A stretch of DNA of 64,000 nt, from the NCBI GenBank assembly GCA_020184695.1, contig JAANOX010000248.1, forward strand, positions 1 to 64,000, given 5' to 3'. Of the stretch, positions 1-64,000 are shown piece by piece; the stretch's first letter is position 1, and each line of letters begins with the position of its first letter. A program made the position numbers and the translations under genes. Origin of the DNA: Histomonas meleagridis 2922-C6/04-290x (taxonomy: Eukaryota; Protista; Parabasalia). Below the pieces are notes generated by a model, which was not told the origin of the DNA, did not search any database, and saw only the letters and a list, made by a program, of their open reading frames with translations.

Positions 1-1
1 T

Positions 2-676
2 TTAGGCATTATTGATAGATTCATGCGAACAATAAGAGATATGAATACTCCAACGGAAAAATCTAAACATCAATCACATGATGAAAAAAACACATTTATT
101 ACTCCAGAAAGAATGAAAAAGTTTCTGAATATTTATAATAATACTTACCATTCAGCCATCGGTTGTTCTCCAAAAGAAATGTTTGATAATAAAGATTTAG
201 AAAAAGAATATATATTTAAATGTTTAGAATCTTCTGAAAAACAAAAATGTATTAAGAATTTAATTCTTCCTGTTGGCTCTTTTGTACGCTATATATTACC
301 GCGTCATAATGGCATAACTAAGAAAAGATTTCAAATCAGCCGTGAATGTTATAAAATTGATGAACGGAAAGGAAATATGTACGTTTTAATTGCTCAAGAC
401 GGAACAGTAATTACTAAACCAAGATACAAACTAATACCTATTGGTAAGAATAAACCAAATAATATTAAATGGGCGTCAACTATTCCTGGTAAATGGGTTG
501 GTTCTGTTGAGTCAATTTTGTCATTTAATCCTAAAACAAATAAGTATAAAGTACTTTTTACCGTTCCTGGGCAACGTTCATATCAAGATGAAATTCCTGC
601 TTCATTTCTCCGCGGTAATACTCCTCATAAACAGTCAGAAATTGAAAGAGAATTTTTTGAAAATAAACGGACATGA
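2..676 (+). CDS. Maverick/Polinton-type retroviral-like integrase, 3' part (ORF enters from outside the window)
   Basis: The frame is open from base 2: LGIIDRFMRTIRD is the helix carrying the third catalytic acidic residue. It is followed by YNNTYHSAIGCSP (integrase YN..HS.IG..P motif), an SH3-like segment, and a C-terminal chromodomain-like segment (VESILSF...KYKVLF). Confidence 0.75.
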   Translation, partial: LGIIDRFMRTIRDMNTPTEKSKHQSHDEKNTFITPERMKKFLNIYNNTYHSAIGCSPKEMFDNKDLEKEYIFKCLESSEKQKCIKNLILPVGSFVRYILPRHNGITKKRFQISRECYKIDERKGNMYVLIAQDGTVITKPRYKLIPIGKNKPNNIKWASTIPGKWVGSVESILSFNPKTNKYKVLFTVPGQRSYQDEIPASFLRGNTPHKQSEIEREFFENKRT

Positions 677-679
677 CAA

Positions 680-702
680 ACTAACTAACTAACTAACCTA
701 AC
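680..702 (+). repeat. (ACTA)n microsatellite just downstream of the integrase stop
   Basis: actaactaactaactaacctaac seen directly. Confidence 0.8.
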
Positions 703-832
703 AAAAAAAATTCGAGAAAGACTTTTCATAAATGGCAGTTTCTGGCAATCATCAATTTTCAACTTAGCGATTTGAGCTGAATTTTGCATGTTTACTGCTG
801 CTGCTAACGATTAATTGACCGAAGAATTTTTA

Positions 833-898
833 ATGCTACCTGATAACTTGATATACCAGGTAGTTACCAGGTAATATTGCGATTAGCTAAAGGAAATT
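833..898 (+). repeat. Left terminal inverted repeat (66 bp perfect core, iterated TACCAGGT/TACCTG motifs)
   Basis: ATGCTACCTGATAAC...GCTAAAGGAAATT; reverse-complement copies at 2379-2444 and 2604-2669. Confidence 0.95.
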
Positions 899-1039
899 CA
901 AAAATTGTTCTGTGAGTTTCTCCGTTCATGCGAAATCACTTGAAAATCAAGAGTTTGCAGCAGTAAATGCCAAAATGAAATTAAGATTAAATTTTAAAGT
1001 AGTTTTTTATTTTTTTAACAAGTATAAAAAGAAGCGAAC

Positions 1040-2283
1040 ATGAGCATTGTTAATTTTACATGCACAAAAGATCCAAAAACATGTATTGTTACTTATAAAA
1101 CCGAAGAACAAATTCAAAAATACATTGACGGCAAAATTAATAAATATGTTGCTGAGCATAAAGAAGAAGTAAAAAGAACTTATTATTTAAAGAAAGAACA
1201 CACGAAGGAAGATTATGATAAGATTTTAGATGAGATAGAATATAATATGCATCACATCCCGGAGAAATGGCTAAAACCTGAAAACGAATTTATAACTGAA
1301 GATATGATCAAAGAACAATATAAAAAAACAAGCTCAAGAAGAATATCAACTTGATTTAAATGACATGAAAAAAGCGAAAAACTTCCAGAAATTTTTAATT
1401 CAAGAAAGAAAGAAATTAGAAAAATATCCTCGTTGTAATCAAAACGTCATTGACAATTTGACAGAATACATAAACCAAACCGTTAATTATTACCATCAAG
1501 ATTTAATTGATGAGTATTTCGAATTGTTCGTAAATAAAGTCAAAAACATTTGTCCGAAGGATAAAGATTATTCCAAAACAATTGAAAGCGTTTATATAAA
1601 CAAGAATGGAAAGCGAGCGATGCAAATTCTTGATAAATTTTCACAAAAATTAATTAATGCTTTAACTACAATTACATTTACGGTAAAAAATAATAAAACT
1701 TCTGAATTTATGCTAATTGAAACAGTACTGAAAAATAAATTCAATAGATTAATTGATATTATGTATATGTTTATATCAAATTACATCAAAAAACAAATAG
1801 ACATTATTCCTGACGCTCATGAAATGTCGAATTCAAAATTAGTAAAAACATATGCTGAAACTTTAATGTTTCGTTTAAATGAATCACTCACAGAAAATCT
1901 TCCTGAACTTTTGAACGAAGAATTTAAGGAAAGAGTTAATTATCTCAAAGAAGATTTAATAGCAACTAAATCATTTGCCGGAGCATTAAATTATGAAGAT
2001 AAACAAAAACCAACGGATCCATTAGTTGAAGAGGTTGAGGAAGATATAGATAATAATTCAGTAATTGTAATTCAAGATTCAAAACCAACGTTTGAGAATT
2101 TCTTAAAAACTCTTCCGGAAAATAAAATTGAAGTAAAAGAATTATGCTCAATGTATAATAATTATTTTAACACTAACGTTTCAACAATAGGATTTGGAAA
2201 AATTGAAAAATGTAAAAGATAATTTAACAAAAATTATTACTGTATCAAGAAATAAGAAAACTACATATTATCAGAAGATTTAA
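1040..2283 (+). pseudogene. Orphan ~413-aa helical protein gene broken by two +1 frameshifts (joins track ORFs 1040..1354 and 1365..2222)
   Basis: Removing one A from the A7 run at 1322-1328 gives YKK-QAQEEYQLDLNDMKKAK, fusing the two ORFs. Removing one A at 2198-2202 gives GFGKLKNVKDNLTKIITVSRNKKTTYYQKI*, which stops at 2283 next to the right TIR. Confidence 0.7.
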
Positions 2284-2314
2284 GGCTTTTATTAAAGTTT
2301 ATTTTTGTCATTTA

Positions 2315-2675
2315 CTCCCGTAAACTCACGATTTTCACGTCATTTCACAAGATTTGAGAAACTCACATAACAATATTAAATTTCCTTTAGCTAATCGCAA
2401 TATTACCTGGTAACTACCTGGTATATCAAGTTATCAGGTAGCATAGAATTAACATCAAAATACTAAAATCCACATAGGATTAACATCAAAACACAACATT
2501 CGACATAGAATTTACAACTCATCCGTTATAGTTAGCAGCTCCCGTAAACTCACGATTTTTCACGTCATTTCACAAGATTTGAGAAACTCACATAACAATA
2601 TTAAATTTCCTTTAGCTAATCGCAATATTACCTGGTAACTACCTGGTATATCAAGTTATCAGGTAGCATAGAATT
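2315..2675 (+). repeat. Direct duplication of the right TIR (2315-2450 and 2539-2675) with short CATAG(A/G/T)ATT subrepeats between and after
   Basis: The two ~136-bp copies differ only by one T in a T-run. Confidence 0.95.
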
Positions 2676-2839
2676 TACAACTTTCCACATAGTATTAACA
2701 ACAACTCAGCCGGATTCATGCATCACACATTTAAAAAATAAATGTCATCATGAATTTAAATATATTTAATTACTTTCAATCAAAACCAACCGATTTATGA
2801 TAATTCAATCGCGTTTACACCGTTCATCCTTTAGTTTAT

Positions 2840-3385
2840 GTAGCGCGAGTGGGAGCGAGTGCGTAGCACGAAGCTCACATAGCGCTGTGTGTGTGTGGTA
2901 TTCAGGCGGAAAACGGTTTTCTTTTTGTGAAGTACAAAAATACGTTTTAGTCACAGGTTTAAGCATTTATAAAAATAAAGTTTGCCATGCGACCAAACAA
3001 TATAACCGTCGCTTTTTGACTACAAACCTCTAACCAAAGATAAATTGAATGAAATAAATGTCCGGCCAAACATAATGGGGGACAATTTGTGCTGGCTATA
3101 CGAGGTTTTTGATAGGTTTATGCGAAAAGTGGCATAAAAAGTGCTATCGTCCCTATGAAAAAGTTTCGCGTTCTCTCAAAATTGAATGCTCATTCAAATT
3201 TTCTATCGAATTGTATGGCTCACAAAAATCATTTTGATTTTTGTTGCGAGCGGAGCGAGCACACTCGAAGGATTGAAGGGGTCTGAGACCTTCGGAGGGG
3301 TCCGAAGGGCACCTCCGGGGGTCGAAGACCCCGGAAATCCCCCAGTGAAAAGTAAAGGTCGGGAATGATCACGTGATCACGTAAA
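2840..3385. other. GC-rich non-coding hairpin/palindrome cluster, probably a mobile-element terminus or origin region
   Basis: GAGC-GTGC-GTA-GCAC-GAA-GCTC at 2853-2876; GCGAGCGGAGCGAGC at 3246-3260; CCTTCGGA-GGGG-TCCGAAGG at 3289-3308; TCCGGGGGTC-GAA-GACCCCGGA at 3314-3335; palindrome TGATCACGTGATCA at 3366-3379. Confidence 0.55.
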
Positions 3386-3620
3386 GCAGTTGATAGTGCT
3401 CCTCACGCTGGCGCAGAAGTTATCATTCGATGGATGAAGAAGAATGGATTACAAATTGATTGAAAATATTTTCGTTGTGTAAAAATTAATTTTTCGATTT
3501 ATATAAATTTAAATTTATATTAGTATCTATTCCTGGTACTGAAATAACCGATAAGTTTTTAGGGGTTCAATTAAATTATGCTATTACTTATTAATAAAAA
3601 ATTTTCCCACTGTTATTTTT

Positions 3621-4267
3621 ATGTTTGATCCACATCGTATAGGACCTATTAGTGAATCATATTATTCACGCAATAAGGGACGTGTCTTACAACGTAAGTT
3701 GGTACCACCTATTAATCCTCCTCTTACTAAATATGATTTAGATCGTGCTTATGAAGTTCTTAAGAACAATGGCAGGATTCCTGATTATTCTATTCAAGAT
3801 ACCATTGTTAATTATCCTGGTGGTACTAGTACTAAAAGAGTTGCCTATGAAATTGGATCTACTATTAAGGTTAATATACCAATATTTTCTATTTCCATTT
3901 CAGATGTTCCAGGTTTTTATTCCTTTGACTAATTTTTTTCTTTAAATACTTCTACACCATTACCATCAATAGATGGTACTCATTATTATGTTTTAATTGT
4001 TATTGAACCCAATTCTCCTCTCAATCTAATTATACAGAGATATATGTTAATTATCTACATCAATCTTCACTTTCTAGATCAGGTACTTATTATTATTATT
4101 TATATGATTTTGGTACTACTTTTCCTTCACTTAATGATCGTACAGTTGGTTTTTTTACATCTGATAATTCTCTTGTATTTTATATTCGTGAAACTAATTT
4201 TGAAGTATCTGCACCAAGTGTTTTAATTGTTCCTAATTTTAATTATTCATTTAATTTACCATTGTAA
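3621..4267 (+). pseudogene. Putative capsid/structural protein (~214 aa), disrupted
   Basis: The ORF continues past an in-frame TAA (3930-3932) as FFSLNTSTPLPSIDGTHYYVLIVIEPNSP. It then shifts frame near 4020 to QSNYTEIYVNY...VPNFNYSFNLPL* (stop 4265-4267). Composition is Tyr/Phe/Val/Ser/Thr-rich and beta-like, the N-terminus is mildly basic, and it is convergent with Rep. Capsid identity is inferred, not recognised. Confidence 0.45.
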
Positions 4268-4309
4268 AATGTAAACCATTCAATTGATTTTTAGATATTT
4301 TCTTTTTAT

Positions 4310-4634
4310 CTATCGGTTTTTCTGGTTAATTTTATTTTTTTCTTTTCGACTCAGCACATAAGTGATAATAACAAAGTTTGTTCACTCTATGGGCAATTGA
4401 GAACTTTTTTCTTTTTTTCTTTTTCTTTAAACCAAGGTACCCCCTCCCCCAAAGAGAGCCCTAATGGCGAATGAGTGCATTTATCACAAACCTGCCGAAG
4501 CCCGACTCCGCGGAGCACTTTTTTTATAAAAGGGCGTAGACAGGTGATCAGTATAAAGTGTACTAGGGGTGGGGGTTAGGTTTAATTTTATTTTTCAAAA
4601 GACCGTTATTTGAGGACGTTTAAAAATAAAAATA
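4310..4634 (+). repeat. Common-region-like direct repeat, copy 1
   Basis: Aligns to 5932-6265. The core 4451-4575 vs 6078-6202 is 125 bp with one substitution. Confidence 0.95.
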
Positions 4635-4708
4635 ATTTTTGCTAGGCCTTCATCTTGCGGAGGACGTTAGTGGTACCTGAGCAAGATTATATTACCTAGC
4701 AAAAATTA
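4633..4708 (+). promoter_or_regulatory. Candidate rolling-circle origin stem-loop
   Basis: 14-bp arms TAATTTTTGCTAGG/CCTAGCAAAAATTA plus inner 7-bp arms ATCTTGC/GCAAGAT. The loop contains TAGTGGTAC (4668-4676; 7/9 match to TAGTATTAC). It is flanked by inverted GACCGTTAT/ATAACGGTC repeats. Confidence 0.5.
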
Positions 4709-5125
4709 CAAGAAATTGCTCATAACGGTCGCCCGATAACCTGAATTGAATACTTTATTTTCTATATTCAATTCATTTTGATCGTCAACCGTCACCAAAA
4801 AAAATTGCTCATAACGGTCTCCAATGACGGTTATTTTTCTATTTTGGGGTACCTTAAAAGCAATTTAAGGGTTATTCTTTTCAATATGTGTCAGGTACCT
4901 GGAAATTTATTTTTAGGTTGACTACATTAATTGTGTGTTTTTATATGTGTCATTTTATACTTTATTCTTATTTTATATTAGTAAATATGATGTTTTTCAC
5001 ATGACATGTCCTTTCTGTCACTTTTCTATTATATAATAATATTTCAATACTTTACATTTAGAAATTGTAATTTGATGTTTTTATTCTTATTTGTATCTCA
5101 GTTATTTAGGAAAAAATATCTTTGT

Positions 5126-5350
5126 TTAATTATTGTTTATTAGTACATATTGTATTTTTATTGCTTCCGTTATTTTTCCCTCTATTGTTAATTTTACAAC
5201 ATAATCGATTATTGCATCATCACAATTTGTGTCTGTATAGTCCACCCATCCTTCAGTTCCATCTTTCCATTGTATTTTAACCCTTGCTTCATATTCTTAT
5301 ATTATTATAAAGTTTAGTACTTGTTCTACTTCGTACTCTTTGTATTCCAT
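5126..5350 (-). pseudogene. Stand-alone chromodomain-like micro-protein (74 codons, one internal TAA at 5297-5299); absent from the ORF track
   Basis: Manual translation: MEYKEYEVEQVLNFIII*EYEARVKIQWKDGTEGWVDYTDTNCDDAIIDYVVKLTIEGKITEAIKIQYVLINNN*. This matches the chromodomain pattern YEVE.IL....VKW.....W.....NC...I..Y. An initiator-like TCATTTT lies just upstream of the ATG. Confidence 0.65.
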
Positions 5351-5585
5351 CTAATAAAATGACACTATTTTTCTCTTCTTTGGTCATTCGACTTTTTGAA
5401 ATATTTAAATTCTATAATTATACTTTTGTGGCAAAGTTATGATGTGTTCCATTCAATGTTATACTCCATTTGGCATCATATTATCTTATCCACTTTTTCA
5501 ATGATGATTATATTGTCACTTTTCTTGTAAACCATTCAATTGATATTAGTAAATATGATGTTTTTCACATGACATGTCCTTTTTG

Positions 5586-5781
5586 TCACTTTTTCATTTT
5601 CTTAATTGCCAATAGTAATTTAATTAAGACTGTTTGATTTTTTATATAACTTATTTCTCTTTAGTAAAGTATTCAAGGAATGGAATCAGTAAACAATCTA
5701 AGCTCTTACAATCGATGGTTTGACAGTTATTTTCACCTAGTTATTTGACATATCTTTTTTATTTTTAACGATAACTGACAT
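5586..5781 (-). pseudogene. Small decayed accessory ORF (~65 aa)
   Basis: MSVIVKNKKDMSNN / GENNCQTIDCKSLDCLLIPFLEYFTKE / KLYKNQTVLIKLLLAIKKMKK* across two frame changes. The stop falls in the repeated module B. Confidence 0.3.
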
Positions 5782-5931
5782 ATTTAAAATTTTTGAATTT
5801 ATTGTGACATTTGTAATTTTATTCAATTTTTATCGTACGTAGTTAAATTTGCTTTTTTTGATGTGTTTTTGACATTTTTTCAATTAATTTTTTTAATTTG
5901 ATGTTTAGTCAGTTGTAAAAACATTTCTTTT

Positions 5932-6265
5932 CTATCGGTTTTTTCGATATAACTTTTTTTCTTTTTGACTATGCACATGAGTGATAATAACAAAGTTTGT
6001 TCGCTCAATGGGCTATTAAATTTTCTATTTTAATTTTTCTTTATTTTATAAAATTAATCCCCCACCCCCTCCCCCCCAAAGAGAGCCCTAATGGCGAATG
6101 AGTGCATTTATCACAAACCTGCCGTAGCCCGACTCCGCGGAGCACTTTTTTTATAAAAGGGCGTAGACAGGTGATCAGTATAAAGTGTACTAGGGGTGGG
6201 GGTCAGGTTTAAATATTTTTAATTCAATTTCGACCGTTATTCGAGTACGTTTAAAAATAAAAATA
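5932..6265 (+). repeat. Common-region-like direct repeat, copy 2 (ends 30 bp from the Rep stop)
   Basis: Aligns to 4310-4634 and contains the 10-bp inverted pair CCCCCACCCC (6059-6068)/GGGGTGGGGG (6193-6202). Confidence 0.95.
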
Positions 6266-6294
6266 TTGGCTCTTTATTGAGTCAAATGAATTGA

Positions 6295-7290
6295 TTACTG
6301 GATCATTTCAAAAGTTACGTTAGACTGTAGGAATAAATCGTCAGTTGCCAATATTTGCACTTCTTTAAATCTACGTTTTAGAGCTTGAATATCTTCATCC
6401 GAAGCATTTTGGAAGCATTCATCAATACTGTGATTACTAGTTATAATTAGTCTAAATGTACCAGGATAAATTACCATAGATCCTCCTTTTATTTCACCCA
6501 AAAATGGATATCTGTCTGCCCAAATTTTTATATGCTGAGTTAATGCATCCCCTTTCCAAGGGAAGTCATCTATACAGACAATTTTATGATCATTCAATAT
6601 ATAACCGTCCCACCACTTATTAAATGCCTTAGGGTATATTTCTAGTGGTGAAACTTGGTGGACCCATTTAGATTTTCCAATTCCTGCTTTACCAAAAATC
6701 CATAAATTTTTTATTTGTAAATCTCCGTTATAAGTTCCTCTAGTTGCAACATTTCTTAACATTGAATCTCTTCTAACTGATAGAATTTGATTTCGATGAA
6801 GAATCATTTGTTTAGGATATTTAGCATCTAATTCTTCAATTGACAATTCCTTTATATCTTTCATCATTTGCCCATAAAAATCATCTTCTCCTAATCTTTT
6901 TTCAACTGTTGCAGGTAATTTACCATCTTCAAAATAATTATTTTCCTTTCTACAATAACGAATATTAGAATCCTCTGTACCCTTTGCAACTTCTAGATAA
7001 AAATTATTAAAACCTAATTTAGCGTATATTGATTGTTTTCTCATTCTCTTTTTTAAATGGAAATAACATTGAAGGTGTGGAGTTTGAGTAGTTGGTGCAA
7101 TTTCCTTTCCTACTATTCCATATCTGCACCACATTGTTATAAATATCTTGACACTGTTATACTGATCATCAGAATAATTGTTAATAGTTGCAATCCATCT
7201 TTGAGCTTCTGGGTTAACCTGATTAATTTGTAACTCACCAATATCTCTTCTCCTGACTGCTTCTAGTGCTTCAACACTTCTTTTAGCCAT
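6295..7290 (-). CDS. rep: CRESS-DNA virus replication-associated protein (HUH endonuclease + SF3 helicase)
   Basis: RCR motif I ATINN, motif II PHLQCY, motif III YCRK, Walker A GKAGIGKS, KWWDGY, Walker B IDDF, motif C ITSN and arginine finger ALKRRF are all in order. Confidence 0.95.
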   Translation of the reverse strand: MAKRSVEALEAVRRRDIGELQINQVNPEAQRWIATINNYSDDQYNSVKIFITMWCRYGIVGKEIAPTTQTPHLQCYFHLKKRMRKQSIYAKLGFNNFYLEVAKGTEDSNIRYCRKENNYFEDGKLPATVEKRLGEDDFYGQMMKDIKELSIEELDAKYPKQMILHRNQILSVRRDSMLRNVATRGTYNGDLQIKNLWIFGKAGIGKSKWVHQVSPLEIYPKAFNKWWDGYILNDHKIVCIDDFPWKGDALTQHIKIWADRYPFLGEIKGGSMVIYPGTFRLIITSNHSIDECFQNASDEDIQALKRRFKEVQILATDDLFLQSNVTFEMIQ

Positions 7291-8465
7291 CTAATTGGAC
7301 AAATGGTTCTGCCAAATTGTGGCATTTATTTCCAAAATTTTGACATTTTTTTCAAATTTATTTATGCCACTACTTTTTCAAATAAAGTATTCAATTGACA
7401 TAATGTAAATATCAAAGATATTTCATATCATATGTCAAAAGCAAGTTCCTAACTTGACACTATGTGGGAATATTCATTTGTGGAACTTATTGGATAATAA
7501 AAAATAAAATGTGAACATGACTCAAATAAGTATTGAAGCAAAGCTGACTGATGGTTAATTTATATATATGCTTTCATCTTTATTTCATGAGATTTGTTTT
7601 TTTGCCTTAAGATATTTATGCCATTATGAAATGCTATTAAAACTTGAAATTAATGTCTAACGATAGGAGGTAATTTTACATTGCTAGAAATAAACCTTAA
7701 ATACACTCTGTACGTAATTTTTATCTCATGAAATGTTGCATTAATATAATTTGTTGCAATGCTTATCTTTATCACAATCAATGAATTTTGAGATTTTATT
7801 GGTTTTTTACACAAATGAAGTTTTTTTTAGACAATTTCGATTAAAAATATATATTTCGAAAAGAGTTCTGATTGTTAGCAAACTTATTTTCCTTTTACTG
7901 CAGGTATTGTTATAAAAATTATAATGAATTTTTTTTGATATAGTGTTCCGTATGTTAAAATTTATAAATATAAGTTAACTTGGGATTTAGATAAAAAAAA
8001 ATACCTAGAAATAGCTTGATGTAAATCTTGTATTGGACCTCTATAGATTTAAAAACCGATACTTTCTATATTAAGGATGAAAATGAATTCTATTAACATA
8101 ATACAAGTGTTCTTTTAATTCTAATAAAGGAAGAACAATTATCAATATAATTTCGATATGTTAAGCAATATTGTGATGAAATTTGAAATCCTTATCTCAT
8201 TATTCAAGAAAGATTCCACAATTATATATTGCCTTATATATTAAAAATACTAATTAACAATACTAATAATTTAATTCTGAATGTTATGATGGTTTGGCTT
8301 GAGTCCAAAATACATTAAATCTTAAAAAAAAAAATTACTTCAAAATCATAAATTTGTTAACAAAAAGAATTTCTCTAAATTGTTTTTCAGCATAAAAAAG
8401 ACAAAAGGATTAAAATTAAATTCATTTCAAAATTTTTCATGCAAATTTTCAGTTAAACTTAGACT

Positions 8466-9353
8466 TTACTTAGGAAGGATTGGTTTAAGCTGTGGGTGAT
8501 CAGCATGTGCATATGATTGTTGTGTTCCAATGCCTTGAACAGAAATTGAAGCACAAATGCATGCGAATTTTGCAGCTTCTTCATATCCCATTCCCATTGA
8601 AATGCAATATGAAAATGATCCAAGAAATGAGTCACCAGCGCCAGTGGTATCAATTGCGTTGACCTTTGGACTTGCTACGTGGATTTTCTCTTTGTCTTTT
8701 TGGTATAAATCAGCACCATCACTTCCAAGTGTGACAACAACGAGTTGAACTCCATACCCAAATAACTCATCGACGTTACCCAATGCTTCAAGCTCGACCT
8801 TGTTGACAATGGCAATTGTAACATTTTTGAAGATGTTTTTGTCTAAATTTGCTGGAATTGGTGCTGCATTTAAAATTGTTGTGGATCCACCTTCATGCGC
8901 AATCTTAAGAGCTTCAGCAGTAACTTCAACAGGCATTTCAAAGTTTGTAACCAGATATTTGCTTTTGCTGAGCTTTTCGGAATTTTGGATTATCATTTCT
9001 TTAGTTGGATTGCATGGGTGAATAACAATAGCAGACTCACCCTTGTCAAGGACAAAGCAGATTGCTAATCCTGTTGGTACATTGTCTAATGTTTGAACCA
9101 TTTCATTATTGATATTGATTTTATTGAAATAAAAGAGAATTTCTTTCCCATCAGAATCGTTACCAACGCATGTTAAAAGCGATGGTTTATGGGATTCTCC
9201 TGCAAGAAAAGCATATTGTGCACATGCATTAGAAGCTTTTCCTCCATAACCTCTATTTAGTTCATTTCCTTTTAATGTTTCACCAAGGTTTGGAAGTCGA
9301 TCGCATTTAGAATATAGGTCGATACTGCAAATACCAGCGAATACAGTTGTCAT
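8466..9353 (-). CDS. rbsK: Ribokinase (PfkB family)
   Basis: RLPNLGETL, GGKASN, NFEMP, NAAP, NKVE and the PfkB signature DTTGAGDSF. Confidence 0.92.
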   Translation of the reverse strand: MTTVFAGICSIDLYSKCDRLPNLGETLKGNELNRGYGGKASNACAQYAFLAGESHKPSLLTCVGNDSDGKEILFYFNKININNEMVQTLDNVPTGLAICFVLDKGESAIVIHPCNPTKEMIIQNSEKLSKSKYLVTNFEMPVEVTAEALKIAHEGGSTTILNAAPIPANLDKNIFKNVTIAIVNKVELEALGNVDELFGYGVQLVVVTLGSDGADLYQKDKEKIHVASPKVNAIDTTGAGDSFLGSFSYCISMGMGYEEAAKFACICASISVQGIGTQQSYAHADHPQLKPILPK

Positions 9354-9609
9354 CCCAATGTGTCTTAACGGCCTTCTTCATCGTTTTTTTATATTCAAAG
9401 TGAAATGACTTAACGTCTCGCATCATTTTGCCAAGTCTCAAAATTCCTTGTGTTCGATTGGTATTACCAATGAACATATGGCAGAGATTTTATGCATCAA
9501 AAGCATTCGGTTTGTGCATTAGTTTAATCTAAAGACGCACAATTTTACATTAGTTATTATTTGCAGAAAATTAGTTTTTGACAAAATGTAAAAACCCTAA
9601 AGAAAATAC

Positions 9610-10830
9610 TTAGTTTAATGTTATATAAAACTCACCATAATTTTCACCGGTTGTCATCCAGACTTGTCCAGTTCCAAGGTTCACTAATTCTCCCCAATCA
9701 GCTGTTGATGCCTCTGACTGCATCAGTTCCATCAGTAGTATTGTGTTCTCTGGTTGATAGTCCCCTCTGCAAAATATCGGATAACCACCCAAATATGTTT
9801 TCATCTTTTTTTCTAATTCTTTGGTATACTTTGTGTTTAAGATTTTACCAATGAAGTACTTATCTACTTTGTCTAATTCATAATCCAAATTTATGCTATC
9901 TGAACTAAGTGGATACATTTCAACTTTTTCCCAACCAGTAACAACTCTACTTTCGTTTAAAACATATTTATGATCAACTTCACCATAAGTTATTTGGTCA
10001 ATTTCTTCTTTGTGATATAAACATGCAAAGCAATCTTCATATAATTCATTGCAATACAAACATCCATATCCTACAAGAACAGAGTCACGATCTTCCTCAG
10101 GAAACAGTGCTTGGATATCGTCAGGAAGATTCTTTATATATAATGAGAAAATAGGAGAGAAATTGTTTTGGCACTTTTTGCATATGTGGTCTTGTTTTGT
10201 AGCTAAAAAAGGCATTTTCCCTCCAAATTTAGAAACACGAGGATCTGTTGAATCCACGTGTTCAACGATTGGGATGTAAGCATTTCGGATAGATGATTCA
10301 ACAATTTTTGCTGCTTTAGTCCTTTCTACATTGATTTGAGATATTAAATCTGGATAAATGGGTTCAATGATATCACTCAATTGGTCAATTAAAGGCATGA
10401 ATTCTTTAGAAACTTTCTTTCCAGAAAATTGTTCAAAGAAATCAGAAACTTTCATACCAATTGGTAAATCTTCTATATTACGGATAAAGGCAGCAATATC
10501 GTAGGCACTATAGTAAGGAACATCATTTCCTTCTTTCATGCAAAAAGAAATAAGTGCGTTCCTTGCTTCTGGGGTTTTGATTATAATGGAAATAGAATGA
10601 GCAAAAAGCCCATTGAAACCAGAATATCTACCTATGCTGAAAGATTTTTGTATAAGGAAGTTGAGTGCTTCTTCATCTATATTACAATTCTTTTGATAAA
10701 TTTCTAATTCTTTGTAATATTTTTCTATGCCACGTTTTCTTTCTTCTTTATCTGCGTTCCAAAGTGCGAGTTCTTGTTCCATTTTCTTGATGCAATTCAT
10801 GACTTCGTCCGGAATTCCCTGTGGCTGCAT
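9610..10830 (-). CDS. Hypothetical protein with a C-terminal YwqG/DUF1963-like domain
   Basis: SKFGGKMPF, CxxC, LGGYP and the terminal WG...GTGQVW pattern; 406-aa ORF. Confidence 0.6.
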   Translation of the reverse strand: MQPQGIPDEVMNCIKKMEQELALWNADKEERKRGIEKYYKELEIYQKNCNIDEEALNFLIQKSFSIGRYSGFNGLFAHSISIIIKTPEARNALISFCMKEGNDVPYYSAYDIAAFIRNIEDLPIGMKVSDFFEQFSGKKVSKEFMPLIDQLSDIIEPIYPDLISQINVERTKAAKIVESSIRNAYIPIVEHVDSTDPRVSKFGGKMPFLATKQDHICKKCQNNFSPIFSLYIKNLPDDIQALFPEEDRDSVLVGYGCLYCNELYEDCFACLYHKEEIDQITYGEVDHKYVLNESRVVTGWEKVEMYPLSSDSINLDYELDKVDKYFIGKILNTKYTKELEKKMKTYLGGYPIFCRGDYQPENTILLMELMQSEASTADWGELVNLGTGQVWMTTGENYGEFYITLN

Positions 10831-10956
10831 AACAAAAAAGTGAACTCACATCCTTGACGCTGTACAGCGTTTATTTGAAAAAGTTGGAAATTACGGAATA
10901 AACGTTTTTTCGCATTGGTCATTTCTTGATAATGTTTCATTTCACATGTCTTACAC

Positions 10957-12207
10957 ATGAGCAATGAAAATATTAAATTATACTTAAAAACACTATTAAA
11001 ACAAAAAAAGATAAGAATTTTGATAACAGGACCAGCATTATGCGGGAAAACAGAAACGATTTTATCAGTCCTTCAAGAAATAAGAACTTATGAACAAAAT
11101 TTCGATTATGTTTATCTTTCAGCAAATGAGTTATATGGAAATCCACGAATTTCACCTGCTTCAATTATTGAACGTCACATTCGTGAAGATAAACTTCTTT
11201 TCATTGATGCTATTGAAACTCTTTTTCCATCTATAGATGTTGATTATAATTTTTTATATCGATTAATTTCCAAAAAACCAAGGTTAATTGCAGCATGTCG
11301 TTCTTCTTCCAATGTTCATCCCTTTTTACTACGTTATTTCCAACACACATTAGAAATGATTCAACCACCAACCAAAGAAAATACGAATCTCATTCCCAAA
11401 ATCACTTTTGAAGACATTGGTGGTGCAACCCGCGCCAAAGAACTTGTTCTTATGATGACATCATGGTGTGTTACCAATTCCGAAAAAGTATCAAATTGGG
11501 GTTTAACATCTCCAAGCGGCGCCATTCTCTATGGGCCACCAGGCACAGGTAAAACCCTACTTGCTAAGGCTGCTGCCAACTCATGTCATTGTCGATTTTA
11601 TTCGATTGCTATTCCAGATCTTCTTCGCTGTGAAGTCGGCGAAAGTGAGAAGCGACTTACGCGTGTATTCGAATGCGCGCGTGCTGACTCGCCATCCATT
11701 GTATTCATTGATGAGATACAAGCGCTTTTTGGTCGCAGGAATGAGAGAAGAGCCGATTCCAATCGACTTGTCGTACATTTAATTGCACAACTTGACTTAA
11801 ATGCTAAGCATGGAGCAGTGTTTTGTCTCGCCGCAACGAATGCTCTTGAGGCAGTTGACCCGGCGCTGTTACAGCCCGGAAGATTTGAGGAAATAATTGA
11901 GATATCATATCCATCGAAAGAGGACAGGAAAAGTGTGTTCGGAATTGCAATGAAAGAAATAAAACATGAGAATAATGTGGAGGATAACTTGGAAATGCTG
12001 GCTGACATGACCGACGGATTCACGGCATCGGATATCACAGGCGTGTGCCAAAAGGCAGCTATAACTGCTTTGATGAATGGCAAAGAAATGGTCTGCTTCG
12101 ATGATGTTAGGAACGAAATACAAAATAGTATCTTTACAAGAGCAAGAACAGGAAACTTACCAATTATGGAGAGGTTTAAGTATAGCGAAAAAAATAATTT
12201 ATTTTGA
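10957..12207 (+). CDS. CDC48/AFG2-like AAA+ ATPase (degenerate first module, intact second module)
   Basis: TFEDIGG, GPPGTGKT, FIDEI, ATN...VDPALLQPGRF, DGFTASDI; first P-loop GPALCGKT. Confidence 0.88.
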   Translation: MSNENIKLYLKTLLKQKKIRILITGPALCGKTETILSVLQEIRTYEQNFDYVYLSANELYGNPRISPASIIERHIREDKLLFIDAIETLFPSIDVDYNFLYRLISKKPRLIAACRSSSNVHPFLLRYFQHTLEMIQPPTKENTNLIPKITFEDIGGATRAKELVLMMTSWCVTNSEKVSNWGLTSPSGAILYGPPGTGKTLLAKAAANSCHCRFYSIAIPDLLRCEVGESEKRLTRVFECARADSPSIVFIDEIQALFGRRNERRADSNRLVVHLIAQLDLNAKHGAVFCLAATNALEAVDPALLQPGRFEEIIEISYPSKEDRKSVFGIAMKEIKHENNVEDNLEMLADMTDGFTASDITGVCQKAAITALMNGKEMVCFDDVRNEIQNSIFTRARTGNLPIMERFKYSEKNNLF

Positions 12208-12519
12208 TAAAGAATAAATATTATTAATAAATGAAATATTTGATTAAACTTAAGAAATTTAAGCTATTGGATTAAAGAGAATTATTATCGATGGAAAGAA
12301 AGTTTATTATTTATGCCATGGCATTTTTCAAAAATGATAATCTCATTATAAAAAATTTATTTTAAGCTAAATGAAAGAAAATATACTATAAGTAAAATGC
12401 ATTAGAGTTTAAAAACATTTCGAATTGAAATGATTCTCTACTTCAAACGATGATGCAATTCCACTTTTTGCTTGTTACCGTATTTGAATAATGTATTCGA
12501 TGAAAAAAGTGTCAAATAG

Positions 12520-14010
12520 ATGTCGATTTTGAGCGATGATTCTTTTTTCAAGCAAATTTTCAATAACAGGACAGCACCTTTGATACAATTTCGTGTTCGC
12601 GTTTCACAGTTAATAAAGATTACAGGAGCTAATCAACCTCTCGGACCTTACATGCTGAGTTTTATGCCAACATCAAATGGCATAAGCTTTACTTTGCAAA
12701 ACTCAGGCGGCCCGGCACTCGTGTCTTTCCTTATTAAGCCCAGTTTTTCATTTAGTTTAGATGAAAATAATAATTGGAATATAACGAATCAAAATAAACA
12801 ATGGAAACTCGAATTCATAAATGAAAAGGAAAGAATAAAAGCAGAGGCTGTGTTGGGTTTTTTATTATCATTTAAAAACCAAAACAGCATTTCAACTTTT
12901 GATGTTAAGTTAAATAATGAAGATGAGAAAATTCAGATAAATGACAAAGTTGAAATGAATTGTTATGGTTTTTCATTTTCTGATTTTCCTTATATAGACA
13001 AACTTTCTATAAATCGAGAATCATTTTCATCATATATAACACCACAAAACCTCGGAAATTCATTATCAAACGGAATCTGCGGCATGACCCATGGTTCAAC
13101 TCGTATCATATATGTTCCTGAACAATTATACGATTCAGATAAACTCCTTCCAAATCCAGATGGTCCAATTGTTTTTCATATTACTTTAGTGCATGTAAAA
13201 TATAATCGCAGCAGTTCTGGTGATTCACCTAAATCCGCCAAACCAGTCAAACCACCAGTTGAAGATCCAAAGCCAATCATTGAAAACGACAATAAACAAG
13301 AAAAAATTGATAAACTTAAAAAGGTTGGCGCTCTTCCATCAGCCATGGCTGTTCCCAACAAACCAGCTAATAATGAAAAGCCTAAAGATCCAGAGCCACC
13401 ACATGTAACAATTGAGACACCAAAGCCAACACCAACTCCTGCTACATCCTCTTCTACATCTGCTTCCGCATCTCAATCTAACCAAGATCTCTCTCGACGC
13501 ATTTCCTCTCTTGAGCAAACGATAGATTCAATTTTCAATAAAGTGAACGTTAACAGAACCGTTAACTCCAATGAAGTCATCAAAGAGATAACGAATTATT
13601 CAGCTCGTCTTCAGAAGCAACAAGCTGAGCTTGATTCACTACACAAGCAATTACAAGAACAGAAAGCAAAACAATCCGGAAACAATGTTGCGAAGCAACA
13701 ACAAGATAAAGCGAAACAATTTTTGGATACTGTAACGCGTAAAAAGACACAAATTGATGCGGAACTTAAAGACTCAGAGTTCGAATTAAGACTTTTGGAG
13801 AAGTCAGCAGTCGAAAACTCTGATAAAGTTAAAGCTAAAGCAAAGGACTATGTGAAGATGCTTATGAATGCAGTTTTCGACGGAATGAATGAAACGTTCG
13901 ATGAAAATAAGAAATATTCTGGCGACGAAGTGTCGAAGCAATTATTTAACTTGCTACGAAAGCATTCGTTCGAAGTGATGGATGAGATTGACTCAAATTC
14001 TTTCTTCTAA
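12520..14010 (+). CDS. FKBP15/WAFL-like protein (WH1/PH-like N-terminus, divergent FKBP domain, Pro-rich linker, coiled coil)
   Basis: FKBP-like GICGMTHGSTRIIYVPE...IVFHITLVHVK. The C-terminal VKMLMNAVF..MNETF...KYSG resembles the FKBP15 tail as recalled. Confidence 0.6.
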   Translation: MSILSDDSFFKQIFNNRTAPLIQFRVRVSQLIKITGANQPLGPYMLSFMPTSNGISFTLQNSGGPALVSFLIKPSFSFSLDENNNWNITNQNKQWKLEFINEKERIKAEAVLGFLLSFKNQNSISTFDVKLNNEDEKIQINDKVEMNCYGFSFSDFPYIDKLSINRESFSSYITPQNLGNSLSNGICGMTHGSTRIIYVPEQLYDSDKLLPNPDGPIVFHITLVHVKYNRSSSGDSPKSAKPVKPPVEDPKPIIENDNKQEKIDKLKKVGALPSAMAVPNKPANNEKPKDPEPPHVTIETPKPTPTPATSSSTSASASQSNQDLSRRISSLEQTIDSIFNKVNVNRTVNSNEVIKEITNYSARLQKQQAELDSLHKQLQEQKAKQSGNNVAKQQQDKAKQFLDTVTRKKTQIDAELKDSEFELRLLEKSAVENSDKVKAKAKDYVKMLMNAVFDGMNETFDENKKYSGDEVSKQLFNLLRKHSFEVMDEIDSNSFF

Positions 14011-14529
14011 ATTTAAAGTTAGGAATTAATCTGTTTTTTAAAAATGTATACTCTTTTGAGATTGTTTTGATATTTATATGAATATTCTTTGTGAATCTTA
14101 ATAAATATATTGTTAAATAGCATTTGATATTTCCCATTTTAAACTGATGATTTGAGTGAATTCTTAAATGGCTTTATCAAATGATATAAATAAATATGAT
14201 ATTTCAATGAAAATAACCCAATTTATGAACAATTTAAGAACAGTGTGGCAAGAAGAAACTTTTTGAAAGAAATGACGCTCACTGTTGTAATCTTGACAAA
14301 AAGTGGAGTTTTGATACCAATTCAATAAAATCTATTGAAAATAATCGATTTTTCTGTGAGTTCCATTGAAAATTTTATTGGTATTTAGAGCCGATGTTCA
14401 TTCTTCACAATTGGCAGAAAGGATTGTGTACGGACCTTTTGACGTCAAACCATAGACCATTGAAATCCTTTCAAAAGTCATTACAAAAAAATTATTGAAT
14501 CGAAATTCATTTTACAACATTGCTTCGGA

Positions 14530-15435
14530 ATGTGTTTCAGCTTTGAGAATGATGATTTTGTATGGGATGAAGAAAGGATTGATCAAACCAAGGTTCCTGT
14601 TCCCACCTTAAATCCACAAGATATTTTCTCCTTTGAAAATGAAAATTTTGATTTTATTTTTTCAATCAATCCAGAAATAGAGAATTCATCTCTAAAAACA
14701 AAAAAGATCAAAAATACCAGTAGTGGTATCATTTCTCCAGATAAGAACAATGAATTCCAAAAAGACTTATATCATCAAAAATATCCATTCGTCCCTTTTC
14801 AAATTTCAACAACTCTTGGTATATCAGAAATATTCAACCAACTCCATAATGAGAATATTCCAAGAAGATTGTGTAAGAAAACTCTTCCAATTCCAAAATT
14901 TAATATTGCAGAAAATACCGGCTTTAATTCACTTTGCACAGATCCAAATATAAAGGTCAATCCATTCAAGCTTGGTTTCATTCCATATAATTATTGGAAA
15001 GATGAGGAAATAACGTTTGGTGATTTAGTTCATGACTTTTTCCAACGTAAAAATAGTACAAACAGTAGGTTTTTTTACAAATTATATAACGCGCTCAAAA
15101 TTGTTGACGATGATCCGTTTTATTCTGATATTATAGGAATAGAATGGTTCACTGAAAGGATCATAAAAGTCACAAAACTTGTATTTGCGCGACTTCTTGG
15201 TATCAAAACAATTGATGGCTCATTGTTTCATCAACAAGGCAATTTCCCATCGCATGGATTTGTCGAACTTGGTTCTCAAGAGGCGTTGAAATATGTGAAG
15301 CAATCAGAACTTCAAGGAATAGATTTTGATAAAGTTCGACTTCTAATTCATCAAGACGGATCTTTCGTGAGAGGATCTATGGAGAGCTCTATTGATTGTT
15401 GCAAGTGGAAAAGCATAAAGAATAGAATAAAATAG
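14530..15435 (+). CDS. Trichomonad-expanded putative DNA-binding protein (initiator-binding-domain/HSF-like winged helix)
   Basis: RFFYKLYNALKI...GIEW...FARLLGIKTIDGSLFHQQGNFPSHGFVEL, a block recalled from an expanded trichomonad family. Confidence 0.55.
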   Translation: MCFSFENDDFVWDEERIDQTKVPVPTLNPQDIFSFENENFDFIFSINPEIENSSLKTKKIKNTSSGIISPDKNNEFQKDLYHQKYPFVPFQISTTLGISEIFNQLHNENIPRRLCKKTLPIPKFNIAENTGFNSLCTDPNIKVNPFKLGFIPYNYWKDEEITFGDLVHDFFQRKNSTNSRFFYKLYNALKIVDDDPFYSDIIGIEWFTERIIKVTKLVFARLLGIKTIDGSLFHQQGNFPSHGFVELGSQEALKYVKQSELQGIDFDKVRLLIHQDGSFVRGSMESSIDCCKWKSIKNRIK

Positions 15436-15557
15436 ATTTCGTTGAGGTTACTTTCCTAATTTTTGCTTTTGTTTTAATATAATTATCCAAATATCACTTT
15501 ATAAAAAGTTATTAATGAGAGAAAAAAACATTGAGTAAATCAAACAATTTGCTTTAT

Positions 15558-18500
15558 TTATTGATTATTCATTTGATCTACAATTGCTTTTAATCTCTTT
15601 TCTCTTGTTTTGAATGGAAACAAGAAACTCAAGTGAGTAAACAATTTACAACAATAAGGGCGTAATGTGTCTAATTCCCTTTTCTTCCACTTATTTATAA
15701 TTTGTTTCTGCTGATTAATTTTAATATTTGAATTTGTAGTTATTGATGCCATAGAAGCGAATGTTAAAAATCCGTATTTACATGAATTTTCAAACAAATA
15801 AATATCGCATTTAGTATTCCACCAAGAAGGTGCTTCCTCCCATTTATCAAATTTAAGTTGATTTATATTATTTTTAAACAAATCATATTTTATTCTTATA
15901 AAGCAAAAAAATCCGACAAAATTTTTAATATTATGTAGAGACTTCCATGGAACCCAATTCAAATCATAAGTAGTTCCTTTTGGATTTTGAATCTTTACAA
16001 TACTCTTTAGATAATCGTCTGATTCAACAACCGAATAAACAAAAGAAGATATTTCAGTAAGATTAATATGTTCAAGATGAGATATCATTCTAATTTTCTC
16101 GATTGGATCAACAGAAGGAATTCCATATAAAGCTAAAACACGAAGTAATTTCATTTGATCACTTTTAGTAAGAATATTTTGATTATAAATCGAAGTGTTT
16201 TTTAATTTAAATACATTTATTGGTTTTATGACCTTATTTTTAACAGAATAATCCTCAGGAATAATTAGGCTTAATTCATTTACAATTAAAGTTATTCTTT
16301 TAAATATTTGATCAGCATAATTACTTATCTCATTTACATATGGTACTCGACTATTAATTATATCTTTATGTATCTCATATGCTTTTTCACTCAAAAATGA
16401 TATTAACATAATGTCATCAATTGGATCCCATGGAATTATATCCATTGGCATTGATGGCGCAAATTGAAATGTATCTGGAAGTGTTTCATTCGTAAGATAA
16501 ACTGCAGCAACATATAATTTTTCGATTTTTTCAAATCGTTCAAATTGTTTTTCACCAATAGGATTACATAGAAAAAAAGGATTTCGTAAAATAGATACAG
16601 AATAACTATTGATATATCTTTCAGGATTAACAATAGTTCTTTTGATATATGATGAAAATCGTTTTTGTGATTGATATGTCATTTTCCGATAAATATGTGC
16701 AATTAAAAATTGTGCTAAACTTAACAAATTTGGGCTTACATGTCTTTCGATGTAATGGTAACTCATATTAATCATATGTTGATATATTAATTGTAAATCA
16801 TTTGTTATATTACTAATTTCTTTATCACTATGAAATTGTTGATTTTCATCATTAAAAATTATATTTTTATCATTTAAAATATTTTCCCAAAAATTCGGTG
16901 ACTTAAAATCACCTTTAATATTTAAGTTATTATCTTTATTTGAAAGCAAAGAAGTTCTGTTGTTAATAACATTACGATTAATAATAAGTGTCCTATAAAT
17001 TAAAATAGTTTCAATTTTTTCATTCATAAATTTAGAAGCTTCATCACTTTCTTCAGTAAATACATAAAAAGCGCCTTTTCTTATAGCCATTTCAACTTCA
17101 TTTTCATTGAAATTAGTTTCATTATTATCAAAAAATTTCTTGAATTCCATTAAATATATTTCTGTTTCATGTGTTGCTCTTGTAATTAATCGATATATTT
17201 TAACTTCTTTTTGTGTTTGTGTTTGGAAATTATATTGTAAGTTCAAATCATCATCATAAAATATAATAGTGTCGAAATCACTTAAATTTAAACCTAATTC
17301 CAATGCATTTGTATTAAGTAAATATACAAAAACATTTGGATTTTGTTGTTTACTTGTTAAGTGTTTATAATCTAATCTTATATATTTGTAATTTGTATAT
17401 GTTAAATAACTTTCAAGAATATCAAGAACTTGTGTCATTTGTGAAAAAATTAATACTTTATGATGAGAATCATATAATTTTGGTAATAGTTTATGAATTA
17501 AAATAGTTTTGCCCGATGACAATACAAGAAGTTCCATAACTTCTTTGTTTGATAATATATAATCTGATGAATATTTTTTATTCTTTCTAAATTGATCTTC
17601 AATAGTTGTTTGGACTCCACTAATTAAATATGGATGACAACAAACTTTATTAAGCTGTAATAAAATGTTATTTAAATCATTTTTTTGTATTTGCGCTTGA
17701 TTTAAAATATTTTTATTTTCAGTGAGAATTAATTTATATGTTTCTCTTTGTAATTCAGTAATTTCGGTTTCAATGATTGTTTCCTCATTAAGTGCAAATG
17801 GACATTCAACATTTGCTTTTTCTCTCCTTAAAATGTATGAACTTTCGTTGATTTTATTTATTGAAGATAAGTCAGTAAAATTCTTTTTAAATTCTTCATA
17901 ATCAGGAAAATTATCTGAGTCAATAAAATGAAACAATGAATAAACTTCTAATGAATCATTTTGAATTGGATTTCCAGTGAGTAATAATTTATTTTTTGCA
18001 TAAATTTCACTACAAAAATGATATATCTTCGAGTTAAAATCTTTGATTTTATGTGCTTCATCTATAATTAAATAGATAAATTCAATGTCCTCAAATAAGT
18101 TGAAATCGTTGATAAGTATTTCATATGGAACAACAATAATATCAAATATCAATTTGTTATCATCATCAGGATAATAGAAACAATATTTTCTGAGAATTTT
18201 CCGAGTCTCATCATTTCCAATGTATGCAAGATAACGAAAATTTGTCCATCGATTAATTTCTTGAATCCAGCTTGGAACTTTGGATATTTGTGATACAACT
18301 ATAAAAGGACCTTTGATTCTATGTTTTTGACTAAGTAAAACTAAAAAAGAAAGTGCTTGAATTGTTTTACCAAGACCACTTTCATCAGCTAAAATACAGT
18401 TATTATCATTCAGCCAATTGTTGTAAAGCCAGTTCAACCCATCAATTTCATATCCAGTCAATGTATGTTTATCTTTAAAGATTGGAGATTGTGAAACTGG

Positions 18501-28592: not shown

Positions 28593-31500
28593 TTAGAAAT
28601 CGATCGGTACGGAATCAGCAAAACTTCGTAACTGCTTCAACAAGTCCGAATATGAGTCAATGGTATCTGAGAACTCTCCTTCAGTTTCGTAGTCCAGTGG
28701 CGTCTTGCAGATTGGACAGCATCCATTCTCCAAAAATGTCAATTCGAAATCTTCATCATTGAAGATCGAGTTACAGCCTCTACATCTGTGTACCGACTCC
28801 AACAATGGGTTCAAGATATACGAATTTTTAACCTTTGCATTGCTTTTCCACTTGCATGTAATTATCGAACTGGGCTCAATTTTCTTTAAATTGTCAGCTC
28901 CTACTACTGGACATTCTTCTCCATCCACAGCTCTTGAAGGGTCAATTATATCACCCACATCTACATTTGTTCCATCAATTGGCGGGTCACTTTTTAGTAT
29001 CGTTTCAATTTCACTTTCCTCGAGACCGTTAATTTTGACCGGCACCAATTGAATTACTTTGAATGAATAACTGCTAAAAACGATAGGGCACTTACATTCA
29101 CTGCACCATAATAACGGTCCATCAGACGATGAAAATAAACGGCTACCGCATCGTTCACAAAATTCAGTCTCTTCATCGTCATTCAAACCGGAAGTTCTCA
29201 AAATCGCAAAGTCAACAGCCTCTTGGACAGCAGGTGGTACGACATAAAGAGCCAATTGTTCAGCGCACCACTTCATTAACCTGTATTCACCCATGTTTTC
29301 GCTTTCATTCAGCAAAGAAAACAAAGCTTCTGAGTATGAAATTCCGGAAATTAATTCATCACTCAACGAATGTAAATATTTATCTTTAAATTCTCCTTTC
29401 CTAATACTATTAATGTAAGCCACCACGAATCTACTTAAATAAAAAGAAGATCCTCTTTCATTAATAGTAAATGGAGAATTTAAATCTTCTTTCAACCTAC
29501 CGAAAGCGCTGTAAGCCTTCGCAAGTTGCATTCCGCTTTCTACAATTAGCTCACCTTCTTCAGGTGACTCAGAGATTGATGCCAATCCCAAACTCCTTCC
29601 ATACAAAAAGAATGCCACGTTATCGTAGCGGTTCATTTTGATGGCGTTTGATAGCAAAATCTTCAGATATTTCAATGCTTCATCCACTCGACCTGCTATA
29701 AAAAAGCTTACGAGAGATTCGAAGTATTGTTCGTTTTCAAACAAATGTCGAGCAAAAGGTAGAAATACTTCTGGCAAAAGTGATGGATGCATTTTAGCTA
29801 ATGATAAAGCTTCATCCCAATCTTTTGTATATACTCGAACTTTAGCTAATGAACTAACATCATCAAGTTGAGCTAATAAATCAGTTGCTTCTTTAACTAA
29901 GTCATGTTTCATTAGCGCATCCGCTGCATATTGTAATGCTTCTGTTTCAGTTGGCTCGATTTTCTTCGATATCTTTATCAATGGTTCAATTAATTTTGCT
30001 TCATTTAATAATTTAACAGCTTTTAATGACTCGCCACCAATTATATAAAGTTCGGCTGCTAACTCTAAATCACCCATAGATTGGAATGATTCTGCTTGTG
30101 TTAATGCAAACTTTTTCATTCTTTCGCCAGACAAAAATTGTTTTAATTTATCAAATTGTCGTAAATCGAAATACATTTGTACTGCTCTTTCGTTCTCGCC
30201 TAAATGCATCCAAATACGTGCTGCAGAATCAAAGTTATTTGTATACGCATCAATTTCAGCGTTTAAATGATCTTGTGTAAATTTGGTATCGGTTAAAAGT
30301 TGTGACATATTATCAATGAATTGTAATAACTTATAATTACGTGAATGCGAAGCAGATTTAATCGCAATCGATATAAATCGTGAACGTAATGCTGCGTTAG
30401 CTAATTCATTCCATGATTCTTCTGTTGATCCGAATGTGGCTAATTCATATGCGCGTACAAAGTCCCCATTTCGTGATAATGATTTAACAACTGTTGATAA
30501 TGATATATCGATTTCCGATAATGTCGAGTTGTTGATCGTATAACATGTTAACCCTGAAAAGCGTATTAAATGGCCTTTAAATTTGGTGGTAACGCGTTGT
30601 AGGTCATAAGGTTTGACATTGATTCGTTCGCCATCACTAAATGCGATTAAGTCATCACATAAATCATTCCATGCTGCTTCGTTTACGTTTTCTTCTATGT
30701 ATAGTAAGGCTGAGCTAATAGCGTCGTAGACACAACATCGATGTTCAGAATCGATCACATAAATTTTGGTCTTCATACGAGATATACCTATTGACCGGAT
30801 CGGTTTGTCGTGTCGGACTATGACGTGTGGGAATCGATGGTTGACGAATAATTGGACAATTTGTCCATCTTCAAAACCGGCGACAATCCCTTCCATCCCT
30901 AAGACTGTGGAACAGATAGCAGCGTCGTTTATCGTTGAGCTGAAGTTAAATTCACGCTGGAATGCGCCGGCTTGTGTGAAGATTTTGATGCTTTTTTCAA
31001 AGACAAACAGAAAAGTGCCAGAAAACACAAAGAATTTTGTACAATTGAAATTTGTGTCAAACCGCCCGATCTTAGTCAATTCGAGGTGCCCGTTTATATC
31101 GTCGAATTCATATGCTGAAACTTCGTCTGAAAAGCGAACTGCAACTTGATGATCTGTAACTGCTACACCTTGAACAGGTTTAATAAATTCGACATCTTCA
31201 ACAAGATCTGTTTCAAGAATTCTAAGTTGAATTTTAGTAAGTTCTGTTCGAATTGCAAATGAAGAATTAAATAATGAATAAACTGGTTTCATACCAAGAG
31301 AATAAACTGCTAAAGTTCCATTATCAAGGCCTAATGCTAAATATCCATCAGAACTACTAACTGATGCTGACCAAATCCATTCTTTTGTATCAAGAACTTC
31401 AGATAATAATTGTCCATCATCATTATACAAAGTAACTTTCCCAGCTATATCAGTTACCAATAAGTTTGATTGGAAATTAATCATTGTTGATGGTTGGGCA

Positions 31501-32153
31501 GATATATTTTGTGTACATACTAACTGTGATTCACGTGGTTTATGTACTGTAAGTTTGTTATCCCAATCGCCAGCAAGAAGTAATTCATTTGACCATGCAC
31601 ATGCAAATACTGGAACTTGTAAATGATATGTATAAATTTCTTGTGAATTTTCAACATTTCGAACTGAGATTGTACCATTAATATGTCCAATGGCATATGT
31701 TTTCCCATCTGGTGACCAAGCAGAACATAAAATTTTGGATGATGTAGATATTGGAACAACTTGTTTGATTTGTGGATGCCAAAGAGAAATTTCAGTCCCT
31801 GCACAAGCAAGAAGTTTGGGAGCTGTAGGACTAAATGATAGGGAAGATGCTGATCCAGTTATTGTAAATTTGACAATTCCTTTATTTTCTTTTGAATTCC
31901 AAATTATAACTGTATCATCTGTGCCTGCAGTAGCAAAGTATGGATCATGAGTTGAGCATGCAATAGCATAGATTACATTTCTATGTCTCTTTGGATTTGC
32001 AATTAATGTTCCATTTGTAAGATCATATATATTAAGTCGAGCTCCATCAGATGCAAGAAGTTGCTTTTCTTCAGGTTTAATTGCAACTGCATAAACTGGA
32101 ATGTTTTGTTCATGAATTGTGTGAACAACTTTCCAATGTTCTTTGATTTGCAT
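28593..32153 (-). CDS. IFT122: Intraflagellar transport protein 122 (IFT-A); upstream in-frame ATG at 32285 also possible
   Basis: N-terminal WD40 (AIKPEEKQLL...IYDLTNGTLI...HRNVIYAIA), TPR-like middle, C-terminal Zn-ribbon Cys clusters ending CPIC. Confidence 0.85.
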   Translation of the reverse strand: MQIKEHWKVVHTIHEQNIPVYAVAIKPEEKQLLASDGARLNIYDLTNGTLIANPKRHRNVIYAIACSTHDPYFATAGTDDTVIIWNSKENKGIVKFTITGSASSLSFSPTAPKLLACAGTEISLWHPQIKQVVPISTSSKILCSAWSPDGKTYAIGHINGTISVRNVENSQEIYTYHLQVPVFACAWSNELLLAGDWDNKLTVHKPRESQLVCTQNISAQPSTMINFQSNLLVTDIAGKVTLYNDDGQLLSEVLDTKEWIWSASVSSSDGYLALGLDNGTLAVYSLGMKPVYSLFNSSFAIRTELTKIQLRILETDLVEDVEFIKPVQGVAVTDHQVAVRFSDEVSAYEFDDINGHLELTKIGRFDTNFNCTKFFVFSGTFLFVFEKSIKIFTQAGAFQREFNFSSTINDAAICSTVLGMEGIVAGFEDGQIVQLFVNHRFPHVIVRHDKPIRSIGISRMKTKIYVIDSEHRCCVYDAISSALLYIEENVNEAAWNDLCDDLIAFSDGERINVKPYDLQRVTTKFKGHLIRFSGLTCYTINNSTLSEIDISLSTVVKSLSRNGDFVRAYELATFGSTEESWNELANAALRSRFISIAIKSASHSRNYKLLQFIDNMSQLLTDTKFTQDHLNAEIDAYTNNFDSAARIWMHLGENERAVQMYFDLRQFDKLKQFLSGERMKKFALTQAESFQSMGDLELAAELYIIGGESLKAVKLLNEAKLIEPLIKISKKIEPTETEALQYAADALMKHDLVKEATDLLAQLDDVSSLAKVRVYTKDWDEALSLAKMHPSLLPEVFLPFARHLFENEQYFESLVSFFIAGRVDEALKYLKILLSNAIKMNRYDNVAFFLYGRSLGLASISESPEEGELIVESGMQLAKAYSAFGRLKEDLNSPFTINERGSSFYLSRFVVAYINSIRKGEFKDKYLHSLSDELISGISYSEALFSLLNESENMGEYRLMKWCAEQLALYVVPPAVQEAVDFAILRTSGLNDDEETEFCERCGSRLFSSSDGPLLWCSECKCPIVFSSYSFKVIQLVPVKINGLEESEIETILKSDPPIDGTNVDVGDIIDPSRAVDGEECPVVGADNLKKIEPSSIITCKWKSNAKVKNSYILNPLLESVHRCRGCNSIFNDEDFELTFLENGCCPICKTPLDYETEGEFSDTIDSYSDLLKQLRSFADSVPIDF

Positions 32154-32646
32154 TGAACAAACGTTCTTCAAAGATAACGGATCATTCAGGGCACCCCAAA
32201 TTATCTTGACAAACAAGTTCACGCATAAAAAAATTTTGGATTGTGTTTTTCGAGTTTTAAAGACTTCTTGATTTAAAATACTCATTTTAACATTTTTGTT
32301 AATTACATGCTTTCGAAAAGAAAAGGTTTTTTGAAAACTTTTTTTTCTTTTTTTGGAATCATTTCGAAGTCTAAAACATTTAAATAAAATAGAAAGACAC
32401 TAAACATTCTAATACATAGATTTGTTAAAAACAAAACTTATCATTTTTATGTGGGAAAGTTTACAAAAATTAAGGTTTCCCCGATGAGACAAGGGCATCA
32501 AGCTTTGGACCAAAATTCACAAAATCTTTATTTGAATATGTGATAAAAATAATTGAAGTGTTTACACACAAAAATTTGGCCCTTCGAAAGTGACATTTAA
32601 ATTTGAAATTTTCATAGAAAACAATTGAAATATTTCAAAACGGAAG

Positions 32647-33654
32647 ATGCGCCAACACACTCTTTACTCGACAATCTTTTCAATTCTTGTTGCGAGAATG
32701 AAAAATACACAGATCGTGTCAACAGAAGAGCAACTAGAATTGATAGTTAAAGAGGCAAAAAATATTTTCGCATCTGAGCCGTCTTTATTAAATATCAAAG
32801 GCGACTTTATGGTGGTTGGAGATATACACGGTAACGTCGATGATCTCCTTCGTATATTAGGACAACATGGTTACCCTTCCCAAACAAATTACCTATTTTT
32901 GGGTGATTATGTTGATCGAGGACAAAATTCCCTCGAAGTTATTATCTTATTATATTGCCTTAAGATTCTTTTCCCACAGAACATTTATATGATACGTGGA
33001 AATCATGAATGCGAAACAATATCTTCATTTTATGGTTTTAAGCAAGAATGCCTTAGAAAAACAACTCCTTATATTTATAGAAAGATAATCAAATCTTTTA
33101 TGCATTTACCATTCGCTGCAATAATCAATGACAAATGTTTTTGCGTTCATGGCGGAATATCTCCACACCTTACCGACGTCAATGAAATCCTTACAATCCC
33201 CAAGCCTAGCATATCAGCAAACAATGACATTGCAAACGATTTAGTATGGAGTGATCCATTAATCTGTTCAAATGGATTCCAAAAAAGCGACAGAGGCTCA
33301 GGATATTTCTTCAACCAAGAGAAACTTGATCTATTTCTTGATAACAACAATCTTGATCTAATGATTCGATCACATGAATCATGCATTGATGGCTATGATA
33401 CGCCGCTAAAGCGTTGTATAACCGTCTTTAGCAATACCGATTACTGTGGAATTGGTAATTTTGGTGCAACAATTGCATTTTTCGGCGACCTCACAACCAA
33501 AACGTATCGTTTCAAACCGCTGACAAAAAGTGACATGAAGAAACGTCGAATTATAATTCCAGAATGGATTATATATGACATTAGCCAAATGAACAAGATG
33601 GTTGAGATTCCTGAATTGCTTTACGATAATAATGCAATTCCATTACAGATATAA
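32647..33654 (+). CDS. PPP-family Ser/Thr phosphatase (PP1-like)
   Basis: GDIHG, GDYVDRG, RGNHE, HGG, WSDP, RSHE. Confidence 0.93.
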   Translation: MRQHTLYSTIFSILVARMKNTQIVSTEEQLELIVKEAKNIFASEPSLLNIKGDFMVVGDIHGNVDDLLRILGQHGYPSQTNYLFLGDYVDRGQNSLEVIILLYCLKILFPQNIYMIRGNHECETISSFYGFKQECLRKTTPYIYRKIIKSFMHLPFAAIINDKCFCVHGGISPHLTDVNEILTIPKPSISANNDIANDLVWSDPLICSNGFQKSDRGSGYFFNQEKLDLFLDNNNLDLMIRSHESCIDGYDTPLKRCITVFSNTDYCGIGNFGATIAFFGDLTTKTYRFKPLTKSDMKKRRIIIPEWIIYDISQMNKMVEIPELLYDNNAIPLQI

Positions 33655-34009
33655 AATCTTTTTAAAATAGATGATAAAAAATAAAAGCAAAAAAACAAAA
33701 AATAAATATTAAACTATTTAAAATTCTTTTATTTTTTAATCAATAGAAATTTCATTGAGTAAAATGTTATCTAAATTTTGCAGTTTTGATTTTAAAAATT
33801 ATTGCAATAAATTATCAAATTAAATCTCTTATACAGTTTTAGAGATATTTCTATTTTAAATTTTGAATTTCACGAAATATAAACGCGCCTAAAGATTTTT
33901 TTGTTGAAGCATTTTATCTTTTCATATCACAAGTCACTAAATCAACTCAAATTCTTAATTAAAGTTCACAAATTCCGAATTTTAGTTGTAATAATGCGAA
34001 AAATTTAAT

Positions 34010-34684
34010 TTAATTATTTGTAAGTTTGTTCCATTCATTGTCATCAAAACAAATTGGCGGAATACCAATCTCAGTAACAATTAATTTTCCTGTGTATTTT
34101 TCATTATTTTTCATTCCGATTTTTGGCCGAGCAAATGTAATTGTTTGATTTGCAACGATGCAATTTTTGTCTGCTTTTCCTGTTGTACCATTTAAACCTG
34201 ATGGAATATCGACAGAAACTATTGGTACATCATGTGGAATACTTTTGATTAATGAGGCTATTGGCTTCCTCATTTCACCTTGGAATCCCGTTCCAAGTAA
34301 TGCATCAACAATTAGGTCACAATCCTTAAAATATGTATTTTGTTGTATTTCCTTGCCACTTGGAAATGTAATGTTTATATTTTCCTCTTGACATTTAGAT
34401 AAATATAAGTTAGCATCTGGTGAAAATGTTAGTTTATTTCCCAAAGAAACTATTTTAACATCTTTTTCATACTTATTCAAATATAATGCAGAAACAAATC
34501 CATCGCCACCATTATTTCCATATCCAACAGCAATACCAATTTTTTTTGATTTCGAATAATTATCCAAAATAAATTCAGCCACACTTTTCCCAGCATTTAG
34601 CATAAGTACTTTACTAGGAATTAGTAATTGCTTTATTGCACGTTGTTCAGCTTTAACCATTTCAGCTACAGTAACAAAAGACAT
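34010..34684 (-). CDS. nnrE: NAD(P)HX epimerase (YjeF N-terminal domain)
   Basis: GNNGGDG, DALLGTG, VDIPSG, TITF. Confidence 0.92.
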   Translation of the reverse strand: MSFVTVAEMVKAEQRAIKQLLIPSKVLMLNAGKSVAEFILDNYSKSKKIGIAVGYGNNGGDGFVSALYLNKYEKDVKIVSLGNKLTFSPDANLYLSKCQEENINITFPSGKEIQQNTYFKDCDLIVDALLGTGFQGEMRKPIASLIKSIPHDVPIVSVDIPSGLNGTTGKADKNCIVANQTITFARPKIGMKNNEKYTGKLIVTEIGIPPICFDDNEWNKLTNN

Positions 34685-34711
34685 TTAGAACAAAATTGGG
34701 ATGCCCCATTA

Positions 34712-34740
34712 AACGGTTTAAACGGTTTGGTCCTTCCTTT
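34712..34740 (+). promoter_or_regulatory. Tandem M3-like (AACGGTTT x2) + M5-like (CCTTT) core promoter of RPL13
   Basis: AAACGGTTTAAACGGTTTGGTCCTTCCTTT lies 11 bp before the ATG. Confidence 0.65.
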
Positions 34741-34751
34741 TTCTCTCAAGA

Positions 34752-35327
34752 ATGGTTTGCAAAAATAATCGCGTTCCAAATGATCACCTTCGTAAGGACT
34801 GGTTCCGCCGCATTAAATTCTATTTCGATGACCCAGCTCGTAAGAAGAGGCGTCAAATCGCAAGAGCAATTCGTGCAAAGAAAATCGCACCACGCCCAGT
34901 CGAAGGTCCACTTCGCCCACTCGTTCATTGCCCAACAGTTCGTTACAACCGCAAGGTAAGGCTTGGCCGTGGATTCACAGTTGAGGAAGTTAAAGCTGCC
35001 GGATTTGAACCATCACGTGCCAGATTCATGGGTATTGCCATGGATAAGTTCCGTGTTCATACAAAGGACGAAATCAAGCAAGCCAACATTGAACGTCTTA
35101 AGGCTTATAAGGCCAAGATGGTTCGTGTACACACAAAGACTGAAAAGCTTCCAGCTGGTGAATCTATTCCTTCTCTTTTCGCTCTTCCAAAGGTTGATCA
35201 GAAGGTTACATGGCGCGTAATCAAAGAAGAAGAAAAGAAGACAGAACTCTTCAAGGCTAAGCAACAAGCCCATAAAGCATGGAGAGCATCAATCAAGGCT
35301 AAAGAGGCTGCTAAACACAAGAAGTAA
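34752..35327 (+). CDS. RPL13: 60S ribosomal protein L13 (eL13)
   Basis: HLRKDW, APRP..GPLRPLVHCPTVRYN.KVRLGRGFT.EE. Confidence 0.97.
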   Translation: MVCKNNRVPNDHLRKDWFRRIKFYFDDPARKKRRQIARAIRAKKIAPRPVEGPLRPLVHCPTVRYNRKVRLGRGFTVEEVKAAGFEPSRARFMGIAMDKFRVHTKDEIKQANIERLKAYKAKMVRVHTKTEKLPAGESIPSLFALPKVDQKVTWRVIKEEEKKTELFKAKQQAHKAWRASIKAKEAAKHKK

Positions 35328-35487
35328 ATCATTAAACAATTGGTGATTGAATTTTTTTGAATGGATCACGTCAACATAAAATTCATTTTTTTTGTAAGTA
35401 TCATTTTTAATCTGAGTTAAAAGGAAAAATTTGTTTCATTTTTTTCATTATTCACAATTTCACATAACATTTCCTGTTAACGAGAAA

Positions 35488-38400
35488 ATGGATTTTAAAA
35501 TGAATCGAAATCAATCTGGTAAACCCTTGTTAGCAAATGAACCTCTTTTCGATAATTGGTTTGATAGACACCAAAATGAAGAAGTAAAAGACAGACAACA
35601 AATAAAATTTCCAGAACCCACAATAACAGTTAATTGTTTTTTTATTATTTCTATTCCAATATCTGTTTTCAATGAAACTCAGGATCAATTGCATAACTCT
35701 GTTTGCTTTTGGAATAACTTAGAAGATTCATTTGATGAACCTTCTTTAATTCATGATAAGATATCCTCAATCTTCAAATTAACATTTCCTAAAGTGAATA
35801 GACCACATATGCTTTTTAACCCAAAACCAGGTTGGGAAAAAGCGATTCCAAAATCCAAAGTAATACACCCAAATCAGCGTATTCAATTTTATTATTTTAC
35901 CTGTGGGGAAATCAATCAAAATGAAAAAAAATCACTGCGTTACGTTCTAAGAGATCGTGATTTGCAAAAGTGTTCATCTTTTATTTTGGATTTTGATAAA
36001 TCAGGTAAATTTTATTCTGATTTTAAAGATCTATTGAATGTTGATACCTTTGCTTTTTTTTCTTGTTCTCCAAATGAAGTAATGCCACGTACATCATATT
36101 TACCAAATGATATTTTTACAAGTTGTTTAATTTCACCAGGTCGAATGGCCTTACTATGGCATTCTCGCCGTTACGTAAGTTTTAAAAATGGCCCATTAAC
36201 ATTTCTTACACCACTTTATGTTGAAGATATTGATACTTCTGAAGAAATTCCGTTTGATGAAATTTTTGCAGACATACAAATCCTATTAAAGAATACAGTT
36301 GAAGCCATTGCATATGAAGTTATGGATAAAGATCTTTTTTTCCAATTTTTTTATAAGGACAGAAACATCGCACGCATCACGTCCAACTTTTTCTTAGCGT
36401 ACAGAATTCTATCGTCTTTTGGGGTCACCCCAATTTGTTATCCAGAAATACCAAAAAATATTCTTCAATCAATTACTACACATAATTTATGGAAAACATT
36501 TGATTTAAGACTTGACGCAGAATTATTTCGAGTTCAACAACCGAAAAATCCAGTTATTTCTTTTTCACAATTTCTTCAAGACATTTTAACTTCTTTTAAA
36601 ACAAAATTAGAAATTACATCAACTCAACAAAAAAACAATTTTTTTCCACATATTTCATATATATCATCAATGTTATCATTAAAATCACCACCAATTAAAG
36701 AGATATGTGATGCATTAGCAATATATATCGATCGTTCAAATGATACATTAGTTGCTTCATTAAGTTTTCCAATTCCACAAATGTTATTTATGTTATTACA
36801 AAAAAGAACATCGGAATGTATACATATTAATTCATTATTATTTTGTTTAATTAAATTTTTTTGTTATCAAGATTCACTTTCGAATTTAAAAATTTTTGTA
36901 CCGATGAAATTTTTTGATGATTTAATATTGCGATCATTTAATGATGATCATAAACAACAAATATCACCAATACCAATTATATTTGTAGTGGTTTTATTGT
37001 ATAAATCAATAAACTATTTAAATATATTTAAAACTTTAAAATTAAATTGGTTCAATATATTAAATGTTTTGGACGAAAAACAAAATATAAATACTAAAAT
37101 TTGGTTAATTTTATTGATTTCGATATTAGCTACATCAATAAATGATGAAAATATAATAAATGATTTATATACGAAACTTTCGGAATTATATAAAGAAAAA
37201 AATATTGAATTAAGAGTTGCAATTATATATTGTTTAACACAATTTTTAGTTAATTTTTCTGATACTGAAATACAATTTATTATTCTTAAATACATAATAT
37301 CAAAAATTGATGAAGCAAATTATATGATACGTTACCAAATATTATCCGCTATTTCATATTATTATTCTAAACATATTGCAGAATTAGGAAATGAAAATAA
37401 AGAAACAGAATTAGGAAACGAAAATAATAAAACAGAGTTAGGAAATGAAAACAATAAAACAGAATTCGGAAATGAAAACAAAACAGAATTAGGAAATGAA
37501 AATAAAGAAACAGAATTAGGAAATGAAAATAATAAAACAGAATTAGGAAATGAAAATAAAGAAACAGAATTAGGAAATGAAAATAAAGAAACAGAATTAG
37601 GAAATGAAAATAAAGAAACAGAATTAGGAAATGAAAATAAAGAAACAGAATTAGGAAACGAAAATATTAAAACAGGTTTAGGAAATGAGATCAAAAAAAC
37701 ATATGATAAGTTATGCAATGATCCATATCCATTTATATCAAAAAAAGCTATAGAAATAAGAAATGTTACACCATTTTCAACAGAGTTAATTCAAGATTAC
37801 ATGTCATTAATATTATCACCAATTTATGAAATATTAAAATCACCTGAAAAACAAATGTCACGTTATGTTATACATAAAGTTAATGATAATTGCATAAAAA
37901 GAAAACCAAAAAAGATCCAATTTCCAGAAAATTCATTAGGCATTATCTCTATATATACTCATTCGTATGAAATTACATCAAATTTTGTACTGTTGCCTAA
38001 TGATAATTTTGGTTTTTGTGATAAAAAAGGAAATATTAATATAAAAAGTTGGGGAAATAATTATATAGATTGTAAAAACATCTCTAATTGTATCATAAAA
38101 CGTATTTATTACATTGATAATTATTCATATCCATTAATAATAACATTAAATGAAAAAAATCAATGTATTATATATTCATATGAAGGTTTCATTATTCGCG
38201 CTGCTTTTAATTTAAATGTAACTAATAATGAAAACTTAATAATTGAAGCCGATTCAATCGGCAAAACAATGTTATTATATGAAAAGAATTCGACTCATTT
38301 AACTATATATGATTTAGACATGCAAGAAAAATTAGAAACACAAATTGATTTTGGTGAAATAATTTCTTCTTCATATGTAACTTCGGATATTATTTGTGTG

Positions 38401-38922
38401 TGCTCAAGAAGTCAACTTGAAACATTCGATTTTAGAAAAGGTGATAGAACTATTCTACATAAATTTGATATTAACGAAGTTAAAAATAATCCATTTGATT
38501 TTAAAATATTTAATTGTTCTGATGGGAAACTATCATTTGTGGTATGTTATGAAAATGGTATTTATTTATATGAGAAGGTAGGCAATAATAAAGAAACTTC
38601 GTCACTTGTGTACCATAAAGAAACAAAAATTGTTACATTTAAAGTTCATGATAAAGCCCAAATTTGTGCATTTAGTGTTAGTGGTTGTAATGATCTCGTT
38701 TGTATCGATTTATTACAAAGGAAACAAAAAACTTTTAATTGTTTGCCAAAAAGCTTCCTGAAAGATAGACCGTTTAATACAATTTCACAAATCATTTTCC
38801 ATCATTCAAAACTTTTACTTAATGTTTTAAATGGTGTTAATGAAATTATTACTATCGGTGAAATCCATATGGATGAAGCTAATTCTAAAAACAGTCAATT
38901 TTGGATGAACCCGAAATTTTAA
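35488..38922 (+). CDS. RPTOR: Raptor-like protein (RNC domain, HEAT repeats, degenerate WD40) with an internal tandem repeat
   Basis: SCSPNEVMP...LPNDIFTSCLISP..MALLWH; EAIAYEVM..DLF...F..D...A....NFFLAYRI; track start 35431 is TTG, first ATG is 35488. Confidence 0.8.
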   Translation: MDFKMNRNQSGKPLLANEPLFDNWFDRHQNEEVKDRQQIKFPEPTITVNCFFIISIPISVFNETQDQLHNSVCFWNNLEDSFDEPSLIHDKISSIFKLTFPKVNRPHMLFNPKPGWEKAIPKSKVIHPNQRIQFYYFTCGEINQNEKKSLRYVLRDRDLQKCSSFILDFDKSGKFYSDFKDLLNVDTFAFFSCSPNEVMPRTSYLPNDIFTSCLISPGRMALLWHSRRYVSFKNGPLTFLTPLYVEDIDTSEEIPFDEIFADIQILLKNTVEAIAYEVMDKDLFFQFFYKDRNIARITSNFFLAYRILSSFGVTPICYPEIPKNILQSITTHNLWKTFDLRLDAELFRVQQPKNPVISFSQFLQDILTSFKTKLEITSTQQKNNFFPHISYISSMLSLKSPPIKEICDALAIYIDRSNDTLVASLSFPIPQMLFMLLQKRTSECIHINSLLFCLIKFFCYQDSLSNLKIFVPMKFFDDLILRSFNDDHKQQISPIPIIFVVVLLYKSINYLNIFKTLKLNWFNILNVLDEKQNINTKIWLILLISILATSINDENIINDLYTKLSELYKEKNIELRVAIIYCLTQFLVNFSDTEIQFIILKYIISKIDEANYMIRYQILSAISYYYSKHIAELGNENKETELGNENNKTELGNENNKTEFGNENKTELGNENKETELGNENNKTELGNENKETELGNENKETELGNENKETELGNENKETELGNENIKTGLGNEIKKTYDKLCNDPYPFISKKAIEIRNVTPFSTELIQDYMSLILSPIYEILKSPEKQMSRYVIHKVNDNCIKRKPKKIQFPENSLGIISIYTHSYEITSNFVLLPNDNFGFCDKKGNINIKSWGNNYIDCKNISNCIIKRIYYIDNYSYPLIITLNEKNQCIIYSYEGFIIRAAFNLNVTNNENLIIEADSIGKTMLLYEKNSTHLTIYDLDMQEKLETQIDFGEIISSSYVTSDIICVCSRSQLETFDFRKGDRTILHKFDINEVKNNPFDFKIFNCSDGKLSFVVCYENGIYLYEKVGNNKETSSLVYHKETKIVTFKVHDKAQICAFSVSGCNDLVCIDLLQRKQKTFNCLPKSFLKDRPFNTISQIIFHHSKLLLNVLNGVNEIITIGEIHMDEANSKNSQFWMNPKF
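37381..37695 (+). repeat. Coding minisatellite, 27-bp unit x12 (ELGNENKET)
   Basis: gaattaggaaatgaaaataaagaaaca repeated, one 24-bp unit. Confidence 0.97.
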
Positions 38923-39129
38923 ATTTTTTTTAGTTAAAAAATTTGATTTGTGAAAAAAAAAGGATGAATTTCTATAGTGTATGTTGAAGTTTTAACTTTT
39001 TTTTTTAATAGAATTTTCTAATAAACGAAAAATTTATTATACTTCGATTCAATGTTTTTGTGATTTTGTTTTTATGATATTTTTTTAGTCATGTTTTAAA
39101 AATTTAGTTCATCATTTTGTTTTTGGTTG

Positions 39130-40236
39130 ATGATTGTTCTTCTTATCTCATCAATTTTCTGCCTTCAACCAAGGCATAAAACAATATATTACGGTAATAA
39201 AGTACTTTGCTTGGCAACATTACATATACCTGCTCAAATATATTTTAATAAATGTACCCAAAAAAGAAAAGATTCGAATTGTGAAAAAGCTTATGAAATC
39301 ATTGAAAATTTAAAAAATTCGATTTTTTGTAAGGAATTTGAAGATATTAGTACACTTTCTAATGAATTAAAGAATGTCGAATCAGCAACAATTATAATTA
39401 CTCAAGATAATTATAAATTAGATCTTTCATTTATTTCATGTCCAATGCTTGCTATTGCTACAACAGAAAATGTCAAAAAATTATATGTAAAAGGAGGAGA
39501 TGTATCAAAGAAAATTCCAGTTATTGGTTTTGAAGCGCATGTTATTTTTGATGGGGATTTTAAAGCAGATACAATTATCATTAAATCATTTGAAAGTGGT
39601 AACGTTATAGCAAATCGTGCAATTGTTTACCCAGGATATGAGAAAAAGATACAAGCTGTTAAAAAGCAAATTAATTTTCATCTTGTACAAGAAATTAAAA
39701 TTGATGAAGAACATTTTGAAGTCGATTCGTATTCTATAAAATATAAAGATAATATTGGAATCATAATAAATCCATATTTCAGTCATAATAGCCCACAATT
39801 GACCTTAGTTAATAATTGCAAAGAAGAATCATCAATAGAAATGCATTTTGATGACCCAATGACGAGTATTTCCTCAAATTATTTAAACCCTGATGATTTT
39901 GTTTTATATTTACATTTAGAAGATTATCTTGATTCTTTAGCTCTTCCATTATCTTTTATTCAATTTAGTCCAAATAGTTGGAGTGATTCTAAATTGAAAT
40001 TAAATATTACAACATCACCAAAAAGCAAAAATTTATTCGATTTTAACAATATACCATATATTCTAAGGGGAAAGCAAATGGAAGACAAAACATTTGTTTT
40101 AGAAGAAACTAAAAAAACGAATAATTTTGTTATAATAATAGTATGTGTAGTAATTTTAGTAATAATTTTACTTATCGCAGGTTTTATTATTTACAAGAAA
40201 CGCTGCGTAAATCATACTAATTTATCAAATGCATAA
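39130..40236 (+). CDS. Type I single-pass membrane/surface hypothetical protein
   Basis: Hydrophobic N-terminus; TM helix FVIIIVCVVILVIILLIAGFIIY followed by KKR. Confidence 0.75.
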   Translation: MIVLLISSIFCLQPRHKTIYYGNKVLCLATLHIPAQIYFNKCTQKRKDSNCEKAYEIIENLKNSIFCKEFEDISTLSNELKNVESATIIITQDNYKLDLSFISCPMLAIATTENVKKLYVKGGDVSKKIPVIGFEAHVIFDGDFKADTIIIKSFESGNVIANRAIVYPGYEKKIQAVKKQINFHLVQEIKIDEEHFEVDSYSIKYKDNIGIIINPYFSHNSPQLTLVNNCKEESSIEMHFDDPMTSISSNYLNPDDFVLYLHLEDYLDSLALPLSFIQFSPNSWSDSKLKLNITTSPKSKNLFDFNNIPYILRGKQMEDKTFVLEETKKTNNFVIIIVCVVILVIILLIAGFIIYKKRCVNHTNLSNA

Positions 40237-40515
40237 AAAGGAAATAATATTTTTTTACTTTTAAGATGATGAAATTTAATCATACTTTGTTTATGAATCA
40301 GTAAAAGAATTTCTTAACACTTTTGACTTAATAGACAAAAAGTGGAAATTTTTGAAGTATAAGGTCATTTTAATGTTTTATTTTGGTTGATAACAGATCA
40401 AAAGGTAAAGAGTGATGTAAAAAGTTGTACCCAAAATTTTTTTTCAAAGCCGTTGGCAAAATTTTGAATGTATAAAATTTACTTTTTGTGAGATGACTGG
40501 TCATTTCTATTCTGA

Positions 40516-41496
40516 ATGAAAAGCATTGCTGTTCTTTCAAGTGGAAATGACAATTGTGGAATAAATGGAGCTATCAGATCAGTTGTTAGAAGTGCTATTG
40601 GCCAAGGAATAAAAATATACGGTGTTGAATGGGGATTTCGTGGTCTTCTTGAAGATCGTATTCATCCAATCACAAGCAGATCTGTAAGTGGTATTATTGG
40701 AAAGTCAGGTTGCCTTCTTGGATCTACAAATCCAAAAGATGAAATTGATAAAAATTTTCATCAAATATTGGCAAACTTAAACAAAAGATCTATTGATGGC
40801 ATTGTTGTCATTGGTGGCCAAGAGTCTTTCCAAAAAGTACAGAAATTGATTGATAATGGAATTCATGTTATTGGAATTCCATCAGATCTTCAAGACAGCA
40901 TTCCATGTACAGAAATTTCACTAGGCGTTGACTCAGCAGTGAATAACATTATGGCATGCATCGACCATATTCGAAGTTGTGACTCATCAAAAAATCGAAG
41001 TTTCCTAATCGAGGTAGAAGGAAGTCACACAGGTTCTCTTGCACTAAGGTCTGCTATTGTGTCTGGTTGTGAGGTCTGTCTCACGCCAGAAGACTCAATA
41101 TCAGATGAAAACGAATTAAAGAAAATTGCAGATGTCATTGATAAGACAACGAAACTTGGTAAAACACAATGCCTTTGTATCATATCGTCCGGATGGAAAC
41201 CGGGTATCAAGGCTCTAAATAATTATCTGAGTGATCACTATGGAGAAAATGATGTTGCAATAAGAGAAACAATCCTAGGATACGTACAGAGAGGAGGATC
41301 TCCATCGGCATTCGACAGAATTCTTGGTACAGAAATGGGTAATAAAGCAGTACATGCACTTATCAATGGAGAAAACGAATCCATGGTATCATGGAATAAT
41401 GGAAAGATAGGCTTGGTACCCTTTTCAATGTTAGCAAACTCAAAGAAGGATATAACGGAATTGTTAAATGCATTTAAGATGACAAATTCGTATTAA
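40516..41496 (+). CDS. pfkA: 6-phosphofructokinase (bacterial PfkA-like), catalytic motifs altered
   Basis: IAVLSSG.D..G.N..IRSVVR, GCLLGS, LGYVQRGGSPSAFDRILG; GGQES and PSDLQDS replace GGDGS and PKTIDND. Confidence 0.85.
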   Translation: MKSIAVLSSGNDNCGINGAIRSVVRSAIGQGIKIYGVEWGFRGLLEDRIHPITSRSVSGIIGKSGCLLGSTNPKDEIDKNFHQILANLNKRSIDGIVVIGGQESFQKVQKLIDNGIHVIGIPSDLQDSIPCTEISLGVDSAVNNIMACIDHIRSCDSSKNRSFLIEVEGSHTGSLALRSAIVSGCEVCLTPEDSISDENELKKIADVIDKTTKLGKTQCLCIISSGWKPGIKALNNYLSDHYGENDVAIRETILGYVQRGGSPSAFDRILGTEMGNKAVHALINGENESMVSWNNGKIGLVPFSMLANSKKDITELLNAFKMTNSY

Positions 41497-41731
41497 GTAA
41501 AAAATGTGATTGATTTAAACTGAAATAAGAAGTACACAAGCTTTAGAGCCAAAGCGCTTTTTATGCTTTTGGATTTACAAACGGAATTTAATAGAGATTT
41601 TCATTTGATTTGGAATCAGGAGAAATTGATTTTTAAAAACTTTTAATGCATAGGTATCGTATCATTTCTCTAAAATAATGAAAAGTCAACATAAGTAAAT
41701 ATTGATATTTGAATATTGAAATTTTAATGAT

Positions 41732-42202
41732 TTAAAGCCTACGTCCACGACGACCACCCTTGCGGCGTGTAGAATCGTGTGGGAGTGGAGTAACATCTTC
41801 GATACGGCCAATCTTGAGTCCAGCACGAGCTAATGCACGAAGAGCGCTTTGAGCACCTTGGGCTGGGAGACGACGTGATGAACCACCCTTACCAGAGAAT
41901 TTAATGTGAAGTCCATCAATACCCATTGTCTTGAGACGTGCAGCTACCATTTGAGCAGCAAGCATAGCAGCATATGGTGTAGATTGATCACGTTGAGCTT
42001 TAACAACCATACCACCTGTTACCTTGACAAGTGTTTCGGCACCTGAGAGATCTGTAACGTGGATGAAAGTATCATTTTTTGTTGCATAAATGTGAGCAAC
42101 GCCAAGGGCAATCTCGTTTTGTGCCTTGGTTGGACCAACATAAGCTTCTTCCTTTGTTTTCTTTGTTGTTTGTTGCTTTGCTTCAACAGCAGGTTTCGAC
42201 AT
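41732..42202 (-). CDS. RPS14: 40S ribosomal protein S14 (uS11); true start at MSKPAVE
   Basis: [44 protein letters not shown]. Confidence 0.97.
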
Positions 42203-42225
42203 TGGTAAAGGCCGGCCAAACCGAA
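42203..42225 (-). promoter_or_regulatory. M3-like/M5-like core promoter of RPS14
   Basis: The minus strand reads TTCGGTTTGGCCGGCCTTTACCA-ATG. Confidence 0.6.
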
Positions 42226-42278
42226 AAAACCTCCGTATAGAGTGGGGTACCCCATCTATAGAAACCGTTTGAATCATA

Positions 42279-42659
42279 ATGAGCAATTTTTATACAACAG
42301 AATACAGAGATTCTTATTGGAATTATCGCAAACCATTAAAACCGGTACAAAAACATAAAATTAGTAGTGGGAAAAAACAAAGTGAAGAAAAACAAATTCC
42401 AGATATTATTATTCAAAGACAAAAATCTTTTATTGAAGAAGAGAAAATTTTAAAGAAAAAACCAAAGCCCAATAGCAGTGGAGTGGTAAAAACGAAAAAC
42501 ACAAAAGATCAAAATAAATCTATTAAAAAACAAAAGGGGAAAAAATCTTTTATCTTCACAAACACTAAAACGTTAGACATAAAGCCTAGGGTTATTGTGC
42601 ATCTCCAACAGTGTGATACTAGTAATATTACATCTGATGAATCATCAAACTTTTCTTAG
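42279..42659 (+). CDS. Small Lys-rich hypothetical protein
   Basis: 126-aa ORF head-to-head with RPS14 at 76 bp, the same spacing as other real gene pairs here. Confidence 0.45.
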
Positions 42660-42901
42660 ATCAACCTTTTTGAAACAAATAACAAGTTGGTTTTCTAAGT
42701 TTTTTCTTTTAAAAACCAGAAGTTCAAACAATCAGATGAAAGAAGCCAAAAATTTTTTATTAAAGAATATGTATTTTGCTTGAAAATTTTAATAAAAACA
42801 TGATTAAAATAAGTATTTAAGCTTAAACTGTTTAAAGATTAAATGAGAATAATTAATTTTCATATTAAGAAAGTGAAACATGTTTTATTATATTTAATTA
42901 A

Positions 42902-43918
42902 TTACAAACATTTTTTCGGGTTATAAAGTCTTTTCTTTTCAGGACTTAGGAGATAGAATATTCTTGTCATTACTTCTGTTATCATTTCGTCTTTTGATGT
43001 TTTTGGTATTCCATTGAGATTCGATATAGCGTTTTCTAAGGAATTAACATCAGCTTTCATGACATGATAAACATTTGCTTTTGTCAGGTGTAAAAATATA
43101 TATCTTCTTAATTCATTGTTCTTCACCTTTTCATATATTTTCCAAAACCATTTGTTGTGTTTTTCATCCCATAATTTGAATATGTTCACAGCTTTTACAA
43201 TTTTGCAGCTTCTTACTCCAATTGTTTCAAGAAAACTTTCAATTGAATATACTTCTATCGAATTTGATTTGATTATACCTTCCTCTGGTGAGAGCTCAGA
43301 ATAAGAAAATGGTGATCTACACAAAGGACACACACAAGGACGAAGAGATTTAATACATGATTTTGCCCATTTGTGAAGACAATCTTGACAAAATTGATGG
43401 TTACATGGCAATTTTTCAAAAGATATAAGAGGACAATAACAAATTGGACATAGCTCTTCAATCCCAGAACTCATAAGTGATGCATTTATTTTAATGTTTG
43501 GACAAAAATGAACTGGTGGTTGAACAACATAAAATTTATAACGACATTCAGAAGATTGAGTTGAAAAAACAACATCACCAACTTTAAAATTTGAACCTCC
43601 GCCAAAGACAATTTCATCTCCATGACAAACTTGAACACGATGAATTTTTCTCCCATTAACAAAAGTTCCATTAAGCGAATTGTTGTCCTCAATGATAAAA
43701 ATTTCCATAGAATTCATTATTTTATGGTAGATGATTGAATGAATTTTTGAGATTTCTTTTGTTTTTGATGTATCAAGACGAATCTGACCCTTTCTACCTA
43801 TGGTAGTTTTTTCTGATAAAAGTAAAATACAGTTTGGTGCATTTTGATTCTTAATTGAGCTTTGAACCCTAAGAAGAACACCATACACCATAGTTGATGT
43901 ACGTTTAAATTTTTTCAC
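42902..43918 (-). CDS. FHA + RING-finger protein (RNF8/CHFR-like E3 ligase)
   Basis: TIGR...ISKIHS...DNNSLNGTFVNG...GDEIVFG; C3HC4 RING CPIC...CNHQFC..C...CPLCR. Confidence 0.88.
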   Translation of the reverse strand: MKKFKRTSTMVYGVLLRVQSSIKNQNAPNCILLLSEKTTIGRKGQIRLDTSKTKEISKIHSIIYHKIMNSMEIFIIEDNNSLNGTFVNGRKIHRVQVCHGDEIVFGGGSNFKVGDVVFSTQSSECRYKFYVVQPPVHFCPNIKINASLMSSGIEELCPICYCPLISFEKLPCNHQFCQDCLHKWAKSCIKSLRPCVCPLCRSPFSYSELSPEEGIIKSNSIEVYSIESFLETIGVRSCKIVKAVNIFKLWDEKHNKWFWKIYEKVKNNELRRYIFLHLTKANVYHVMKADVNSLENAISNLNGIPKTSKDEMITEVMTRIFYLLSPEKKRLYNPKKCL

Positions 43919-44229
43919 ACCTTTATCGTTGAATCGACGATCAAAAATGATTCAATGTTAATATATATTTTTCAAAATTTCTTATTGAAATTTCATCATA
44001 ATTTTTCATTTAAAAAATAAGTTTATTTATATTAAATTAAAAACAAATATTTATTTTTTGATGTTTAAAGTCTTTTTTAAAAAAAATTTTTAATTTCCTT
44101 AAATTAGATAATCACCTTTTACTGCTGTTTTATATTATTAAAACATATTCCAAATCATTAAAATGAATATCAAATCATTAAAACATATCAAAAATTATTA
44201 AAATATATATCAAATTTTTATCATAAATA

Positions 44230-44450
44230 TATTGTGTGTTAATATCAAATCCCTCTTTTTCTTTAAGTAATTTTACAGTTTCAATATTATTTGCTACTGC
44301 TATATAAAGTTCAGTCTCATATTTAATAATATTATTAGAATAAATACCACATTATTAAAATGATTATTTTTTAACATTAATCCCTTCTTTTTCTGACAGT
44401 AATTTTACTAATTCCTTAATAGCCACATGAAGTGCTGCTTCATATAATTA
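44230..44450 (-). pseudogene. Ankyrin-repeat gene fragments
   Basis: YEAALHVAIKELVKLLSEKEGINV and ETELYIAVANNIETVKLLKEKEGFDIN. Confidence 0.6.
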
Positions 44451-44565
44451 ACATTTTAAAGTCAAAATGATATTATCGTTAATATGATTTCATTTTATTT
44501 TATATGACAACACATAATTTTTTATAAAAATTAAATCAAAAAATTTTCATTATTACACATTTTAT

Positions 44566-45684
44566 TCATAGCCAATTGTCTTCATCTTCTTTCACAATAT
44601 CTTCAACTAAACTATTTACTTCTTCGATTTGCTTTGTACTTGACGTTGTCGTGTCCTTGAATTGTAACTTTGAATTCGATTTTTCTTTCTTATTATTACT
44701 TTTCACTAAAAATATAACAATTCCAACAATGATCAAAACAAATGCAAATGATCCGCAAATAATTCCAATCAAAGCATTTGTCGTAATTCCATTTGGTGAA
44801 TTTTCATTGGAAGTATAAAACATTGTAAAGAAATTGGAATAATAATTATAATAAGTCGAATAAATAACAATCGTGTAATTGTAATAAATAAATTCTGTTT
44901 CAATATATGAAAATGTCGAATTATTGATATATAATGAAAATGTTTTCGTTTTTGTTTCATAAATAGTTAATGAATGTGTAATTGATAATGTAATTGTTAA
45001 TGTATATGAAAATGATAATGAAAATGAAATATCACTTTGAAGTGATGCTGTAAATGTATTCGATTGACTAAATGAATGTGTTGGAAGTGTTTCGCATATT
45101 CCTTCCGTGTTTTCTTTGGCAACATCTAAATGTCCAAATTTACTTCCTACATATGTTGGATATGTGATAACACTTGTTGATACATTATAAAATGCATTTT
45201 CACTAATTTCTGGTTCTGAATATCCATAATAATAAATGCATTCAAGATTATAACAATTCCCAAATCCTGATCTTCCAATTTTTCTTATTCCATATCCAAG
45301 TGTTAATATCATTAAATTAGAACATAATGAAAATCCATAACTTCCAATTGTTGTAACTGAATTTGGAATTGTAATGTTTTTGATTGATGAACACATTGAA
45401 AATGCTCCATCACCAATTGTTGTAACATTTTCTCCAATTATAATCGTTTCTAAATTAAAACATGACATAAGCACATAACCTCCAATATTTGATACCGAGT
45501 TACCAAAATCAACTGAAACAACTGAAGCCCATTCTGAAAATGAATTACTTGGAATTGAATAAATATTTTCACTGATAATTATAAATTTTGTTATATTTTT
45601 ATATTGAGAAATTTCATAAAATTCATTTGAATTTATGATTGTAAGTGTTGAAGTATTTTCATTATATATTTGATAAGAATTCAT
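44566..45684 (-). CDS. BspA-like (TpLRR) surface protein with Ser/Thr stalk and C-terminal TM; the frame is open upstream to 46344
   Basis: IGENVTTIGDGAFSMCSSIKNITIPNSVTTIGSYGF repeats; TM ALIGIICGSFAFVLIIVGIVIFLV; acidic tail ending WL. Confidence 0.85.
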   Translation of the reverse strand: MNSYQIYNENTSTLTIINSNEFYEISQYKNITKFIIISENIYSIPSNSFSEWASVVSVDFGNSVSNIGGYVLMSCFNLETIIIGENVTTIGDGAFSMCSSIKNITIPNSVTTIGSYGFSLCSNLMILTLGYGIRKIGRSGFGNCYNLECIYYYGYSEPEISENAFYNVSTSVITYPTYVGSKFGHLDVAKENTEGICETLPTHSFSQSNTFTASLQSDISFSLSFSYTLTITLSITHSLTIYETKTKTFSLYINNSTFSYIETEFIYYNYTIVIYSTYYNYYSNFFTMFYTSNENSPNGITTNALIGIICGSFAFVLIIVGIVIFLVKSNNKKEKSNSKLQFKDTTTSSTKQIEEVNSLVEDIVKEDEDNWL

Positions 45685-46779
45685 AAAGAATATAACAAAA
45701 ACAAAAATATAAACAAAAATATTTTCAGTTTTTTTCTTATCTTTTACTTTCAATGTATATTTGGTCGTTAATATTTTCTGAACTGAAATTGTGTTTTTCT
45801 GATAAAATTTGATATAAATAACCGGAAATGTAATTGAAAAAATGATGGTTAAATGATGTAAAACATTCAAAATGTTTGGTCCTTCTTCGTTGTAGTTTCG
45901 CATCATCAAAAAATGTGAAAATTCACGTTTTATAGGATATACATATTCATAAGATTTGTTATATGTTTTATCAAATATACCATTTTTGACAAATATATCA
46001 ATTTCAAAGTATTTTTCCAAAATGTTTGAAAAATATGCTCTTGGAATTTTTCGTTTGTTATTAAAATTCTGATGTACAACTATTGTAGATTCATTATATG
46101 GTATCAAATTTAAAAATAATTTGTTTATCAAAACTTTATAATTATTATGAAATCTTTGAAATTTTTTGTTCATAATTTCATTAATTGATACATCCCCATC
46201 ACATTTGTAAGTCATAGCTTTCTTGTTTTCGTGGGTTTGTATTTGTAATATTTCTTTTTGAATGATATAAGGTGTAATAAGCTTTGTATCGGTTATAAAT
46301 CGTTTCATCATGATCGAAATGCTGAATAAAAGAAAGATCCTCATTTTTCAGCTTGTAATATATCTATAGACCTTCACCAATTATACATCGGCTATCTCAA
46401 AAGTTTAAAATCTCACGGTTAAACTTTTAAAAACCTGTTGTTTTATTGTCGTTTTTCAAACCAATTTTGAAATATTTCTATCGATTTTTTAAGACGACAA
46501 TCAAAGAAACAGCCTTAATACATTATAAACACACTTTTAAATAACATAATGAATATATGTTATAGAACGGAATTTATGCTTTAATTTGGTGTGCCGTTCA
46601 TTTATCTAAGATGTTTCCATCATCATAAAATTAATCCTTTTTTAAAACATTGGCAATTCAGCTATTTCTTGTTTGAATATTTATGATTTTATATAAAATA
46701 AACAAAATATAAGGAGTTCTTTATGTGCGAAATCAATTACATTGTATCTTTAATTTATAAAATATTTTTCGGTTTTGAG

Positions 46780-47040
46780 AATAATGAATTCAAGTAAAGT
46801 TTATCCATTCTCATTAAAATAAATTCCAAATTATTAAATTAAATTCTATTTGTATTAATATCAATTCCTTTATCTAAAATATATTTCACAAGTTCAATAT
46901 TTTCTATTTCTGATGCAAAAAACATAATATGTCTTGGAACTTGTTTGTTTTGAAGAGAATATTCAACAATATAATAATATCATCATTAACATCAATTCCT
47001 TCTTTAATCAAAAAGTAATAAAATTTCATGATCTTTACCT
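46780..47040 (-). pseudogene. Ankyrin-repeat gene fragment
   Basis: FYYFLIKEGIDVND and FASEIENIELVKYILDKGIDIN, interrupted by stops. Confidence 0.55.
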
Positions 47041-47390
47041 AGACAAACAGATGCTAAATCATTGATTTTAATACCATTTGATTATATTTTTTTCTAATTT
47101 GTTTTCATAAATATCATTAAAGACTTTATTTTATATTCAATAGCATTGCTTCATATATGTAAGAAAAAGTGATTACAAAATTTCTGAAGTCGGGGTCCCA
47201 CCCCGATGATATTACCCCACACACAAAAATAATGTTCAAAGCATTCTTTAAATACACTTTACAAAGGAATTTCTTAATCAGTTTCAGTTCATCAAAATTA
47301 ACCCAAAAACAGAAAGACACATATTTTATGCATTTTGAAGTTTATCTTAATAAAAAATAAATATAAATACAATTTATTAAACATATGCAT

Positions 47391-49349
47391 TTAATATTTT
47401 CCTTGAAGAAATCTTTTTTTCTCTACTTCGAGTTGACTTTCAACAGACATTAGCTTTATTTGTTTTTGTTCAACTTCTCCAATTAATTTTATCTTTTGCT
47501 TATTAATTTGTTCATAATTTTTTATTAACTTTTGTTCTTTTAGTTTTATTTCATTGACATGAACTCTCAACATTTTAATTTGATTATTTGCTTGTTGAAG
47601 AATTGCTTCGCCTTTTTCAATTTCATCTTTATTTGATAAATAAATTGTTTGAATATGTTTAAATTCTTTTTGCTTTTGTTTGATATTTTCATTTTGTTCT
47701 TTAAGAGAAATATCAAATTTTGTTTTGCTTAGTTTTGTTTTAGTCATATTATTATTTGTAATATTTTGGAATTGAATAATTTCATTTTGAATTTCATTAA
47801 TTTTTGAGTCACTTTCGCGTGTAAAGTTCTCAATATTCTGTGTTAATTCGTAAATTTTTGAATCTTTTTCGTTCAGAATTTGGTTCATTGAAATTTGTTG
47901 AATTTGATTGTATCGTTCAATTTGATCTTTTAATTTTTTGTTGTTTTCTTCAATACTTTGATTGTTTAGTTGTATTTCTTTAAGGTTTGATACTTCTGAT
48001 GAAATTTGATGACTTAGTTTTTGAATTTCTAGTTTATAATTCGAAATATTTGGAGACTTTGATTTTAATACTAAATTTTCTATGTTTTCATTTGTTTTTG
48101 ATATGTTTAAAAGTATTTCATTTTTCTTTGTGAAAAGTTCTTCTGCAGCTTTTCGATATTCATCAAAATATTTTGCGGAATTTGTTACTGTGAAATTTGG
48201 TACATTAACAATTGATTCGATATCTGTTATTTGTTGTTGTGTCATTTCAATTTGGTTATGTTTTGCATTGATATCAAATCGAAGTTTCGATTGTTCTGTT
48301 TCGAGTTCAATTATTTGTTTTTTATATTCGTTTTCAATTGACGTAAAATGTTCTTTTGCTTGTGATTCATATTCAGTTATCATTTGAGAAAAATATAATT
48401 TATATTGTTTAAGTGTTTTATCAATTTGTGTAAGTTCATTCTTTAAAGAAGACACTTCAATTGCATATTTTTGGCCATTACTTTCTGAAACTTTTGTTTG
48501 AGTTAATGCATCGATTAATTGATTTATTAATTCTTCTTGATGTGCTGTGCTTTGAGTAATTTCTATGTTCAACTTGTCAAGTTTTTTGGTGAAAAATTGT
48601 TGGGTTTTTAGTTGTTCTTGTAATTCATTGATTTCGTTTTGATGGGAGTTCCTTTTGTTGTAAAGCTTTGAAACCGAATCATTCAAATCCGAGTAACGGT
48701 CGTTTAAAAAAGAAGATGAAGAACTCGCTTCATCAAATAGTTTTCTGAATTGCTTGGCAGCGGATCTGTATTTTTCGAGGATTTCTGAGTTAGCTTTAAG
48801 GTTTTCACAAAAAACAACATATTGATTTGAGGAAACTTCGATTTCTTCAAGATATTCTTTGGTTGTCATAACGATGGATTCAATTTCCTCTAGAAGTCGA
48901 CTGTGCGTTTCTTCCAGTTTTGCAAGCTTTTCAGAAATCAATTTGATGTTTGGATCTTTGGATGAGATATTTTCAGTTGAGTAATTGGTATTAATTTTTT
49001 GTTCGTTAATTTCTTTCTCAAGAGATTTGATGCTATCATTTAACTTTGAGATTTCTTGATTGGTTGAATTTGAGAATTTCGATTTTTGTTGGCAATATTG
49101 TTTATATAATTCAGAAAGTTCTTCTTGTTTTTCAGTAATATCATCTTCTATTTCATGAATTTCATGATCGTATGCAAGAACTAACGGTGTGAATACAAAA
49201 CCACTATTGAACCAATCAGGTGCTGAATTTTTATCAACAACATTTTGTAAAGATGAATCAAGTTCAATTTCGGTTTCACCAACATATTGATTAAGTTCAA
49301 GTAATAATTTCCATAATTCTTCTTGTTTGGCTTTTAAGTTTTGTTTCAT
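47391..49349 (-). CDS. Long coiled-coil protein (weak CEP89/CCDC123-like N-terminal motif)
   Basis: 652-aa heptad-rich ORF; PDW...FTPLVLAYD motif. Confidence 0.65.
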   Translation of the reverse strand: MKQNLKAKQEELWKLLLELNQYVGETEIELDSSLQNVVDKNSAPDWFNSGFVFTPLVLAYDHEIHEIEDDITEKQEELSELYKQYCQQKSKFSNSTNQEISKLNDSIKSLEKEINEQKINTNYSTENISSKDPNIKLISEKLAKLEETHSRLLEEIESIVMTTKEYLEEIEVSSNQYVVFCENLKANSEILEKYRSAAKQFRKLFDEASSSSSFLNDRYSDLNDSVSKLYNKRNSHQNEINELQEQLKTQQFFTKKLDKLNIEITQSTAHQEELINQLIDALTQTKVSESNGQKYAIEVSSLKNELTQIDKTLKQYKLYFSQMITEYESQAKEHFTSIENEYKKQIIELETEQSKLRFDINAKHNQIEMTQQQITDIESIVNVPNFTVTNSAKYFDEYRKAAEELFTKKNEILLNISKTNENIENLVLKSKSPNISNYKLEIQKLSHQISSEVSNLKEIQLNNQSIEENNKKLKDQIERYNQIQQISMNQILNEKDSKIYELTQNIENFTRESDSKINEIQNEIIQFQNITNNNMTKTKLSKTKFDISLKEQNENIKQKQKEFKHIQTIYLSNKDEIEKGEAILQQANNQIKMLRVHVNEIKLKEQKLIKNYEQINKQKIKLIGEVEQKQIKLMSVESQLEVEKKRFLQGKY

Positions 49350-49389
49350 CTGTTGTTTTTAACATTTACCGGCTTCTTTAAAAAAGTGT

Positions 49390-49958
49390 CATATATACGG
49401 GTACCTCATGTGAAGCGGAAAATGGAATTACAAATGAACCTAAAAATACATATCCAATGAATTCATTTTGCGTTAACGCATTAACATCAATTCCATTTTC
49501 TAAAAGCAATTTTACTATTTCTATATTTTATCTGTTTGACAGCATATGAAGAGCTGTTTCAAAATATTTAAACATATATTAAAATATTAAGGTATTATAT
49601 AATATGATTCTTGTGATTGATTTTTTAATAAATATTTAACATAAATTGTAGTTATTTTTACAATATTTTAATTGATTTCTTCTTCTTTCGATTGAATTTC
49701 TTTTAAATAATTTAAATAAATATCAAATCCATTCCTTCTTATTGAAAATGCATAATAAACAAAATTGATTATTATAACATTAAATGAATCAGGAAAATTT
49801 AAATCAAATAATTTCATTGTTTGCTGTACCGTTGATTCAAGAGTTTCTTCAATCAAACTAAATATTAATTTTTTTAGTTTAGAAAGTGGTTCTAAGAATA
49901 TAGAAAGAGGCTCAGGGTATTCATTATCTGCTTTTATTGTAGTTGTTTCGTTGAGCAA
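49390..49958 (-). pseudogene. Decayed ankyrin-family gene (N-terminal fragment 49668..49958 plus a GIDVNA repeat remnant)
   Basis: GIDVNALTQN near 49450-49495 and a fragmentary ORF upstream; a 23-bp piece (caaatgaacctaaaaatacatat) recurs near 51673. Confidence 0.4.
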
Positions 49959-50418
49959 AAACGTTAGTTGTTCTTGTCTAATCGTGCGATATCACTTTTT
50001 GAATAATGTTATAAAAAGTGGACTCTATCTGAAGGCTGTTTCTCAAAATCAAACATAAAACCATGAAATTCATTTTTCGAAATTGCTTATATTTTAAAAT
50101 CCATTGAAATCAAGATATCTCTAAAATTAACTTTATAGAAATTAATTTTCTCATATGTGTAATTTGTTCCCTAGTATGGATTTCAACAATATGAAATTCT
50201 AGATGTAACACTTTTAATTTCACTACAATAATTTTTTATAATAAGTTTTCCATTACATTTGTTTGTAAACATTATTACTTTCCGATAAACCAAAAAAATG
50301 CCAATAAAAATATGCCAAGGAATTCAATCAAATAGACGGTTTTTCTGCAAATCACATTGAAAAAAACAATGTTGACGCTTTTGAATTCGAACAAGGGTGA
50401 ATGACTTCATTACTATAA

Positions 50419-50883
50419 ATGACCAATAAGCTTTCCTTAAATAATTCTACTGGAATACAACCATATAATAATGGAATTCACAATAGAGCTACTACAGGAA
50501 TTCAGCCTTATAATAATAAAAACAACCAACAATTAACTCAACCACCATCATCACCACTTTCAAGTCCACCATCATCACCACTTTCAAGACCAACTTCATC
50601 ACCACTTTCAAGGCCATCTTCGGAATCTTGTTCACCACCAAGTCCTCCTCCAAAATGTTGTGGACGTTGTCATCCTCCAGGTGCACCTCCTCCAAATTGT
50701 TGTGGACGTTGTCATCCTCCAGGTCCACCTCCTCCAAAATGTTGTGGACGTTGTCATCCTCCAGGTCCACCTCCAAATTGTTGTGGACGTTGCCATCCTC
50801 CAGGTCCACCCCCACCAGGATGGCATTGTCCACCAGGTCCTCCATATTGCCCGAATCGTTTACAAAGACCTCCAAGGAAATAG
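50419..50883 (+). CDS. Pro/Cys-rich repeat protein (PPSSPLS x4, PP(K/N)CCGRCHPPG x4)
   Basis: 154-aa ORF composed largely of 21-24 bp and 39-42 bp tandem units that keep the frame. Confidence 0.55.
   Translation: MTNKLSLNNSTGIQPYNNGIHNRATTGIQPYNNKNNQQLTQPPSSPLSSPPSSPLSRPTSSPLSRPSSESCSPPSPPPKCCGRCHPPGAPPPNCCGRCHPPGPPPPKCCGRCHPPGPPPNCCGRCHPPGPPPPGWHCPPGPPYCPNRLQRPPRK
50540..50820 (+). repeat. Two adjacent coding tandem-repeat arrays
   Basis: caccatcatcaccactttcaag-type units followed by cctccaaa(a)ttgttgtggacgttgtcatcctccaggt-type units. Confidence 0.9.
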
Positions 50884-51954
50884 AAAACAGGTGGAAACTT
50901 CCAACTCTAACAAAAATAAAAATTAAAAACGTTGTTTTACTACTTTTCGAATTTAAGCACAAAAAGCCAAGACACAATAATTTTTCTCAAATAAATTGAG
51001 TAAATTCCAGTTTCAACAAGATGGAAATTTCAGTCATCAATAAGGAGAAATTTCACTTTTTTTTATTAACCTATAACAATCATGTCTTGATAAGATAATA
51101 ATTGCTTTTAAAGATAAGTTTACCAAACAATATAATGTTTATAGAGAGGTCGTAAATCTTCATATGGAATTTTTCTCAAAAACGGCTTATGGTTTTTTAT
51201 GATTTCTTGCATAATTAAAGTTAATAATGTGATGATATTATATTTCGCAAAAAGTGCATTGGTGAATTCTTCAAAAAAGTAGATTTAAGGAAAAAAAAAT
51301 CCACTTTTTGTATCAACATTCGTTCTGAAAATGATATTTTCCTTTTTTATACAATATATTTATATTTTATTTTTTTTGAATATAGTTAGAAAACTAATAG
51401 TTAATTTCATATTCAAGAGTAATCAAAGATTCCTTTCGTAATTTCACCAAAAAAACAGATTTAAAATATGCATCTTGTGTTTTGATAAATTTATATGATT
51501 TATTCTAAAAGTGCCGTGTTTTTCGATTTTCGTTTAATTAATTTTTACCGCCATTTTTTTCCTAGATATGAAGATGAAAAAAAAATTTGCACCTGAATAA
51601 TTTCGTGATAGTTATACTAACCAGATGCTAAATGATCTTTCTTCAAGAGGTCGTAAATCTTAACAAAAAAACAAATGAACCTAAAAATACATATAAATGA
51701 AGAATAATGAATTTATTGTTCACTTAAAATATTGAATAAAATTATTAAATTAATTTGAAATTATTTCTTGGATTGCAATTCATTTTTTTATCAATATTAG
51801 AAAAAAACAATTTTTTATCCTAACAACTAAGCATTGCCTATTCCAAACATTGATAATCTGAAATAGTTAGCCAAAAAAATATTTAGGTGAAATGTTTGCT
51901 ATTGGTCGTTCAAGATTTTTATTGAATGAATAACGACCGTTTAGGAAACATTGG

Positions 51955-51959
51955 TCATT
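51955..51959 (+). promoter_or_regulatory. Initiator-like TCATT upstream of the midasin ATG
   Basis: ggTCATTcataATG; matches the trichomonad Inr consensus. Confidence 0.5.
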
Positions 51960-51963
51960 CATA

Positions 51964-54900
51964 ATGTGGGAAAATCGCGTACGCTGTTTATGTGAAACAT
52001 TTCCTGGTGTATTTGATGGCTTATTAGCAGGAAATGACGAAGATCAAATTTTTCAATTCATTAAAAGTAAAATATTAAATGAAAATTATTGGGAAGAAAT
52101 TACAAAATATTTTTCACCAATAATATTGCACCTTGTTTCAGAAATTTGTCTTGATTGCGTATCAGATCAAAATTCTAATGATTTACCAGTTGTTATTTTA
52201 TTTTCAAATTTGATTTATAATTTTCCATCAATTGAGCCATTAGTTCATTTTTTCTTTTCATATAAACCAGCACACGCTTCACCACATGTCAGAGAGTTCG
52301 AATATTTAAGATCACTTTTCCGAATTCGTTCAGCAATTGGCGATTCACTAGAGCTAAAAGCATCATTCTTTATAGGTCTTCTTGATGAACAGCTTCCAGA
52401 AGATTCTTCTTATTATTTAACCTCATTAATATCAATCGTTCAAAACTTAACAGAAAAAGAGGCAACATCATTAATATCATCCAAATGTCAAAGTGATCTT
52501 CAAGCTCAACTTTTTTTCACAGAATCCCAATTTATTTCACATAAAATTGAATTTGTAGATTTTGGCCCATTTTCATATGAAACCCAATTTGCTACATCCA
52601 TTGAAGGCGTACCGTTTTTACGATCTCTTTCATCTAATCAACATTCACAAATTACTACCACATCACCACATGCCAAATATTTAGCTTTAGCAATGCTTAC
52701 TAATAAACCAGTCCTTGTTACAGGTCCAGCGGGCAGTGGTAAGACCACACTAATCCAACAATTAGCATCATTAGCAGGCGTTGAAGTAACTTCACTTCAT
52801 CTTGGGTCAGCAGTGGATGCGAAGTCACTTTTAGGCGGATATATATGCGGTGAAGTTCCCGGTGAATTTCGATGGATGGATGGGCCACTTACATCAGCTA
52901 TTCGTACTAATGAGAAGTGGATTATTTTAGAACAAATTGAAGAAGCCTCATCCGAAGTTATGGCTATTATTTCACCTTTATTAAGTGAGAAAAAACTTTT
53001 TATTCCAGGAAGATCAGAAACTATTAAAGCAGGATATAATATGCGAATATTTGCTACAAGTTTTCAACAACTTGAATCTTCATTATGGTCAAAGATTAAA
53101 GTTGATTTTCTTGAAGATGATAAATTAATTGAAGCTATTTTAAAGAAACATCCAACTGTTCAAGTAATTTTAGATAAAATAATTTCATCATGGAAAGTTT
53201 GTGGATTAACATATCATGAATTATTTAGGAGTTGTCATCGCTTAGAACAATTTGGATTATCACCAAATAAATCGGTAACAAATGAAACATATTTAGCTAT
53301 GTATAAAACAATTGTTGATACATATACATCACATTTAAGTGACATTGAAAAGCGATTAGAATATGCAATTAAAATTGCCGAAATTTGGGATTTATCACGA
53401 GTTGAAGCAGAAGCATATTTATTATATGATAAACCTAAACTTATATTAAATCCATTTCAAATTGGGTCAATTACATTACCATTTTTAAATGACCCTAAAC
53501 CAGTCACTGATTTTGCTCCGACATTTACATCATTACATCATATGGAAAGTGTTGCAAGAGCTATTGATATGTCAGAACCAGTATTAATCATTGGTGAAAC
53601 AGGTACAGGTAAAACTACGTTAGTCCAATTTATAGCATCTTCAATTGGAGCGGAATTAACTGTTATTAATATGCATCATCAAAGTGATACACTTGATATC
53701 CTTGGTGGATTTAAACCAGTAGATTTAATTACATTATTACAACCAATATATGATAAGTTCCAAATTCTTTTTAAGAAATCTTTTTCACAAGAAAAGAATG
53801 CACAATATTTAAATTTAATTGATCAAAAATTCGGCCAAAAATTATGGGAACAATTTCTTAAAGGTGTAGTTAAAGCATCACAAAATGGTTTACAAAAGAA
53901 AAATCTTAATGAAGATATTAAAAATGAATGGAAATCATTACAAACTTCTGCGTTAGGATTTTTAAGTCGTAATGATTTCTTAGTTCGAGATTTTGCTTTT
54001 GGTTTTGTCGAAGGACCTTTAACTACAGCTTATAAAGAAGGTAAATGGATATTATTAGATGAAGTAAATTTAGCACCACCAGAAACATTATTAGCTTTAG
54101 CACCAATTATTGATGGATATTTAACATTACCTAATGGAGAAATAATTAAGAAACATCCAAACTTCCGATTATTTTGTTGTATGAATCCTGCTACTGATGT
54201 TGGTAAAGTTAATTTACCAGAAACATTAAAACATAAATTCATTTCGATATTTACTGATGAAACAAGTAGTGAAAATGATATTAAATTAATCTTAGAACAA
54301 AGAAAAGTTAATTTACAATTCCATCAAATTATTTATGATTTTTATACTAAAGCTAGAGAAATGTCCAAAAGTGTTTTAGTAGATGGAGGAGGTCAACGAG
54401 TATTATATTCATTACGAGCTTTAACTAGAGCAATTTTATATATGAACAAAGCAGAACCTTTATTCGGCCCTTATCGTGCATGTTATGATGCTTTATCAAT
54501 GTCATTTGCTTCACCATTATCACCTGAATCATCTGAACGCTTATTATCAGTATTAAATTCAATGATACAACCTATCGATAAAGAAATTAAAAAACAAGAA
54601 TTCCAAGATTTAATAGAAGTTGAAGGATTTTATTTAAAGAAAGGTCCTTTACCAATTAAACAAAGAAATGATTTTATATTAACACCTACAGCTAAACATC
54701 ATTTAAAACTTTTAGCACAAGCAGTTTTCTTAAGAACTTCTCCAATCTTATTACAAGGTCCTACATCAAGTGGTAAAACTTCAATCATCGAATATTTAGC
54801 AGATATTACAGGTCATGAATTTGTCCGTATTAATAATCATGAACATACAGATATGTCTGAATATATTGGAGGGTATTCTACATCAGAAACAGGAAAATTC

Positions 54901-57900
54901 GAATTTATTGATGGAGCTTTAGTTAGAGCTATTAGAAATGGTTCATGGGTAGTATTAGATGAACTCAATTTAGCACCTTCTGATGTTCTTGAAGCATTAA
55001 ATCGACTTTTAGATCAAAATAATCAATTATATGTAGCGGAAACTCAAACACTTATAAATCCTGCACCTTCTTTTATGCTCTTTGCTACACAAAATCCTCC
55101 TGGTGCTTATGGAGGTCGAAAACAACTTTCTCGAGCTTTTAGAGGACGATTTGTAGAAATTCATATTGATGAAATTCCACCATTAGAATTAACAAATATT
55201 TTAATTGAACGATGTAATACAGCGCCACCATTTGCTAAAGCTATGGTACAAATATTATTAGATTTACGAAGAGTTCGACAATTCTCACAAATATTTGCTG
55301 GGAAACATTCATTTTTAACTGTACGTGATCTTTTAAGATGGGCTATGCGTGGACCAGATACTTGGCAATTAGTAGCTAATGAAGGATTTGCTTTATTAGG
55401 TGAAAGACTTCGAACTAAAGAAGAACGAGATATAATTCAAAACACAATTACAAAGAATTGTAAGATTGATATTAATTTTAATTTCCAAAAGCCAGATATT
55501 GATGATATAGATGTAGTATGGACTACAGGAATGATTCGATCAGTTGGATTATTAATGAAATGTGTAGAGAATAAAGAACCTGCATTATTAATCGGTGAAA
55601 CAGGTACAGGTAAAACTACTTCTATACAAGTAATATCAAAATTACTTAATCGAAATTTAAGGATTTTAAATTGTCATCAACATACTGAAACTTCTGATTT
55701 CATAGGTGCTATGAGACCTTCACGAAATGAAGATGGGAAATTATTTGAATGGAAAGATGGGTCATTAGTTGAAGCAATGAAAAATGGTGATATATTTTTA
55801 ATGGATGAAATTTCTTTAGCTCAAGATTCTGCTTTAGAAAGATTAAATTCTGTTTTAGAAACTGGAAGAACTTTAGCTATAGCTGAAAAACCTGAATATG
55901 AAATAGTTCATGCACATGAAAATTTCTTTTTCGTTGCTACGATGAATCCTGGTGGTGATTATGGGAAACGTGAATTATCACCTTCATTAAGAAATAGATT
56001 TACTGAAATTTGGGTACCTTCAATAGATAGTGATGAAGATTTACTTGAAATACTTTCTTCTAATTCAACACAAGAAGAAACAAAAGAAAATGTAATTTTG
56101 TTTTTAAAGTTTGTACGATTTTATACAAATTTAAATAAGTCATTAAAGAATATCTCACTTAGAGATATACTTCAATGGATTAAATTTGTCGATTTAAGAG
56201 TTAGTGAAGGATTTTCATTTAATGAATCATATATTCATGGAGCATTTATGGTATTTATTGATTGTATTTCACCTAATTTAAGAAAAGAATGTATTAATTT
56301 CATATCAGATCAATTACAAATAGAAATCACAGAATTCCCTCATAATGTATTTTATGAAAATGATGAAATGTTTATTGGTAGTTTTAAGTTACCTAAAGGT
56401 CCATTATTTGATCCTAATAAAACATCTAAGTTTATATTTAATGCACCTACTACATCACAAAATCTTTTACGTGTAGGTAGAGCAATGCAAATGAATTTAC
56501 CTGTTTTAATAGAAGGTCCACCAGGTGTAGGGAAGACTTCATTAATTACTTCATTAGGTGAAATATTAGGGTTTAATGTAGTACGTATTAATTTAAGTGA
56601 ACATACAGAAATGCTTGATTTAGTTGGTAGTGAATTACCTGTTGAAGATGAAGAATCAGGTAAATTTGCTTGGAGAGATGGAGCGTTTTTAACAGCATTA
56701 AAGAATGGTGATTGGGTAATTCTTGATGAATTAAATTTGGCTTCACAATCAGTTTTGGAAGGTTTAAATAGTTGTTTAGATCATAGAGCTTCTTTATTTA
56801 TACCTGAATTAGGATGTGAATTTAAATGTCATCCACAATTTAGAATATTCGGATGTCAAAATCCTGCTAATGAAGGTCATGGTCGAAAATCTTTACCAAG
56901 ATCATTTTTAAATCGTTTTATACGTGTTTATGTAGAAGAATTAACTTCGAATGATTTCGAATTTATTATATCAAATTGTTATGAAAATATTAATTTAGAA
57001 TTACGTCAATTAATGATTAAATTTATGACAAAAATTAATGAGTTAAATCTTGATTTCGAATTTAATTTAAGAGATGTATTTAGATTTTGTGAATTAATTA
57101 ATAATAATATTACTCCACAAAAAGCTTTAACTTTATTATTCATATATAGAATTAGAACTTCAATTGAACGTAATAAAGTATTAAATATTGCTTATGAAAT
57201 ATTTGGTAAATTTGATCCTAATTTTACACCTTTTAATATATCTCCTAATTTAATACGTATTGGTGATTTAATTATTGAAAGAAATGGTTTATATTTACCA
57301 ACTAATTTAATAATTCATCCAACGATTTTACCATCGATTGAAGCAATTTTAACTTGTTCTATAATGAAATGGCCTGGTTTAATAGTTGGATCTACAGCTA
57401 CATCCAAATCTTCAATCACTAGATTAGCAGCACATATTATTGGACGTAAATTAGTTGAATTCTCTATGAATTCATCAGTAGATACAACTGAATTATTAGG
57501 TGGATTTGAACAAATGGATAATCATCGATGTTTTGAACAATTACGCTCTAAAATCAAATTAAATGATTCTATTTCATTATCAATATTAGAATCGATTACT
57601 ACACCAGAAGAATTATATAATTTTATTATCACAAATGCAACAATATTTGATGAACAAATTATTAAAGAAGCTAATGAATTAATTAAAAGGAAAAATGATC
57701 CAGGACGATTTGAATGGGTTGATGGACTTTTACTTCAAGCTATGAGAAATGGTTGGTGGATCATTATAGATAATGCTAATTTATGTCCACCAGCAGTATT
57801 AGATCGATTAAATCCTTTATGTGAGCCAGGAGGTTATTTAACATTAAATGAAAGAGGTATAGTTAATGATACTATTGAAACAATTTATCCTCATGAAAAC

Positions 57901-60900
57901 TTTCGACTTTTTATGACTGTTGATCCACATTATGGAGAAATTTCTCGAGCTATGAGAAATCGATCAATCGAAATATATTTATCGAATTATCAAGAACGAC
58001 AAAATGATCCATTATTAATAGAAGAATGTTGTTCTTTAGGAGATGATTATGGAGAAGAATTTTATGAATTAATTAAGAAATGTGAACATCAAGAATTAAT
58101 GCAATTATCTTCATGGAATATGATATCATTTTCACAATTTAAGAAATCGACAAAAGTTATACAATTAGGTTTAGATTCAGTCAACTTTAATATTGTTACA
58201 TGTGAATTAACTACAAATCAAAATAAATTAACTCGTTCTAATTCATCAATGTTAAACTTAAAACAACATAAAACAATAACTTCAAGTTATAAATTTATAC
58301 CTTTAAGTAATACTATTTTATTAAATATATTATATGATGCTCAATATATAATACAAAAAGGTATTAATCCTGCTGCAATTAAATTCTTTATATCTCAAAG
58401 TAGATCAAATGATTTTGAAAGTAGAATTATATTTTCCGAAAATTGGAATGAAGTTTATAAAATAATTCATATGTTCCAAGATTCTGATATATTACAATTT
58501 AATGAAGATTTACCTATAGATCCTTTAACTTGGCCTAAACCTATTAAAACTAATTCATTTTTAACACATTATTTAATATTAACATTAAATTTAGAGCCTA
58601 AATTTATACAAGAAGTTCAAGATATTGATATAGAATTAAATATGTCAACTTTAATACCTAATTTTTATAATGAATTAATTGAACAAATTAAACTTGGAAT
58701 ACAAACTAATTCAATAGATTTTTATACATTAGTTATATTATATGCTATAAATTCATTTAATAATCATAATATTAATAGTTTCCCATTATTTAAATTCTTA
58801 AATTCATTATTAAAGAAATCAAATTTAACATTAGATATTACACCAATTACTTCAATAATTTGTCCTGAGAATTCAATTGAAGCTAAAAAATATCGTAAAG
58901 CTTTAGGTGAACCATTTTCTTTCAAGTCAGAATATACATTTAATTTATGGAATGAAATTAATCAATATTGGAAAGATTTATATGAACGATCTATAACATC
59001 ATTTATATCACAATCTTCATCAATTATAACAATGTTAACAACAATAATTAATTCACAAGATATTATAGTTAAAGATATTGAACAAATATTTAATAAACTT
59101 AAAGAAGTACCAATTGAAGAAATAAATTCTATTTCATTTATTGATCAAATTGAAAATAATGATTTTGATATTATTGAAGAATATAAAATTATTAATTTAG
59201 CTACTCCTTATCCATCTGAAATATTACAAGAATTATCTATTAAGTCATTAATATTTAATATATTAAAATCAATACAAAATAATGAACCAATTAATTTATT
59301 ACAATATTATAATGTACCATTAGATTTAATATCTTTTGTTAATTCTTATAATACTACAAATAATTTTATTGATCTTTCATTTGTTTTATTTGAATTAATT
59401 AATCAAATTAATAAAGAAGTATTAGTTGATATATCATTTTCAACTTTACAAACTATAATAAAACGTCGTGAAACTTTAATAGAATCAACACATTCAAATC
59501 GATTAAAGAATGATATGTATCATTTATTAAAATCAATACCAATACTTGATCATAATATAATATTAACAATGTTATCTAATTTTATAAATATTGAAGCAAA
59601 TAAATTATCAATTACAAATGTTGATCCAACTACCTTTAATGAAACTTTATATAATTTTTCAGTAGAAAAATGGTCAAAAATTTCTTTATTAACAGAAATG
59701 GATGATTCATATTATCATATGAATATCAGTGAATTTTCAAAAGAAATTTTAACACAATTACAAAATGAAAAAGAAATTACAAATGAAATTATGTTCTCAA
59801 GAATTGGTAATAATGAAACATTATTAAATGAACAATATAATCAACAAATTAATTTGATTAATAATATATATAATAAATCAATCATTAAATCTAAGTTTAG
59901 AGGTTCTACATCATTACAACAATTTATTAAACTTAAATCAATTATTAAAAGAATTGAAATAATTAATGATAAAGATTATGCTAAAAGTTATGATGAAAGT
60001 AGTAATTCATTAATATTTGAATTCCCACTTTATAGAGATATTACTATACCATTAATTACTACATTACGTCAATTATCATTTTCGATTTTATTTAATGAAC
60101 CAGAAAATTCGACAATTTTTTCATTACCTTTTACTGGTGAAATATTAATACCACAAATATTAGAAACTAATACTCCTTATTGGCCTTTAACATTTACATT
60201 AATAGGTAGAACAAATATTATTCATCCGCCATTAGAATTTGAACTTCCTAAATTAAACACTGGATTCCAAACTCAATCAGAAGAAGAAAAAGCAGCACAA
60301 CAAATCGAAGAATTATTTACTAAACAAAAGAAAGATGAATTAAATGTATTAGCTTCATGTTTTATAGAATCAATACTTACACCTGATTTAATACAAACAG
60401 ATAAATTATTAAAGATGTATTATAAACAAATCGAAAAACTTAAAATCGAAAAGCCTTCAATTGAAGAAGATATATCATATTTACCAATTTTATTATATAT
60501 ATTATCGAAACATAATAATGAAAACAAAAAAGAAAAAATTAATATATATCAAAAATCTTCAACAGAAGATATTGAAGAATTATTACGAATTATTACTAAA
60601 ATATTACAAATTGTTAATAACCTTTGGCCTAAATATCCAGGACATGATTTATTACGTAGAATTACTAAATCAGCAGATATAATATTATCAAAAGAAATCG
60701 ATACACCATTAAATGATTTTCTTGAAGAATTAGAAATTTTAATGAATTTAATTAGAAATTGGCAAAATAAAGAACGAGATTTCGGTGAAATATTATTCCC
60801 AATGGTTACATTAGCTAATAAATTCTTAAAATTAAGATTAAATTCATGGAAACAAATCTTTGAAACACGACGAAAAGTATTACAAGAAAATATTGGACGA

Positions 60901-63900
60901 AGTTTTTATTTATTATTAGCTGAATTAAGTGAATGTACTATAGAAACTATTCCACAATTCTTTGATTCTGTTCGAGATTTCTTAGAAAAGTCATCAATAG
61001 GTTTATTAGCTTCAAATATTAAATTAATTGAAGCATTTGCTTTATATTCATTAAGATTACCTGTAGGTAAAATGATATTTTCTTTATTAATGAATTTAAT
61101 TGCTAAATTTAAACGATTTTTACCTGTTATAGAAAATTATATTTCAACTCAAATTAAACCACTTGAAAAGAAAATGAAAGAATTTATTGATTTACAAAAT
61201 TGGGATATAAATTCCGATAAAAAACATTTCTTAAAAATTGATACTGTTAAACGACAATTAAATAAATATTGTCAAGAAAACATATCTATAATTTCATATC
61301 AATTTAAACAATTAATTGATCAATTTTCAATTACAATATCACAAGAAACAGAAATTCCTTATCGTGGAAAATCAGAACTTGATGAGAAATGTGACGAACT
61401 ATTAAATAATGAAAAACCTTTAAGTGATAGAGTTTATGAAGCTAGAAGATATGCTAATAATGTATTAGAAATATCATCAGGCGAAAATCAAAAACGTAAA
61501 GATTTAGAATCTGTTTTAATATTATATGGTAATCCTTCATTATATGGTAAAGATTTTGAACGACATAATTATTTATATGGTGAATTATTAATATTATTAA
61601 ATCGTATTCGAAGTTTATGGGCTACACCACATCAAGATTTAATTACTGAATCACGTGATATATTAGGATTAACAGAGAATTTAATTATTTATATAATCGA
61701 AAAACGTACTGAACTATTTATTGAACCATTTATATATAAAAATGATTATAAATTTATATATAATCAAATATTATATATATTAAACTCATTTAAGAACTTT
61801 GAAAATGATAAAAATATAACAGAAGCAATTAATAAACTTAATTCATTAAATCAACTTCAAGATTTACCTATTGCTGATATCATTCAACAACTTAAAGATT
61901 TAACATTATTATTAAAAGAGAATTATATTCATTATAGTATATTTGTCTTTATACAAAAGTCAATTGAAATATTAACAAATATTCCAGAACCAATTAAACA
62001 ACAAAGCAAAACATCACAAAAGAAACTTAATGAACATTTATCATTATTAAGATTTAGTGTAGCGACGTTACATATTTTTTCGGTAGCATTAACAGAAGGT
62101 TATGGTAATAATAATGATGAAGAAAATAATGATGAACCACAACAATGTGAAGGTACTGATGGAATTGGTTTAGGCGAAGGTAAAGGTGATGAAGATATTA
62201 CTAATGAAATTGAAGATGAAGATCAATTAATTGGTGATAATGTTAATACTAATAAAGATCAACAAACAGAAGAAGATGTTAATGAAGAAGGAGGATTTGA
62301 AGTAGAGCCTGAGTTTGAAGGTGGTGCGGATATAAATGCACAAGAAGAAGAAGAACAAATGGATGATGAAATGGGTGATGCTAATACTGATGAAGCTATG
62401 GAATCACGTGAAACTAAAGATGATAGTAAAGAAGCTGATAAAGAAGGAGAACTTGACACTCAAAATAAAGAAGAAAAATTAAATGGTGATGAAGAATCAA
62501 ATGGTAATTCTGATATTGATGATGAAGATAATAAGAAGAAACCGAATGAAAGTGAAATGGAATTAGAAGAAGTTGAAGAAGATCAATTCGAAAGTGATGC
62601 TGCACAATGGAATGAAAATCCAGAAGAAATTAAAATGGATATTGATGATGATCGAATGATAGAAAATAATTCGGAAGGTAATGAAGAAGAAGAAATTAGT
62701 GATGAAGTTATTGAAGAATTACCACCGGATATTGAAGATGAGAAAGATGAATTCTTAGGCAAAACTGCACCAGATAAACATAACATTGAAAATGAAGAAG
62801 ATGAATGTGAAGATATGGAAATGGAAGGAGAAGGTAAAGGCGAAGCTCCAGGAGAAGGTACTGAAGGAAGTGGAAGTGATGAAAATGAAAATAATGAAGA
62901 AGAAGAAGATAAAAAAGAAGAAAATGAAAATGATAAGTTGAAAGATATCGAAAAAGAATTACAAATTGTTGAACGGAAATTACTTAATAAGAATAAGAAA
63001 CTTAAAGAAGGAGGCGAAGGAGGTCAAATCGATAATGATACGAATGAAGGTATTATATTACCAGCTGATGAAGCAGAAGAACATGATCCAGAGAAAGAAG
63101 TCCAAGAAAATTATGAAGAGAAAGATAATGAAAATGAAGACAAAGAATTAAATGAAGAAAACACAACAAACATTGAAGCAGATGAATATATGACAGTAGA
63201 ACGTGATACAGAAGGATTTACGCATATTAAATTCGAATCATTACCTAATAATCAAATTAATAATGGTAATATTTATCATAATGAATTTAATGTTTTACCA
63301 AGAACAAATATTACTGAAGAAGGAAGAATTAGATGGCAAAACGTTGTTAATAATACACGTGAAAGTTCTGCTGATTTATGTGAACAACTTCGATTAATAT
63401 TAGAAAGTACAGTATCGACAAAAATGCGCGGCGACTTCCGAACTGGTAAACGCTTAAACATGCGAAAGATTATACCATTTATTGCAAGTGGGTTCCGTAA
63501 AGATAAAATATGGATGCGAAGGATTCAACCTGATCAACGTAACTATCAAATTATGTTATGCATTGATAATAGTTTAAGTATGCAAGACGGAGTTGGAGAA
63601 TTAGCATTACAATCCGTGTGTTTGATTATCCAATCATTAACATTATTAGGCATTGGAGAACTTAGTGTTATAAAGTTCGGAGATGTCATCGAAATTGTAC
63701 ATCAATTCGGCGAACAATGGAATGATGAAACAGGTTCACTTATGATGGACGCATTTAAATTCGACGAAGAGAAAACAAAAGTCGACGAGTTACTGAGGGC
63801 ATTGATCGACTATTTGAACGACAAAAAGAAAAACAACGCAATGCAAATAGTGTTCATAATCAGTGACGGACTGTTCTCGAATAAGGAAAGTGTGAAAGAT

Positions 63901-64000
63901 TTGGTGATACAGGCGCAGCTGCAGAACATTTTGATTGTGTTCGTGATCATCGATATACAAAATAAGGAAGAAAGAAGTTCGATACTCGACATGAGATCGC
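51964..64000 (+). CDS. MDN1: Midasin/Rea1 (six AAA modules, linker, D/E-rich region, MIDAS domain); runs off the window end and is not in the ORF track
   Basis: Spot-checked in one frame: GPAGSGKT (~52730), GETGTGKT (~53595), GPTSSGKT (~54760), GETGTGKT (~55595), GPPGVGKT (~56520), degenerate GSTATSKS (~57390), acidic tract ~62100-63250, KMRGDFRTGKRLNMRKIIPFIAS, and MIDAS DNSLS. Confidence 0.96.
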   Translation, partial: MWENRVRCLCETFPGVFDGLLAGNDEDQIFQFIKSKILNENYWEEITKYFSPIILHLVSEICLDCVSDQNSNDLPVVILFSNLIYNFPSIEPLVHFFFSYKPAHASPHVREFEYLRSLFRIRSAIGDSLELKASFFIGLLDEQLPEDSSYYLTSLISIVQNLTEKEATSLISSKCQSDLQAQLFFTESQFISHKIEFVDFGPFSYETQFATSIEGVPFLRSLSSNQHSQITTTSPHAKYLALAMLTNKPVLVTGPAGSGKTTLIQQLASLAGVEVTSLHLGSAVDAKSLLGGYICGEVPGEFRWMDGPLTSAIRTNEKWIILEQIEEASSEVMAIISPLLSEKKLFIPGRSETIKAGYNMRIFATSFQQLESSLWSKIKVDFLEDDKLIEAILKKHPTVQVILDKIISSWKVCGLTYHELFRSCHRLEQFGLSPNKSVTNETYLAMYKTIVDTYTSHLSDIEKRLEYAIKIAEIWDLSRVEAEAYLLYDKPKLILNPFQIGSITLPFLNDPKPVTDFAPTFTSLHHMESVARAIDMSEPVLIIGETGTGKTTLVQFIASSIGAELTVINMHHQSDTLDILGGFKPVDLITLLQPIYDKFQILFKKSFSQEKNAQYLNLIDQKFGQKLWEQFLKGVVKASQNGLQKKNLNEDIKNEWKSLQTSALGFLSRNDFLVRDFAFGFVEGPLTTAYKEGKWILLDEVNLAPPETLLALAPIIDGYLTLPNGEIIKKHPNFRLFCCMNPATDVGKVNLPETLKHKFISIFTDETSSENDIKLILEQRKVNLQFHQIIYDFYTKAREMSKSVLVDGGGQRVLYSLRALTRAILYMNKAEPLFGPYRACYDALSMSFASPLSPESSERLLSVLNSMIQPIDKEIKKQEFQDLIEVEGFYLKKGPLPIKQRNDFILTPTAKHHLKLLAQAVFLRTSPILLQGPTSSGKTSIIEYLADITGHEFVRINNHEHTDMSEYIGGYSTSETGKFEFIDGALVRAIRNGSWVVLDELNLAPSDVLEALNRLLDQNNQLYVAETQTLINPAPSFMLFATQNPPGAYGGRKQLSRAFRGRFVEIHIDEIPPLELTNILIERCNTAPPFAKAMVQILLDLRRVRQFSQIFAGKHSFLTVRDLLRWAMRGPDTWQLVANEGFALLGERLRTKEERDIIQNTITKNCKIDINFNFQKPDIDDIDVVWTTGMIRSVGLLMKCVENKEPALLIGETGTGKTTSIQVISKLLNRNLRILNCHQHTETSDFIGAMRPSRNEDGKLFEWKDGSLVEAMKNGDIFLMDEISLAQDSALERLNSVLETGRTLAIAEKPEYEIVHAHENFFFVATMNPGGDYGKRELSPSLRNRFTEIWVPSIDSDEDLLEILSSNSTQEETKENVILFLKFVRFYTNLNKSLKNISLRDILQWIKFVDLRVSEGFSFNESYIHGAFMVFIDCISPNLRKECINFISDQLQIEITEFPHNVFYENDEMFIGSFKLPKGPLFDPNKTSKFIFNAPTTSQNLLRVGRAMQMNLPVLIEGPPGVGKTSLITSLGEILGFNVVRINLSEHTEMLDLVGSELPVEDEESGKFAWRDGAFLTALKNGDWVILDELNLASQSVLEGLNSCLDHRASLFIPELGCEFKCHPQFRIFGCQNPANEGHGRKSLPRSFLNRFIRVYVEELTSNDFEFIISNCYENINLELRQLMIKFMTKINELNLDFEFNLRDVFRFCELINNNITPQKALTLLFIYRIRTSIERNKVLNIAYEIFGKFDPNFTPFNISPNLIRIGDLIIERNGLYLPTNLIIHPTILPSIEAILTCSIMKWPGLIVGSTATSKSSITRLAAHIIGRKLVEFSMNSSVDTTELLGGFEQMDNHRCFEQLRSKIKLNDSISLSILESITTPEELYNFIITNATIFDEQIIKEANELIKRKNDPGRFEWVDGLLLQAMRNGWWIIIDNANLCPPAVLDRLNPLCEPGGYLTLNERGIVNDTIETIYPHENFRLFMTVDPHYGEISRAMRNRSIEIYLSNYQERQNDPLLIEECCSLGDDYGEEFYELIKKCEHQELMQLSSWNMISFSQFKKSTKVIQLGLDSVNFNIVTCELTTNQNKLTRSNSSMLNLKQHKTITSSYKFIPLSNTILLNILYDAQYIIQKGINPAAIKFFISQSRSNDFESRIIFSENWNEVYKIIHMFQDSDILQFNEDLPIDPLTWPKPIKTNSFLTHYLILTLNLEPKFIQEVQDIDIELNMSTLIPNFYNELIEQIKLGIQTNSIDFYTLVILYAINSFNNHNINSFPLFKFLNSLLKKSNLTLDITPITSIICPENSIEAKKYRKALGEPFSFKSEYTFNLWNEINQYWKDLYERSITSFISQSSSIITMLTTIINSQDIIVKDIEQIFNKLKEVPIEEINSISFIDQIENNDFDIIEEYKIINLATPYPSEILQELSIKSLIFNILKSIQNNEPINLLQYYNVPLDLISFVNSYNTTNNFIDLSFVLFELINQINKEVLVDISFSTLQTIIKRRETLIESTHSNRLKNDMYHLLKSIPILDHNIILTMLSNFINIEANKLSITNVDPTTFNETLYNFSVEKWSKISLLTEMDDSYYHMNISEFSKEILTQLQNEKEITNEIMFSRIGNNETLLNEQYNQQINLINNIYNKSIIKSKFRGSTSLQQFIKLKSIIKRIEIINDKDYAKSYDESSNSLIFEFPLYRDITIPLITTLRQLSFSILFNEPENSTIFSLPFTGEILIPQILETNTPYWPLTFTLIGRTNIIHPPLEFELPKLNTGFQTQSEEEKAAQQIEELFTKQKKDELNVLASCFIESILTPDLIQTDKLLKMYYKQIEKLKIEKPSIEEDISYLPILLYILSKHNNENKKEKINIYQKSSTEDIEELLRIITKILQIVNNLWPKYPGHDLLRRITKSADIILSKEIDTPLNDFLEELEILMNLIRNWQNKERDFGEILFPMVTLANKFLKLRLNSWKQIFETRRKVLQENIGRSFYLLLAELSECTIETIPQFFDSVRDFLEKSSIGLLASNIKLIEAFALYSLRLPVGKMIFSLLMNLIAKFKRFLPVIENYISTQIKPLEKKMKEFIDLQNWDINSDKKHFLKIDTVKRQLNKYCQENISIISYQFKQLIDQFSITISQETEIPYRGKSELDEKCDELLNNEKPLSDRVYEARRYANNVLEISSGENQKRKDLESVLILYGNPSLYGKDFERHNYLYGELLILLNRIRSLWATPHQDLITESRDILGLTENLIIYIIEKRTELFIEPFIYKNDYKFIYNQILYILNSFKNFENDKNITEAINKLNSLNQLQDLPIADIIQQLKDLTLLLKENYIHYSIFVFIQKSIEILTNIPEPIKQQSKTSQKKLNEHLSLLRFSVATLHIFSVALTEGYGNNNDEENNDEPQQCEGTDGIGLGEGKGDEDITNEIEDEDQLIGDNVNTNKDQQTEEDVNEEGGFEVEPEFEGGADINAQEEEEQMDDEMGDANTDEAMESRETKDDSKEADKEGELDTQNKEEKLNGDEESNGNSDIDDEDNKKKPNESEMELEEVEEDQFESDAAQWNENPEEIKMDIDDDRMIENNSEGNEEEEISDEVIEELPPDIEDEKDEFLGKTAPDKHNIENEEDECEDMEMEGEGKGEAPGEGTEGSGSDENENNEEEEDKKEENENDKLKDIEKELQIVERKLLNKNKKLKEGGEGGQIDNDTNEGIILPADEAEEHDPEKEVQENYEEKDNENEDKELNEENTTNIEADEYMTVERDTEGFTHIKFESLPNNQINNGNIYHNEFNVLPRTNITEEGRIRWQNVVNNTRESSADLCEQLRLILESTVSTKMRGDFRTGKRLNMRKIIPFIASGFRKDKIWMRRIQPDQRNYQIMLCIDNSLSMQDGVGELALQSVCLIIQSLTLLGIGELSVIKFGDVIEIVHQFGEQWNDETGSLMMDAFKFDEEKTKVDELLRALIDYLNDKKKNNAMQIVFIISDGLFSNKESVKDLVIQAQLQNILIVFVIIDIQNKEERSSILDMRS

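What the first reader, a model, noticed from the sequence alone, without database searches (positions are those of the whole stretch)
3480..7400. Endogenous CRESS-DNA virus-like cassette with Rep, putative capsid, a chromodomain micro-gene and a duplicated common region, embedded in a Maverick-associated island
Seen: an intact HUH+SF3 Rep (minus strand), a convergent decayed beta-rich ORF, two small minus-strand accessory ORFs (one a chromodomain), a 330-bp non-coding region present twice, and a stem-loop with iteron-like repeats. Known: CRESS viruses replicate by rolling circle; multipartite nanoviruses and bipartite geminiviruses share a common region among components; parabasalids have been proposed as hosts of kirkoviruses, whose genomes are ~4 kb with several ORFs. 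Inference: this is either a whole ~3.9-kb kirkovirus-like genome or an integrated concatemer of several circles sharing a common region, i.e. a multi-component protist ssDNA virus or a Rep-mobilised gene-cassette system. Carrying a chromatin-reader domain would be unusual for such an element.
Basis: partly seen in the sequence, partly recalled or inferred. Interest (0 to 1): 0.92.

Follow-up and report, generated by a model that had tools for sequence, protein, structure and literature searches.

The report
Composite kirkovirus fossil in Histomonas genome
This is a patchwork of pieces of small circular DNA viruses (kirkoviruses) lodged in a chromosome of the poultry parasite Histomonas meleagridis, a kind of viral fossil already reported for this genome, with one unreported extra: a tiny chromodomain gene wedged between the viral pieces.

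Summary
The window is the first 64 kb of a Histomonas meleagridis contig. There is an intact 331-aa HUH+SF3 Rep, a convergent ORF, a ~340-bp non-coding region present twice, and a strong hairpin with flanking direct repeats. The Rep's best named relative belongs to Kirkoviridae. Kirkovirus fossils in exactly these assemblies were published in 2022.

The "common region" is not shared between genome components. It is the normal non-coding element that lies between the last ORF and the origin hairpin in single-circle relatives from human gut. The hairpin is the kirkovirus-type origin.

The cassette (3522-7479) is a head-to-tail composite of at least two diverged, deleted genomes:
- One piece has the ORF, the region, the origin and the iterons.
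- The other has the region, Rep and the upstream block, and has lost its origin.

Between them sits a unit of a small gene family. Intact relatives of that gene elsewhere in the genome are HP1-like chromodomains. The window's own copy is broken and unrecognisable alone.

The convergent ORF differs from an intact 213-aa copy in the sister assembly only by three frameshifting indels, which may be assembly errors. No Maverick gene was found. Neither a multipartite virus nor a whole genome is supported.

The parts
3369..3470 (+). Flank: last ~100 nt of a 233-aa host-side gene. It is whole in the sister-assembly copy L094 (9142-9843) and truncated here by the repeat 2900-3373.
3522..3594 (+). Left end of the viral DNA: tail of the second accessory ORF (ORF-B) of a kirkovirus-like unit.
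   Evidence: Homology to L008 3096 onward, which overlaps ORF-B (L008:2626-3165). ORF-B matches L001/L014 ORFs at E 1e-48.
3621..4266 (+). It is broken by 3 frameshifting indels and has 0 substitutions relative to the intact 213-aa P0388.
   Evidence: Its N-terminal region is homologous to the 220-aa last ORF of the circular relative L001 (BLASTP 8e-5, same residues). The fold was not obtained (pLDDT 34).
4299..4640 (+). Non-coding region, copy A. The core at 4440-4575 is closed by a C-rich arm (4440-4450) and a G-rich arm (4566-4575).
   Evidence: The left part and the arms are shared with L001 and 17 human-gut contigs.
4634..4707 (+). Origin-type hairpin: 12-bp perfect stem, inner stem, and the motif ending TATATTAC abutting the 3' arm.
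   Evidence: The same design is found in 68 of 89 related loci. The loop end is identical in L001, L004 and L014.
4710..4822 (+). Iteron-like direct repeats (4710-4733 and 4799-4822) around a palindrome.
   Evidence: The same layout, with other repeat sequences, occurs in L008 and L012, and as a triple repeat in L006.
4972..5030 (+). Repeat D3, copy a (downstream of the micro-gene).
5126..5387 (-). Chromodomain-family micro-gene. It is broken by at least one frameshift and one in-frame stop.
   Evidence: Its flanks are 83-99% identical to those of the intact ORFs L094:11499-11729 (76 aa) and L009:18305-18562 (85 aa). A family profile against PDB gives HP1 at 2.4e-5. Pfam Chromo gives 0.0047 for the L094 copy. 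The window copy alone is not significant.
5540..5598 (+). Repeat D3, copy b, upstream of the micro-gene. Together with the ~20 nt before it, it resembles the conserved block upstream of Rep.
   Evidence: z 4.5-7.7; 0-5 of 2000 shuffles
5599..5878 (.). AT-rich spacer with repeated TTGACA-like motifs. Its origin is unresolved.
5879..5922 (+). Tail of an ORF-C of a second lineage.
   Evidence: Homology of 5879-6267 to L012 10648-11021.
5923..6267 (+). Non-coding region, copy B. It ends where the hairpin should begin, and the origin and iterons are absent.
6295..7290 (-). Rep: HUH endonuclease plus SF3 helicase, intact, 331 aa.
7291..7479 (.). Region upstream of Rep, with a conserved block (about 7370-7479) shared with all paralogous units. 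This is the right end of the viral DNA.

Best explanation
Window 3522-7479 is an endogenous viral element. It is nuclear DNA of Histomonas meleagridis derived from kirkoviruses (Cressdnaviricota, Kirkoviridae), circular ssDNA viruses that infect parabasalids.

It is not one genome. It is a head-to-tail composite of deleted genomes of at least two diverged lineages.
- Piece 1 (3522 to about 4822-4971) holds the tail of ORF-B, ORF-C, the 3' non-coding region, the origin hairpin and the iterons. Its Rep is gone.
- Piece 2 (5879-7479) holds a tail of ORF-C, the 3' non-coding region, Rep and the upstream block. About 190 nt holding its origin hairpin and iterons are gone.

The 'common region' is therefore the same standard cis-element seen twice, because two partial genomes lie side by side.

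Between the pieces sits one unit (4972-5598) of a family of small chromodomain-only genes. Each is preceded by a ~60-nt block that resembles the block upstream of Rep.

Inferred history, not shown:
- Rolling-circle and recombination-dependent replication gave heteromeric concatemers and defective molecules.
- These were joined into the chromosome by illegitimate recombination.
- Later deletions, and exchange between the D3 repeats, changed which micro-gene body is present.

The micro-gene is most likely a captured host chromodomain placed under a virus-type upstream block. I hold this at about even odds against it being cargo of another mobile element or a host gene.

The element as it stands has an intact Rep and one intact origin, but it lacks two of the genes found in all complete relatives.
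For: Host and integration:
- The window is 100% identical to JAANOX010000248.1 positions 1-19353 of GCA_020184695.1.
- Paralogous proteins are named Histomonas meleagridis.
- The host pfkB gene lies on the right on the same contig. HECT and other host genes lie on the left of the sister-assembly copy L094.

Kirkovirus affinity:
- The best representative, P0121 (4.8e-68), is in the 90% cluster of the Irmovirus amras Rep, family Kirkoviridae.
- Direct BLASTP to that Rep gives 39% identity and 7e-79, against 4e-23 for the closest solved Rep structure, a circovirus-type Rep by my own recollection of entry 7lar.

Gene order in complete relatives and in the 3.37-kb tandem units of L007/L008:
- The order is upstream block, ORF-A, ORF-B, ORF-C, non-coding region, hairpin, iterons, Rep on the other strand.

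The region and hairpin are viral cis-elements:
- L001 and 17 human-gut contigs share the left part of the region (79%) and the C and G arms at a fixed spacing.
- The hairpin design is found in 68 of 89 related loci, with differing stems and a constant TATTAC-C end.

Two lineages:
- 3522-4785 is 85-90% identical to units whose Rep is 32-40% identical to the window's Rep.
- The flanks of the two region copies are about 75-80% identical.
- The ORF-C tail beside copy B matches L012, not the ORF-C beside copy A.

Loss of the second origin:
- Copy B ends at the base of the missing hairpin.
- The 28 nt before the Rep stop match the stretch just before the Rep stop in L008, about 190 nt beyond that unit's hairpin.

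Micro-gene.

Prior report of such elements in these assemblies: PMC9615429.
Against: - The total length (3958 nt) is that of a kirkovirus genome, so a single odd recombinant genome is not excluded.
- The 98.6% identity of the 140-nt core between the two copies, against about 75-80% in their flanks, needs either selection before integration or gene conversion afterwards. I could not tell which.
- I could not fetch the sister assembly's copy of the right half, because the tool shows similar places only once. L094 ends inside the cassette and has another left flank than the window. So the window and L094 may be alleles or paralogs, or one contig end may be misjoined.
- No formal Rep phylogeny was made.
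- The micro-gene was not found in any of about 100 exogenous relatives, so its viral provenance is unproven.
- Whether ORF-C is a capsid is untested. The model had pLDDT 34, and there are no Pfam or PHROG hits.
Confidence: 0.6

Rival explanations
1. Satellite-like or second component. The 1.63-kb stretch from region copy A to copy B holds the region, origin hairpin, iterons and the micro-gene with its virus-type upstream block. On this reading it is an integrated copy of a Rep-less small circle, replicated in trans by a kirkovirus Rep, that recombined into a helper genome through the shared region.
For: - The spacing of the two copies is 1619-1631 nt. Between them lie exactly one origin, one pair of iterons and one gene with its own upstream block.
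- The core of the region is almost identical in the two copies although their flanks are not.
- The same left half with a different micro-gene body exists in L094.
Against: - A single crossover in the region would leave the helper's own origin after copy B, and it is absent.
- No contig among 83 IMG/VR and 17 metagenome relatives carries a micro-gene or is a ~1.6-kb circle with this region. The three ~1.5-kb contigs show no terminal overlap.
- Relatives with this region are single circles of 3.1-3.9 kb with all genes.
- In L009 the micro-genes lie without the region or a hairpin.
Confidence: 0.12
2. One recombinant kirkovirus genome of about 4 kb was integrated whole. It had lost ORF-A and ORF-B, gained the micro-gene, and carried a duplicated 3' region.
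For: - The length of 3958 nt is in the range of circular relatives, 3.1-4.2 kb.
- The left and right ends (ORF-B tail and upstream block) are neighbours in the circular map, separated only by ORF-A and ORF-B.
Against: - All complete relatives and the 3.37-kb paralogous units keep ORF-A and ORF-B.
- The left module is near-identical to units with a very different Rep.
- The two region copies differ by about 20-25% in their flanks.
- The second copy lacks the hairpin.
Confidence: 0.1
3. The micro-gene unit has nothing to do with the virus. On this reading it is a host gene family, or cargo of the unidentified multi-ORF repeat seen beside these elements, and it landed between two viral fossils by ordinary recombination in a repeat-rich region.
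For: - It is absent from all exogenous relatives examined.
- Chromodomains are cellular domains, and the host has its own (CHD-type gene at 15558-18944).
- In L009 the two intact micro-genes follow a ~6.5-kb block of unassigned ORFs. That block's terminus also lies next to the cassette in the window.
Against: - The ~60 nt upstream of the micro-gene resemble the conserved block upstream of Rep, both in the window and in L009.
- In two loci it lies strictly between viral pieces.
Confidence: 0.35
4. Assembly artefact: free viral reads or collapsed paralogs were stitched onto a contig end.
For: - The cassette lies 3.4 kb from the start of its contig.
- L094, L007 and L008 also lie at contig ends.
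- The window and L094 have different left flanks.
- The indel-only differences in ORF-C look like long-read errors.
Against: - Host genes continue for 56 kb to the right on the same contig.
- Both assemblies carry the left half at 98-100% identity.
- Paralogous units are decayed in different ways.
- The published comparison found EVE-bearing scaffolds homologous between the two assemblies (PMC9615429).
Confidence: 0.06

Closest known systems
Kirkovirus-derived endogenous viral elements of Histomonas meleagridis (Kinsella et al. 2022, PMC9615429)
   Same: Same two assemblies and the same kind of element. That paper counted 104 Rep-like and 41 Cap-like elements, 102 of the Rep-like ones in Kirkoviridae. 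This Rep's nearest named relative is a kirkovirid.
   Different: The paper's main text gives counts and a Rep tree, and its supplementary tables were not available to me. In that main text I found no description of the origin hairpin, the 3' non-coding region, head-to-tail arrays, composite structure or the chromodomain micro-genes.
Exogenous kirkoviruses of the Irmovirus / 'Human fecal virus Jorvi2 and Tarto' group: circular contigs L001, L004, L006, L014, L108
   Same: - Rep is 39-44% identical.
- Gene order is the same.
- The origin hairpin lies between the last ORF and the Rep stop, with an identical loop end.
- L001 and L108 share the 3' non-coding region with its C and G arms.
   Different: Those are single circles of 3.1-4.2 kb with ORF-A, ORF-B and ORF-C, one region and one origin, and no micro-gene. 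The window has two partial sets, no ORF-A or ORF-B, and is chromosomal.
Common regions of multipartite or bipartite CRESS viruses (Nanoviridae, bipartite begomoviruses)
   Same: A non-coding stretch next to the origin occurs more than once and is better conserved than its surroundings.
   Different: In those viruses each component is a separate circle and its common region contains its own origin hairpin (established knowledge). Here the second copy has no hairpin, and the free relatives are single circles.
HP1/Polycomb-type chromodomains (Pfam PF00385)
   Same: - A profile of three intact micro-gene products hits more than 20 solved chromodomains, the best being HP1 at 2.4e-5.
- The L094 copy covers positions 3-52 of the 53-position Pfam model.
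- By eye, on the printed HP1 alignment and from my own knowledge of the three HP1 cage residues, two of the three cage positions are aromatic in the L009 85-aa copy. The L094 copy appears to have aromatic residues at all three (sequences). This was not tested formally.
   Different: - These are stand-alone proteins of 76-105 aa with no chromoshadow or other domain.
- They score below Pfam's gathering threshold (17.3 vs 25.1 bits).
- Copies are only 33-38% identical to each other.
- The window's copy is broken.
Integrated tandem geminivirus-related DNA in plant genomes
   Same: Head-to-tail, partly deleted copies of a Rep-encoding ssDNA virus sit in a host chromosome. This comparison rests on my own knowledge, not on a tool result.
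   Different: Different virus family and host. Here units of diverged lineages are joined.

Membership tests
Kirkoviridae (as the source of the element) | Rep with an HUH endonuclease and an SF3 helicase that groups with kirkovirid Reps | tested here: met
   Domains. Motifs kept. The best of 1.8 billion representatives shares a 90% cluster with the Irmovirus amras Rep. Identity is 39%, E 7e-79. This is similarity only; no tree was built.
Kirkoviridae (as the source of the element) | Circular genome of about 3-4.4 kb with Rep plus 3-5 further ORFs | tested here: not met
   The cassette is chromosomal and lacks ORF-A and nearly all of ORF-B. The feature is met by the relatives L001, L004, L006 and L108 and, apart from circularity, by the 3.37-kb units of L007/L008. 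The window therefore holds fragments, not a genome.
Kirkoviridae (as the source of the element) | Origin hairpin with a nonanucleotide-like motif | tested here: met
   4634-4707: z -5.0. The same design is found in 68 of 89 related loci, and the loop end is identical to L001, L004 and L014.
Kirkoviridae (as the source of the element) | Capsid gene | tested here: inconclusive
   ORF-C is the positional homologue, and in its N-terminal part the sequence homologue, of the last ORF of L001. There are no family hits and the model has pLDDT 34.
Endogenous viral element | Viral DNA contiguous with host genes and present in independent assemblies | tested here: met
   Host genes lie on the right in the window and on the left in L094. 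The left half is 98-100% identical in the second assembly. The right half in the second assembly was not retrieved.
Multipartite CRESS virus with a common region | Each copy of the common region carries its own origin hairpin | tested here: not met
   Copy B ends at the base of the missing hairpin, and the Rep stop follows 28 nt later.
Multipartite CRESS virus with a common region | Free relatives exist as several small circles that share the region | tested here: not met
   Relatives with this region carry Rep and the accessory ORFs on one contig, and L001 and L108 are circular. No small circle was found among 100 contigs. Sampling of poultry viromes is poor, so absence is weak evidence.
Chromodomain (PF00385) | Significant match to the chromodomain profile or to solved chromodomains | tested here: met
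   This holds for the family: PDB profile search 2.4e-5 with more than 20 chromodomain hits, and Pfam 0.0047 for the L094 copy, below the gathering score. The window's own broken copy is not significant.
Chromodomain (PF00385) | Binding of methylated lysine | not testable with these tools
   Only the apparent presence of aromatic residues at cage positions was read off alignments by eye.
Maverick/Polinton context | Protein-primed DNA polymerase B, retroviral-type integrase, double jelly-roll capsid, packaging ATPase, protease | tested here: not met
   No such Pfam hit in any window ORF of 150 aa or more. Unassigned ORFs in the left flank and in L009 gave nothing in Pfam, PHROGs or PDB. Decayed fragments were not searched for.

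The most novel reading that the evidence does not exclude
The 1.63-kb unit between the two copies of the non-coding region holds an origin, iterons, a virus-type upstream block and one chromodomain gene. The most novel reading is that it is the integrated form of a Rep-less satellite-like circle of a protist ssDNA virus. Its only product would be a histone-mark reader, and different copies would carry different chromodomain variants, exchangeable between the D3 repeats.
Probability: 0.1. Interest if true: 0.8.

Novelty: new member of a known kind. Interest (0 to 1): 0.38.

Why it matters
Kirkoviruses are found in faeces of diseased horses, pigs, cattle and children, but they appear to infect gut parabasalids. 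Fossils in Histomonas are the direct evidence for that link, and this is already published.

What this locus adds is anatomy:
- It ties the fossils to free human-gut viruses through shared non-coding elements, namely the origin hairpin and a C/G-clamped 3' region.
- It shows that the fossils are head-to-tail arrays and composites of diverged lineages.
- It turns up a family of fast-diverging chromodomain-only micro-genes nested among them.

If those micro-genes were virus-borne, they would be the first chromatin-reader gene I know of in a CRESS virus. If they are host genes, they may bear on how the parasite packages such repeats. Either way the multipartite reading that gave the finding its high score does not hold.

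Tried and rejected
- Rfam scan of 2500-8500: nothing credible, so the region is not a known RNA gene.
- Canonical NANTATTAC search in the cassette: no match. The motif here is a variant, which I recognised only by comparison with relatives.
- LTR-retrotransposon reading (two ~340-bp direct repeats around a chromodomain): dropped once the repeats proved to be a viral intergenic element.
- tblastn and phmmer of accessory ORFs of L001, L004 and other exogenous contigs against the window: only Rep matches.
- Core of the region as an exact 27-mer in IMG/VR: 0 hits.
- Search for homologues of the 85-aa micro-gene in the 5.8-billion protein set: none. In IMG/VR: none.
- Structure of ORF-C from a six-sequence alignment: pLDDT 34, unusable, so no fold search was run.
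- Consensus fold of the region core: only the invariant C/G closing stem is shared, with no informative covariation.
- Consensus fold of 17 hairpins: the alignment put the 5' arms out of register and gave no structure. I rely on the per-locus perfect stems.
- Retrieving the sister assembly's copy of the right half: the tool collapses similar places.
- Supplementary tables of PMC9615429: not held.

They are not repeated here.

Full report
**Where the window comes from**

Large ORFs across the window are ordinary parabasalid genes. They include an initiator-binding-protein domain (PF10416), BspA-type leucine-rich repeats, saposins, phosphofructokinase, IFT122 and ribosomal proteins. A neighbouring host protein led to contig JAANOX010000248.1 of assembly GCA_020184695.1. 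Its first 19353 bases are 100% identical to the window. Paralogous proteins carry the name Histomonas meleagridis. The paper PMC9615429 names this assembly and its sister GCA_020186115.1 as the two H. meleagridis genomes. In them it counted 145 CRESS-virus fossils: 104 Rep-like, of which 102 fall in Kirkoviridae, and 41 Cap-like.

**Checking the observation**

- **Rep.** ORF 6295-7290 (-) is intact at 331 aa, with Viral_Rep and SF3 helicase domains. It keeps every column that is invariant in an alignment with 15 relatives.
- **Duplicated region.** It is real (E 4e-100) and confined to this cassette within the 64 kb.
- **Hairpin.** The hairpin at 4634-4707 is far more stable than shuffles (z -5.0). 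It is followed by two 24-nt direct repeats around a palindrome.
- **Convergent ORF.** The + strand reading 3621-4266 is in pieces.
- **Small minus-strand ORFs.** These are pieces of one broken gene.
- **Maverick context.** No Maverick hallmark was found in any ORF of 150 aa or more.

**What the Rep is**

About 12000 representatives match at E up to 0.001. The best is P0121 at 4.8e-68 and 41% identity. Its 90% cluster contains the Rep of Irmovirus amras, a species of Kirkoviridae. The direct comparison gives 39% identity and 7e-79. The closest solved Rep gives only 4e-23. Other close clusters hold 'Human fecal virus Tarto' and 'Jorvi2'. The best hits sit on contigs of 3.4-4.4 kb. L001, L004 and L006 have terminal overlaps, so they are circles.

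**The other copies in the same genome**

The 103-aa piece of the convergent ORF has Histomonas paralogs. Fetching their loci and comparing DNA gave the following map.

- In L007 and L008, both at contig ends, a 3.37-kb unit is repeated head to tail.
- Its order is: conserved upstream block, ORF-A (~150 aa), ORF-B (170-180 aa), ORF-C (213 aa when intact), non-coding region, hairpin, iterons, and Rep on the other strand.
- ORF-A, ORF-B and Rep of these units match ORFs of the circular relatives L001 and L014, at up to 1e-48 and 7e-87.
- Intact ORF-C (P0388) matches the last ORF of L001 over the same N-terminal residues (8e-5).

The window's 3522-4785 is 85-90% identical in DNA to these units. 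Their Reps, however, are only 32-40% identical in protein to the window's Rep. The window's homology to any unit starts at 3522, inside the tail of ORF-B, and ends at 7479, at the end of the upstream block.

**The 'common region' and the hairpin are standard kirkovirus cis-elements**

I oriented the relatives like the window and read the stretch between the last ORF and the Rep stop. L001 shows the same left part of the region, the same C-rich and G-rich arms, and then a hairpin whose loop ends in the same motif abutting the 3' arm. L004 has the same loop end. L006 has the canonical TAGTATTAC followed by a triple direct repeat. A simple search for this design (motif, then an arm with a perfect partner of 9 nt or more upstream) finds it in 68 of 89 related loci. 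The stems differ from locus to locus. By chance about 4 in 10000 motifs would qualify. The exact 16-mer of the loop end recurs in L014.

A gapped pattern of the two arms found 17 metagenome contigs, those named being from human gut. All have the same 113-nt spacing, and 12 carry a Rep or a Rep fragment. One of them, L108, is circular at 3.1 kb. They share the left 160 nt of the region at 79% identity. Their interior between the arms differs from that of the Histomonas copies, and only the closing stem is common.

So the region occurs once per genome in single-circle viruses. I take the hairpin next to it to be the origin, by its likeness to the origin hairpins of other CRESS viruses. No test of function was made.

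**Why there are two copies here**

- Copy B stops exactly where the hairpin of copy A begins. The Rep stop follows 28 nt later.
- Those 28 nt match the stretch just before the Rep stop in L008's second unit, about 190 nt beyond that unit's hairpin. The second origin and its iterons have therefore been lost.
- To the left of copy B only about 44 nt of an ORF-C tail remain. They resemble L012's copy, not the ORF-C beside copy A.
- The flanks of the two copies are about 75-80% identical, while a 140-nt core is 98.6% identical. The same excess conservation of the core is seen against L008 and L009, but not against L007. This points to constraint on the core before integration, or to gene conversion afterwards. 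I cannot tell which.

Together this describes two partial genomes of different lineages lying head to tail. It does not describe components of one virus.

**The micro-gene**

- The segment 4972-5676 matches L009 18013-18730 at 83-91% identity.
- In L009 an intact 85-aa ORF sits at that place, and a second ORF of 105 aa lies 460 nt downstream.
- In L094, the sister assembly's copy of the window's left half, an intact 76-aa ORF sits at the same place.
- Single sequences give weak chromodomain hits: HP1 at 0.56 and Pfam Chromo at 0.0047 for the L094 copy.
- A two-sequence profile gives HP1 at 4.6e-4, with 26 of 27 hits being chromodomains. A three-sequence profile gives 2.4e-5.
- The family is therefore a divergent, stand-alone chromodomain.

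The window's own copy is broken by at least one frameshift and one stop, and alone it is not significant. Its identity rests on position and on its first dozen residues.

The flanks of the window and L094 copies are 98-100% identical, yet the ~205-nt body cannot be aligned. The substitutions between the two loci cluster around the D3 repeats. This fits exchange or alternative deletion between D3 copies of an array, which is an inference.

The ~60 nt upstream of the micro-gene resemble the conserved block upstream of Rep (z 4.5-7.7; alignment). No micro-gene was found in 83 IMG/VR or 17 metagenome relatives, nor in the large protein set.

**State of ORF-C**

Against L094 the window has no substitution from 3621 to 4971 and three indels. 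All three indels lie in ORF-C, all shift the frame, and two touch runs of five or more identical bases. In a long-read assembly of a multi-copy repeat this may be error rather than decay. Whether ORF-C is the capsid remains open.

**Context and caveats**

- The left flanks of the window and of L094 differ. L094 has host genes, including a 233-aa gene whose last 100 nt are all that remain in the window (3369-3470). In the window that gene is cut by a repeat (2900-3373), which also lies beside kirkovirus fragments in L009 and L012.
- L094's contig ends inside the cassette. I could not retrieve the second assembly's copy of the right half.
- Alleles, paralogs or a misjoined contig end therefore all remain possible for the left 3.4 kb. 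The viral DNA itself is continuous with 56 kb of host genes to the right.

**Verdict**

The kirkovirus reading is right, but this kind of element is already known for this genome. The multipartite, whole-genome and Maverick readings are not supported. The new points are:
- the shared origin and 3' region;
- the composite head-to-tail build;
- the chromodomain micro-gene family, whose provenance is open.

Noticed in passing
window 833-975, 2303-2444, 2546-2669; ORFs 1040-1354 and 1365-2222: 143-bp inverted repeats (88% identical) flank two ORFs with no Pfam or PHROG hit. This is a terminal-inverted-repeat-like unit of about 1.6 kb. 2315-2489 and 2539-2704 form a tandem duplicate (91%).
   Followed up: partly
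window 2900-3373; L009 10970-11400; L012 13117-13592 and 4994-5028: A repeat with a G+C-rich, palindrome-bearing end lies directly beside kirkovirus fragments in three loci, reversed in two of them. In the window it truncates a 233-aa gene that is whole in L094. It may be the terminus of an unidentified mobile element.
   Followed up: partly
window 23-676; L008 4667-5041; L009 14221-14607: A 217-aa ORF family with no known domain recurs next to the viral arrays, at 60% and 29% aa identity.
   Followed up: no
L007 1-10749; L008 1-4700: Head-to-tail arrays of a 3.37-kb kirkovirus-like unit, at least three units in L007, lie at contig ends. The units are decayed in different ways, and one Rep reading of 319 aa is stop-free.
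   Followed up: partly
L026 (IMG/VR, 7889 nt); also L025, L034, L036, L020, L030, L035, L046: Viral contigs hold two diverged kirkovirus-like units (76-91% identical); most show a Rep match and a hairpin in both, though the second Rep match is cut short by the contig end in L020 and L046. L026 closes on itself with a 79-nt overlap. These are either real heterodimers or assembly chimeras through conserved stretches. They parallel the composite fossil.
   Followed up: partly
L108-L124 (17 metagenome contigs, those named from human gut): All share the left part of the 3' region and the C and G arms at an identical 113-nt spacing. In the seven that I aligned, the interior is identical among them and different from the Histomonas copies. 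They are probably one virus of a human gut parabasalid.
   Followed up: partly
window about 7396-7440; L007 about 2290-2335: The conserved block upstream of Rep holds an inverted repeat. By eye its arms differ between the window and L007 while pairing is kept. It may be a regulatory hairpin distinct from the origin.
   Followed up: no
IMG/VR loci L020-L042 vs L001, L004, L006, L014 and the window: In the more distant relatives (Rep 31-35% identical) the origin hairpin lies just upstream of Rep. In the closest relatives and in the window it lies downstream of Rep. These are two layouts within kirkovirus-like genomes.
   Followed up: no
window 15558-18944 (-): A host SNF2/CHD-type ATPase with chromodomains (Chromo, 2e-14) lies 8 kb from the cassette. 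The micro-gene profile does not detect it.
   Followed up: yes
window 6295-7290: The exact 331-aa Rep is absent from the protein collection, although neighbouring host proteins and the 103-aa ORF-C piece are present. The intact Rep gene therefore appears to be unannotated in the public record.
   Followed up: partly
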